Shown: positions 1-64,000 of the stretch, in pieces
How positions within the stretch are numbered: position 1 is the stretch's first letter
Layout: every line of letters starts with the position of its first letter
Origin: Antedon mediterranea
Lineage: Eukaryota; Animalia; Echinodermata
NCBI RefSeq assembly: GCF_964355755.1
Contig: NC_092674.1
Location: forward strand, 11,780,001 to 11,844,000
Direction of reading: 5' to 3'
Length of the DNA stretch: 64,000 nt
Program-made: the position numbers and the translations under genes
Notes under the pieces: generated by a model
What the model was told of the DNA's origin: nothing
The model's database searches: none
What the model saw: the letters and a program-made list of their open reading frames with translations, nothing else

Positions 1-1104
1 GTTTTCCTTGATTTATCAAAAGCGTTTGATACAATCGATCATGATATATTATTAGATAAGTTAAGATTTTATGGTATAAGAGGAGTTCCGCTAAACTGGT
101 TCTCAAACTATCTTAAAAAAAGACTACAATACACATTAATTGTTAATACTGCATCTAGTAAAATGACAGTAAACACTGGAGTTCCTCAGGGATCCATATT
201 GGGTCCATTATTATTTCTTATATTCATTAATGATATTAGTCTAGCATGTAACCATGTAGACATGATTATGTATGCAGATGACACAAATGTGTTTTATAGT
301 CACAATGATGTTACTCAAGCTTTTGATACAATGAACCAGGAGTTATCTATACTTTCGGACTGGTTTATTGCTAACAAATTAACGCTAAATGTAAACAAAT
401 CAAAATATGTTATATTTAAGGCTAGAAATAAGTCAGCTGACACTACCTCACTAGAATTGAGGATGGGAAATGAATGTATAGTAAAAGCTACTGAAGTTAA
501 ATTTCTAGGCTTATTTCTGGATGAAACTTTATCGTTTAATTTTCATGTAAATGAGGTAGCAAACAGTATTTCTAGAATAATTGGTGTCTTAAACAAAGTG
601 AAGTCTATGTTATCAAGTAAAATCTTGTTAACGGTATACAATGCACTTATATTACCTAGAATAACGTATGCTATCACAGTATGGGGTGCTACTTCTGCTA
701 CAAACTTAAACCGTATACATATTCTCCAGAAAAAAGCACTTAGAAATATTTGTCATGTTCATTTTATGCATCCTTCTCATCCACTTTTTATTTCAACCCA
801 AACATTAAATATTTTTGACCTTTATACGAAACACACTGCTATATTTATGTATCAATATAAACATAATCTATTACCTGAATCATTTAATAACTTATTTAGT
901 ACATCTGCCTCATTCCATAATTACTCAACTAGAAACAGGTCAAACTACTGTCCACAACTAAAACGCACCAAAGTCGGACAGCAATGTATTTCCTACCAAG
1001 GAACACATATTTGGAACAATTTAACAGACTATATAAAACAATCCCCCACTTTAAGTTTGTTTAAACAGAGATTAAAGCAATATTATAACAATAGAAATAT
1101 TTAA
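1..1104 (+). CDS. Reverse transcriptase ORF2 of a CR1/L2-group LINE (5' end outside the window)
   Basis: The listed ORF 163..1104 extends upstream in frame, and the canonical non-LTR RT motifs are present. Confidence 0.88.
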   Translation, partial: VFLDLSKAFDTIDHDILLDKLRFYGIRGVPLNWFSNYLKKRLQYTLIVNTASSKMTVNTGVPQGSILGPLLFLIFINDISLACNHVDMIMYADDTNVFYSHNDVTQAFDTMNQELSILSDWFIANKLTLNVNKSKYVIFKARNKSADTTSLELRMGNECIVKATEVKFLGLFLDETLSFNFHVNEVANSISRIIGVLNKVKSMLSSKILLTVYNALILPRITYAITVWGATSATNLNRIHILQKKALRNICHVHFMHPSHPLFISTQTLNIFDLYTKHTAIFMYQYKHNLLPESFNNLFSTSASFHNYSTRNRSNYCPQLKRTKVGQQCISYQGTHIWNNLTDYIKQSPTLSLFKQRLKQYYNNRNI

Positions 1105-1302
1105 GTTAAGTAAATCACATTATGTTATTTTGGTTTGTTCTTTTTGTTTGTACTAATTGTTTGATCTTTTTGTTAGGGTTACATGCTTAAAGCACTTGTG
1201 CTTATTTTGTATCCCATTCCATTATCTTATTATTTGTATTGTATTTGTATATGTTTTTATTTTGATTATGGAATAAAAATGTCGATGAATTGAATTGAAT
1301 TG
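1..1302 (+). mobile_element. CR1/L2-group (Crack/Daphne-like) non-LTR retrotransposon, 3' part: RT, 3' UTR and (TGAAT)n tail
   Basis: The frame is open from the window start (VFLDLSKAFDTIDH) through GVPQGSILGPLLF, YADDT and KFLG to the stop at 1104. The 3' UTR ends in gaattgaattgaattg at about 1287-1302. Confidence 0.9.
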
Positions 1303-1700
1303 TTTCATTGCAGGACCATATTGAAAAAACAGATATTTTGTGATCTTTTATTTTCTGAATTATGTTATCCTGCCTAAATATGTTTTAATAAATAAATAAA
1401 TAATAGTCAACATCCGGATGTAATTTTCCATATATTACGAAAGGTTACGCAAAATAAAAGACATTGTCCTGTATGACTATACAGAGCTAAACAGATAAAC
1501 ACGTATGTATTAATCATAAATGAACTAAATGAATGCAACATCGCGACAGGAGAGTCTTGGGTTAATGCGCTCATCGGTTTCGGGATATTGTTGAACATCC
1601 ACGATAATTAACGTCAATTCTTAGAAATGAACGCACAGTCACCCCTGGTCTGGTGTATTCTGTGGCTAATATTGCGGATAATACAATGGTTAAATGTCTG

Positions 1701-1823
1701 TTATTAGTCGCGTACAAACGTAACTCTATAGCTTACTATGTCAGTCAGAATTGGTCGGTCGGTCGGTAAAAACCAACTAAAATTTGCGCACGCGACTGGG
1801 CCAGCCATATATATGGCCTTGTT
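1701..1823 (+). mobile_element. Short degenerate DINE-1/HINE-like (Helentron-associated) element
   Basis: It reads ttagtcgcgt...actctatag...(GGTC)n...atatggccttgtt, the same termini as the copies at 23961, 52477 and 63513. Confidence 0.5.
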
Positions 1824-2139
1824 ATTGATGATTAAAGGTACAGCTATTTTGTGTTCATAAAATTTGAATAATTTTTATTCTTTCTAATTTCATAACTCTA
1901 CATTTAATGACACATGTATAATACTATCTCACAGTCAAGATTATTATAATGTATACAGATTACTTGATTGTACGTTTCTGGTAATGTTCAACATAAAACT
2001 CGAAGAAAACTTTTTTTGGCGCACTATAAAATCAAATTCGAGAAGGCCTACAATATGCGTAGTAACACATTAATGAAACAAATAGAACAACTTTTGATAT
2101 TGAACACCATATTTTATTTTTATACTTATTTCCCTTTAA

Positions 2140-2455
2140 AGGTATATTATCCCCATGAAAAAATAAATGTTTTTGTTGAATATGCCATTTTAATGGCGCG
2201 TAATAGGTATTCACTTTGACCAAAAATCCATTGGATCGAAAAAAAAAAACCGCCAAAAAATTGTCATATTGACTGGAAGTCAATGGGTTTTTCGTTGAAT
2301 GTAATCGTTTATTTATCGTTTTATAAGTGCAAACATTCTTTCTTTTTATTGTTTTTTTCCTACGGAAGTGAATAACTTGATAAAACCGCGGAATGGCCCA
2401 TTCAAACTTTTTTAGATTAATCTTAATTGTTCATGTTTTTGGGGCCAATACATAT
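2140..2455. mobile_element. TTAA-flanked MITE (Kolobok-like)
   Basis: TTAA|aggtatattatcccc ... ggggccaatacatat|TTAA. The internal sequence is homologous to the copy at 46060-46404. Confidence 0.7.
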
Positions 2456-3479
2456 TTAATATGTCATGCAAAAGATTGTTCAAGGGTCATGGAATTTTGG
2501 CTAGAAATTATTGTATGAACCCTGTATTACATAAAATACGGCAACCTAGATCATGCAATAGTATATTGCTTAAAAATATATCTACTGTACAACAATTACA
2601 AAATCTTATCTGATAATTCAATAAGTGACGATTATCTTTCGCAGAAATAACTTACTAAATGTCATAATGTTGATCGTCAACAAAAAAATGAAGTTTCATT
2701 TTATGTAGGCCCAATTTTGTAGTTAAGGAATTTAGTCATAGGCGTACCATTTGAAACTGTTTTCTAACATCGGATGTTTATTATTTTGCATTAGGCCTAA
2801 TTTATTTTACTATTAGTATTTTTATATTTCAATTATCTGGTTGATAGTTGGTAGAGTAACTACAAATGAGGAGGATATATTTTTTCTAAGCCGGATCGAA
2901 GCTAACTTATTATAATCAGTAACAATCGTAACAGCAACGTTATATTTTATTATAGATTCTTTCATTCAGGCCTAAATTGCTATTTGACAAAGTTTAAACA
3001 TTTTAAACAGTTATTGTACTTGCGTCACTGTTTAATAAACACTGATTGTTATTAAATGCTTTTTAACTGCGTATTACTGACTGTCTACTCCCTGTCTTCA
3101 ATTATTAACCACAAATCAACAATATGTACGAAGCAATATGTAAAGAATTAAAACTGTATATACTCGATGATAAAAGGTAAGTTTTACTATCTTGACATTG
3201 CGCTTATCTATCAGGAACATCAGATGCAATATCAATTTGTGTTTATTGTGATTGGAATTATAATTTTATGCGACGAACACGAAACAAATCGTTCCCTCAA
3301 GACAGTGTTCAGTTATAAGAATAACATATTAATATTAAATCTACTTATATGATGTAATGCTGTAAAAGGTAATACTCGTGGCTGTAAAATCATAATTGTT
3401 AACTTCGTCTATTCGTCCGAAATTGTTCTATATTTTCATTATCAAAATCGTTTTCTCCATATACTTTAGTCTGGCTAGC

Positions 3480-6400
3480 ATTTTTATCAAAATTATTATT
3501 TGACAAAGCAAATATTAATGTTTATAATAACATTTGGAAAAGAAAATCTTGTAATAGTTTTGGAAAAACAAATAGCAGGGGTGTATCCATTCTATTTAAG
3601 CCAGGCTTAGATTTAGAAGATTTGAACATAAAATATGTTGACGCAGAATTCAGAATACTTATTGTAAGCTTTAAACACAAAAGTACTGTTTTAAATTTAA
3701 TTAATGTTTATACACAAAACAATTATAAAGAAAAAATTTTATTTTTCACAAAGCTTGAGAAGAAAATAAATTCTTTATGCAATGTAAAAAATCAGTATAT
3801 AGTAATGGGAGGAGATATGAACTGCATATTAGAACGTACTATTGACCAAAAAAACAGTGCAAATAATTTTGACAATTCACCAATTGTATTAAAAAATTGT
3901 ATGTATAAACACAACCTCATAGATATAGGGATAAATAATAATATTGGTAAATCTCAATATACATGGAGACGGAAAAATGTTTATAGAAGGCTAGATTTTT
4001 GGTGCATTTCAAACTCCATGTGCAAAAATGGTGAAATAGTTAGCACTGATATCAGACCACCTGCTATTTGTTCTTACCATCTAGCAATATCACTTAAAAT
4101 TCAGACAAATCAAGAAAAAAAGGGTCCTGGAATATGGAAACTTAATAATAGCTTATTAAATGATAAAGAATATGTTAATCAAATTACTAAGATAATAACA
4201 ATTTAAAAAAAATCATTATGATTTAAAGCTCAGGTACAGGCATGAATTTTAAATATAATATCGGGTTAATTGTACATAAATCAAATATTTGTAACAGAAA
4301 TCAAGATGAAAAACCATGAATTTCCCCTAATATGGTCAAATACAAAATTTTGCAAAATTCTGACAAAAAAACCAGGAAGACTTTTTTTCAGTAGTTAGGT
4401 AGTTAACATAATGTAATAACATGTCTGGTGACTCCCTAGAAGGTGAAAAAAGATGGTGGATATACGGTGGATAATTTTTGCTATAGCATGAAAATAAAAT
4501 TCTGAAGTTGAATAAAAATACCAGAAATGTAAAATTCAAGTTATATTACCTATATTTAGTCATCTGATAACATTTTTTACCACACCGTTTATTTTTCATA
4601 GCTTTTTGAAATGCCTCTCTATTTTCAAAATTTGTGTACAAAAGAATAGAGATTTTACTGTGTAATTTTAACTATCCCCCCACTGATATGAAAGTGCTAA
4701 TTTTCAAAAAGCTCCTGTAACACAAATAAAATCCCTAAAATTATGAAACATGGGGAAACTATAGATCGATAATTATTGGAATGTATGATCAATAGAAATT
4801 TTTTGCCCGCACCTGGCCTTTAAGTCCAGAATTACTTTGGGAGCACTTGAAAGTAAAAATAAAAGAGTTCTCAAGCAGATACGGAGCAAAAACAAAGCAT
4901 TTGAGAAATAGGGATAAAGAAAAATTGTTAAAATGAAATTTCAGACCTGACAAACAAACTAGAAACTAATTATGATGAGAAAACAGAGAGAATTTTAATT
5001 AATAAAGCAAAAGACATAGAGGATCGACATATATACATTAGAAGCAAAGGGTGCTCAAATAAGATCAAGAATAGAATGGTTTGAAAAGAGTGAAAAAATA
5101 CAATTTTTTTTATAGGTCTAGAAAAAAATAAAGCTAAAAAAAAAATGTATCACGGCAGTCCTAAAAAATAATGGTAAATACACTACCAATACTGATGAAA
5201 TTGTTCGTGAACAAGTACATTATTTTAAAAATTTATACAAAAAGAAAAACTCAAATGAATCACCTGAAACTTTAACTTCAGATATTCTAAATTATCTTAA
5301 TAAAACTAAGGTCAAAGTATTATCTGAAGAACAAAACAAGAAATGTGAAGGGACTATAAAAATAGAAGAATGTAAAAATGCCTTATATAAAATGAGACTT
5401 AATAAGGCTCCAGGCAGTGATGGCTTGTCATTAGAATTTTACCAAACATTTTGGAATTCCATTGACTCATTAGTTTGTGATGCCTTTAATTTTTCATTTA
5501 ATAATAGACAACTGTCAAATTCTCAAAGGAGAGGAGTAGTCTCCTTACTGTACAAAAATGGTAAAAAAGAAGACTTAAAAAATTGGAGACCAATAACTCT
5601 TCTTAATATAGATTACATGATTATGGCAAATGACATAATAAACACTGATCAAAAAGGTTATATTAAAGAAAGGTTTGCCGGTGAAAATATAAGGCTTGTT
5701 AAAGATGTACTAGAATACACAAATAAATTTAATAAAGAAGGTGCTATAATATTTTTAGATTTTGCTAAAGCGTTTGACAAAATAGATAGAATGTTTTTAA
5801 TCAAATCACTGAAAAGATTTGGTTTTGGTCAGGATCTAATACAATGGGTTAAGACTTTTTATTTCAATACTGAGTCAGTTACTACAATTAATGGATGGGT
5901 ATCAGGAAGTTTTAAGATGAATAATGGTATTAGACAAGGATGCCCTCTTTCGGCATTACTTTTCTGATAGCTGTAGAGCCAATGGCTATCAATATAAGAA
6001 ACATTATTCATTGTAAAGGTATTATACTGCCTGGCCTTCGAAAGGGTATAATGATGAACAGGAAGTAAAAATTGCTCAGTTAGCAGACGATACTATAATT
6101 TTTGTTAGGGATGAAATGAGTATTGAAGCTTGTTTAAATACAGTAGACTTGTTTTGTAAGGTTGCAGGAAAGTCACTTAACAAAATGAAAACAAACGGTA
6201 TGTGGATAGGATCTTCAAAAAACAACGTTCATAAACCTTTTGCAATACAATGGGTTGATGAGCCTGTCAAATTCTTAGGTGTTTTTGTTGGTTATGATAA
6301 AACAAAATGCCACAAAAAAAACTGGGTTGAAAAGGACAAAAAGTTAACAGTATTATTTTTAAGTTCATTTGGAATGGAAAAGAAGAAAAAATAAAAAGAG

Positions 6401-8150
6401 ATATTATGTTTCAAGAAATTAAACACGGAGGTATAAAACTAACTGATTTTAATGTAGTTGTAAAATCATTAAAATTAAACTGAATAAAACGGTTACTTAG
6501 CCCTGATCCAGGAAAGTGGAAGTGTATTCCATTATTCTATAAAGAAATTATATCAATGTGTACATAATATAATAATTGTTTTTACACTGAACCACAAGGT
6601 ATAGATGAAATTAATAAACAGATTTTGTGGGGCAACAAATATATTGTGCTAAACAATAAATCTTTATATAATCAAAACTGAATTGATTCTGGAATTACAC
6701 AAATTAGTGATATTGTTAATGAAAACACTTTAAAGTCTTCACAAGAAATTGTTGATAAACTTAAGACATCAAAAAACTGGATTGTTGAATATTTTTGTTT
6801 AAAACAAGCAATTCCCAGACATTTGAAAAACAAACTTTTTAATGTTAAAGATAATATTCAGGAAATAGAAGTGGAAAAATATGATTTATATGGCAAAAAC
6901 GCTTCAGTAAAAACTTTTTACAAACAATTTTTGGTGAATAAATCCAGTGAACCAAATGTTCAAACGAAATGGGAAAGAGATCTTAATTTAGAATTTTTAG
7001 ATTGGAATACAATATGGCATAGAAAATTCTATTGTATGAAGCACATAAGTAAAATTGTACAATTTAATTTTAAATTGTTGCATAGAATTTTATGTTGTAA
7101 AAAGAAACTTAAGTTTTGGAAGATCTATGATTCAGATAGGTGTGACAGATGTAAAATAGAAATAGAAGATGAAAGGCACATGCTAATTAACTGTGAAAAA
7201 ATGCATCCTTTTGGTATAATTTTAACAACATGTTAAACTCTTGTAACAAAGAAAATCAGGCATTTGTTGATTATTCTTGTTTTGAATATATTATTCTTGG
7301 TGTAGCCAATAATATTGTAAATGAGTTGTTATCAATTTTTACTTTTTGTATTTACAAGGCAAGTGTTCTTTTTCGAACAGAAAATAAAATTGTAAATGCA
7401 TGGTTTTTATTCACTAAAGAAATAAAAACGTTAAGAAAAATTGAATATGCAATTGATAATCTTGCGGCTAGAAAGAAATGGGAAAAATTAGATCATAATC
7501 GTCTAGAATGTTGTCTAAATAGATGAACAGTCAAATGTAAAATTATGAAACGATTGAAAAAATAAGGTATGCTATGAGAATGACACAAAAGATGCATAAT
7601 GCATATGTAGTATGTATATATATTTATATACAGTATATATGTTTAGGAGTATGTATTCATAGCCAAAGTTGTGATATCAATTAGTGGCTAGGTACAATAT
7701 TATTTATCTGTAATATAAATATACAACGTAAATTATATCTTATGAGTATAGAGTTATTAAAGGATATAGGCTATGTAAACTAAATGCATAAAAAATAATA
7801 AATAAAGGAGTATTAAACAATGTTAAAGTATTTATGAAATAAATATGTAATAGGAGAAGAATACAAACAAAGATTATATACTGTATAGATAATACAGAAA
7901 GTTTTTAAAAATAAGACATGTTGATAAATTATCTTATGAGTTAACATAAACATTTTGAAAAAAAATTCAAGCAGAAAATATATGTATGATGATACAAACA
8001 TAATTTTTTTTAATCAAATTATGTTTATGCTATAAAATATGTAAATGGAATAACATTAGTAGAAATGTATGTTGAACATAAAGTATGTATTTAGTTGAAA
8101 AATAAATTATGTATTTAGTTGGAAAATAAATTATGAATTAAAAAAAAAAG
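3480..8150 (+). mobile_element. Degenerate Tx1/L1-clade LINE (APE endonuclease, RT, C-terminal Cys/His domain) with frameshifts and stops
   Basis: APE motifs: GGDMN, YTW, RLDFW, KKGPGIWKLN. RT motifs: KAPGSDG, KNWRPITLLN, LDFAKAFD, GIRQGCPLS, QLADDT. C-terminal CDRC...EDERHMLINC. An AT-rich 3' UTR ends in an A run at about 8140-8149. Boundaries are approximate. Confidence 0.88.
4227..4819. mobile_element. TTAA-flanked MITE (Kolobok-like) inserted in the Tx1 LINE
   Basis: TTAA lies at 4223-4226 and 4820-4823, with imperfect TIRs agctcaggtacagggc / gcccgcacctggcct. Removing it restores the LINE frame HYDLSPELLWEHLKVKIKEFS. Confidence 0.8.
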
Positions 8151-9435
8151 AAGATAAATACTCTAAACATAATATGTTTAACTGTAAATAAACAAAAAAA
8201 GTTAAGTGTTAAAAGATAATAATGAAAAAGATGAACTCAAAAAGAACTGTACTGTAAAATTATTATATTATGTATTTATGGAATAAAAGTGGGATGAACC
8301 CACGTAAGACAAAACAAAAATTATCATTATTATTTTTGGTTTATTCATCAATATCAGAACCGTTATAATTATTGTCAACATTATTATCATAAGATCGGGG
8401 TGGGGAAGGCCCGGCTGCCCTCGACATTTTCAAAGGAAAATAATGTACAGAATATACCATTAGATGAAGGTCAGAACATTATCTTCAATAACATCTCTCT
8501 ATTCTGCCATTGACTATTCATCCTTCACAAACTTGGTCAACAATTTGATAAAAGTTTAATCGGCCTCTACCGAGACGATGGTTTGACGACATTCAAGAAT
8601 GTGTCATCCCGTAAAATTATTGAGATAAAAGCAGAGTTATATAAGATATTCAGTAATTTCGGATTAAAGATAACTACGGAATTGAGTAAGCAATCCGTAA
8701 ACTACTTGGACGTAACTTTTAATTTGCAGACTGGAAAATACCAACCATATAGAAAACCAGGCAACCCACTCATTTACATAAACATAGCCTCTAACCACCC
8801 TCCTGCGATATTAAAGCAGATCCCGGCAGGAGTTAATAAGCGTATAAGTCAATTATCAAGCGACGAAGAAACATTCGAAAACACCAAGTAACTATACAGC
8901 GAAGCACTTCGAACAAGCGGACACAAAGATAACTTATTCTACACCCACCACTCCGCATCCGGTATAAGAAGAAACAGAGGGAGAAACATAATATGGTTCA
9001 ACCCACCATTCAGTACGAACATTAAGACAAAATGTCGCATGAACCTTTTTACAATTAATTAAAAAACATTTTCCCAATGGACACGTATTACATAAAATAT
9101 TTAACAAGAACAATGTTAAAGTAAGCTATAGTTGTATGCCATGTGTAAAAAATGTAATTAACAAGCATAACCACAATGTACTGAATACAGAATGAGAAAG
9201 TGCGTGCAATTGCCGCAACAAACCCGAATGCCCCTTAAATGGTTCATGCCTAGCATCTGAAATTGTCTACTCCACCGACGTCATAAACAATAACGAAACT
9301 AAGACATATATTGTATGACGGGTGGGCAGTTTAAAACTAGGTTTAACAATCACAAGAAATCTTTCAAAAAAGAAACGTACAGTAAAGAATCCGAGCTCTC
9401 AAAGTACGTATGGTCTTGGAAAAGTAATGACGTAA

Positions 9436-12038
9436 TCTATATATAAATTTACGTAAGGGCAAAATTCGGTAAATCGCGCCTTACTTCTAGAATTTTTACT
9501 CGATGGTATATAAAGTTGGTTCGTACTTTCGGTACTGATTTTAACCACCTGATGTAACCCTGTTTACTAATTAAATTAAGTTAGATAATTAGTTATTGAC
9601 GATTAAAACGAATTTAGGTTCAACGATTTGCCCCAAATAGGGGTGTTTTCCGATCGTGGTATACACTGTCTAATGGATGTCCATCTTGAAAAATACCCGC
9701 CACAAAAATGCGAGGAGGCTTCGCATTTTCCTATCTCCTCCTACGATAATTGTTTTTAATAGCTGAAAACCGGTTGAACAGTTCGAGTACAGCATCATAA
9801 TGTTGAAGACAGGCCGATTTTCTTTAAAAAATACTATTTTGATACATTTAATATACGTTTTTACAAATGTATTGATTTGTGATGAATGGAACATTCCAAA
9901 TTATTTGGTTTAACCATACAGGTATAGATTTAGATTTATGGGCCCCCTTGGAGAATAAACATAAGTATTGCAATCTATATATAAATTATGGTTAATTCTG
10001 ACATAGGCGAGCACAATGCAAAAACTTCTCTACAAATCTCCGCCTTGGATACCTACCTTATCTATCCGAGATGTACCGCGAAACGTAGATTTGATAACAT
10101 TAGTGTGCACGCCGACGCTATTATTCCATATTTCTATCTTATGAAGATATTATAAAGAGTTTTTTAACAACATTTATGATTTCAACATTGGATTTTCCTC
10201 TCAATTTCTATTCTTCCCGGTCAAAGTAATTTCCGGGTTTAAGATAAGTTCACCTTAGTTTCAAATATTTTCTCTCTTTTATACACAAGGGAGCAGTTAA
10301 AATAATAGATTTGACCCTAAAGGTGACTGGAAACAGGCACTTTCCATCAATCAATACAGTGTCCCTTTGGAAGACGAAAAAAAAATTGGCCATTAATCAT
10401 AGCCATTTCAGTTTTTTGTTTATTTTAAAACATACCACACGTGTGTGAAGGTACAGTAGTTAAATAATAGGAATTATACTGCAAATTAATAAAGATCAAA
10501 TTAAATATACGCCATAAAGAATCAGAATATATTGTGGGGAATAGTATTATAAAATTACATAGGGAGATTTGATAAGACATTTTTCGAGTGAAATCCCGAT
10601 AGCTGAGTTTTATTGAGTAAGCTTGCAGGAATAACTGTAGGCTATCTTCCTGTGTCCCGTTAGGACCGAGATGTCTGCCCATGTTGCAAGCCGTAATGTC
10701 TTCTTTCTTGGGCCCACTCTGTCACGGCAGTTAGTTTCAAAAGATGATTAAATTAAATAATGTATTAATAATTATTAGGATGGTATTCATTTGAATAAAC
10801 GCCTCTCCAATAAAACATCACTTTGAATAATAACCCCCCCCCCCCACAACCCAACTATCTAATAAACGTCCATCCACATATTTATAATAACACAATTATA
10901 CTATTTGTAGTAGAATTCACCGCACTGTTATCTGCAATTTACCAAGCATTTGTTATTCTTTTTTACCACTTTTCATATCTATGAGAGGATTTCATTTGAT
11001 TATAAATGCTACCATATTATTAGAACTAAAAAATTTAACATATATCCCTCGAATAAGCACCTCCCTCAAATGACCTCCGCCTCCCCAAAGGGCCCTACCA
11101 AACAATAAAAACTATACTTTAAAATGTTATTAATCATCTAAAACACTGTGAAACAAAGTAGTTCAGTTTTACGAATGTCAAGCATTTTCAATAATGGTAA
11201 CCGACAGAAAATGTATAAGGAGAACATTATCATTCCGAGAACCATCGTCTACACTTCCTAGAGGGGGAGCGAGCGAAGCGAGCTCACCCTCTAGTGCTGT
11301 ACAATACTGTTAAGGTATTAACCACTTTTGATCGCAATTTGAATCGCCAATTTCTTACTGTGAGTGTTGGTACTGTTAGATGTAATATAAAAATATATAC
11401 AAATAAACTTTATTACTGTGAGTGTGGGTAGGCCCTACTGTTAGATTATAAACATATAATATACAAATAAATAAACGTTATTACTGACAGTTGCTTCTCA
11501 ACGTTTGTATTAATTAATAATTTAAAAATATATAAACGTCGTAGTGGTGTATCGTTACATGTACTTTACTATTTCAATTGACTATGACAGAGTTTTAACA
11601 AAGTACCGTATTAAATCGTAAATGTTTTACTGTATTTAGTGGTATATTATTTATAGGCCTATAAAACATTAAAAACAATATTTCGTTACTGAGTGGATAA
11701 GAATATATTTTAAAATGTTTCCTCTTTGTACCTATCTTCAACCCTCAACCCTTAATGTTACATACAAAACACAAATTGGGTTTGTTTAAATGAGTCCAAA
11801 TAAAAAAATTTGACTCATTTTGTTTCTCTCTCGGAAGTAATTCTCAGGGTGCTAATTTTGGTTGACTACATAAATCATTGTGTATATTTATTCGTTTCTG
11901 TAAACGACAATGTATTATAGTCCTGCGGTACGTACATTTGAAATCTCCATTTTTTTCTCGCTGGAAATACTGTGTATTCGAGAACCATCTGTGGGCACGA
12001 CCTAAATGGTACGCGAGCGAAGCGAGCGTGCCATCTAG
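9436..12038 (+). mobile_element. Non-autonomous Helitron, family A
   Basis: A|TCTATATATAAATTTACG ... GCGAGCGAAGCGAGCGTGCCATCTAG|T with no TSD. Excision restores the PLE codons aat gac gta atg ttt aca. Confidence 0.92.
9974..11294 (+). mobile_element. Non-autonomous Helitron, family B, nested in family A
   Basis: A|TCTATATATAAATTATGG ... CTAGAGGGGGAGCGAGCGAAGCGAGCTCACCCTCTAG|T. The empty site matches the uninterrupted family A copy near 35495-35520. Confidence 0.85.
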
Positions 12039-12273
12039 TGTTTACAATTAAATGGAAAGTGATTAAATATTCCTCCACTAAGAACGCCGCTTATGGGCGT
12101 TGTAGTCTTTGTCTAGATGAAAAGCTATGTATTCTAAATGCAAACAAAACAAATTTGTTAAACAAAAGGTCTGAACTGATTTAAAAATTTCGTCATAACA
12201 AGAAAATGTACATACCACATGACTAAAGCCTTATAACACCTCGAGATACGGTATTGTTATACGGTATTGTTCA

Positions 12274-12316
12274 GTCTATCTGAAGATCGTTTAACGTGAA
12301 ACACCGTGTAATAGAC
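12274..12316 (+). ncRNA. Minimal type I hammerhead ribozyme (CUGAAGA core) in a PLE 3' region
   Basis: GTCTAT-CTGAAGA-TCGTTTAACGT-GAAA-CACCGTG-TA-ATAGAC: a 6-bp helix I, short helices II and III, and a GUA cleavage triplet. Confidence 0.8.
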
Positions 12317-12471
12317 GCCCGTGTTTCTATCTAATTCATAAATATACATATATATATAATAAACAAATCAGGCAAAGAACATTAATTCTAAACCGCCCGG
12401 TGATATACTGAAATTTAATTAAGTAATTTGAAACGATAAAGATGAGGAAATCTGTGAGAATGAGAAAAAGT

Positions 12472-12543
12472 CGCCCCAACCGAGACTCGAACTCGGACCG
12501 CCTGCTTGATATGCAGATGTTCTAACCATTAGACCACAGGGGC
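12472..12543 (-). tRNA. tRNA-like cloverleaf, anticodon ATC (repeat-borne, probably non-translational)
   Basis: 72-nt cloverleaf with A and B boxes followed by TTTTT; one acceptor-stem mismatch. Confidence 0.6.
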
Positions 12544-12836
12544 TTTCATGGTATTGTTCGAACTCGATTGGATAGCGACTCTTTAACATTCTCGGCGTGG
12601 TACGGCGGAACAGCACTAGTCCTCAGTTGTACGCACGCGCACCAGAGATCAAATTGATAAGCCCTCATCTTACAGTATTTTTATTCCCGAGGCGGGATCT
12701 CCGAAGAGATACTTTTTATATATATAAACAAATCAGGCAAAGAACATTAATTCTAAACCGCCCGGTGATGTACTGAAATTTAATTAATTAATTTAAAACG
12801 ATAAAGATGAGGAAATCTGTGAGAATGAGAAAAATT

Positions 12837-12908
12837 CGACCCAACCGAGACTCGAACTCGGACCGCCTGCTTGATATGCAGATGTTCTAACCATTAGACC
12901 ACTGGGGC
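12837..12908 (-). tRNA. tRNA-like cloverleaf, anticodon ATC
   Basis: Copy of the same core with two substitutions. Confidence 0.55.
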
Positions 12909-13201
12909 TTTTATGGTATTGTTCGAACTCAATTGGATAGCGACTCTTTAACATTCTTGGCGTGGTACGGCGGAACAGCACTAGTCCTCAGTTGTACGCA
13001 TGCGCACCAGAAATCAAATTGATAAGCCCTCATCTTACAGTATTTTTATTCCCGAGGCGGGATCTCCGAAGAGATACTTTTTATATATATAAACAAATCA
13101 GGCAAAGAACATTAATTCTAAACCGCCCGGTGATATACTGAAATTTAATTAATTAATTTGAAACGATAAAGATGAGGAAATCTGTGAGAATGAGAAAAAT
13201 T

Positions 13202-13273
13202 CGACCCAACCGAGACTCGAACTCAGACCGCCTGCTTGATATGCAGATGTGCTAATCATTAGACCACTGCGGT
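13202..13273 (-). pseudogene. Degenerate tRNA-like copy, anticodon ATC
   Basis: Several stem-breaking substitutions relative to the consensus. Confidence 0.55.
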
Positions 13274-13566
13274 TTTCATGGTATTGTTTGAACTCGATTG
13301 GATAGTGACTCTTTAACATTCTCGGCGTGGTACGGCGGAACAGCACTAGTTCTCAGTTGTACGCACGCGCACCAAAGATCAAATTGATACGCCCTCATCT
13401 TACAGTATTTTTATTCCCGAGGCGGGATCTCCGAAGAGATACTTTTTATATATATAAACAAATCAGGCAAAAAAAATTAATTCTAAACCGCCCGGTGATA
13501 TACTGAAATTTAATTAATTAATTTGAAACGATAAAGATGAGGAAATCTGTGAGAATGAGAAAAAGT

Positions 13567-13638
13567 CGCCCCAACCGAGACTCGAACTCGGACCGCCTGC
13601 TTGATATGCAGATGTCCTAACCATTAGACCACTGGGGC
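13567..13638 (-). tRNA. tRNA-like cloverleaf, anticodon ATC (consensus copy)
   Basis: GCCCCAG TG GTCT AATGGTTA GGAC A TCTGC ATATCAA GCAGG CGGT CCGAG TTCGAGT CTCGG TTGGGGC G: all four stems pair, and a T5 terminator follows. Confidence 0.65.
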
Positions 13639-13719
13639 TTTCATGGTATTGTTCGAACTCGATTGGATAGCGACTCTTTAACATTCTTGGCGTGGTACGG
13701 CGGAACAGCACTAATACTG

Positions 13720-14538
13720 TATATATAAAAAAAATCAAGATCAAATAAGTTAAAACTGCCTCAATATAGATTTATTTTTACGACATGTTTCGGGCATAGC
13801 CCATCATCAGGTGAAAAGAATTGTAACCAAAGGATAACATATATAAGTCACAACATTACATAATAAAACAAATCAGCCAATCAAAGATGTTAACAAAAAA
13901 AGGCATAAAGGCACGCCTCCAAAAGCTATGGGGTACAAAGCAGGAATGGTTGCTTATATAGCAGGAAATTTAAAACAAAGACAAAAGCTTCAAGTGTAAA
14001 TAATTGTTAATATGTGAAAATTTCTGGCAAAATTAATGTTTAAAGGATCTAAATTGTACATTTATGCCGGTAGGGGCAAGAGTGCCAAGCCTTACAATTA
14101 TTCTTTCTTCTATAATTCTACGAGATGTCTCAGAACCATTATATACTTTAACACCAGAAATTGTAATATCCGAAAGGGAATGCTTATTATTACAAAAATG
14201 GGTGGCTACAGGTAATCCGGGAGTCTTTAGTTTAATAGACCTTAAATGTTCTACAAACCTATCACCTAACCTGCGTTTAGTTTCACCAATATAAAGCATA
14301 TTACATTTAGTACACGAAATACAATAAACTAGATTTCTAGTGGTGCACGTTATACGATCTGTGATAACATAATTACCAGAAGGTCCTACTATTTGGTTTG
14401 AACATGAAACGTAATTACATGTCGAACATCTATTTCTATTACATTTGAATGTTCTAGTTGATTCATTACCTTTGTTTTGTAATTTAGATTTAACTAAAGT
14501 GTCTTTAATGCATTAAAGACACTTTAGTTAAATCTAAA
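13720..14538 (-). mobile_element. 5'-truncated Neptune-type Penelope-like element (Cys linker, GIY-YIG endonuclease, 3' region with hammerhead)
   Basis: Reads TFKCNRNRCSTC, then NLVYCISCTKCNMLYIGETKRRLGDRFVEH...PVATHF...LGTLAPTGIN, and ends at TATATA. Confidence 0.88.
13776..13817 (-). ncRNA. Minimal type I hammerhead ribozyme
   Basis: The reverse complement is TTTTCAC-CTGATGA-TGGGCTATGCCC-GAAA-CATG-TC-GTAAAA, with palindromic helix III (ACATGT) and a GUC triplet. Confidence 0.8.
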
Positions 14539-14721
14539 GGACTAGGCGATCCACCACCCACCCATGCGAATCTCCGTTTCATGTGCATCCAACGTGATAT
14601 CAACAAATTGCTGTTCATTGTCAAGCCAAAGTAAAATATGTATACAATTCGTTTTCGAACTGCCTGATCGTGACAAATAAATTATCATCTAATACTATTA
14701 ATTTAATTCTGCTAAACTAAG

Positions 14722-15130
14722 AACTAAAGAAACTAACACATTTTAGCAGTATAAATTACGAACGATATACAAAACGGAAAAATATGGACACGTCACTTTG
14801 CGAATATATTCCTATGGACAATTTGCATTTTTTGGCTATAACTCTTGAAATCTATGGAGTATTTTCTAAAAAAATGCTTGTGCATTTGCAGAAAAGTATT
14901 TAGATTTTTTTTTATATAAAATTATTACCGTATAAACGGTTATTCATCGAGTAAATGACAATTTAAAATCGTCAATTCGACGGTTTTTTTCTGGCAATAC
15001 CAAAGTTAGCCTGGCAACGTTGTCCGGGAAACAGCGCCGTGTGCAATTATGCTTATCCATATTTTCCGTTCGTGTATTTTGTATATCGTTCGTAATTTAT
15101 ATTGCTAAAATGTGTTAGTTTCTTTAAATT
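14722..15130. mobile_element. MITE-like element with ~65-bp inverted ends
   Basis: aaagaaactaacacattttagcagtataaattacgaacgatatacaaaa is mirrored at 15075-15126. The TSD is not resolved. Confidence 0.6.
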
Positions 15131-17454
15131 ATTTAGTATAAGTGTCAACGCTTTGCGTATCTTTCCAGCAGGCTGTCGATGATTCACAAACTATCGGGCT
15201 CTCAATATATACACTATAACACGCTCTATACACTATACTCTTATTATATAACACCTAAATAAATTCCTGTCATTTGATTGGACGAATGTGTGGGTCACAT
15301 GGCGTGCAATAGTACGCACTATTAAACGATCATTTAATAGTACTTTTTAAAACATTTTTGTGTACGAAAAAAAAAAGGTTTCGCGGATAAAACAAATCTA
15401 GTATATATTTTTACTGTAAAATGCAACAGCGCCACCTCTCGTCGTCTCAGATTCGTTTGTAAACACAACCGCGAGATATGCAGCAGTAGATTTTTGTGTA
15501 CGATTTGGAGATATATATGTACTAATTTCATTCAAAAAGTCATTTAAATTAGCTTTAAATATCGTTTTTAGGATTTTTATTAATTAATGGGAATATCTCT
15601 ACAAGACGTGGAATCGTTGGAAAAAACATAATTAGCCGGGATTAATTCCAGTTGCCTGTCGAGTTTCAGCCTAGGCCTGTCAATATTAGGCTAGCTGGGC
15701 TTAGGCGTTTTAGCCTTGCTAGGCCTAGGATTGTTTGGTCGTTTGTTGACATAATTAACACTAACTGTAGGTGCATTTATAAAGTTCATATAAATAATAA
15801 TATCTAATATAATTATTAAAAACCAAATGTTACTGTTAATCCATGTGAAACAAGTGTAGGCTTTAGTTGATAAAAATTACCGGCGTTGCCTCGTTGATAT
15901 AACCTTTCATCATTCACCTAATGTCATTATTTGTACCATTACACTCATAAACATTCATTATTTGTATACTATACTATATACTATATTATACTATACACGC
16001 TCTCGATATCATGGTGTGTATAATTATGTGACGTCGTGAATATAGAGGCTCCCGGCGGCCGTTGAAATAGAATATTGCAATGGCGTGAGTAATTTTCGCT
16101 AACTAACCAAGGTATCTTAAAATTTCGTTTTTTTCTCAAAATACTATACATTTTGTTTTTATTTGTATGGGCTTGTGTTAATTTGATACATTTAAATAAC
16201 ATGTGTGAATTTCTTGAAAATCGAAAGTTCATTTCAGGTCCATTTTAAGGTGTATTCACAAATGAGTTAAGGGATTCACTTACCTAGGAAAACAGTTAAT
16301 TTAAGGGTAAAACTTAAGGGTAAAAATAATCATTAATATTCATGAGTTGTCCCATTGTCCAATCACAGAGGATTGAATTCCCCTATGGTCCAATATCCTT
16401 CCTCTCTAAACTAATTTGTATATTAAAAAAAAAGTAAGGAGTTGGGGACAGGGAGGATGGAGAGAAAACGGTGTGGACGATGATCAATAAAAAGAAAATG
16501 GCAGTCAAAAGAAAATGAATATTAGACCTAGAATAGTAATCAAGAAAAATAGGTCTAGCCTAAATACTACTAACAAACCAACATTCTGTGTAAGCCTAAA
16601 CCTGTCTGTATTGAGGCATAAGCATCCTAGGCTGATTACTGGTCAGACCAACAGGGGGCCTAGCATCTCTACCTAGCCTACTAGAATTTCTATTACTACG
16701 AAATGGGAAGCCATCTTCCACGAAAATAATGGCAGTCAAAACAAAAACAAATAAATGAATATAGGCCTAGACTAGTTTGTATGGTGTGGATCAGTAAAAA
16801 AGGTCTAGATGCCACTCAAACCAAACATGAATCCTAGGCTGGTTAGTGGGCAGACCATCAAGGGACATAGCATCTCTACCTAGCCTAGACTGGGGCTATC
16901 TAAAAGTAGGCATAGTACTCGTACATACAGAATCGTCAACACAACCAATGTACTGAATAGTAAGGGAACTTTTAAGGTACCTCTGAGGTCCCTTAAAAGT
17001 TAAGGGAAAATAGACCAAGTTAAGGGTTTCCCTTAACCTTAAACCCTTTTGGATACCACTTAAGTGAAACCTTTAATATTTTCTTGATTTAAGGAAAATT
17101 TCTCACTTAAGTGTGATTGGTGTAGGCCTATTAGGCCACTGGGTCTGGAGTACTCCTGCCCTGGGGGTATGATTTTCTTGTTGGACTGGTTTACCCCTAC
17201 TTCTACTGACCTTCACTAATTATTATTACAATAACAGGAAATTAAACAATAGGAATTATGAAATATTCCCCGGGAACATAACAGTCTCTCTACTCTGAAG
17301 TACCCCTTTTACTACTCTGGCTTCAGCGTATCGGGTAACATTCCATTTGTAGATTAACGTTATTGGGTTACTGTTTGATCATAATTGTATCTTATGTCAT
17401 GTAGGTTTATAAATTATCACTAGCTTTAATTTGACATGATTCGAAATAAGGATT

Positions 17455-18607
17455 TTAAAAGAAAGGGTCAAAATCTTTTTCGTCAATTTGTTCCGTCGCT
17501 TTGTCTCCTCCTTGGCGTAAAAACACTTTTTTGAACATCCCATTTTTCCGCATACCTAAAAGCTCGCAATCTAAGGACGCCCCCTTTGCTTGGTTATGAA
17601 ACACTTTATTATTTCTAATATGTGTTTTAACCTCACAAACGTCATTCACCTGTTGCCTCAACTTTCTAAAAAAAACTAAGTCTGATTCAAAGGTTGATCC
17701 ATATCTTTGTACTTTTTTCCAAAGTGTTTGATTAAAATACGAGTAAAGCATTCTATCTGCAAAATTCCACGCTCGTATCTTCTCTTGTAATTTGTCAGGT
17801 AATGCTGTTACGTTTTCACGTCTATTTTTAGCTATATATAGTATATCATTCCAAGACCAACACAGCTCTTTCCTTAGGACAACAAGCGATTCATCAATGT
17901 GTTCTAAAACTATAACCATTTCAAACTCGTTGTTCAACAGATCAAGATATCTTTCCACTAGCTGTGTGTCCCCGTGATATGTATGATCTAATCCGAGATC
18001 AAACAGTTGATTGTTTCTTGCATAATACCAAGCTCTTCCAGAATTCCCTCGCCAATTGACTTTCCTCAGGTTTTCCCAATAGTGGTCAGGATATTGTAAA
18101 AACCTTTTAATGTTTTCATAGTCTGATTCAGTTTTATTTCTTATTAATGCTCTCTTTAATTGGAATTGGTCAAACGCAGACTCGAATTGCCCGGCTGGTT
18201 CCCGAATTATTGTTATGTATTTTGTATCAGGGTTCATGAATGAAATGAGTCCTGTTCTGATATAGCGGAGGTGAACAGATGTCAAGTTATACTTATAATT
18301 ATCGTAGTCACCTTCTTCAACTCCTAATGGGGGGAGAAAACTATGACGAGGAGTATCTTTGTTTAAAACCGTAAAAGAACCTATATGGCCATTAGTAGTT
18401 TTATTTTTGTTGAACGCAAATGATAAGTTGTTGCGAAATCCAAATATATTCATGATGTGTCCGATGGTCGTACTACCAGTCTTGTGCGTCTTTATGTAAC
18501 AAATATTTTTCTTCTTTGGTACACAGCTTGAAACATTGCCAAATGTTCTCCAAAAATCTATTTTGTTACTTTGTAGATTTGTATGATATTCGCCTAATGG
18601 TCTATCC
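17455..18607 (-). CDS. GAL3ST: Galactose-3-O-sulfotransferase (GAL3ST / cerebroside sulfotransferase family), large terminal catalytic exon
   Basis: PAPS-binding KTHKTGSTT, plus IIREP, ARNNQLFDLG, DESLVVLRKELCW and WNFADRMLYSYFNQT. A splice acceptor ttatttatattacag ends at 18608. The upstream TM exon was not located. Confidence 0.9.
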
Positions 18608-18729
18608 CTGTAATATAAATAATACATTATCATTGTTCTTTTACACTTCAGTGAACGTGCACGAAGTTCACACCAACATGGGTCGTAGTTGACGGTCTCG
18701 TGGACAGTGAACGTACGACGTAATGACCT

Positions 18730-19540
18730 TAGGACCAGAGGCTTATCAAACTTGCTTAGCAAAAAAATCGTCTTAACTTTGACTTAAATCCCTGATTTTG
18801 CCTTAAGTTAGATTTATAAATATATCTAAGTAAAAATATTTGATTAATTTTGTCTTAAATCTAAAGCGAACAACACCCTGCCTTAAAATGAAAAATTTCG
18901 TCTTATCTCATCTCTGCAACAGAAACATTCTTTTTTGACAACGTGAGCGCGCTAGGCCAGAACATTGAACATTCGGAAAGGCTGCGTTTTCCGCTGTACT
19001 ACGGATGCTAAAATAATGATATCAATCTTCGGTAAGATGGCTAGAAATTGGACGAGCAAAACTAATATTTTCGGGATAGGGTACGACCCATTTGACTAAC
19101 TTTTACAAAACTGTATCGGCTGCCAAGGGTCGCTGTCATTGATAAAAATAAATAAAAGTTGATTTGATTTAAGTTTAGAGCGAATGATTTTCGTATGTAT
19201 TTCCGACTGTTTTTCGTATGTATTTCCGACTGTTGTGATCTTTCTCTATTTCAAGTAATAAAAACAATAGTAGCCAGTACCCTCTCTTGTTGGGAGTGAA
19301 AATACAAAGATATAATGTTATAGCGCCGCCATCGCTAAGAGAAAAAAGCTAATGCGCACGCGTAAGCAAGGATTTTTTGTCTTATGACATAATTTGCTGC
19401 CCTCTAGAGTTAATTTTGCGCATGTGCAAAGTAAAATTTACCTAAGACAATTTTTCTGCTAAGACGGTTTGATAAATAAGATTAAATTTTTCAGCTTAGG
19501 CAAAAATATAAGCAAATATTGATAAATGCCAACACTGACC
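18730..19540. mobile_element. Probable MITE with imperfect inverted ends, in the GAL3ST intron
   Basis: ttatcaaac..gcttagcaaaaaaatcgtctta at 18744 is mirrored by taagacaattttt..ctgctaagacggtttgataa at about 19443-19475. Ends are approximate. Confidence 0.45.
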
Positions 19541-21167
19541 TTGTAATATGTATTAACGCTCCTGAAGCTATGCCATCGCTGGGCCGGTGGTATTAAACGG
19601 GTTTAGGCCAGGCTATGTGTGCGGCTTAGGCTCAGCCTAGCTCTTTCTGTACGAAAAGGCTGTCCTAAGCATATTATTAACGCTAATTTAATGGCAGAAC
19701 TACTAATGTGTTTTTTTCCCTAAAATTTTTCTTCATATTTTACAGTCCTACTTTCCTACTTTTTTAAAGTATTTATTGTCCACCATCATTTCAAAATATA
19801 TGTTTACTCTCTAATCAAAACAATTTCAATAAAACGAAAATTCACCTTATTCGGCTGTAGAATTTCCCATTTTTGACAAAATCACTTTTTTTATAACTGG
19901 TTACTTCATTGATGTACACCAACATAACAAATATAACCAACATACAAAACATCAATGTTATCTGAAAGATAATTGGTCATTTAGTTTCGATAGTTATACA
20001 GATAGATGATTTACTCTTGTTCTTGATCATCAGATATCATTATCAATGATGTTTTAACCCAAAAATAAGTAGTTAACAGTAGAAATTTAATTTTTTTTTA
20101 ACATGGATATACCCAGTGGGTCGTACATTACATGATTCAATCACTTTTATGTTGGTTCGGTGGGTTTGCTATGTTTTTCTGGAGGTTTGCAAGGGTTTGC
20201 GGGGTTTAGCAATACCCTGTTTTCCGCCAAATTGGATGCCATATTGGATTCTGGCATGATGATGTCATTGTTATCGACTCGATTTATCAACTACTATGAG
20301 AAGTAGTTATTAAAGTAAGCCTCAGCAAATTTTAATCATCATAACACAACTCAAAGTTAAAAAAAACGTGAATTGGTTTTCCCTATCCCCTATATATAGG
20401 TATTTGTGTGTGTTAATAGGCATTTGTGTGTGTTATATAGGCCAAAATTTAAAAGTGCCGTAACAAATTTTCCCGAAGACCCTGGGATGGAGATTTTTTT
20501 TTCTGACAATCTATATGGTATACTCTATCAGAAAAAAAAGAAAACAATTTTCCTATACTTTTTTCCCGCAAAATTTGTACTGCACCGAGGCTATCAGGGC
20601 TAAAAAACAAATTCATTCGGGTTGCTTCATCGTTCTATAACCATATATTTTTGTAATCATAAAAATTCAACTGAAATTGTTCATGTTTTTTTAAAATTTA
20701 TTTTTATGTATTATTGAATTAAATGTACCAGTGATAAACAGCCACATTTTGTTATATTTGTAATAATAGCTTATATAAACAAGTGAACGTGATTGGAAAT
20801 GACGTCACATGACTACCTTTTTGATGACTGATTTATTGAGTAGTTAATTACCTGTATATGTTGTGTCACCCTCGTTAGACATATACAATAAAGTGAGTCC
20901 TCGAAAATAGTTATGGTGACTAATTTCTGTGTCATTAATTTAAAGATCTTCAAGCATGAAGATGTTAAAATCTCTCGACGCGACAAAGACGAATTAGGCC
21001 TAGTAAAACATGCCTCTAATATTATAAATATAGTCGAGAAAAATATTTCTTTGGAGACTGAGTTCAAATGTTATAATTGATTTCTAAGCAGGCAATATTT
21101 ATATAAGAGCCTTAACTTTACCTGTGTGCTTTTTCAGTGACAATTTATAGGCCTACAATCAGTGCTC

Positions 21168-23942
21168 GGGTGTATAGAAAGCGATGACCTCGAATTGGAC
21201 GACCCCAACGACCCGGGCGACCTCGAATTGGACGACCTAGAATTGGACAACACAAAACCGACGACCCCTATAGCCTAGCCTAGCCTAGGCCTAAGTGTGG
21301 TATAACATCCCGAAGCCGAACATAGCCAAATATCTTTAAACCATACCTTATATAATACTCGCAAGCAAGCAATTGATTGAAAAAATACAGAAAGATTAGT
21401 ACACGAAATATCATAAACATGGCAAACCAGGTCGTGTGCTAATCGAGTCGAATGCAGTTTTAATGATGCACTCTTGGCGTTCCATATCTGTTCGTTTGTT
21501 CGTGTTGACACAATCAGTATCAAATGGCGATACAGTATTACTGTATTTTTTCAATCAATTGCTTGAATTTCATTTCATAATAACATTTATTAAAATAGAA
21601 GCTTTTGCTTTTTAGAAATTGTGCCTTCTTCATAATATTGTTTTATTCATTTTAAAGATGAGAAATTTTTTTTATTGTTTTAACTATCTTTCTTCTCGTT
21701 ATGAATTTTGTATTAAATTATTTATTTAAATTTTACCGTTTATTACTGATACGTCATTCTGTGATTTTGAGACGTTTTAGTGGGGATCCCCTATATAACG
21801 TAATATTGACTTAATATTGAGACGTTTTAGTGGGGGTCTCTGTTTTCTAGAAAAACTTGACAATTCTGTTTAGTGCTGCCGTATTACATAGGTAGCGTAA
21901 GCGTTGCACTCCTCGTGTATATAACGGAGAATAATACATTAGGTATGCAACCGGGTATGCAAAGGTCTAATTTGACATCCAAGGCTTTAATTTTGTGTTT
22001 TTATTACTTTGCGTAGTAATTGGAAAATGTTTATTATATAAAAGTTTTAATTTAGTTTCAAAAGTATTATAAGCTTGATTAGGTTCTTGCAATAAGTTCA
22101 CAATCGTTCCATGTTATTACGCTAAGCTCTCGTTTAAATTGTTCGATGTTATTTTCATTAATTTTCCTAAAAGGTTTGTTTGGACGTCTACTGACTGCTT
22201 GAGTATTGTTGTATGTTAAGGTAGATATAGAAAAAACAGGTAGGTGATCGGAAATATCGCAATAGAGCTGACCACTAGCGAGGTGTAAATCAGGCTGGTT
22301 GGTCAATAAGTTATCAATAAGAGTAGCACTATTTGATGTTATCCTAGTAGGTCTAAGTATTAGCGGTAAATAAAAGTTACTAAATAGTTGTGGTTTCATA
22401 AGTATATTGCAAACTATCTATATTGCAATCACCCAACAGATATACAAGCTTATTTTCAGTTGAAAGAGTATGAAGTAGATTATCTAGGATATCATTGAAT
22501 GCATTGATATTCAAAGACGGAGCACGATAGATTGTTCCCACGATGATATTTTTCCCATGTATCTGTTCTATTTCAATAAATATCGATTCACATATTGATT
22601 CATCAGTTGTTAAATCATTACGGACAGTAACTGATACATTGTTTCGTACATATTGGGCTACACCACCACCCGCCTTAGATTTCCTATTTCTAGAAAAAAT
22701 ATTATAACCCGGCATATCTGTTAGGGGATTATTGTCATACTGTAGCCAAGATTCATTAATAGCAATAACATCAAAGTCAAATTCAAGAGTAAGAAGAAAC
22801 GTTTTAAAGAATCCATCTTGCCTATGAGACTACGTGTATTAAAATGGATAGTAGACAAAATATTTTTATCATTGTTATGCTTAGAGAAATTCTCTGAGAA
22901 TGTTTCTGGATCAAAATAATTAGATTCATTTAAACTATCATAAAATACATGTTCTCGTATGCCACAAAAGGGTTAAATTTTGCATCAGTTGTAGGGTTGG
23001 ATTGACACATTAATCAAAGATAATTTAAACATTAGGTAAAAGTTAACAATAATATAATAAAATAAAAAAACTAAATATAACAATAATGAAACTTAAAACA
23101 ATTCTGTTTAGTGCTGCCGTATTACATATGTAGCGTAAGCGTTGCACTCCTCGTGTATAAAACGGAGAATAATACATTAGGTATGCAACCGGGTATGCAA
23201 AGGTCTAATTTGCAAAATGGTACGTAGCGGACATGCTTGGAATTTAAACAAGCAAAGCCAGGTTAAATATACTGACATTACAAAATGAAAGAAGGCAGAG
23301 AAAAAGAAACCAGTCATATCTCAGTTCCTCAAAACACCGTAAAAGTTACTTGAAAATATAGGGAGTCCCAGTAGAAGTTCGCCATTTACCAGCAGAGAAT
23401 GTAAGTGTAGTTCCATTGTCGTATAAAGATTTAACTTGAAATTTCCATTTCTTCTTTTCTTTATAATCCACTAAGGTCAGATCATATATCACGTAAAACT
23501 GTTTATCTTGTAAGGCAATATTCTTCTGTTTCACGACTGGAACTTTAGAGTTAAATCCAATAGCTTGGTTCAAATCCTCTTTAATTTTGGTCTGCCCATC
23601 TAATAATGATTTTAGGGAAGCATGTACACCATTGTTAAAGTTCACAGGGTTGGAACAAGCACTTTCAAAATCGGCTGGGCGAGAGCGAGTCTTGGGTTTG
23701 GTGGCCATGATGCATACACGCCGTCATTGTTCAATTGCTTGCGAGTATTATATAAGGTATGGTATAAAGGTCTTTGGCTATGTTCGGCTTCGGGATGTTA
23801 TACCATACATAGGCCTAGGCTAGGCTAGGCTATAGGGGTCGTCGGTTTCGTGTTATGGGTTGTCCAATTCTAGTTCGTCCAATTCGAGGTCGCCCGGGTT
23901 GTTGGGGTCGTCCAATTCGAGGTCATCGCTTTCTACACACCC
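21168..23942. mobile_element. Mutator-like (MULE) non-autonomous element with ~210-bp TIRs and a 10-bp TSD, containing LINE fragments
   Basis: ATCAGTGCTC|GGGTGTATAGAAAGCGATGACC ... GGTCATCGCTTTCTACACACCC|ATCAGTGCTC. Confidence 0.85.
21975..23708 (-). pseudogene. CR1/L2-group LINE 5' fragment (probable ORF1 remnant and APE endonuclease)
   Basis: APE motifs GGGVA, GTIYRAP, LLGDCNID, PTRITSNSATLIDN and ISDHLP, split by frameshifts. An upstream short ORF (23346..23708) resembles an internally deleted ORF1. Confidence 0.82.
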
Positions 23943-23960
23943 ATCAGTGCTCTGTCATCT

Positions 23961-24082
23961 AAACAAGGCCAACATCCATAAGTCGCGTGCTAAAACGCAT
24001 AGTGATACCGGACCGACAGACAGACCGACAGACTGACAGACCGACATAGTGAACTATTGAGTCGCGTCCACGCGACTAAAAA
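23961..24082 (-). mobile_element. Short DINE-1/HINE-like element
   Basis: aacaaggcc...(GACA/GACC)n...gtcgcgtccacgcgactaaaaa; an internally deleted version of 52477-53307. Confidence 0.65.
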
Positions 24083-25619
24083 TTACGTTAGGGCGTACAT
24101 CTGAACAATCAGAACCTATATAGTATTGATTTGTTTTATCCTCCACTCGCATTCATGTGTCGGGCACATAAGTTATAGATGCATTGTAAAAAACTGTGAT
24201 TTTTCCAAAAAAATTACAAGATTTCCTTGCTCTCTAAGTATTTAATAACTTTTCAAGATCTGTTAACTTTTTAGCTCAGTTTAATTATTTTTGCATAATT
24301 CCTAAATAATATGTTTTGGAACAGAGCCAGTTAAATTTATATACGGTTTATTCTTTTTTGTTATCTATCTTTTACCAATTCCCATTGTATTTGCCTTGTT
24401 CTTATTTTAACAATGAATAGACCTCTTTGTGATTTTTTTTTCATTTACTTTATCATTCTGCACTTTTATCTTTTATATTTTATAATTTTTCTTGTTTTAT
24501 ACCACATTTTATTTCGAGATGTTAACCATACATTTAATGACACATTTTATGTGTTGTAATAAAACTTTATTATTTGGTAATGTAATTAAAATTAAATTAA
24601 GAAACAGGCAGATTGCCTTTCTAAAAACAAGTTACAAAATATATTATGTTTTCTTCAGCAAAATGGCCTTTGATATATCCATTTTAATCTCCATTTATAA
24701 CACATTAAATTTTATTGTATATTTGTACTAAGATTTTATCAGCTGTGATTAGTAAATAAATAGTTTGTAGTTCCTTTTGTATTGCTCATGTCGTTATTTA
24801 AATAACCTTCATTTAAATACATCACAGATTAAATATTTGAGCTCTCCCAAAAACATTTGTAAAACCAAACTCAACCCTATCCGGAGGCTTTATTTTTTAT
24901 TTATTTATATTTCAAATTTTATCCCAACTTTATGGTAAAACCTGTTTAACATTGTGGTCATGTCTTGAATACAAACAAATGTAACAGTTTTATGAAATAG
25001 TACCTTAGGGTATTGTTAAATTTTTCAGCTTAATCACCATGAAAAATTATAAATGACTGCCTAAACTTCCTTGCATTCAATGTTAAACTAAAAAAAGCTT
25101 AATAAGTTAACATGGAAATGGATGATGTAAAATAATAATAATAATAATACTATCCTAGATTTATAAAGCGCATAATGTCGTGAAACCTCTAAACGCTGTA
25201 CATATTATTCCCCAGTCACATTGGATAAAACACAAACGTATGAAAGCATATTCCCATAATGGGTCATATTCTTTTAACTAACTGGAAACAATGTTGTAAT
25301 AAATAAATTATGAATATGGACTCTGCCGACTTGTATGATGAAGATGTAAGAAAAAAAAAACATTCCCTAAGGCGTATATTAATTGTAAATCAGGACACTT
25401 CCTGGAAAGATATTAGAAATTAATATCTTGCCAGCGATTAGTTTGAAATTCAGCGCTATCTCAAATAAATTATCTCTCAATATCAAAGTTCCAAAATGCA
25501 CGTGCCCATGTACCGTAATAAATGATCCGAATATCGAATTCATTTCTTGTTATATGTAAATGTCTGAATGTTATCCGAGCCAAAAAGTGTTGTAGTCTCT
25601 TTTTATTTCTGGTGATGTA

Positions 25620-27660
25620 TCTATATATACATTTACGTAAGGGCAAAATTCGGTAAGTCGTGCGTTATTTCTAGAATGTTTACTCCATGGTATATAAAGT
25701 TGGTTAGAATCTCGGTACTGATTTTAACCACCTGATGTAACCCTGTTTACTAATTAAATTGAGTTAGATAATTAGTTATTGACAATTAAAACGAATTTAG
25801 GTTCAACGATTTGCCCCAAATAGGGGTGTTTTCCGATCGTGGTATACACTGTCTAATAGATGTCCTCTTGAAAAATACCTGCACACAATAATACGAGGAG
25901 GCTTCGCATTTTCCTATCTCCTCCTACGAAAATTGTTATTAATAGCTGAAAACCGGTTGAACAGCTCGAGCACAGTATCATAATGTTGAAGAAAGGCCGA
26001 TTTTTAAAAAAAAATACTATTTTGATAGATTTAATATACGTTTATACAAATGTATTGATTTGCGATGAACGGAACATTCCAATCTCTCAGACTCCCTGTT
26101 TGTAGGTAAAGTTATGAGCCCTTGGTTTAACACAAGTAGCCAAATTTATGGGCCCTTGGAGAATAAACTTACAAAATATAAACGTTGTAGTGGTGTATCG
26201 TCACATGTACTTTACTATTTTAATCAACTATAACAGGGACAGTTTAAAAAAAGTATTAAATCGTAAATGTTTTACTGTGTTTAGTGTTATATTTAAAACA
26301 ATATTTAGTTGAATATTATACCCCAAATAAAGATGCCTCCCCTCCCCCTAAAAAACCTTTTGAACAATAAATGCCCGGGGCGTTTAATCGGATACACATG
26401 GCAAGCTACTTCTAGCATTCTGAAAAGAACTGTTGAGCTTGACGTTTCTATCAAAATGTTCTTGGGGACAGCAATAACTAGTACTTGAAATTGAAACAAT
26501 TTAAAGTATCAGTTATTGCATAACATTACTGTCTAAGGATAAGTTATGTAGAGATATGTTTTTTGTTTAAAACATTAGTAATAGTATTTCTGTTCATCTT
26601 TTAACCACATTTTCTATTACAATGAATGTAAATATGTATATTTCGAACACTTTGATACCAAATTTAAGTTTCTACGACCAGTACTCACAGAGATATGAAG
26701 ATGCCATGATATGTGGGTCAAAGGTCAGAAATGAAATTTCTGATCATTTTTGACTAAAATGTCCCATTAGATTGAATATGAAAGCATGCCTTCTGAACAT
26801 TTTGTGACTAAAATTGACTTGCTGCGACGAGTGGTTGCTGAGATACAAGTATCTATTTATATTTGTTCATATAACCCTTGACCCTGACCCTTTGACCTTT
26901 TGTAACATTTTTAAAAATGTGCAACAAATAACAAAATGTTCATTTCAAACAATTTAAGACCAAATTCAATTGTCTAGGATCAGTAGTTACGAATATACAT
27001 ACATGCCCTGGGGTGTGGGTCAAAGATCAGAAATGGCATTTCCGGTAATTTTTTACTAAAATTTCCCATTAAACTGAATATAAATGTATACCTTTTGATC
27101 AATTTGAGACCAAAATTACCTCGCTGTGACCAGTAGTTGTCGAGATTTAAGGACCTATTTGTGTTTAGTTTGATAACCTTTCACCCTGACCTTTTGACCT
27201 TTCGCCACATTTTCAAAATGTGTAACCAAGCCATTAATGATTGTTTGACCATCCTAAACCAATTTCTGAAGTCAAATTCTCTGGACCTCAAAGTGCATAC
27301 GAAAGTTGATCTAGCTACTAGAGTATAAAGAATATATTTAAAAATTGTTCTTCCCATCCTCTTCCCCATCCCTCAACTCTAACGTTATATACAAAACACA
27401 AATTGGGTTTGTTTAAATGAGTTCAAATAACAAATTTGGACTCATTTTTATAAGACAAGTTTTTCCTTCGGAAGTAGGCCTAAATCCCATAGTGCTAATT
27501 TTATTTGACTACATTAATCATTGTGTCTATTTATTCGTTTCTGTAAACTACAATGTATTTATAGTCCTGCGGTACGTACATTTGAAATTGCCAGTTTTTT
27601 TACCCTGAAATTACTGTGTATTCGAGAACCATCTGTGGACACGACTCGCTCGCGTACTAG
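25620..27660 (+). mobile_element. Non-autonomous Helitron family A, first unit of a tandem pair, with an internal insertion at about 26.3-27.3 kb
   Basis: A|TCTATATATACATTTACG...CGCGTACTAG; collinear with the copies at 9436 and 33692. Confidence 0.85.
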
Positions 27661-28648
27661 TCTATATATAATTCGGTAAATCGCGCCTTACTTCTAGAAT
27701 TCTAGAAATCGATGGTATAAAGTTGGTTCGTACTTTCAATACTGATTTTAACCACCTGATGTAACCCTGTTTACTATTAAATTGAGATAATTAGTTATTA
27801 ACAATTAAAACGAATTTAGGTTCAACGATTTGCCCCAAATGGGGTGTTTTCCGCTCGTGGTATAGGCCTACACTGTCTAATGGATGTCCATCATGAAAAA
27901 TATCCGCACACAATAAACGAGGATGCTTCGCATTTACCTATCTCCTTCGATAATTGTTTTATAATAACTGAAAACCGATTGAACTGCTCGAGTACAGCAT
28001 AATAATGTTGAAGAAAGGTCAATTTTTTGAAAAAAAAAAAATATTTCGATAGATTTAATATACGTGTATACAAATGTATTTATTTTCGATGAATGGATCA
28101 TTCCAATCTCTCAGTCTCAGAATAATTACTAGGTTTTGACACAAGTAGGTAAATTTAGAGGTCCTTGTGGATAAACTTAAAAACCTTTAGATATAGTGTT
28201 GCAATACTTTGACAATATACTGTAAATTAATACGTATTAACCATTGGTCGCCATTTGAATCGCAAATTTCTTACTGTGAGTGCGGGTACTGCTAGATATA
28301 TAAAACACATACAAATACACTGTATTACTGTGAGTGTAGGTAGGCCATGTTGTTAGTCGCATTTACCTATCGCCTTCCACGATAATAGCTGAAACCAGTT
28401 AAACAGCTCGAGTACAGCATCATAATGTTGAAGACAGGCCGATTTTCTTTAAAAATACTATTTTGATGGATTTAATAATATACGTTTATACAAATGTATT
28501 GAATCGCAGATTGGGTTTATTTGGTTTTTGGACTCATTTTGTGAAAAGTTTCTCTTTCGGAAGTAATTCCCACTAGGGGAATGTTTACGCTGAAATTATT
28601 GTGTATTCGAGAACCATCTGTGGGCTAGACCCCCGCTAGACCATCTAG
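27661..28648 (+). mobile_element. Non-autonomous Helitron family A, second unit of the tandem pair
   Basis: Starts TCTATATATA immediately after the CTAG of the previous copy and ends CCATCTAG|T. Confidence 0.85.
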
Positions 28649-28655
28649 TACTTAA

Positions 28656-31600
28656 AGGGGGGGGGGGGGGTGGTTCCGGGTTTAAAATGAATATTAAAAA
28701 ATGTAAAATATATTTGTTTGTCTCTTGAAAGGTAAAAGTTTCAAGTTATATAAGCGTCCAGTGAAGCAGAACGAAGGCCAGGCTGTGAAATAACGCCAGA
28801 TTACAAGTGCAGCTACGGCGATATGACACTGTGTTACAGAATAGGAAATTCGTGAAATGGTCAATCTTCCGACGACCCGTTATCATTAACCATATCAATT
28901 ACTTTTGTAAAATTATACTTATCTGATGTAATTTTAGTCGGTCTTCCCATTTATAAAGTCAATGTTCTATGAAAATTCATCAAAACAGTGAAAAATTTGA
29001 TATGTTTGCACTTTACGTTTGCCGATTTTCGCACTGACTTAGGGAAAGCCTTCAAAATCAATGAAGCGTAACGTATACATTCCTGCTGAGAGCGAGGAGA
29101 GAGCGAGACGACGATACACATGCTCTACCTGCCCGCGATTTTTTTTTCCGTACGAGAGTTCCTCCATCGGTTCGTTTCGGACTCAATCGACTCTTCGGTA
29201 AGCCACCGATACTCACTGATGCGTGACAGCAACCACAAAACGTGAGCAGCTTCTTTGCACGAGTGACAAATTTATACATACTATACTAGAGGCCTAATAC
29301 TATACTCACTGTAAATATAATAATAAATATTAATAGTAGTACTGAACGTCATTGTAATAATAATAATAGTCCTAGAATTTTAATAATATAATACTGTATA
29401 GGCAGCCACAAACCAATGTATGTACACCATCAGATTCACAAACAGTAACACACACACACAGCAGCAGCACTTTGTTGGTCGTCACAAGCAACTTAGGCCA
29501 GCTAGCCTAGCCCTACGTACGTGTGCTTCAATGTAGTACATTCCATCTACAGTACTATTTTTTATTTTAATAAAATGAAGTAGTAGGTTAGAAATTATAT
29601 GTACAGAAGTAACACTAACAGATGTTTTTATCAAGAAAATTACAATTTTCTTCAGGTTTTTAAGTGTAACATTTGAAAAATTGTATACATTTAGGCCTAG
29701 TATTACTAACATGTATTCTTGTAAGTTGTAATGTATAGAAACACATGCTTGCTTATAAAGCGTTTAATATCGTGTTAATTTAATAATTGATGATAGTATC
29801 ACATATAATTATAAGCTTCCTGGAAAATGTGTTATTATTAAATGTATTTGTCACCTATTGCAGTCGTGTCAGTACCGTAATTGAATGTTTTTTACTTTGC
29901 ATGTATTTTTTATGATTTTCCAAATTACATATAATAAACAATAATATTAGTTGTAGGCCTATAACTTAATTAAAACTCCAAAGTTGCCTATTATTAAAAG
30001 TCTGAAATCTTTTTTTCAAGATTGGGGATAATCAATACGTACACCTTTAACGTAAAATTTCCATTACCTTACAATATAAATATTAATTTAATAATATTAT
30101 TTTAAAAGGTATAAAAAACACTGTGCATAGGAATTCCTACTGTACATAATCATTTTAAATTCAAAAGTAATACCTTGCATAGGCTTACACAAGCTAGCCT
30201 AGCCATGGGCTAGCTACAATACCATAAACGATAAGAAAAAGAGCCTCTCGTTCGTGACAAAAGGTCGTTCAACTTCAAAAAATAATATCTGATACGACCT
30301 ACTATTGGGTCGTAGACCTAAATATCTTCAATATGCTATTGGGTTCTTAATGTAATTACTAAGTAGGCCTAGTATTAATTAATTAATGTCATCAAATCAA
30401 AACTCGTATTAGTGTAGATTTATTTTACTATTGTGAGAGCCTGTGTGAAAGTAAGCTCGCGGTTTGTAAATGTAAATTGTATTATGTTGTCACGCATCAG
30501 TGAGCTGACTTTACCGAATACCGAAGAGAGTCGATTGAGTCCGAAACGAACCGATGGAGGAACTCTCGTACGGAAAAAAAAATCGCTACCTGCCCATGCC
30601 TGGCATCGTCACGTGATAAGCAGATACAGTATATACAATACCAAACTGGTCGGGTCGAGTATATAATTTAACAACATGAACGATGTACAGTATTTGATTG
30701 AAGAATTACAACATGAACGATGTACAGTATTTGATTGAAGGTCGACTCGACCTACCGGAATGGTATAGATAATATAGCTCGAATGAGAGAGTTTGAATAT
30801 TTGTAAACATATTATTGTATTGCTAATTTTAAGAAGTGTAGCCTAGTAAAAGGCCTGGTAGTATCAATTCGCATAGGGTCTACTACACTAGCTAGCTCAA
30901 TTTTTAGCTGGGCCGGATCGGCTAGGTCTCCTTCCTACTACCTGGTCTACTTGCTTGATGCAGTAGTATCCGCTGTTTTGGAGAGTAAACTAGGCCTATT
31001 TTAGGCCTACTAGACGATCGGGACACCATACGTGCGAACGGCGAACAGCGATATTTACAGCCGATTTTGTAGAATGTTTTAGGTTTAGATTGTTTAGGAG
31101 TTTGGTTGATAGGATGGGTTTGGAATCCACTGAGTTTTGTTATTTATGGGCCAATCGTTTAGTAGTAGGCTAGCTAGGCCCATATGATGGGCCCCAATGT
31201 TTTAACGTTTTAATCCCCAGTCAGAATGGCTCTCACCCATGAAAAAAAATGATTTAGGCTAAGCGTAGCCTAGTACGTGAAGCCGATAATACGATCTGTA
31301 CTATTCGAGGTATAAAAATAGTATATAAATTATTACTCCGTAATCTGTACTAAATTTTGTATTTCATTAAATGTCAAATAAATATATGCTACTACTGTTA
31401 TTATTACACTTTAGGCCTAGTTTAAAAAATGTATTTCACAATGATCGTCGTTTGACAGGGGGAAGAGATGTAAATTTAGTTGACAAACACAACGTGTGTA
31501 CATGACGTCGCGAGTTTGGAATCCACTGATGACATGATATTGTGAATATCTCATGAATATTAATGAGCTTCCCTAAGCTGCTGAAAAACAGACTTTCCAT

Positions 31601-31745
31601 GAATTTACGCTAAAGTGTATATGAAATTTTATTTTTTTAATTTATCGTTATTATTTCTTCATTCTGACATGTCTATATTGTTATAATATTTTTTATTTAA
31701 TAAATAAACGATATTTAAAAGCAATTTTAAACCCAGAATCCCCCT
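28656..31745. mobile_element. TTAA-flanked non-autonomous DNA transposon (Kolobok-like)
   Basis: TTAA|AGGGG...ttccgggtttaaaat ... attttaaacccagaatCCCCCT|TTAA. Confidence 0.65.
29135..30586. mobile_element. Mutator-like MITE with ~95-bp TIRs and a 9-bp TSD
   Basis: TACCTGCCC|GCGATTTTTTTTTCCGTACGAGAG ... CTCTCGTACGGAAAAAAAAATCGC|TACCTGCCC. Confidence 0.88.
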
Positions 31746-33691
31746 TTAAGCTTAATGTTAACTTTTGGTAACTCATAATACTTTAATAATGACATAAAGT
31801 TCTTCTTTGTGATACATTTGATAAGTTGTGTAAAAGATCTTATGACATGGCTATTACTAACGTAACATATATTATGATAATTGTTTAATTTGCCAAAGAG
31901 AAAGTGTATTTGAACTTACCAACATGTTACGTTTACAGAAACAATTGGTGTAGGAATACATTTCAACGGTCTGAGAAAAATATGATGGAAATCAAAATTA
32001 ATGTATACATTATATTAACAAGAAAAATTTATATGTGAATAAGAATGAAAATCTCCTCAACCGAAAATCAAACCCGGACCTTTCTCGATAACAATACAAA
32101 CATCCTACCAATAATTGTAAAGTTTCAGTAGGCCAATTGATTAACAACTCAATAATAAACTACACTTAATTCAAAAGTTTCTTACCAATTTTTTTTCAAC
32201 CAAGTCTTATATTCACTAACAGTAATAATGTAGCATCCAGCAATCTAAGAAAAACAACTTCTTAATTTGTTTCAAAATAGTTTATTTATCCTGATCTATC
32301 AATCATAGTGAAATCTGTATGTGTAACATGTCGTGGTTCAATGAATAAAGGTGCGTATAATAATTTGTACACATCGGTAATTGACTATGGTGGCATGGTT
32401 GTTGTTCAGTCTACTGTGACCGTGTATTCAAATGGAGGAAGAATAACTAACTGTAATGTATTGCGTGGGTGTAGTACGGTAGCTAAATGCATTGAACTTA
32501 ATTGCTATGCAAAACTTTATCTTGAACTCTATTCACCTGTATCCACTCTATCGTTTCGCAACAATGAATTATCCCGGAACAATACATAAACTTCTCAAGG
32601 TTAGTTAAAAGCCATTAAACACTTATCCAAAATATCCTCTGAACGCTCTGGGTCAAAAGTACACGACCTTCTGGTCAGCTTAATCTAAAACAATCAATAC
32701 CAACAATTAAAAAAATTACACAATAAAAAAAATAATAATTTACTCGTGATAACCTTTAATATAACATCCGCGAGCCCATTAAACAAGTTTTATTGTACTA
32801 ATCATATACTCAATGAAATAAAAATAAAATGAATTGTTTATTTATTCATTCATTCATTTCTTTTTTTCGGATAGTGTACAAAAAAATTATTTCACAATAT
32901 CCTAAAATATCCATTTATGAATGGTTTGAATCAGACTACAGTCATAAATTCTGTTCTTAAAACTATGCATATAGTTCCTCCAATATTCATAGAATGAGGA
33001 AACGTTTTGTTACAAACATCATGCTTGCGATATTATATCTAGGCAATTTCAGTAGCTTACGTAACCTGCAAATTCTAAATGAGTTCACAGTACCTTCACT
33101 GAACTTATAGCGTCATACAGTATACATTAAAGAAATACATTTTAAATAACTGTCATTTCACTTCTGACAACGGAACATTTGGAGAATGTCCTAAATAATG
33201 TATTAGCTCTGATACACTGAGCTTGATACTGTGTCTTCATATCATCATCATTCATAGAGAGTTACAAATCACATGAGCCAAGTATGTTATACAGTCAACT
33301 GATGAGAGGTACCGTACGAAAGGAGGCCAACACACACTGTGTTCGGAAAAAACCCGTCATATGGGTCGTCGATTTGTTCATTTATTCAATTATGTTCAAT
33401 TATTGCGTATTTTCCATAATTTAAGGCCAAATCATAATTTTGCTTAGGCCTAGGCCTACAGTTTTGTTTTTCCGTTCTCTCTGCAAATTTCCTACAATTA
33501 ATTTATTTTTTTTATATTGATTATTTATTGTACAGTTTATAGTGGATAAATGAAATGAATTTTGGAAATTTTTAATTAACTTCTGACTTTATTTAGCATT
33601 TAATTATAAACAATACAATGTAACGTTTTCCTCAATATTTATAGCAGCAGCTTCATATTTTTTGTCTATTTTTTAAATCATTAATTGACAA

Positions 33692-34960
33692 TCTATATAT
33701 AAATTTACGTAAGGGCAAAATTCGGTAAATCGCGCCTTACTTCTAGAATTTTTACTCGATGGTATAATATAAAGTTGGTTCGTACTTTCGGTACTGATTT
33801 TAACCACCTGATGTAACCATGTTTACTAATTTAATTGAGTTAGATAATTAGTTATTGACGATTAAAACGAATTTAGGTTCAACGATTTGCCCCAAATAGG
33901 GGTGTTTTCCGATCGTGGTATACACTGTCTAATAGATGTCCAACTTGAAAATACCCGCACACAATAATACGAGGACGATTCGCATTTTCCTATCTCCTCC
34001 TACGATAATTGTTTTTAATAGCTGAAAACCGGTTGAACTACTCGAGTACAGCATCATAATGTTGAAGACAGGCCGATTTTCTTTAAACAATACTATTTTG
34101 ATAGATTTAATTTACGTTTTTACAAATGTATTGATTTGCGATGAATGGAACATTCCAATCTCTCAGTCTGCCAGTTTGGTTTAACACAAGTAGGTAAATT
34201 TATGAGCCCTTGGAGAATAAACTTGCAATACTTTGACAATACAGTACTGCAAATACGTCCTATTAACCATTTTTGGTCGTCATTTGAATCGAACATTTCT
34301 TACTGTGAATAGATGTAAAAAAATATATACAAACACTTCTTACTGTGAATACTGTTAGATGTAAACAAATATATACAAATAAACTTTATTACTGTGATTA
34401 TGGGTAGGCTCTACTGTTAGATGTATAAACACGTAATATACAAATAAACTTTATTACTGACAGTTGCTTCTCAATGTTTGCATTAATTAATAATTACAAA
34501 AAATATAAACGTCGTAGTGGTGTATCGTTACATGTACTTTACTATTTCAATCGACTATGACAGTGACAGTTTTAACAAAGTATTAAATCGCAAATGTTTT
34601 ACTATATTTAGTCACCGTTAGTGGTATATTATTTATAGGCCTATACAAAATGAAAACAATATTTCGTTACTGACGTGGATAAAGAATATATTTAAAAAGT
34701 GTTCCTCTGTGTACCTATCCTCTTTCCCATTCCTCAACCCTAATTGGGTTTCTTTAAATGAATAAACAATTTGGACTCATTTTGTGGTAAATTTCTCTTT
34801 CGGAAGTAATTCCTAGGGTGCTAATTTTGGTTGACTACATAAATCATTGTGTCTACTTATTCGTTTCTGTAAAGGACAATGTATTATATCCTGCGGTACG
34901 TGCATTTGAAATCGCCAGATTTTTTACCCTGAAATTACTGTGTATTCGAGAACCATCCAG
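33692..34960 (+). mobile_element. Non-autonomous Helitron family A, first unit of a tandem pair, lacking the 3' hairpin
   Basis: A|TCTATATATAAATTTACG ... GAGAACCATCCAG, fused directly to the next copy. Confidence 0.88.
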
Positions 34961-36157
34961 TCTATATATAAATTTACGTAAGGGCAAAATTCGGTAAATC
35001 GCGCGTTACTTCTAAAATGTTTACTCGATGGTATATAAAGTTGGTTCGTACTTTCGGTACTAATTTTAACCACCTGATGTAACCCTGTTTACTAATTAAA
35101 TTGAGTCAGATAATTAGTTATTGACAATTAAAACAAATTTAGGTTCAACGATTTGCCCCAAATAGAGGTGTTTACCGATCGTGGTATACACTGTCTAATA
35201 CATGTCCATCGTAAAAAATACCCGCATACAATAATACGAGGATGCTTCGCATTTTCCTATCTCCTCCTACGATAACTGTTTTTAATGGCTGAAAACCGGT
35301 TGAACAGCTCAAGTACAGCATCATAATTTTGAAGACAGGCCGACTTTCTTTAAAAAATACTATTTCGATAGATTTAATATACGTTTATAGAAATGTATTG
35401 ATTTGCAATGAATGGAACATTCCAAATCATTGCATACCTCCATGGTTTAACACAAGTAGGTAAATTTATAGACCCTTGGAGAATAAACAGAAATAGTATT
35501 GAAATACTATACAATACTGCAAATAGGTATTAACCACTTTTGATCGCCATTTGAATCAAAAGTGTGTTGGTACTGTTAGATATAATATAAATAAATATAC
35601 TAATAAACGTTATCACTGTGAGTGTGTGTAGCCCCTACTTTTAGATTATAAACACATAATAATATATACTTTATTACTGTCAGTTGTTTCTCAACGTTTG
35701 TATTAATTAATAATTACAAAAATAGAAACGTATTAGTGGTCTTTAAATGTACTTTACTATTTCAATCGACCATGAGACAGTGACAGTTTTAATAAAGTAT
35801 TAAATCGGAAATGTTTTACTCTATTTAGTGGTATATTATTTATAGGCCTATATAAAAAAAATATTTCGTTACTGATTGGATAATAAAGAAATATAAAGAA
35901 TAATTTAACAAAATTGGGTTTGTTTAAACGAGTCAAATAACAAATTTCGACTCATTTTGTGACAAGTTTCTAGGTGCTAATTTTGGTTGACTACATAAAT
36001 CATTGTGTCTATTTCTGTAAACGACAATGTTTTATAGTCCTGCCGTACGTACATTTGAAATCGCCAGTTTTTTTTTACGCTAAAATTACTATGTATTCGA
36101 GAACCATCTGTGGGCACGAACTAGATGGTACGTGAGCGAAGCGAGCGTACAATCTAG
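34961..36157 (+). mobile_element. Non-autonomous Helitron family A, second unit with an intact 3' hairpin
   Basis: TCTATATATAAATTTACG ... CTAGATGGTACGTGAGCGAAGCGAGCGTACAATCTAG|T. Confidence 0.9.
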
Positions 36158-36799
36158 TAATAATTAATTTACAATAACAGTAATATTATATTTATTAGGC
36201 TACCGTACCAGAAGTCCTCCATTGACAAAAAAAAAGTTAGTTAGTGTGTTTTATATTATTATATAATTATTATATATATTATTATTAACATTTAGGATGG
36301 GGGTGGGGAGGGGGTCCGGACCCAGAACTTGATAGGCTTAGTCATAACGTAGTTAGAGTTGCATGCCATTTTATCACTGTTGAATGTTTTGATGTTAGCC
36401 TAATTCGTAAAATTGGTAAAAGAAGTATTGCTGGAGGCAACGAATTTAAGGACCTTCACAACCAAAATATTTCATTGTAACAAACTTTTAAATGGAACGC
36501 TACAAAAATAATCCTCCGCTTAATCACTGCATAAATACCAAATAACCAGACAGGAACGTATCTTTGTTACATTTACTATCAATCCATTTTCATATCACGC
36601 AATCCATTTTTCAACAATGTAGTATAATAATAATATTTCGATTGAATAGTGATGGGATTAGTTTCAGTTTTGATTTTGAACAAACCATTGGTAATTTACG
36701 GAAAATCCAGAATACTATTAGCATTTTTCAAAGCACGCTCTTTGAGCTTGTGCACTCTTTGTGTTTATAATCAGTGTACCATGTCCCGCATAACTGTAA

Positions 36800-37227
36800 C
36801 TCGAGAGATACTTTTATGATACACTGAAAATTATTTAATTAATTATTGAAACGATAAAGATGAGGAAATCTGTGAGAATGAGAAAAAGTCGCCCCAACCG
36901 AGACTCGAACTCGGACCGTCTGCTTGATATGCAGTTGCCCTAACCATTAGACCACTGGGACTTTCATGGTATTGTTCTTTAACATTCTCGGCGTGGTACG
37001 GTTGGAACACAACTAGTCCTCAGTTGTACGCACGCGCACCAGAGATCAAATTGATACGCCCTCATCTATAATTCAGTATATTTATTCACTAAGCGGGATC
37101 GCGAGAGATACTTATATATATATATAAACACAACAGGTATAGAAATAAATTCCAAACCGCCCGGTGATACACTGAAAATTATTTAATTAATTTTTGAAAC
37201 GATAAAGATGAGGAAATCTGTGAGAAT
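36800..37227 (-). repeat. Diverged subfamily of the tRNA-containing unit (about 1.3 copies; tRNA core at 36890-36961)
   Basis: Same architecture, with variant flanks (acacaacaggtatagaaataaattcc, gatcgcgagagatac). Confidence 0.85.
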
Positions 37228-37250
37228 TTTTGTATCTCCACAGCACGCTC

Positions 37251-37253
<3 letters not shown>

Positions 37254-37325
<72 letters not shown>
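37254..37325. repeat. (TA)n microsatellite
   Basis: About 35 perfect TA units. Confidence 0.95.
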
Positions 37326-37328
<3 letters not shown>

Positions 37329-37508
37329 CCAAAGGCAAATTACTGAAAAAAATGACAATGCTGTGGGTATCAGTGGCTGGATCTCAATGGAGATACAAAA
37401 ATAAAAAGCGAAAATCTAAATCAAAACGATAAAGTAAACAGCCAGAAAAGTTAGCAGAGCTTCGGGCAACACTAGCCCTTCATCAGTGCAAGTGAAGGAA
37501 TTTGGATA
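37326..37508 (-). mobile_element. Neptune-type PLE 3' terminal (pLTR) fragment with a hammerhead at 37451-37491
   Basis: Reverse complement of 44793-44960. The core reads CTGATGA-AGGGCTAGTGTTGCCC-GAA-GCTC, with one A missing. Confidence 0.8.
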
Positions 37509-37730
37509 ATATAAACAAATCAGGCAAAGTACATTAATTCTAAACCGCCCAGTGATATACTGAAATTTAATTAATTAATTTGAAACGATAAAGATGAGGA
37601 AATCTGTGAGAATGAGAAAAAGTCGCCTTTCATGATATTGTTCGTACTCGATTGGATAGCGACTCTTTAACATTCTCGGCGTGGTATAGTACGGCGGAAC
37701 AGCACTAGTCCTCAGTTGTATATATATATA

Positions 37731-38106
37731 CTTCTCAAAGAAAACCACTGGGAATTACTACTTAAAACCACAAACCTTTTGGACTTAACATTAGGAACAT
37801 ACTCCCAGATCGGTAAAATTATTCCATTGACTACCAAAATTTAAGTTTCAATATTAATCACCATTTAAGCTGTTTTTTAGTCTCATTCCAAAATTGTTTA
37901 TATCTCTACCAAGCTACCTTCTTTGTTTTCTACTCTTATTCAGACTCCACCCTGGCTCCCTTTGTTATATTTCTTTTATTCCTGTCCACCCAGGCAGCAC
38001 TTGCCAGCTTTATACTATGAAGTTATCCAAATTCCTTAACTTGCACGGATGAAGGGCTAGTTTTGCCCGAAAGCTCTGCTAACTTTTCTGGCTGTTTACT
38101 TTATCG

Positions 38107-38110
<4 letters not shown>
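37731..38110 (+). mobile_element. Neptune-type PLE 3' fragment: GIY-YIG C-terminus, 3' UTR and a mutated hammerhead (38041-38082)
   Basis: Translates as LLKENHWELLLKTTN, then frameshifted FGLNIRN. The core is CGGATGA-AGGGCTAGTTTTGCCC-GAAA-GCTC, and TA tracts flank both sides. Confidence 0.75.
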
Positions 38111-38157
<47 letters not shown>

Positions 38158-38172
38158 CAGCATATATATATA
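38111..38172. repeat. (TA)n microsatellite
   Basis: Direct observation. Confidence 0.95.
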
Positions 38173-38282
38173 AACAAATCCGGCACAGAACATTAATTCT
38201 AAACCGCCCGGTGATATACTGAAATTTAATTAATTAATTTGAAACGATAAAGATGAGGAAATCTGTGAGAATGAGAAAAAGT

Positions 38283-38354
38283 CGCCCCAACCGAGACTCG
38301 AACTCGGACCGCCTGCTTGATATGCAGATGTCCTAACCATTAGACCACTGGGGC
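38283..38354 (-). tRNA. tRNA-like cloverleaf, anticodon ATC (consensus copy)
   Basis: Same sequence as 13567-13638. Confidence 0.65.
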
Positions 38355-38646
38355 TTTCATGGTATTGTTCGAACTCGATTGGATAGCGACTCTTTAACAT
38401 TCTCGGCGTGGTACGGCGGAACAGCACTAGTCCTCAGTTGTACACACGCGCAACAGAGATCAAATTGATACGCCCTCATCTTACAGTATTTTTATTCACG
38501 AGGCGGGATCTCCGAAGAGATGCTTTTATATATATAAACACAGTAGGCAAAGAACATTAATTCTAAACCGCCCGGTGATATACTGAAATTTAATTAATTA
38601 ATTTGAAACGATAAAGATGAGGTAATCTGTGAGAATGAGAAAAAGT

Positions 38647-38718
38647 CGCCCCAACCGAGACTCGAACTCGGACCGCCTGCTTGATACGCAGATGTCCTAG
38701 CCATTAGACCACTGGGGC
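38647..38718 (-). tRNA. tRNA-like cloverleaf, anticodon ATC
   Basis: Two loop substitutions; stems intact. Confidence 0.6.
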
Positions 38719-39009
38719 TTTCATGGTATTGTTCGAACTCGATTGGATAGCGACTCTTTAACATTCTCGGCGTGGCACGGCGGAACAGCACTAGTCCTCA
38801 GTTGTAAACACGCGCAACAGAGTTCAAATTGATACGCCCTCATCTTACAGTATTTTTATTCACGAGGCGGGATCTCGAAGAGATACTTTTATATATATAA
38901 ACACAGTAGGCAAAGAACATTAATTTTAAACCGCCCGGTGATATACTGAAATTTAATTAATTAATTTGAAACGATAAAGATGAGGAAATCTGTGAGAATG
39001 AGAAAAAGT

Positions 39010-39081
39010 CGCCCCAACCGAGACTCGAACTCGGACCGCCTGCTTGATATGCAGATGTCCTAACCATTAGACCACTGGGGC
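39010..39081 (-). tRNA. tRNA-like cloverleaf, anticodon ATC (consensus copy)
   Basis: Same sequence as the consensus. Confidence 0.65.
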
Positions 39082-39395
39082 TTTCATGGTATTGTTCAAA
39101 CTCGATTGGATAGCGACTCTTTAACATTCTCGGCGTGGTACGGCGGAACAGCACTAGTCCTCAGTTGTACACACGCGCAACAGAGATCAAATTGATACGC
39201 CCTCATCTTACAGTATTTTTATTCACGAGGCGGGATCTCCGAAGAGATACTTTTATATATATAAACACAGTAGGCAAAGAACATTAATTCTAAACCACCC
39301 GGTGATATACTGAAATTTAATTAATTAATTTGAAACGATAAAGATGAGGAAATCTTATCGTTTCAAATTAATTAATTAAATTTAATTTTAATTAA

Positions 39396-39467
39396 GACCC
39401 AGTGGTCTAACGGTTAGGACATCTGCATATCAAGCAGGCGGTCCGAGTTCGAGTCTCGGTTGGGGCG
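39396..39467 (+). tRNA. tRNA-like cloverleaf, anticodon ATC
   Basis: GACCCAGTGGTCTAACGG...TTGGGGCG followed by TTTTT. Confidence 0.55.
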
Positions 39468-39816
39468 AATTTTTCTCATTCTCACAGATTTCCTCATCTT
39501 TATCGTTTCAAATTAATTAATTAAATTTCAGTATATTACCGGGCGGTTTAGAATTAATGTTCTATGCCTGATTTGCCTACTGTGTTTATATATATAAAAG
39601 TATCTATTCGGAGATCCCGCCTCGTGAAAAAAAATACTGTAAGATGAGGGCGTATCAATTTGATCTCTGTTGCGCGTGTGTACAACTGAGGACTAGTGCT
39701 GTTCCGCCGTACCACGCCGAGAATGTTAAAGAGTCGCTATTCAATCGAGTTTGAACAATACCATGAAAGCCCCAGTGGTCTAATGGTTAGGACATCTGCA
39801 TATCAAGCAGGCGGTC

Positions 39817-41915
39817 TGTTGAACCCACAAATGTGAAAACGCCCACAAATGTGAAAACAACCACAAATGTGAAAACGCATCACCCACAAATGTGAAAACA
39901 ACCACAAATGTGAAAACGCATCACCCACAAATGTGAAAACAACCACAAATGTGAAAACGCATCAACCACAAATGTGAAAACAGCGCCCACAAATGTGAAA
40001 ACGATCATCGCCCACAAATGTGATAACGCCCACAAATGTAAAAACAAGAGAGACTTTTTCGCCCACAAATGTAAAAAAATCAGATCAAATTTTATGCTAG
40101 ATTCAGACAAACATTATATCATGATTGTATTGTGTTGTTTGTTCACGATACGTCTGTTAGGGTCGTGGTTAACACGTTGGATTATTATCATTTTCTGCTC
40201 GTGCGCGCGATATTTGCACGTTAACTCGTTTGTTTAATGAACGTAATAGTTCAAGACGATATTTGTTATTTGCTGCGCGCGTGCACGATACTTCAAGGTC
40301 AAGGCCATGTTATATCATTGTTGCTTCTACTGTGTGGTTAGTTATAAGTCGATGTTCGATATTTTTTTTTTGCGCGCACACGATACAACAAGGTCAAGGT
40401 TAAATTGCTACTTGTATGTAGTGTGTGGTTATTAACTCGTTGGCTTACTGTTATGTACGTATAGTTCCAAGTCGATGCTCGATTCGATGTTTTTGGGCGC
40501 GTACACGATACTACAAGGTCATATATCATTGCTGCTTGAAGTGCAGTTGGGCTTACTATATTAGTATTATGTACGTACAGTATTATAGCTCCAAGTCGAT
40601 GCTCGGTGTACACGATACTACAAGATCAATGCTATACTCGTCGTTCAGTTATTGCAGTAGTTCCTAATGTTCAATTTTTTTACAAAACTATCACCACAAG
40701 ATAATAATACAAGAGCTAGAGCAAGAACAACTAATAAAAGAATATTTCTTTATTTTAGAGCGATAAACAAATTGTAACATAGAATAATACCGTAACACCA
40801 ATATCCAACCAAACATAATACACGATACGATAGTATCAAACTTGTCACGAACATGTATTCTATAAAACATACTATGAAATCTATAACAATTATACTAATG
40901 GACAAAACTTCCTACTATAGGCCTACTACTATTTACATTCGTGGTTTAATCTGATGCTTATTGTTTAATTTGTATATCTATTTTTAGCGGATAATTATAA
41001 AGATATACGGAGAATAATATTACCTATTGAATGCATTACTTAATTTAACTGATTTACTATCAAACGTATATTCGACAATTTTTATGTATAATATAATTAT
41101 AAGTAAATAAGTCAACGTACAAGGTATAACGGATTGTTAATGAGGAACAAACTGGCTTCATGAATTACCTAACAAAATATTTAAGGAGGAGTTGCAATGC
41201 GATTAAATAATGTTATCTACTAATAGTAGGCTTACACTTGATTGGAGATGCCTATAACACTAATTGTATGAGCATTAGAAGTCATAACAGTAAGCCAACG
41301 AGTTAATAACCACACACTACATACAAGTAGCAATTTAACCTTGACCTTGTTGTATCGTGTCGTGCGCGCAAAAAAACATCGAATCGAGCATCGACTTGGA
41401 ACTATACGTACATAACAGTAAGCCAACGAGTTAATAACCACACACTACATACAAGTAGCAATTTAACCTTGACCTTGTTGTATCGTGTGCGCGCAAAAAA
41501 AAAATTATAATAATCCAACGCGTTAACCACGACCCTAACAGACGTATCGTGAACAAACAATTATTGAAACAACTCAATACAATCATGATATAATGTAGTA
41601 CCTCGATCAAAATTGTTTGAGTCTATAGCATTAAATTTCATCTGATTTTTTTTTTTTTACATTTGTGGCCGAAAAATTCTCATTTTTTTTTACATTTGTG
41701 GGCGTTATCACATTTGTGGGCGATGATCGTTTTCACATTTGTGGGCGCTGTTTATTACATTTGTGGTTGATGCGTTTTCACATTTGTGGTTGTTTTCACA
41801 TTTGTGGGTGATGCGTTTTCACATTTGTGGTTGTTTTCACATTTGTGGGTGATGCGTTTTCACATTTGTGGTTGTTTTCACATTTGTGGGCGTTTTTACA
41901 TTTGTGGGTTCAACA
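39817..41915. mobile_element. Foldback-type non-autonomous DNA transposon with TGT...ACA ends and a 5-bp TSD (Ginger2/TDD-like, tentative)
   Basis: CGGTC|TGTTGAACCCACAAATGTG ... ACATTTGTGGGTTCAACA|CGGTC. The imperfect inverted arms are about 600 bp and carry about 12 subterminal CCACAAATGT repeats each. Confidence 0.88.
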
Positions 41916-42235
41916 CGGTCCGAGTTCGAGTCTCGGTTGGGGCGACTTTTTCTCATTCTCACAGATTTCCTCATCTTTATCGTTTCAAATTAATTAATTA
42001 AATTTCAGTATATCACCGGGCGGTTTAGAATTAATGTTCTTTGCCTACTGTGTTTATATATATAAAAGTATCTCTTCGGAGATCCCACCTCGTGAATAAA
42101 AATACTGTAAGATGAGGGCTATCAATTTGATCTCTGTTGCGCGTGTGTACAACTGAGGACTAGTGCTGTTCCGCCGTACCACGCCGAGAATGTTAAATAG
42201 TCGCTATCCAATCGAGTTCGAACAATACCATGAAA

Positions 42236-42307
42236 GCCCCAGTGGTCTAATGGTTAGGACATCTGCATATCAAGCAGGCGGTCCGAGTTCGAGTCTCGGT
42301 TGGGGTG
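42236..42307 (+). tRNA. tRNA-like cloverleaf, anticodon ATC
   Basis: Consensus except for a G-U first pair; TTTTT follows. Confidence 0.62.
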
Positions 42308-42414
42308 ACTTTTTCTCATTCTCACAGATTTCCTCATCTTTATCGTTTCAAATTAATTAATTAAATTTCAGTATATCACCGGGCGATTTAGAATTAATGT
42401 TCTGTGCCTGATGT

Positions 42415-42416
<2 letters not shown>

Positions 42417-42476
<60 letters not shown>
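42417..42476. repeat. (TA)n microsatellite
   Basis: Direct observation. Confidence 0.95.
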
Positions 42477-42478
<2 letters not shown>

Positions 42479-42495
42479 AATTAATTAATTAATTT

Positions 42496-44442
42496 GTGGA
42501 GCTTTGTGAATTTGAAGAGCTTTGTGAATTTGAAGAAAAAATGTTAAATCTTGTCAGAAATGTTCAATTCAAGAATTGCAACAGCGAATTCCAAGATAAA
42601 TTGCTAGAAGATGTCAACAAAATCAAAAAAGACAACAAGCTAATAATACCCGCCGACAAAACAACGAATTTTTATCGAGTCGATACCCCAGTATACAACA
42701 ATCTACTCAACAACAATGTTACAAAATCTTATAAGAAGACGAACAAAAGCACAACTTCTAAATTAGCCAGAGATGAATATAAAACCGCCGCAAAACTAAA
42801 ATTGGAAAGCAGAATCGAGCGTTTAGCCGAGAAGGAAGCTTTTATAACACTAAAAGACCACAAACCCAACTTCGAGAACAACCCGACATGTAGATTGATC
42901 AACCCATCGAAATCAGAAATTGGCATCGTAAGTAAACAAATCCTTGAAAGAATAAATAAGAAAATAATAGCGTCTACAGGATTAAATCAATGGAAGAACA
43001 CTAATTCTGTTATCGAATGGTATAAGAACATTCAAAACAAGGATAAGCACTCGTTTATTTGCTTCGACATAGTTGATTTCTACCCGTCAATAACCAGTGA
43101 CCTACTTAAAAAAGCCCTTGAATTCGCCTCCGAGTTTGAAGCAATCTCCGATGAAGAAACAAATATTATTATCCAAGCGAAAAAGTCACTCCTTTTCCAT
43201 GATAACGCTACATGGTGCAAAAAAGGAACTGAAAACCAACCTGTGTTTGACGTCACAATGGGAAGCTTTGATGGTGCTGAAACCTGTGAAATCGTAGGTA
43301 CATATCTTTTGTCGCAACTGTCTAACAAATATGGCAACCAAATTGGTCTATACCGCGACGATGGCCTAGCCGCGTTTCGCGAATCAGCCAAAACGATTGA
43401 GCTAATCAAGAAAGATATTTGTAAGGTTTTTCAGGAGAACAACCTCAAGCTAACAATTGAAGCTAACAAGAAAATAGTCAATTATTTGGATGTAACGTTC
43501 GACCTAAGGACAGGGATCTTCCGACCTTTCACTAAGCCTAATAACAAACCAACCTACGTGCACCATGACAGCAACCATCCTCCATCTATTATCCGAAACA
43601 TCCCACTTGCTATAAATAGACGCCTTTCTGACATCTCATCAGACAAAGATACATTTCATGCATCTGCACCCCTATACCAGGAAGCCCTCAAAGAAAGTGG
43701 ATACAATCATCAACTTGAGTTCAATGCTGAACAGCAGAAGCCCAAAAAATCACGTACCAGAAACATAATTTGGTTTAACCCACCATTCAGCAAAAACGTA
43801 GCAACCAACATCGGCCACAAGTTTTTAGCTATAGTAGAAGATTGTTTTCCTGCCGGCAACAAGCTCAGAAAAATATTTAACAAAAATATCTTGAAACTAA
43901 GCTATAGTTGCATGCCCAGCGTAGACAAAGTAATTAACGCACACAACAAATATGTGATAGCCAAAGAAAAGTCTACTGAAACCAACGCGAAAACAAGCGG
44001 ATGTAACTGCCGCAATCCCAATGAATGCCCGCTCCCAAGTAACTGCCTAACAAAAGGTGTAGTTTACCAAGCTACAGTAAAGAGAGAAGATTCATCAAAA
44101 GAAGAAACATATGTCGGACTAACTGAAAACCAATTTAAAACAAGATACAGAAACCATACGTCTTCATTCCGGAACGAAAAACTAAGAAATGCAACGGAAC
44201 TCAGTAAATATATATGGACACTTAAAGACTCTAAAACAAATTACTCAATTAAATGGAAAATTATAAAGAAATGCAAACCTTACTCAAATATTAACAAAAG
44301 ATGTAATTTATGTATATATGAAAAGTATGTTATTATATGTCAACCAGAGCTATGCTCACTGAACCGTAAGAACGAGTTAGTCTCTACTTGTAGACATAGG
44401 AAAAAATTCTTACTAAATTGCAGATCCAAACAGTTTATCTAA
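42496..44442 (+). CDS. Penelope-like element ORF: RT plus C-terminal GIY-YIG endonuclease (probably Hydra clade; uninterrupted but likely 5'-truncated)
   Basis: RT motifs FDIVDFYPSI, MGSFDGAETC and GLYRDDGL. Further motifs SNHPP and RNIIWFNPPFS, linker CNCRNPNEC (CxCx5C), GVVY...TYVGLT...FKTRYRNH, IKWKII, CNLC and the terminal CRH. Confidence 0.93.
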   Translation: MELCEFEELCEFEEKMLNLVRNVQFKNCNSEFQDKLLEDVNKIKKDNKLIIPADKTTNFYRVDTPVYNNLLNNNVTKSYKKTNKSTTSKLARDEYKTAAKLKLESRIERLAEKEAFITLKDHKPNFENNPTCRLINPSKSEIGIVSKQILERINKKIIASTGLNQWKNTNSVIEWYKNIQNKDKHSFICFDIVDFYPSITSDLLKKALEFASEFEAISDEETNIIIQAKKSLLFHDNATWCKKGTENQPVFDVTMGSFDGAETCEIVGTYLLSQLSNKYGNQIGLYRDDGLAAFRESAKTIELIKKDICKVFQENNLKLTIEANKKIVNYLDVTFDLRTGIFRPFTKPNNKPTYVHHDSNHPPSIIRNIPLAINRRLSDISSDKDTFHASAPLYQEALKESGYNHQLEFNAEQQKPKKSRTRNIIWFNPPFSKNVATNIGHKFLAIVEDCFPAGNKLRKIFNKNILKLSYSCMPSVDKVINAHNKYVIAKEKSTETNAKTSGCNCRNPNECPLPSNCLTKGVVYQATVKREDSSKEETYVGLTENQFKTRYRNHTSSFRNEKLRNATELSKYIWTLKDSKTNYSIKWKIIKKCKPYSNINKRCNLCIYEKYVIICQPELCSLNRKNELVSTCRHRKKFLLNCRSKQFI

Positions 44443-44526
44443 AACAATAGGCTATTGTATACGACTTCCCGATGACTCACTTCTATTAAGCACTATGAGA
44501 CAACTGTGTCACTTATGTTTTATATT

Positions 44527-44582
44527 TCACCTGAAGAGTGCGGCCAGCTACATGCTGGTCGTACGAAACAAATTTGTAGTGA
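44527..44582 (+). ncRNA. Type I hammerhead ribozyme (CUGAAGA core, 11-bp helix II)
   Basis: TCAC-CTGAAGA-GTGCGGCCAGC-TACAT-GCTGGTCGTAC-GAAA-CAAATTTG-TA-GTGA, with palindromic helix III ACAAATTTGT. Cleavage is predicted after 44578. Confidence 0.88.
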
Positions 44583-44682
44583 TTAAAACAATGAAGTAAC
44601 CAAGTTTTCTGCTGTTATTTTATTTATTTATGCTCTACCTTGGTATTGAGCACTCTATCCAAACGGTCTGAAAATCTCAACC

Positions 44683-45059
<377 letters not shown>

Positions 45060-46059
45060 CCTATATAACAGGGACAAGATGTACAATGAAGTAAAAAAAA
45101 AACTATGTGCGTTGTATAACAAGCCACGTGTGGTATACTATTTGGAACCAAAAAAAAAAATGTCTATCCAGCAATTGATGTTGCTGTGGATGACTTTACA
45201 TGTGGATCCCCAATAGTCCCTACCATTCATCCACTGTATAAGAAGGTAAATATAGTATAGAGTAGATCGTCAAACACAAAAACAATCTGCGCCTCTAAAA
45301 ATTCTCATAAAATAGTATTTATTTCTATACTTAATTGTTGATCTACATGAAAATTTTGGTTCAAGTAGTCTTAAATTGAATTGTTCTCCATTTTGATCAC
45401 CTTGTGCTTAAACATATTCTTTTCTTTATTCTTTATTCTTTATATCAAACCAACAGTGTAAAACACCAATAACAGGTTGAAAAAAAAAACTAAACTATAA
45501 AATATGAGCCAATATAAATATATACAAATGAAAAAGAAAATTTAAATAATTTCAATAATTTCAATAGTTTCATTATTTTCAGTAAAAGTTAGCAGTTACT
45601 ACTATGTTTCTTTACAGGTGTTTGTCCGCAGAGGTTTCACGTGTGCAAACCATGTTGAGTTTTCATTTTATTCTGATGGAGTTGGTTGACTGCTCAACTA
45701 CGGAAATCCTAATATATTCTAATTTTTGAAGGAAATATTCTTTGTGTCAATTTTATTACTTTTACTATTGGTATAGATTTGTTTGCATTCAGAGAAAACA
45801 GACTGTACAAAATAATAATAATAATATACTGAATTTAAAGTACCTAATGTTGTGAAACAAACACGATCAAATGATGCATTAGTCCCATACAATACTTTGT
45901 TCTACAGATTGGTATTACGATTTCTAACACGAAGTAAATTCATACATTCATATTCCAGGCAATGCTGCCTGCTTTTAATTATAATTATCTTTAGGCCACA
46001 GGCACATAGTTTCACAAACATATTACAGTACATACCGGTATGTGGATTCTCTTATTTAA

Positions 46060-46404
46060 AGATGTATTGTCCACCTGAAAAAATGATTCTTAACAAAAAA
46101 TGTGTTGAATTTTCCATTTTAATGTAACATAATAGTTATCCACTTTGACCAAAATTGGATCGAAAAAAAATGTATTTATCTAAAATAAAATGTAATTTAA
46201 AGCAAAAAATGGTCAAATTTCTGCCAGCCAATTAATTTTTGGTTGAATTTAAACATTTATTTTGTCATTTTGTAAGTGAAAACATTATTTTTGTTTCGGT
46301 TTTTTTATGTAAGTGATTAACTTTATTATAACTACAAAACAACATATTCAAAATCTGATTAAATTAATCTTCATTTTTTTATGTTTTTTGGGGACAATAC
46401 ATCT
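46060..46404. mobile_element. TTAA-flanked MITE (Kolobok-like)
   Basis: TTAA|AGATGTATTGTCC ... GGACAATACATCT|TTAA. Confidence 0.8.
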
Positions 46405-47808
46405 TTAACGATGAAAATAATTAATGCTTATACAGGTTGACGTAAGCATATTATTTGTTAGTAATTTAGAAAAAGAGGAATTTCAAGGTTTTCCATTCTG
46501 TCTTATAAGCCAGAAGACAAACGTGATGTGCCTACTCGTCATTCAATGACTGATCATTAATGTTTACATTACAATACAATACTCACATAGATATATTGAA
46601 TTCTTCTACAATACACCGGCGCCATTGCAAAGTTACGTGAAGACTGTAGAAATAAACATTGGATATTTACAAAAATACCTCATCAACAAAATAAACGAAT
46701 ATATACCTATTTTGTATCATATTATTATATTAAATTGACAATAAAATATTTAGGCTAAATGTTACCCCTAAAATCGAAAATACAGTGGTCTCATTACCTT
46801 TATCTTTAGGCCAAGTATACCTGGTGTGTATTAACCATACGACATAATAAGTTTCGTCAGTCGGAACATAGAGATATTATAGTTCACTATAATACCTCTA
46901 TGTTGACTTTGTGCAGTCATGTCTTTCAAATAATGTATTCTTCATTCTTCATTCTATAATATTTTGTTAACTGCTGCAATTGCTATAATCAGTTATTTTT
47001 TTCAAATTCTATGGCTACATTTAAACATTTACATTATTGACTCCACATCACATTTCTTCAATAGTCATTAAATTATCTGAGTACAGTAAGAAAATGTTTA
47101 TACTGTAGTATAGTCATTACCATAGATCCATGAATAGTTATTGGCAACGCAGAATAATTACATTGACAGATTTGGCATTTTCCAAAAAATAATATAAATT
47201 GATCCGTCCCTGCACTAATTACAATATAAAACAAAACAAATAGTTTAAAAAGCTTTATTCAGATACAACAGTATAATAAATAGTGCATAGAAAAACTAGA
47301 ATGTGAATAAGAAAGACAGATTGATAATGTTATTTCTTCTTTCGTATCAACCTGTTTATAAATAGGGAGAGTCGTAACAGAATTAAATTAAATATTATTA
47401 TACTACTAAAATATACTTCGAAAGGCTGTTCTGAACTTAAAAGGTCCAGTGTACTGTCCATGTGGCTCATGTTAACCCAGTTCATCTGGGGTTACGCTAG
47501 TGTATTGGTCCATCTCAGCCCATGTCCCTGTGGACAGCTGACGAACGAGCGCCGCTTGGTGGAAACAAATTCGTCTTGTGGAAAATTGACTTTAGGGGAG
47601 AAGAAAGTTGCTGCATGTGTCGTCCACACCTGTGCACAAGTCGCAGGCTATTCACTCAACAATCGTTGTATTAAGTCAAATAACATGCTAAAAACACGTA
47701 GTCTTGTTTGCCTTGATATGTTCTCATTTGCCAATACAGATACCATTATTATTAAACATGGACATTCTATTATGAAGTTCAGGCGTAATTACATAGCTAA
47801 ATTCTAAA

Positions 47809-48352
47809 TTAAGTATTTCTTATATTACCCTTTCTCGTCAGTCTTTTCTTTTTACGTTTTTTCTTTAATTTATTATTTACCGAAAGATTATGCTGCTGTT
47901 TAGATAATAAGATATTGCTTTGTAGATTATTACTTTGTTTATATTCATTCAAAGCAGGCCAATGTTCAAGACTTAAATTTTCTTCGGTAATATTGCTTAA
48001 CGGCTTATATCCTTTAACTCTAGTTTTATTCCTTTTACCTTGTTTTTTTAATATTTGACGATTTACACCATGTTGATCTGTTACCATTTTCCGATGTTGA
48101 CTTAACTCTTTTCTTTTGGAGTTAAACTTGTCCAAAAACGGAGTATGTAAAGTTCCATTTTCCTTCTTAACTTTCTTTGGCCACACAGGATGTCTAAAAG
48201 TAATGTTTTTGTAGGTTGACCACCGACGAAAAATTGCCTTCTCAGTGATGAAGAGATGGCCACCCCGTTGTTTATTTTCACTCTTATTATAATAGGTACA
48301 TTCTGATATTGTCTTATCGTAATAGTGATATGGGACCCGAGTATTCGTAGAA
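47809..48352 (-). CDS. ST6GALNAC: ST6GalNAc3/4/5/6-type sialyltransferase (GT29), terminal exon with motifs III and VS and a long basic tail
   Basis: Acceptor tcttatag; VPYHYY, GGHLFITEKAIF, FRHPVW. The phase matches the previous exon. Confidence 0.9.
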
Positions 48353-49098
48353 CTATAAGATATCAAAATAAATAATAATGATTATTATTAATATTGAGTT
48401 TCTACGCGTGTTTTGAAGTGGTGAAGTGCATTAAGGCAGTTTGGGCAACCGCCGTATCCGTATACGTATGGGTAAAACGTGTGTACTACGTCACACATTC
48501 TATGTAGCTTGACATCATATACCCTACGCACATGAAACCGATTTTCGATGCCTTCGACGTGCGGATTGCATTCCACACGTTTATTCATTGAACATTTATT
48601 TGTTAAACGTGGCACAGTAGGATTACATTTTCTACCAGCAACACTTAAGCATAAATTATTCAAGAAATTTTTGATTTAAAAATGTTCCAAGAAAATGAAA
48701 ACAAAAAATTTGGGCTAGGCTTACATACCTTTAGCCTTGTAACGATACGTAAAATGATTTTGTCCAAATGAAAAAAGCTATAAATTATATATTTATTTGT
48801 TATTTACGTGTTGTGACACTGATAGGTATTCGTATACGTGCGTTTGCCCAAACTCTCTAGCAATAATATTATTGGGTACGTATGCAGATATCTGTGAATG
48901 GATGGAAAGAAAATGGCCCTATAAAGACTTTCGTCTTCGAAGCAACACAGCTAACATTGGAACGTAATACATCAACACTTTTTAGTATAGTTCATAATCT
49001 TATTGTGTCAACATTGTTATTTTAATAGTGATTAGAAGTATAATGGACAAGTGTTAAAACACTTCTAGATTATGAACTTATCAGTCTCGGTGTGTTAC

Positions 49099-49206
49099 CT
49101 GCAAAAATCTTCATATGCCATCCCGTATACAGTTATACTAGGGCAGAATTCCATAGCATGCACCATTGTATACCATCCGGTTGTCAACATTGTGCTTACC
49201 TCTTTT
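49099..49206 (-). CDS. ST6GALNAC: ST6GalNAc-type sialyltransferase exon, sialylmotif S (absent from the ORF track)
   Basis: aacag|...KEVSTMLTTGWYTMVHAMEFCPSITVYGMAYEDFC...|gtaac; 108 nt, phase 2/2. Confidence 0.9.
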
Positions 49207-49819
49207 CTGTTAAATTATAATACATAACATTATCTATAAGATTATTTTGAAGGTTGATTGTAAGCAACCTTTGAAATTCAAACGAGATAGGTTTTATTTT
49301 TTTTAAGTAATTTTTAATAAATAAAATAATAAATAAAGCAGTAATATGAAAACGTATGATCGATAATAGATTATCTTACTACACGATTAATTAGAAATAA
49401 TTTAAAATAAGCCGATACCACAAAACAATAACAACAGGCCTATACCGAAAATGCACTGGTAAGACATTACATATAACCTGTTATATTAACCTGCGATTTT
49501 AACCCCAATAATAACAATCCCGGTAGTACTGAGCAAATTATTTCTAAAATCTACCAAAAACATAAAATTATGACGTGATCATTAGAATTAGATAATATAA
49601 GATCTACTGTATATATTAAAACAATTTTTTTTCGATTATGAAACACTAACACGGTCCTGATAACAAAACAAACACATATACCCACAAACCCCCAAATTCA
49701 AAGGAGTTTTTTGAGTTACAGGCCAACACCAATTAAATTAGTTTTGTTTTTAAGAAGCCTAATGTTTTTGTATTAAAGTATTGAAGTAAACGCACACATA
49801 AAATATGTTATTATGTTAC

Positions 49820-50247
49820 CTTGTATAACCAGTTTGGTTTTTAAAGAGGTCCTCGGCTAACACCATTCGGTCTGGTAGAGATGAGTATATTGGAACATCT
49901 TTGTAAATGTTTGCTAGAAGAAATGCGTAGCGGTATTCTTCATTGGTTAGCTTAGGAACCTGTTTGATTATATTCATCCAACTGATAATAATCATTTCTG
50001 TCCGTGTTTTTTTGTTTACAAGTACCTCTCGTAGCACACTCCTTTTGCTTAGACCTTTGTTAATGTTCCGATGGCCAACGACTCGTATAGTCGTGCGAGT
50101 GCCAACATCATGTTCAAAGCCAACCACAGAGGCTAGATTCATTCGTATGACACAGTGGTGTTGATCAATCTCTCTTCCAGCGTTTGATCCTAATAAATGA
50201 CCAGAGCTTGCCACAACAGCACAGTCATTGCACGTAAGATGGAGTTT
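49820..50247 (-). CDS. ST6GALNAC: ST6GalNAc-type sialyltransferase exon, sialylmotif L
   Basis: [53 protein letters not shown], with AG/GT boundaries. Confidence 0.92.
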
Positions 50248-50335
50248 CTTAAAAAATTATTATTTATAATAAATTGTTTATAAAAAGAAAATGCATTTAT
50301 GTTTTTAATAAATTATTTCAGATGAAATAACAAGC

Positions 50336-50728
50336 ACAGTAGACTGAATCCCTATTAAGAAGACACATTCGGGACACAACAAATTGTCCCCTTAATATGG
50401 GTTTTTGTGAGAAACATAGGCCTATATACCAAAATTAACAATTTCAGAAATTGAGAAGTTTTGTATTAATAATATAAATGTATATAATTATTTTGTATTT
50501 TATGTTGTTTTTGAGTTAAAATAAATAATTATTTTGATTTGATTTGATTGAATCAACCAATTGGCACACTCAAACATGTCCTTGTCCCGTTAATATGGGT
50601 GTCCCCTGAGTTAGGGAGTTCACTTTAGATTAGATTAGATTGATGTATTGCCCCTCGTTTGACATGAAAGTGCCCCTTTATAGGGGTGCCCGCTAAACAG
50701 GGGTGTCCCAAAATAGGGATTCTACTGT
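50336..50728. mobile_element. Tc1/mariner-pogo-like MITE in an intron
   Basis: cagtag..aatccctatt ... aatagggattctactg|ta, with internal gtcccc repeats. Confidence 0.5.
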
Positions 50729-50868
50729 ATTTATTTGCTAACGACATTGATTTTTTCTATGCAATTAAAATGTGAAATTGTGAATGCTTTTAATTTTCCT
50801 TTCTTTCCTTTGTGGGTTCATTTTTATAATCTGTAAAAGATTGGTATTGTTACATAAAATAATAATAC

Positions 50869-51096
50869 CTTGTTGGTTGCCAGGCTAACGTATCCAGGAA
50901 ATAGACCAACGTCGTCATCATCATCCGCCCTGAATGTGATTGGTTGTCTTGATGTTGGATACAAAACGCCACGTTTTGGTATTGGCGTTGTATTTCTAAT
51001 TGTTCGTTTGATAGTGGTGTTACCAAATTTGAAGATGAGCACGAAAGTTAACACGCAGGAGTAAATAATTGTCAGCCAGAATGCCTTTGAAATATT
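50869..51096 (-). CDS. ST6GALNAC: ST6GalNAc-type sialyltransferase exon, signal anchor and stem
   Basis: ctag|NISKAFWLTIIYSCVLTFVLIF...GYVSLATNK|gtatt; 228 nt, phase 0/0. The ATG exon was not located. Confidence 0.78.
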
Positions 51097-52476
51097 CTAG
51101 TAGTAAAATAGAGAGACAACTTTATTTATGATTTTGTTTGACCTATAACAACATTAACTGTCTCTATATTAGTAATATAGTAATAACAACTGGTGGAAAT
51201 ACGTTTTACATAATGGTAACGGTATCGTTAAAAAAGACAAACATATTTCAACGAGTTAAAACGTAAAGCCTACAGTTTTCCATATAATCGCCACGATTTC
51301 ACAAATTGCTCTACAATTGTTAGTGTCGCCGACGCCGATTTGCCGCAGACAAAAAAAATCAACAAAGATGTATTGTAATTAGATACACAATGATATCTGT
51401 GCATTGAAATTTATATCATACAATCTAAAGTTATCGTAAAAGATGTTTCCAACTAAAGCAATCTGAAATTGTTGATATATAATAAATCCAATAGTTCGAA
51501 TGTCAATCATGTAGGCCAAAATTGTAAGTATCTACAACTCATTAGCTCTCATTTATTCTAAGGAGTATTATCCTTGTTTTTTGTTGTTTTTACAATATGA
51601 GCTCAATATTTTAAATTTGCAGTGAATAAAATTTATTGCATAGGGTATTAAAAAATCACACCGAAATTACACTGAGCTGTTGGAGAGTTCTGTAGTCCAT
51701 AATTGTTTTCCATAAGAGATTTCCTTACAGTTCTTTTTTTTTTCTTGCAACATTTAAAAATTATAGTTACATTGGACAACTCCGTCATTATGACTGATAA
51801 TACTTCTCCCAATGAAGTGGTTCACTACTTGGGGGTCAAAGCAAACATACCGGTACTTAAATGTATTTTAAGATCAGCATACGTTGTGTGCCAGATAACA
51901 TTATTTAATTCCACCTTATCAGCACTTATAAGAGTTAGTAAATAGACGAATAACACGAGCTAATAGCATGGTACTGTAATTCAGATGGTAAGTAAGTTCT
52001 AAGGCATATTTTAATTAAAAATTAATTAAAAAGACATTTATTTACGTCCAAAAGACACAAATTAAAAAAAAACAGTATTGACAAATTGAGATTATTGGAA
52101 AAATGGGTGAAGGCAGGATCCCCCCAAAAAATGAAAATTAATAATTGATAATATGAAAAATATAAATAATAAATAAATTAATTAAAAAAAATGATATTTA
52201 AAAATAATATATATACCAGTAGATAAAAGTTGAAAAACTAAAGTAAATCTGATGAGCTGATAGGAGGGCATAGTAACGAATAAGATGACGAAATTAATAA
52301 ATTATTCTAGCAAGTCACGGAACATGAAACAACAAACATATCGAACACATCGATTTAGTAACGAGATCAACAGTGATTTTTAAATTTTCTTGGAGAATGA
52401 GTAGCGGGTGGTAGTACAAGAAATTGAGGGGGTAATTTGTTATACATGATTGGCCCAGAATATCAAATACTATGTT

Positions 52477-53307
52477 AACAAGGCCAACAGCCATTAAGTC
52501 GCGTGCTATAATGCATAGTGATACCGGACCGCCAGACAGACCGACAGACCGACAGACAGACCGACAGACAGACCGACAGACCGACAGACAGACAGACCGA
52601 CCGACCGACATAGTGAACTATACTGACCGAAATTACTGAACATGTTTAAAAACATTAATATTTTTTTAATTTACACGTGCGTAGCCTGTCACTTTCGACG
52701 TGCTCGTATAACGTAATTTCGAGTTGAAAAGTAAGTCAAGAAAACAGAAATCGGGCAAAAAGAGTGCGCAATAACATTTAACGCGCAGTGCGCGCGCAAA
52801 AATATGCGCACTCATGGCAATTTTGTAAACGCTTAAAATTGCCTGAAATGTACTCTTATTTCATCGAAAATAAATTTTGAAAATTTTAAGTGCGCGTACG
52901 CATGCGTTACATGCGCCACGCACGTAATTGTATTGCCATATGATGATTTATGCCCTGAAATTTATGAGTACCAAATTTTATTTAATTGTGATTCATGGTT
53001 GTGAAGATATGATTACAAACGTGATTTCGTTAAATCGTGCGTAGACCGCGTAATTTTTTATTGCGCACCGTGAAAACATAACCACATTGATTCCTGGCCA
53101 TAAGGAATATACTGTGAAAAATTGACCTAGCTAGATTAAACTGATATCAAGATAAGGTCAGAAAGGAATAAAACGCATAGTGATACTGGACCGACAGACA
53201 GACAGACAGACAGACAGACCGACAGACAGACCGACAGACAGACCAACAGACAGACCGACCAACCGACCGACATAGTGAACTATAGAGTCGCTTCCACGCG
53301 ATTAAAA
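52477..53307 (-). mobile_element. DINE-1/HINE/pearl-like element with two (GACA/GACC)n blocks
   Basis: aacaaggcc...gtcgcgtg, a duplicated tgataccggaccgacagac...catagtgaacta module, and a terminal hairpin gtcgcttccacgcga. Nearly identical in inverted orientation to 63513-64000. Confidence 0.75.
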
Positions 53308-53309
53308 TA

Positions 53310-54770
53310 GGTTGGTGTTGTGGATGAGAATTATGGTTTTCTTTTTAGTGTCATATTTATGAACGGTATTATTGGGAGCGAATAGGTAGTTAGGATGGCA
53401 TGGGAGAATGACTAAGTAGCCGAAAAAACAAAAACGCCTTTCCCGGGATAGGTGAATGTCCGTGAGTCTGGAAAATAAATGGGAGGAATGTGACAGTGGA
53501 TGAGCGCCAGTTTTAGTCCTGATAGCTTTTTTGTAGAATAGAAAGTTTATTGATGTTTGTTAGGTAAGTATTGGCCCAGACAATATTACCATAGCTCATG
53601 TAAGGAAGGATGAGAGTTCAATATAGGGTTTTGAGAATACTAGTTGGATTCTTTGTTGTCAGTTTCTTAGATATGGGGTGTCAATGGTAACGCCAAGAAA
53701 TATAATAGTCTTTACAGAGGAGATTTCACGATTATAAATAAAGATAAAGAAGTGGGGACACATCAATACCTCTAGTCAACTGGGGGGTTCCAATTTTTTG
53801 ATTGAGGGAGAGCTAGTTTGTCAGCAGCAAAGTACTGGGACAATGGATAACGTTGGTAATAAAGGTGTCAAAAAGAGTTTGAATATTTTTAATGGCATGC
53901 AAAACTGTAGTGTCATCAGCATAATGAAACAAATTTAGAATTTTGAGGTACGGTGGACAACATTAATGTAAATGGTGAAGAGGAGAGGGCCAAGTAAAAA
54001 GCTCTGGGAGACGCCAACAATTGGAAATAGAGTTAAAATACTTAGTGAATTGGGAGCGGTAAGTGAGATAGCTTTTTAAAACGTTTAATGCGGGCCCTCG
54101 GATTCCATAATGAGAAAATTTAAACAGTATAATAATTATTATGGTCAATGGTTTTGAAAGCCTTGAAAAAGTCCGTTTCCACATTGACGAAATTCGAATG
54201 CGTGAATAATTTTGTTAGTAAGATTGGTCAATGAAAATGTATCATAAATAACTCCTTCCAAGGCGTTCGAGAATATTGACAGGATGGAAATAGGACCATG
54301 GGGCCATATTTGTAAATAGGGGTAACGCGCGCCATCTTCAACTTATTTGAAAAAACATCTTTGCAGAGGAAAAGATTAAAAAATGTGACACAAGGGAAGG
54401 GTTGATAACATGTCTAATGGGATTAGTATGGAAATCATCTGTACCAGGAGCTTTAGGACGGGAGTTACGAACATTGATTTTCGATTTGATTGAGGAAGAA
54501 AGTCATTGCTGAGGGGATTTTTTTTAAATCAAGACTTACTTGTTTTCCAGGTAGATTTAATATATTTTTTTTGCTTGGTGAAAATATTATGGGAGGCATA
54601 TTTGATAGCGAAGTTAAGTTTATTACGGTATTGCTTATATTTAATTTCATTGGCAGGAGATGGGCGGTGAAGAAATTGATTTGAATTGGGTCGAAAGATA
54701 ATTAAAACACGTCGAATCAATTCAGAAAATAACATTATTAATGCTGTCGACAATTCGTGATTTATTGATT
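53310..54770 (-). pseudogene. Highly degenerate CR1/L2-group LINE RT fragment
   Basis: Remnants of PISILSIFS, FSHYGIRGPALNVLKSYLTYRSQ, HYADDTT, FLGVTID and HYGNIVWAN, with many disruptions. Confidence 0.75.
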
Positions 54771-56681
54771 ACAAAACAACTTCAAAGTCTTTCTTATAGA
54801 GTTATTGTGGTCTATCGGATTTACATTGTGGTTTTGCTTTGGACGCAGAACAAAGACCGAATCGATATGTTTTGAACCGATTTTGAGAAGGACCAATAAT
54901 GACTTACAAAGACACAAGAAACTTTGTCGAACAAGTACACAACTTCACATAATTTGAACTTTCCTGTACATAAATGATATTCAGTGTAGGCCTGCTACTA
55001 TTAATTTTAATAATGTAAACTTCTAACTCTAATCTTTGTAGACAACATATTATAAAGATTATGACATTATTTCGACATCTTAAAAGCATATTGTATGACC
55101 AATTCATTCACAATAATAATGATAACATCTAATAAGTAGCCTAAATGATATGTAGTTTTTCGGAACTTTTATTTAAACCGACAACCACGATTTATTTCAA
55201 TTCAATTGTTTAACATTACCCTGCCCTTCATACCCAATATTTGGTAATATAGAATTTCATATGTATCACATGTGGTGCCTGTATCATGTAAAGTTTAGGT
55301 TATGGTATATAATAACTGGAAATACATATTACTATGATATTGGACAAATCTAGATACAGTACCGATAATCAGGTGCACTTCATGTAAACGGTCGATTAAT
55401 GTTGTAATGAGGCCAATGTTGCCTTGTGGTACGTACGCCTGAGCTTGTATTTCAAACCTTAGATAAATCTCCGTGTTTAAACATAACATTGGTATACTTC
55501 CTGTAGGCTAGCCCTATTATTTTATTATTGGTTTGGAAAAAAGAATATTTTCAATATACCTATAGCCCTATTTTAGTTCATTAATAACTTAAGCCTTATT
55601 GTACTTACGGAATGTAAACGCCCATAGCAACTCATTTAGGATATTTCGTATTATTGTGTTAGATGGCGGCAATGCAGTATATGATGCTTCTTACTTTCGT
55701 CGGTAGCATAAAAGGCCATGTAGAAAAAGAAGTATGGTCTTACTTCAGTCAAGTTATATATTACTATACGTTGAAGAACACAGATGTACTTACGCAATGT
55801 TGAATTGAACTATACGAATTCATCATTCGTGCTGTGCCATATCATTATATAAACAGATAAAGTTATAGATAAGATGGGGATGTATATCAGTATGCCTATC
55901 CAATGATACTTCAGAATATTTGCGAATGTTATCACACCCTTGAATTGCCAACGAGTCTGTGAAACAATATTAATCATTTACTAATACAATTACTCAGTTA
56001 CTACACGGTGCGTCAAGAATTCCAAATAAATCTGTTTAACAGATTCAGCCAAATTAACCGAGTGAGTCGCCCGATAAGTTGACCAAGTTCAACAACACTG
56101 TTCTACTGTGTAATTCCCTCGGAGTTGAATTAACCAATTTGTAATAATCTGTATATTTTGTGAACTTCTTGGTGTGTCTAGGAAATTAGGACGGGCTAAC
56201 AATATTAAACACAACATTCCATTAACACGTATAGCTTTTAACTCCCGAACCTTCCAACACTCCTAACACAAAGGAAATCTCAATAGAGCCTATATAAATA
56301 AATAAATAGAGAACAGAAAACATACAAATAGTGATCTGTAAGATGTTTATAATCAATGCGTTGTTTAATAACAACAATGCCCGCCTTGGTAATATATTTA
56401 TAGATTTCTTTTAATAGCGCCCTCCTAGTTTAATGTGTTTTTGTATAGCACCCTCTTTAGTTTGGATAAGCTTTTTTACAAAACCTCTTGATATTTCAAT
56501 TTTCCGATTTGGTCTGTTATGTTTAAATTTTGGTAAAACGTTTGTAAAAACTAAATTGTTCATGTGCGAGCAATCGTAAAATTTAACAATTACCGGGGGT
56601 TACCTTGGTAAAATGTACTTGAACTAAACACAGATTACTGCATGAAAAAAGAAAGTTAAAATAAAAGTAAAGTTTTATTAA

Positions 56682-57118
56682 AGATGTATTTTCCCTTGAA
56701 ACACAAAAAATTAAGGTCAAAATATTCTAAATTTAAATTGGTCAAAGTAATATTAAAGTTATTCACTTTAAGTCGAAAATTCAAGCCAAAAACAACAAGT
56801 TTACGTAATTAACAGGTAAATTAATTTGATTACATTTCGTCTGGAAAATCGTCGCGAGTGAAAGTAAACAAAGATTTCAAACCACGAGAATGCATTATAC
56901 ATGATGCTAATTAGGATTTTTTACAACTCGTCACGATTGAGAAGGTGTTTTCACACAGATCGCGAGAAAGTTTTATGATTATGCATACAGAGTATGTTTT
57001 GATCGATTGACTAATTTTTCGGTAAAGTTAACAACTATTATTATACTTCAAAGTGATCGACTTTTTTTCGAAATTTTTTATTTTTTTTTTTGGAATTAGT
57101 CAAAAGGACAATACATCT
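56682..57118. mobile_element. TTAA-flanked MITE (Kolobok-like)
   Basis: TTAA|AGATGTATTTTCC ... GGACAATACATCT|TTAA. Confidence 0.7.
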
Positions 57119-58916
57119 TTAAGTTAGATTGGTATACACTGTTGTGCTATTGCTAAATAATATTTTCGAAAAAGAAATTATATGTATAGAATTAAGATAC
57201 ACATTGAGAAATGTTAAGCTATTAATTTTCATGATATTATGTTTTTTTTAAACTAAAAAAGGTGATTAATGAAGTAATAATACACCTGGAGAGTAAGCAA
57301 TGAATTTAGAATAATGAACTATTATACTAGCAAGTGTAGAGAAACATTTTTGAAAAAAAAACAAATACAATTTAATATAATTATTGAGTAATGTTGTTAG
57401 AATAGAAACGAGAAAATAAAAATAAGAAAATGTATTAAGAATTATAGTTAGATGCTAGTAGTTTACTAACCGGATTTTATATATTATAACAGAATTTTAC
57501 ACAGATTTACCATTTTAATGCTGTTTTCTTCCTTAATATTTTATCTATTGTGCCAGGTATTAACAGCACACTGCAATTAAAAAACAAACTTCAAAATATT
57601 TCTTCACATTGAGTTTTAATAGAACAAAAATCCAATTCTTTCCTTAATAGTAACTATACATAGATTTAATTAAGATTTTAAATAATAATGTACACCAAGA
57701 ATGATTTGTCAACTTCCCACATGTCTGAAATCTAAGCATATTATTGCTAACCCCCTATCACAGTCAAATACTATTTGTCTCGATTCCACTGCGTATTTAC
57801 TAGGTAAGAGCGAAATATCTTCCCTGGTAGGCCAGTATTATAGTCCAAGCTATTTTTTAAACGTTTAACAACTAAACTTGTTTTTAATTAATTAATTAAT
57901 TGTTATTAATTGTTTAAAAGTCTCCAATAATAAGCAGGCACAATAAAATTATTTTCAATGGCTAAATTGTTACAAAGTTATAATGATACAAATAAAAACG
58001 AAAGTATTTTTACAAACTTGAGCCTGATGATTTGGAGTAAGATAAGTCCGAATTGGTTAATTTTCTATGTGAGGGAGACATTGTGTTACACCAGGTCATA
58101 AAATTTAATACTAATCAGGAAAATTAATATCTTTGCACCCCTGACCAAAGGACCATGTTAGGCTGACATTATTTGAAAAAAATAGAAATATCTATATATC
58201 TAGAAATATATAGAAAACACTAACCACTTTTCTATACATTCCGAGTTAGTTCTCGAAACTTTAGATTACTGATTATGAACGCACACGAAATTATTTAATT
58301 ATTCCAAAAGCATATTTTACTTTATAATGGTGCTAAGATATTAAATATTGTGCAATTAGTACGTTCTAAGTGTTATAAACATTTTTTAGACTTTATAACG
58401 GTTATCATAGAATGTTGTGCAATTTATACATTTTTTTTTACATATTAAAATTCCATGAATTTTCTTATTGACCAAGTTTGATTGAAATCAGTCCAATCGT
58501 TATAATGAGGAGACTTTTACTCCAATGACCAATAACTAATCTTTATCATTTAAAATTCTCACAAAATATGATCTGGTTTAACATCACTGGGGAAATGACA
58601 ATGTTATTACAATGGTATTATGTATATTAAAATTCCATGAATTTTCTTATTGACCAAGTTTGATTGAAATCAGTCCAATCGTTATCAATTATAACTACTA
58701 CCGTAGTCGTTAGAGATGATCCTCTTATTCTAACCTTTCCTTATTTAGTATATGAGAAATGGAAATAAGTCATATGACAGTACATTATTTTTGGTATGGC
58801 ACCCATCTACTAAAAAATCCGGACATTCAATAAATAATTATTTACCATTATCCGTGGTTGGCAGGACCGTAGCAGGCCTATTCCCCAAAACATGGGAGTT
58901 GATCACCAGGTAAAAC

Positions 58917-59324
58917 CAAAGAACTTATAACACAAGAATCTCCTGTTCTTCAATTTGCATTCAAAACACAGTATCGGAAGTACAGGGTTAAAAGGTCAAA
59001 CTGGGCGACGCCATTTCACAGCATGGAGCAGCGCCCCCTCCAAACTAGGAAGTCAATTACTCTACCCCCTAGAGTATTAGCAGATCCCCTCTATGATTTT
59101 GACTTTCTAATTTGATGCGGGCGCCCTACTCCTCAGTCAATTACTCTATCCCCCCTAGAGCATTAGCAGATCCCCTCTATGATTTTGACTTTCTAATTTG
59201 ATGCGGGCGCCCTACTCCATGGCTCACAATGGCGTCACCCATAGCTCTATTCTATCCCACAATGCCTTTCGAAATTGTTACGCGCTTCGGACGAACAGGA
59301 GATTCTTGTGTTATAAGTTCTTTG
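58917..59324. mobile_element. P-element-like MITE with a 32-bp perfect TIR and a 7-bp TSD
   Basis: GTAAAAC|CAAAGAACTTATAACACAAGAATCTCCTGTTC ... GAACAGGAGATTCTTGTGTTATAAGTTCTTTG|GTAAAAC, with an internal ~83-bp tandem duplication. Confidence 0.8.
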
Positions 59325-59377
59325 GTAAAACCAAGCAAAAACAATAATTTTTCAGTTTCAGTTGAGTAAGTAAAGTA

Positions 59378-59522
59378 ATACGCTAGAAATGGTTAATGTA
59401 TACACGTCAAATGCAAAGGAATACGTTGGAAATGGTTGATGTACACACAGCATACAAAGTATACGTTGGAAATGGTCGATGTACACACGTCACATACAAA
59501 GTATACGTTGGAAATGGTTGAT
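59378..59522. repeat. Minisatellite, ~41-bp unit, about 3.5 copies
   Basis: Repeated atacgttggaaatggttgatgtacacac. Confidence 0.8.
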
Positions 59523-61059
59523 TTTAACAAATAATGAAGTAGGCCTACGAATAATAATGCATTTTTAATTACGATACCATCTCTATCATATATTGACTGA
59601 ATTAAAATATTAAGTCAATTGTTTTTATTATTGATGAAAGAATCCGTTTTATAGATTATACTGCATTACTGCTAGGCTATTACTACTAAGCCACTATGCT
59701 AAGGACCTCCATGTGTAAAGTTGAATTTGTTTTCCTCGCTGTCAGACTTACTTGTGGAGCATTTAAGACGACAACCACCAAATACATAGGAAATAAATGC
59801 AAATTCACAATTTACAATACGCTCCAAAAGAAGCAGGTCACTTACATTAAACATACAGGCCAGAAAATAAAGGTAGTCACATCTTAACATTTTGATCAAA
59901 ATAATATTCAGTCCCGGATGTGCCCTTTTCTTGTGGGACCTCTCCCCTATCTCTCATGTCTAGATCCGCCCCAGACATGCAGAAGAAGATGAGACACGTA
60001 AAAAAACAATTTCGTCAAACTTGAATAATGGTAATACTTTGGTAATATAAAGCTGAATGTAACGTTTTATTTTAATCATGATCTTCCCGTCGTAAAATTA
60101 CGTGCGTTACGTGTAAGTCTTTTAGCTGCGCCCAGTTGAAATCGTGTCGCAAATGATCAAATACACCGCGCGGCATATAGCGACGATGAGGTCTCGGTAT
60201 TATTTCTTTCGATATGTATCCATCTATTCATTAATCCATGAACAAATAAAGGAATGTTTGAGACTATGCAAAACAGTATTTAACGGATACCGGAATTCAA
60301 CAGTAAGACGTAGTGTGTTAAAAATCGGATTCTCCGCCATGATGTCGATACATAAAAAATGAAATATTAAGGCTCACTTATGAAAATCCCCACCCACCCG
60401 AAAAACCCACGTTGTGTTGCTTTAAATTACAATTTTGTTCAAGTACAAACAATTTTTTTAAATTCAAATTTGTGGTCAAATAAAAATTCATTATCTACCA
60501 CCATAAAAGTCTTTCAAAATATAACAGAAAAACAACAAAATTTTCCATTTGTCTTACATTGTTTTAGTTTATAAGAGTGGATGTGAGTCCACAATTATTA
60601 GACCTCTCCTTTCAAAATGGTCCACAAACATATAACTATTCTAGGCCTACTTTAATATTAAAGAAATAATGTAGGCAATTTCTATAAAACATGATCTAAC
60701 ATGGCATTCACTCGCACATCCGTTCTTTATAAAGAAAAACTGCAATTATATAGTTTTAATAACATCAATTTCATTTAAATACTTTAACTTAGAATATTTA
60801 TATTTTGGAAATACATATAAGCCTCTTGGATTATTAAGTCGACTATCGCTACTTTGCTTTGATGACAATGGAAAAACATTAATCTAGAAGAAGCAATTCC
60901 GTTTTCGATTTTGTTTTTCTTTGATTACTATATTTCAATCTTTTAAAATAAACCAAATCGCTTAACATAATTGTTAATAGTTATATTTTTTTAGTATCAG
61001 TTCATTGATGATTAAAACAAGAATAAATAATATGCATATTTTAACATTACAATTAACAT

Positions 61060-62045
61060 TGTCATTTATATAGCGCCATTACATTAATCAAAGACCTTTA
61101 CAATGACTGATCATCTGGTGAATATTGCTTATTGGAAAAAAGCTTTTAAATTTGTTTTAAAATGTGTCACTGTGTCACTGCGTATTGTTTTAGTATTTTT
61201 CACATGGTAGGAGGTAGATTTGAAAACAAACATAAAGTTTAGTAACATACCTAAGACCAGTACGTTTACAATATTGCACTTACTGACTAGTTCACACATT
61301 AGACAGGCGCAATGCCATTTACACAATGATAAATTAAATCAAAAGTTTACTCTTTGCTCAACTGGCGGACTAATGTTGTAGGAGTCCCCCATGGTACACC
61401 GAATACTAATCTTGCAGAACTATTTTGAAGTTTTTTAATCGACTGATATTTTCTTTGGACACTCTGACAATGAGTGAATTGCAGTTAAAACAAAAGAACA
61501 GCTCATGAAGGCACACTGAGTTCCGTAATATTAAAACGTTCCTAAAAAAGTTTACAAACAGATTTGGTAGAATTTAAAGGAAACCCACCCAAATATCAAT
61601 GTTTGGCTGGTCAAATTTACACCTCGGTGGTTATAAAATAAGTAATTCAGTTTTAGAGTCGTTTAATTTTAACTTATTAAGGCACATCCTTTTGCTAACG
61701 TCGTCGATACCATTATTCAGCCTACTAAAAGCTTCGTTAAGATCACATAGTTTTCTAGGATCACATATGTGTATCATCCGCATACAAATAATATAAGAGA
61801 CATTTAAAACATGTATTATGTCTGAAATTGGTTTGGTGTATGCAGTAAATAATGATGAACTTAAGGTTGATCCTTGAGTCACACATCATACATATTATCT
61901 AACATAATACATTTATACTCCGATCTCAGAATTCTTTATAATATCGTTTAACAACATATGCTTCGAACTATTTGAGGGCTTTGTCGACAATTGTTTCTTA
62001 TTCTATTTACAATGGGTTATGATCTACAGGTTCAAACGCTGTTGT
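61060..62045 (-). pseudogene. Highly degenerate L2-clade LINE RT fragment
   Basis: TAFEPVDH, VTQGSTLSSSLF, Y-ADDT (frameshifted), NKLKLNDSKTELL and FKTNLKAFF. Confidence 0.7.
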
Positions 62046-62253
62046 ATAATAAAACTCAACACCAAACATACTTTTCTTCGGTGCAGTTTAAATATTGATT
62101 ATCGATATTAAAATTACATTCACAATGTTACATTAGTTTGTCTAGTGGTAAAAATAATAATAACAAGTAGTGCATAATAACAAAAGTGAAGTTGTGGATG
62201 GTGCTAGTGAAATATCAATGAATAGATCCTCGACACGTATCCACCGACAATAA

Positions 62254-62325
62254 TCACACGTGGCCTGTTATAAACGTCGTTTGGCGATCAGACAACGCAT
62301 CGGTTCTGCGAATCACATTTTCTTC
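62254..62325 (-). CDS. Adhesion-type GPCR, probable terminal coding exon
   Basis: ttgcttacag|EENVIRRTDALSDRQTTFITGHV*; phase 0 is consistent with the previous exon. Confidence 0.55.
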   Translation of the reverse strand, partial: EENVIRRTDALSDRQTTFITGHV

Positions 62326-62442
62326 CTGTAAGCAAAACAAGGATTTATTTATATATTTTAAACTATGTAGATGTAAAATGGGGGAATAACATGTGACTTG
62401 CATCCTACTGGGCTGAATTCCGCACAGATGTGGACGACACAT

Positions 62443-62630
62443 ACAATAAAGGTCCCTTCGTGTCGAGTGCTGCCATCAATCGGCGCCCGCTCGTCTGCCC
62501 ACAACGACAGGAGCTGCATGGACCAGTACACCGGGGTAACCCCCTACTCTTTCTAAAGAAGTACTGGTTTCTTTAAAGTTCGCACGAGCCATATGTGTAC
62601 ACTGGGCCTCCAGTTTTAAGTTCTTATGCT
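62443..62630 (-). mobile_element. SINE fragment with a Deu-domain-like core
   Basis: The reverse complement contains ttaaagaaaccagtacttctttagaaagagtagggggttaccccggtgt, which resembles the DeuSINE central domain as recalled from memory. Confidence 0.55.
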
Positions 62631-62854
62631 TTGTGTCGGCCCTGCCCTGTTTTAAAAAATATATTCCATTTCGAATCGAATTAAATTGGTAGACCTACAG
62701 TATTAGGTAACACTCAGTAACTGTTACTAGTATTTATTTTAACATCACGTTAATGCTCATCTGGGACACGTTCGTTATTGTGTGGTGGATTATTTATATC
62801 TGTACATTCTTTTAACCAATACATACAACGAAGATACAATTGTTTAGTATTTAC

Positions 62855-62926
62855 CTGATTACTGATGTTTACTCGATTCTTGCCCGGAGTGTGTTTTGCA
62901 ATCAGCTTCATTAGTGGATCTATAAT
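62855..62926 (-). CDS. Adhesion-type GPCR, cytoplasmic tail exon
   Basis: ttttttag|IIDPLMKLIAKHTPGKNRVNISNQ|gtaaat; 72 nt, phase 0/0. Confidence 0.65.
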
Positions 62927-63091
62927 CTAAAAAAAAGAAGGTTAAATTTATATTAAGGCCCATTTAGTAGATGAAAATATATAGTACTTTCATGAGTCCA
63001 ATAACATTTCGCCATGATCATCAATAAGAACAATTAAGTCGGTTTTTTGCTACATACATTTTCAGTAAAATAACTACGAATTCTAAAATAC

Positions 63092-63260
63092 CTGGTTATC
63101 CAGAAGACAGCAAACCACAAACAGAAATATCCCCTGTAACGAGTTGAGTATATTGAAGAGATATACCATCACACTGGTTGTTGAGTCGATGTTTAAAACT
63201 CCGATTATCCATGTAACACCAAGAATTGGAAGAAGAACAAAGCTTCCTCTAACGGCATTC
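63092..63260 (-). CDS. Adhesion/secretin-class GPCR exon encoding TM6-TM7 (absent from the ORF track)
   Basis: cattttag|g NAVRGSFVLLPILGVTWIIGVL...VYLFNILNSLQGIFLFVVCCLLDNQ|gtatt, with the 7tm_2 signatures LLPxLGxTW and NSLQG. Confidence 0.88.
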
Positions 63261-63512
63261 CTAAAATGAAAAACCGCATATAAAAAAGATGATGGGGCCC
63301 GTTCAGGCTTATTTATTTATCCAAACAAACATTACCGGTGTAAACAAAGTAGTAAAGACACACGAACAAAAAAATAAAACTTTCTTTCTTTTGATGCCGT
63401 TCTTTCTTCCGGTTTGCTCTCAATCTTTTAAGCTATTTCATCTTACAATGTGATTTTATTCATTTTATTATATTTATTCCAATGACTTGGAATTTTTACC
63501 AACCAAACAAAC

Positions 63513-63597
63513 TTTTTAGTCGCGTGGAAGCGACTCTATAGTTCACTATGTCGGTCGGTCAGTCGGTCTGTCTGTCTGTCTGTCAGTCTGTCTGTCG

Positions 63598-63628
<31 letters not shown>

Positions 63629-64000
63629 GGTCCGGTATCACTATGCGTTTTATTCCTTTATGACCTTATCTTGATATCAGTTTAATCTAGCTAAGTCAAT
63701 TTTTCACAGAATATTCCTTATGGCCAGGAATCGATGTGGTTATGTTTTCACGGTGCGCAATAAAAAATTACACGGTCTACGCACGATTTAACAAAATCAC
63801 GTTTGTAATCATATCTTAACAACCATGAATCACAATTAAATAAAATTTGGTACTCATAAATTTCAGGGCATAAATCATCATATGGCAATACAATTACGTG
63901 CGTAGTGCATGTAACGCATGTGTACGCGCGCTTAAAATTTTCAAAATTTATTTTCGATGAAATAAGAGTACGTTTCAGGCAATTTTAAGCGTTTACAAAA
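63513..64000 (+). mobile_element. DINE-1/HINE/pearl-like element (runs off the window end)
   Basis: tttttagtcgcgtggaagcgactctata followed by (GTCT/GTCG)n; an inverted near-copy of 52820-53307. Confidence 0.75.

What the first reader, a model, noticed from the sequence alone, without database searches (positions are those of the whole stretch)
36800..42420. Candidate new element class: tandem tRNA-bearing 365-bp units that behave like Penelope-mobilised cargo
Seen: a non-coding ~365-bp unit made of a leader, a 72-nt cloverleaf, T5 and an AT-rich tail. It occurs about 12 times in two loci (12.3-13.7 kb and 36.8-42.4 kb), in head-to-tail runs separated by TATATA. The 3' ends sit in (TA)n and the 5' ends are variably truncated. 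There is no poly(A) tail or TSD, and at both loci a Hydra-type and a Neptune-type PLE are immediate neighbours. Established: PLEs form tandem and inverted insertions, several clades prefer microsatellites, and hammerhead retrozymes of similar unit length are tandem non-autonomous elements thought to use PLE enzymes. Typical tRNA-SINEs have the tRNA at the 5' end, are dispersed and depend on LINEs. Inference: this is a retrozyme-like element in which an internal tRNA replaces the ribozyme, acting as a Pol III promoter and possibly providing RNase P/Z processing sites.
Basis: partly seen in the sequence, partly recalled or inferred. Interest (0 to 1): 0.9.

Follow-up and report, generated by a model that had tools for sequence, protein, structure and literature searches.

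The report
tRNA-bearing Penelope-type repeat in feather star
A 365-base non-coding repeat carrying a tRNA look-alike sits in short head-to-tail and mirror-image arrays at TA microsatellites in a feather-star genome; it is likely copied through RNA by a Penelope-type jumping-gene enzyme, with the tRNA part probably acting as its promoter, which would make it a Penelope counterpart of a SINE.

Summary
Fifteen whole or partial copies of a 364-366-bp unit form five runs. Four of five 3' ends lie in TA; the five 5' ends are all different. Two runs meet head-to-head through a fold-back filler, with (TA)n outside both: the Penelope-like (PLE) insertion pattern. The host is a crinoid. Public runs show an abundant family with many flanks.

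There is no hammerhead, so it is not a retrozyme. The tRNA part has intact A/B boxes but an unexpected anticodon (Asp-ATC) and is no better conserved than its flanks. The leader is an inverted copy of the tRNA's 3' half and is predicted to mask the cloverleaf, which argues against RNase P/Z processing of the whole unit. PLE neighbours prove nothing about the partner, because all share the TA target; a hairpin shared with one PLE end is only suggestive.

Best reading: a PLE-mobilised non-autonomous element with a likely Pol III promoter. I found no such element in ten literature searches. This scan noted similar tRNA-bearing repeats in another genome (AI notes, unchecked). Expression, partner and empty sites are untested.

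The parts
12351..13713 (-). Run A: three full units plus one 5'-truncated unit; 3' end in the TA tail of an old Hydra-type PLE
36800..37227 (-). Run D: older subfamily (7-10% from young copies); one partial unit, one near-full unit lacking its last ~40 nt, and a 17-nt start of a third; 3' end not in TA
37509..37720 (-). Run E: one 5'-truncated unit with the tRNA deleted across the acceptor stem (leader joined to the last 4-5 tRNA bases)
38163..39355 (-). Run B: three full units plus a 5'-truncated piece; left arm of a head-to-head pair; 3' end in TA
39355..39393 (+). Inversion junction: 29-nt fold-back copy of the unit's own tail plus about 10 nt of AT filler; no TA run
   Evidence: (100% match, unit 278-306)
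39394..42423 (+). Run C: right arm; starts within 3 nt of the tRNA 5' end, one unit split by the TIR element, one full unit; 3' end in (TA)29
38283..38354 (-). Example tRNA-like module (72 nt, anticodon ATC, A at position 32, intact A and B boxes)
38276..38280 (-). T5, the only run of 4 or more T in the sense strand of the unit
38367..38407 (-). Anti-tRNA segment of the leader: inverted copy of T arm, acceptor 3' strand and trailer, predicted to mask the cloverleaf
38502..38523 (-). Hairpin at the unit start; in the common form 17 of 22 nt match the 3' end of a PLE (37375-37396, 44889-44910)
39817..41915 (.). Later, unrelated insertion: 2,099-bp TIR element with a 5-bp target duplication, inside a tRNA module
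37326..37509 (-). Neighbour: hammerhead-bearing PLE 3' end, 3' end in (TA)36, joined to the 3' TATA of run E
37731..38110 (+). Neighbour: 5'-truncated stub of the same PLE family, ending in (TA)23
42493..44685 (+). Neighbour: Hydra-type PLE, open 649-aa ORF truncated at its 5' end, hammerhead at 44531, 3' end in (AT)54
13728..14512 (-). Neighbour: Neptune/Nematis-type PLE stub (GIY-YIG with Cx4CxxC linker, hammerhead at 13810), 3' end in TA next to the 5' end of run A

Best explanation
The 365-bp unit is an abundant non-coding repeat inserted at TA microsatellites, likely copied through RNA by the enzyme of a Penelope-like element (PLE), with its tRNA-like module likely serving as an internal RNA polymerase III promoter and predicted to be masked in the unit RNA. 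Shown: unit anatomy, fixed 3' ends and variable 5' ends, head-to-head arms, TA target, intact A/B boxes. Inferred steps: (1) Pol III starts at the tRNA and sometimes reads through the single T5, giving RNAs longer than one unit whose two ends repeat the tRNA part. (2) The antisense leader pairs with the T arm and acceptor strand, so such RNA escapes tRNA processing. (3) A TA-targeting PLE enzyme nicks (TA)n and reverse-transcribes from the RNA's internal UA run, on one or both strands. (4) Long templates or jumps between RNAs give 2-4 unit arrays, and two cDNAs joined at their growing ends give head-to-head pairs. Local duplication probably adds units afterwards. The partner family is not identified. 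My odds: PLE-type mobilisation about 0.7; with the promoter role as well, about 0.5.
For: Anatomy matches the published PLE pattern (Craig 2021): partial tandems, variable 5' truncation (5 different ends), an inverted 5'-truncated copy at the 5' end (runs B/C, joined by a templated filler without TA) and TA insertion (4 of 5 runs). A purified PLE protein nicks AT-rich DNA, extends both strands and starts inside its RNA, without needing hammerhead cleavage (Frangieh 2024). Hammerhead-free non-autonomous PLE derivatives with head-to-tail copies exist. Abundance and dispersal: 9,971 and 7,425 contigs of two runs lie on one unit; in these runs 47 and 48 contigs continue past the 3' TA into flanks with only 0.64 and 0.60 consensus agreement; a 2.64-Mb assembly holds a 330-bp contig of the unit. 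Each insertion carries its own alleles (run A versus runs B/C), and the outer units of both arms share a tail allele absent from the five inner ones. A and B boxes are intact; the rod fold has z -5.4 (0 of 100 shuffles); acceptor-pair probability is 0.0 in 4 of 4 young copies. One of five 5' ends falls at the tRNA start (chance about 0.09). An open Hydra-type ORF lies in the window.
Against: No significant overall similarity to any of the three local PLE 3' ends (49 and 75 of 500 shuffles reach the score for the two copies of the best one; 467 and 426 of 500 for the others; 30-44 of 300 with long gaps). The shared hairpin is reached by 5 of 200 shuffles, was picked after looking, and is not in the predicted fold of the PLE end. 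T5 directly after the tRNA should end most Pol III transcripts (established knowledge). Run D's 3' end is not in TA. The rod has 0 of 69 pairs with a compensatory change among 10 copies, so it may be a by-product of an inverted origin. In the older copy D2, which lacks 22 nt of the anti-tRNA segment, the masking nearly vanishes (1.3 kcal/mol). The tRNA part is not more conserved than its flanks.
Confidence: 0.5

Rival explanations
1. PLE-copied, but the tRNA is a passenger. The unit is a fossil head-to-head insertion of a tRNA-derived sequence between two TA runs; it is transcribed by read-through from neighbours and copied whole because it carries a UA priming run.
For: The leader (unit 24-164) aligns in order with the reverse complement of the 3' half and leaves the last ~36 nt unmatched (14 of 1000 shuffles), like an inverted PLE pair with a one-sided 30-40-bp tail. 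T5 blocks Pol III; the tRNA is not preferentially conserved; one copy lost it.
Against: A and B boxes are intact in the majority sequence, no variant at 5% or more is listed in the anticodon loop in the two deep runs, and one 5' end lies at the tRNA start.
Confidence: 0.23
2. A tRNA-SINE or SINE-derived satellite moved by a microsatellite-targeting LINE, with arrays built by local unequal exchange.
For: 5' truncation and fixed 3' ends fit any target-primed retrotransposon. Tandem and palindromic SINE arrays occur in bivalves and SINE-derived satellites in reptiles (abstract). Neighbouring units in run A share alleles as a local duplication would give (A1/A2 two, A2/A3 two).
Against: The tRNA is internal and followed at once by T5. 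There is no poly(A). The only match near the window's LINE is weak and on the opposite strand (E 2.6). The head-to-head pair has TA outside both arms and a templated filler at the centre.
Confidence: 0.15
3. A non-autonomous rolling-circle element (Helentron/HINE-like) or MITE that captured a tRNA gene and forms tandems as DNA.
For: Read on the other strand, the unit ends in an inverted repeat, a short hairpin and Ts; an imperfect 11-bp inverted repeat links the two ends (sequence). Helitron-like tandems exist in this window.
Against: HINEs have 12-15-bp subTIRs 2-4 nt from the 5' end, defined ends and TT targets. Here the repeat is 9 of 11, lies about 31 nt inside, one end is never fixed and the target is TA.
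Confidence: 0.07
4. An ordinary tRNA gene cluster that other elements landed in.
For: Full cloverleaf with canonical invariant bases, Rfam up to 57.9 bits, T5 terminator.
Against: Asp-ATC is among the anticodons unexpected in eukaryotes; position 32 is A; substitutions 2.07% in the tRNA versus 2.21% and 2.62% in the flanks; whole flanks are copied, truncated and inverted; many different flanks in public runs.
Confidence: 0.05

Closest known systems
Non-autonomous PLE derivatives such as MRC1 of Chlamys, and Naiad/Hydra insertion anatomy (Craig et al. 2021, PMC8557442; sections 6, 10, 11 and passages read)
   Same: Non-coding, multicopy head-to-tail insertions, 5' truncation, inverted 5' copy, microsatellite target, no hammerhead needed.
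   Different: Those generally share 3' sequence with an autonomous family; none is shown here. No tRNA module appeared in the parts I read (supplements not seen).
Animal non-LTR retrozymes (Cervera and de la Pena 2020, PMC7229834, passages; Li, Clavereau and Pollet 2026, 10.64898/2026.07.22.740005, parts 1-3 of 5)
   Same: Unit size, short tandems, predicted high self-pairing, proposed PLE dependence.
   Different: No hammerhead; RNase P/Z ends would not suit RtcB circularisation (established chemistry, recalled); mosaic arrays do not fit one monomer circle.
TRIMp3 elements Cassandra, Helenus, Ajax (Kojima 2024, PMC10886601, parts 1 and 4 of 6 and passages; Kalendar 2020, PMC7215508, abstract)
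   Same: Internal small-RNA-derived module, probably a Pol III promoter rather than a working RNA; Cassandra is transcribed from one module to the next and forms tandem arrays.
   Different: Those have two LTRs, PBS, PPT and 4-5-bp TSDs and depend on LTR retrotransposons; this unit repeats directly across a TA spacer.
tRNA-SINEs, tandem SINEs and SINE-derived satellites (PMC11481361, passages; PMC10702118, abstract)
   Same: tRNA-derived A/B boxes, high abundance, occasional tandem and palindromic arrays.
   Different: tRNA is internal, terminator-followed and masked; no LINE tail or TSD seen; TA targeting with PLE-type arms.
HINE/DINE-1 non-autonomous Helentrons (Thomas 2014, PMC4067079, passages)
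   Same: Inverted repeat plus terminal hairpin and Ts on one strand.
   Different: Position and quality of the repeat, target and open 5' ends do not fit.

Membership tests
Animal non-LTR retrozyme | Type I hammerhead in each unit | tested here: not met
   No Rfam ribozyme hit at E up to 1; a core-motif scan found 5 candidate cores in the window, 4 in PLE ends and none in a unit
Animal non-LTR retrozyme | 150-450-bp tandem units, highly self-paired | tested here: met
   365 bp; z -5.4, 0 of 100 shuffles; prediction only, 0 of 69 pairs compensatory
Animal non-LTR retrozyme | Circular RNA in vivo | not testable with these tools
   Only contigs were available
Non-autonomous PLE derivative | Partial tandems with variable 5' truncation | tested here: met
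   5 of 5 runs truncated at different positions
Non-autonomous PLE derivative | Inverted 5'-truncated copy adjacent at the 5' end | tested here: met
   Runs B/C, 1 of 5 5' junctions examined as a pair
Non-autonomous PLE derivative | Insertion in microsatellites | tested here: met
   4 of 5 3' ends in TA; 47 and 48 contigs run on through TA
Non-autonomous PLE derivative | 3' similarity to an autonomous PLE | tested here: inconclusive
   17 of 22 nt hairpin, 5 of 200 shuffles; whole alignments not significant; only 3 local families could be compared
Non-autonomous PLE derivative | Optional one-sided 30-40-bp tail | tested here: inconclusive
   Last ~36 nt have no counterpart in the inverted leader; one junction lacks ~40 nt; no genome-wide count
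Non-autonomous PLE derivative | Mobilisation in trans by a PLE protein | not testable with these tools
   Needs an in vitro or cell assay
tRNA-SINE | tRNA head at the 5' end of the element | tested here: not met
   tRNA at unit 177-248; 1 of 5 5' ends at the tRNA start
tRNA-SINE | LINE-derived 3' tail or poly(A), TSD | tested here: inconclusive
   No poly(A); no match to the window's LINE; other LINEs of the genome not available; TSD unreadable in TA
TRIMp3 (Helenus) | Two LTRs around an internal PBS/PPT part, 4-5-bp TSD | tested here: not met
   Units abut across a TA spacer with no internal part; PBS and PPT were not searched separately
HINE/Helentron | 12-15-bp subTIRs 2-4 nt from the 5' end, defined ends, TT target | tested here: not met
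   9 of 11 repeat about 31 nt inside; open ends; TA target
Functional tRNA gene | Cloverleaf with A and B boxes and terminator | tested here: met
Functional tRNA gene | Expected anticodon and conservation above flanks | tested here: not met
   Asp-ATC flagged as unexpected; 15 of 723 versus 34 of 1541 and 35 of 1335 positions changed

The most novel reading that the evidence does not exclude
A third kind of small-RNA-derived parasite, beside SINEs (on LINEs) and TRIMp3 (on LTR elements): a Pol III-driven element that rides Penelope-like enzymes. It uses a captured tRNA gene as a promoter in DNA while an antisense copy hides the cloverleaf in RNA, and the tRNA repeated at both RNA ends lets the enzyme jump and build arrays with neither ribozyme nor circle. 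It may have arisen independently in several animal lineages.
Probability: 0.35. Interest if true: 0.82.

Novelty: new variant of a known kind. Interest (0 to 1): 0.6.

Why it matters
How PLE enzymes choose templates and build tandem and inverted insertions is still open (Craig 2021; Frangieh 2024). A 365-nt, ribozyme-free passenger would be a minimal template for that question and would show that hammerheads are dispensable for PLE-type short elements in animals. It would extend the Pol III-promoter strategy of SINEs and TRIMp3 to the third retrotransposon subclass. Practically, such repeats inflate tRNA gene counts with unexpected anticodons.

Tried and rejected
No whole genome is held, so array lengths, flanks and PLE co-occurrence could not be counted genome-wide. 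A read-laying step meant to give a single-copy depth reference and an empty site returned nothing; both questions stay open. Summed contig depth (about 1-3 million against 140-310 for single long pieces) is not a copy number, and its fall from tail to leader cannot rank parts; I use neither as evidence, and 'hundreds to thousands of copies' is my inference. No RNA holder listed. Of 20 holding runs in 8 studies I laid 4; the rest are not used, and the two deep runs may include the window's own source. Loose ends near the tRNA 3' end looked like diverged relatives, not RNase Z ends. Metagenome scan with a T-arm motif: 74 loci, 0 of 75 BLAST hits reach beyond the tRNA, 67 of the 69 overlapping tRNA calls are Leu-TAG. 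A unit-specific 22-mer found 0 matches in viral and prokaryote collections. The chance figure is circular (pattern built from both sequences) and was set aside for the control. An 11-nt match between unit tail and PLE end is not significant. A weak match at 7545-7587 was rejected (E 2.6). Hammerhead or other Rfam ribozyme in the unit: none. PLE adjacency as evidence: rejected.


Full report
HOST AND DATA. No genome is held for the window. An ORF at 17455-18783 is 93% identical to an Antedon mediterranea sulfotransferase, so the host is a feather star close to that species.

OBSERVATION. The unit is 364-366 bp. In tRNA sense it reads: TA spacer, an 18-nt hairpin, leader to position 176, tRNA-like module 177-248, T5 at 251-255, AT-rich tail. 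There are 15 pieces in five runs: A 12351-13713, D 36800-37227, E 37509-37720, B 38163-39355 (all minus) and C 39394-42423 (plus). Young copies differ by 2.6-4.8% on average between and within runs; the D copy differs by 7-10%. ARAGORN tRNA-Asp(ATC) and Rfam scores them 46-57.9 bits. The 3' ends of A, B, C and E lie in TA; D ends about 17 nt into the next unit in unique DNA. The five 5' ends lie near positions 86, 99, 172, 256 and 264. A 2,099-bp TIR element with a 5-bp duplication later split one unit of C.

INSERTION ANATOMY. B and C face each other 5' to 5'. Between them is a 29-nt fold-back copy of the unit's own tail plus about 10 nt of AT filler and no TA run; long TA runs lie outside both arms. 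The outer units of both arms share a tail allele that none of the five inner units has, and both arms lack two alleles that mark run A. I infer one event with two cDNA arms. Craig et al. 2021 (PMC8557442; sections 6, 10, 11 and passages) describe partial tandems, an adjacent inverted 5'-truncated copy, an optional 30-40-bp tail and (TA)n bias for PLEs, and hammerhead-free non-autonomous derivatives (MRC1). Frangieh et al. 2024 (PMC11167929; parts 1-3 of 4) show a PLE protein that nicks AT-rich DNA, extends both strands and starts inside its RNA without hammerhead cleavage. Arrays are mosaic: C3 differs from B3 at 10 of 133 tail positions while B2, B3, B4 and C2 differ at 1-2, and A2 shares two alleles with A1 and two with A3. 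This fits mixed templates plus local duplication better than one monomer circle.

ABUNDANCE. Twenty of 21 listed runs hold the unit, in 8 studies; I laid 4. In X1 and X2, 9,971 and 7,425 contigs lie on one unit. The loose-end class at the 3' TA has 47 and 48 contigs with low consensus agreement (0.64, 0.60), that is, many flanks. X11, only 2.64 Mb in all, holds a 330-bp contig of the unit ending in extra TA. Depth here is not a copy number; hundreds to thousands of copies is my inference. The unit is not confined to two loci. Empty sites and a single-copy calibration were not obtained.

NEIGHBOURS. The ORF at 42493-44442 has the DKT and CxCx5C motifs, a hammerhead and an (AT)n end that define Hydra PLEs. 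The stub at 13728-14512 has a Cx4CxxC linker and C-terminal GIY-YIG; Neptune and Nematis were not separated. An old Hydra copy, split by a Helitron-like insertion, ends in the TA that holds run A. All 18 TA runs of 10 bp or more in the window lie in the two clusters; 9 are the unit's own spacers. Adjacency therefore follows from a shared target. A hairpin at the unit start matches a PLE 3' end at 17 of 22 nt; 5 of 200 shuffles reach that in an any-window control. Whole alignments to three local PLE ends are not significant. The partner is unknown.

THE tRNA MODULE. A and B boxes are intact. Asp-ATC is listed among anticodons unexpected in eukaryotes (PMC8450103, passages), and position 32 is A. 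Among 12 young copies, substitutions are 15 of 723 in the tRNA, 34 of 1541 in the leader and 35 of 1335 in the tail: no extra conservation. The leader is a degenerate inverted copy of the 3' half (unit 24-164; 14 of 1000 shuffles; strongest at 124-161). The unit RNA is predicted to fold as a rod (z -5.4), 9-14 kcal/mol better than the other strand. Forcing the cloverleaf costs 20-23 kcal/mol in 4 of 4 young copies, linear or circular, but only 1.3 in D2, which lacks 22 nt of that segment. No compensatory change supports the rod (0 of 69 pairs, 10 copies). So RNase P/Z processing of whole-unit RNA is disfavoured, though a cloverleaf could form first on an RNA that starts at the tRNA. Two single observations hint at such RNA: C starts within 3 nt of the tRNA 5' end (chance about 0.09), and E lost the tRNA exactly across the acceptor stem.

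MECHANISM. Most likely the unit is a PLE passenger with a Pol III promoter. Read-through of the single T5 would give RNAs whose two ends repeat the tRNA part, as Cassandra is transcribed from one 5S module to the next (Kojima 2024, PMC10886601, parts 1 and 4 of 6). The enzyme would prime at the internal UA run on nicked (TA)n and extend on one or both strands, jumping between RNAs. Transcription, masking, priming and the partner are all inferred. The main rival keeps PLE copying but treats the tRNA as a passenger in a fossil inverted insertion. LINE/SINE-satellite, Helentron and true tRNA cluster readings fit worse (PMC11481361 passages; PMC10702118 and PMC7215508 abstracts; PMC4067079 passages).

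COMPARISON AND NOVELTY. It works like a non-autonomous PLE derivative and resembles a retrozyme in size and arrangement, but fails retrozyme membership for lack of a hammerhead (PMC7229834 passages; bioRxiv 10.64898/2026.07.22.740005 parts 1-3 of 5). Ten full-text searches listed no paper describing a tRNA-bearing PLE-dependent element; the one listed paper with the phrase 'non-autonomous Penelope' mentions no tRNA link in the passages read (10.1101/596502). Repbase, Dfam, subscription journals and the supplements of these papers were not seen and could hold such a family. This scan's own notes describe tRNA-bearing repeats of the same design in at least one other genome, two of them 406-407 bp, and a tRNA-headed inverted PLE stub; no sequence look-alike was found. 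These are unchecked AI notes and not support. One gave me the PMC7229834 identifier, and I saw another before testing the inverted-origin idea.

VERDICT. Real, abundant, PLE-type in anatomy; a new variant of a known kind. Interest 0.6. The boldest reading, a Pol III-driven SINE equivalent of Penelope elements with a self-masked tRNA, has probability about 0.35.

Noticed in passing
window 39817-41915: 2,099-bp non-coding element with 18-bp perfect terminal inverted repeats, 41-bp subterminal repeats and a 5-bp target duplication, inserted in a tRNA module; superfamily not determined.
   Followed up: partly
window 9434-12039, 25619-28630, 33690-36158: A roughly 1.3-kb Helitron-like family (label from recalled end motifs), partly in tandem; it splits an old Hydra-type PLE (8517-9422 and 12041-12214).
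   Followed up: partly
window 42477-42536: The Hydra-type copy begins with a 20-nt palindrome matching the unit's tail (18 of 19 nt, 0 of 500 shuffles) and an 18-bp duplication: a templated filler from the same AT palindrome as the B/C junction.
   Followed up: partly
window 44794-45019: Solo hammerhead-bearing PLE end between (AT)54 and (TA)18, followed by an inverted 24-nt stub of its own 3' end.
   Followed up: partly
window 32034-32089: Decayed single relic of the unit's tRNA 3' half and trailer (nhmmer E 0.006); diverged relatives also show as loose ends, so the family has older layers.
   Followed up: partly
window 3403-7526: Broken LINE with endonuclease, RT and zf-RVT pieces.
   Followed up: no
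window 17455-18783 (-) and 49816-50256 (-): Host exons: galactose-3-O-sulfotransferase (93% to an Antedon mediterranea protein) and a sialyltransferase-family exon.
   Followed up: partly
window 14725-15126: About 400-bp element with 50-bp inverted arms (98%), MITE-like.
   Followed up: no
window 37229-37253: 25-nt piece between the 5' end of run D and (TA)36 that starts like the PLE end but continues differently; origin unexplained.
   Followed up: no
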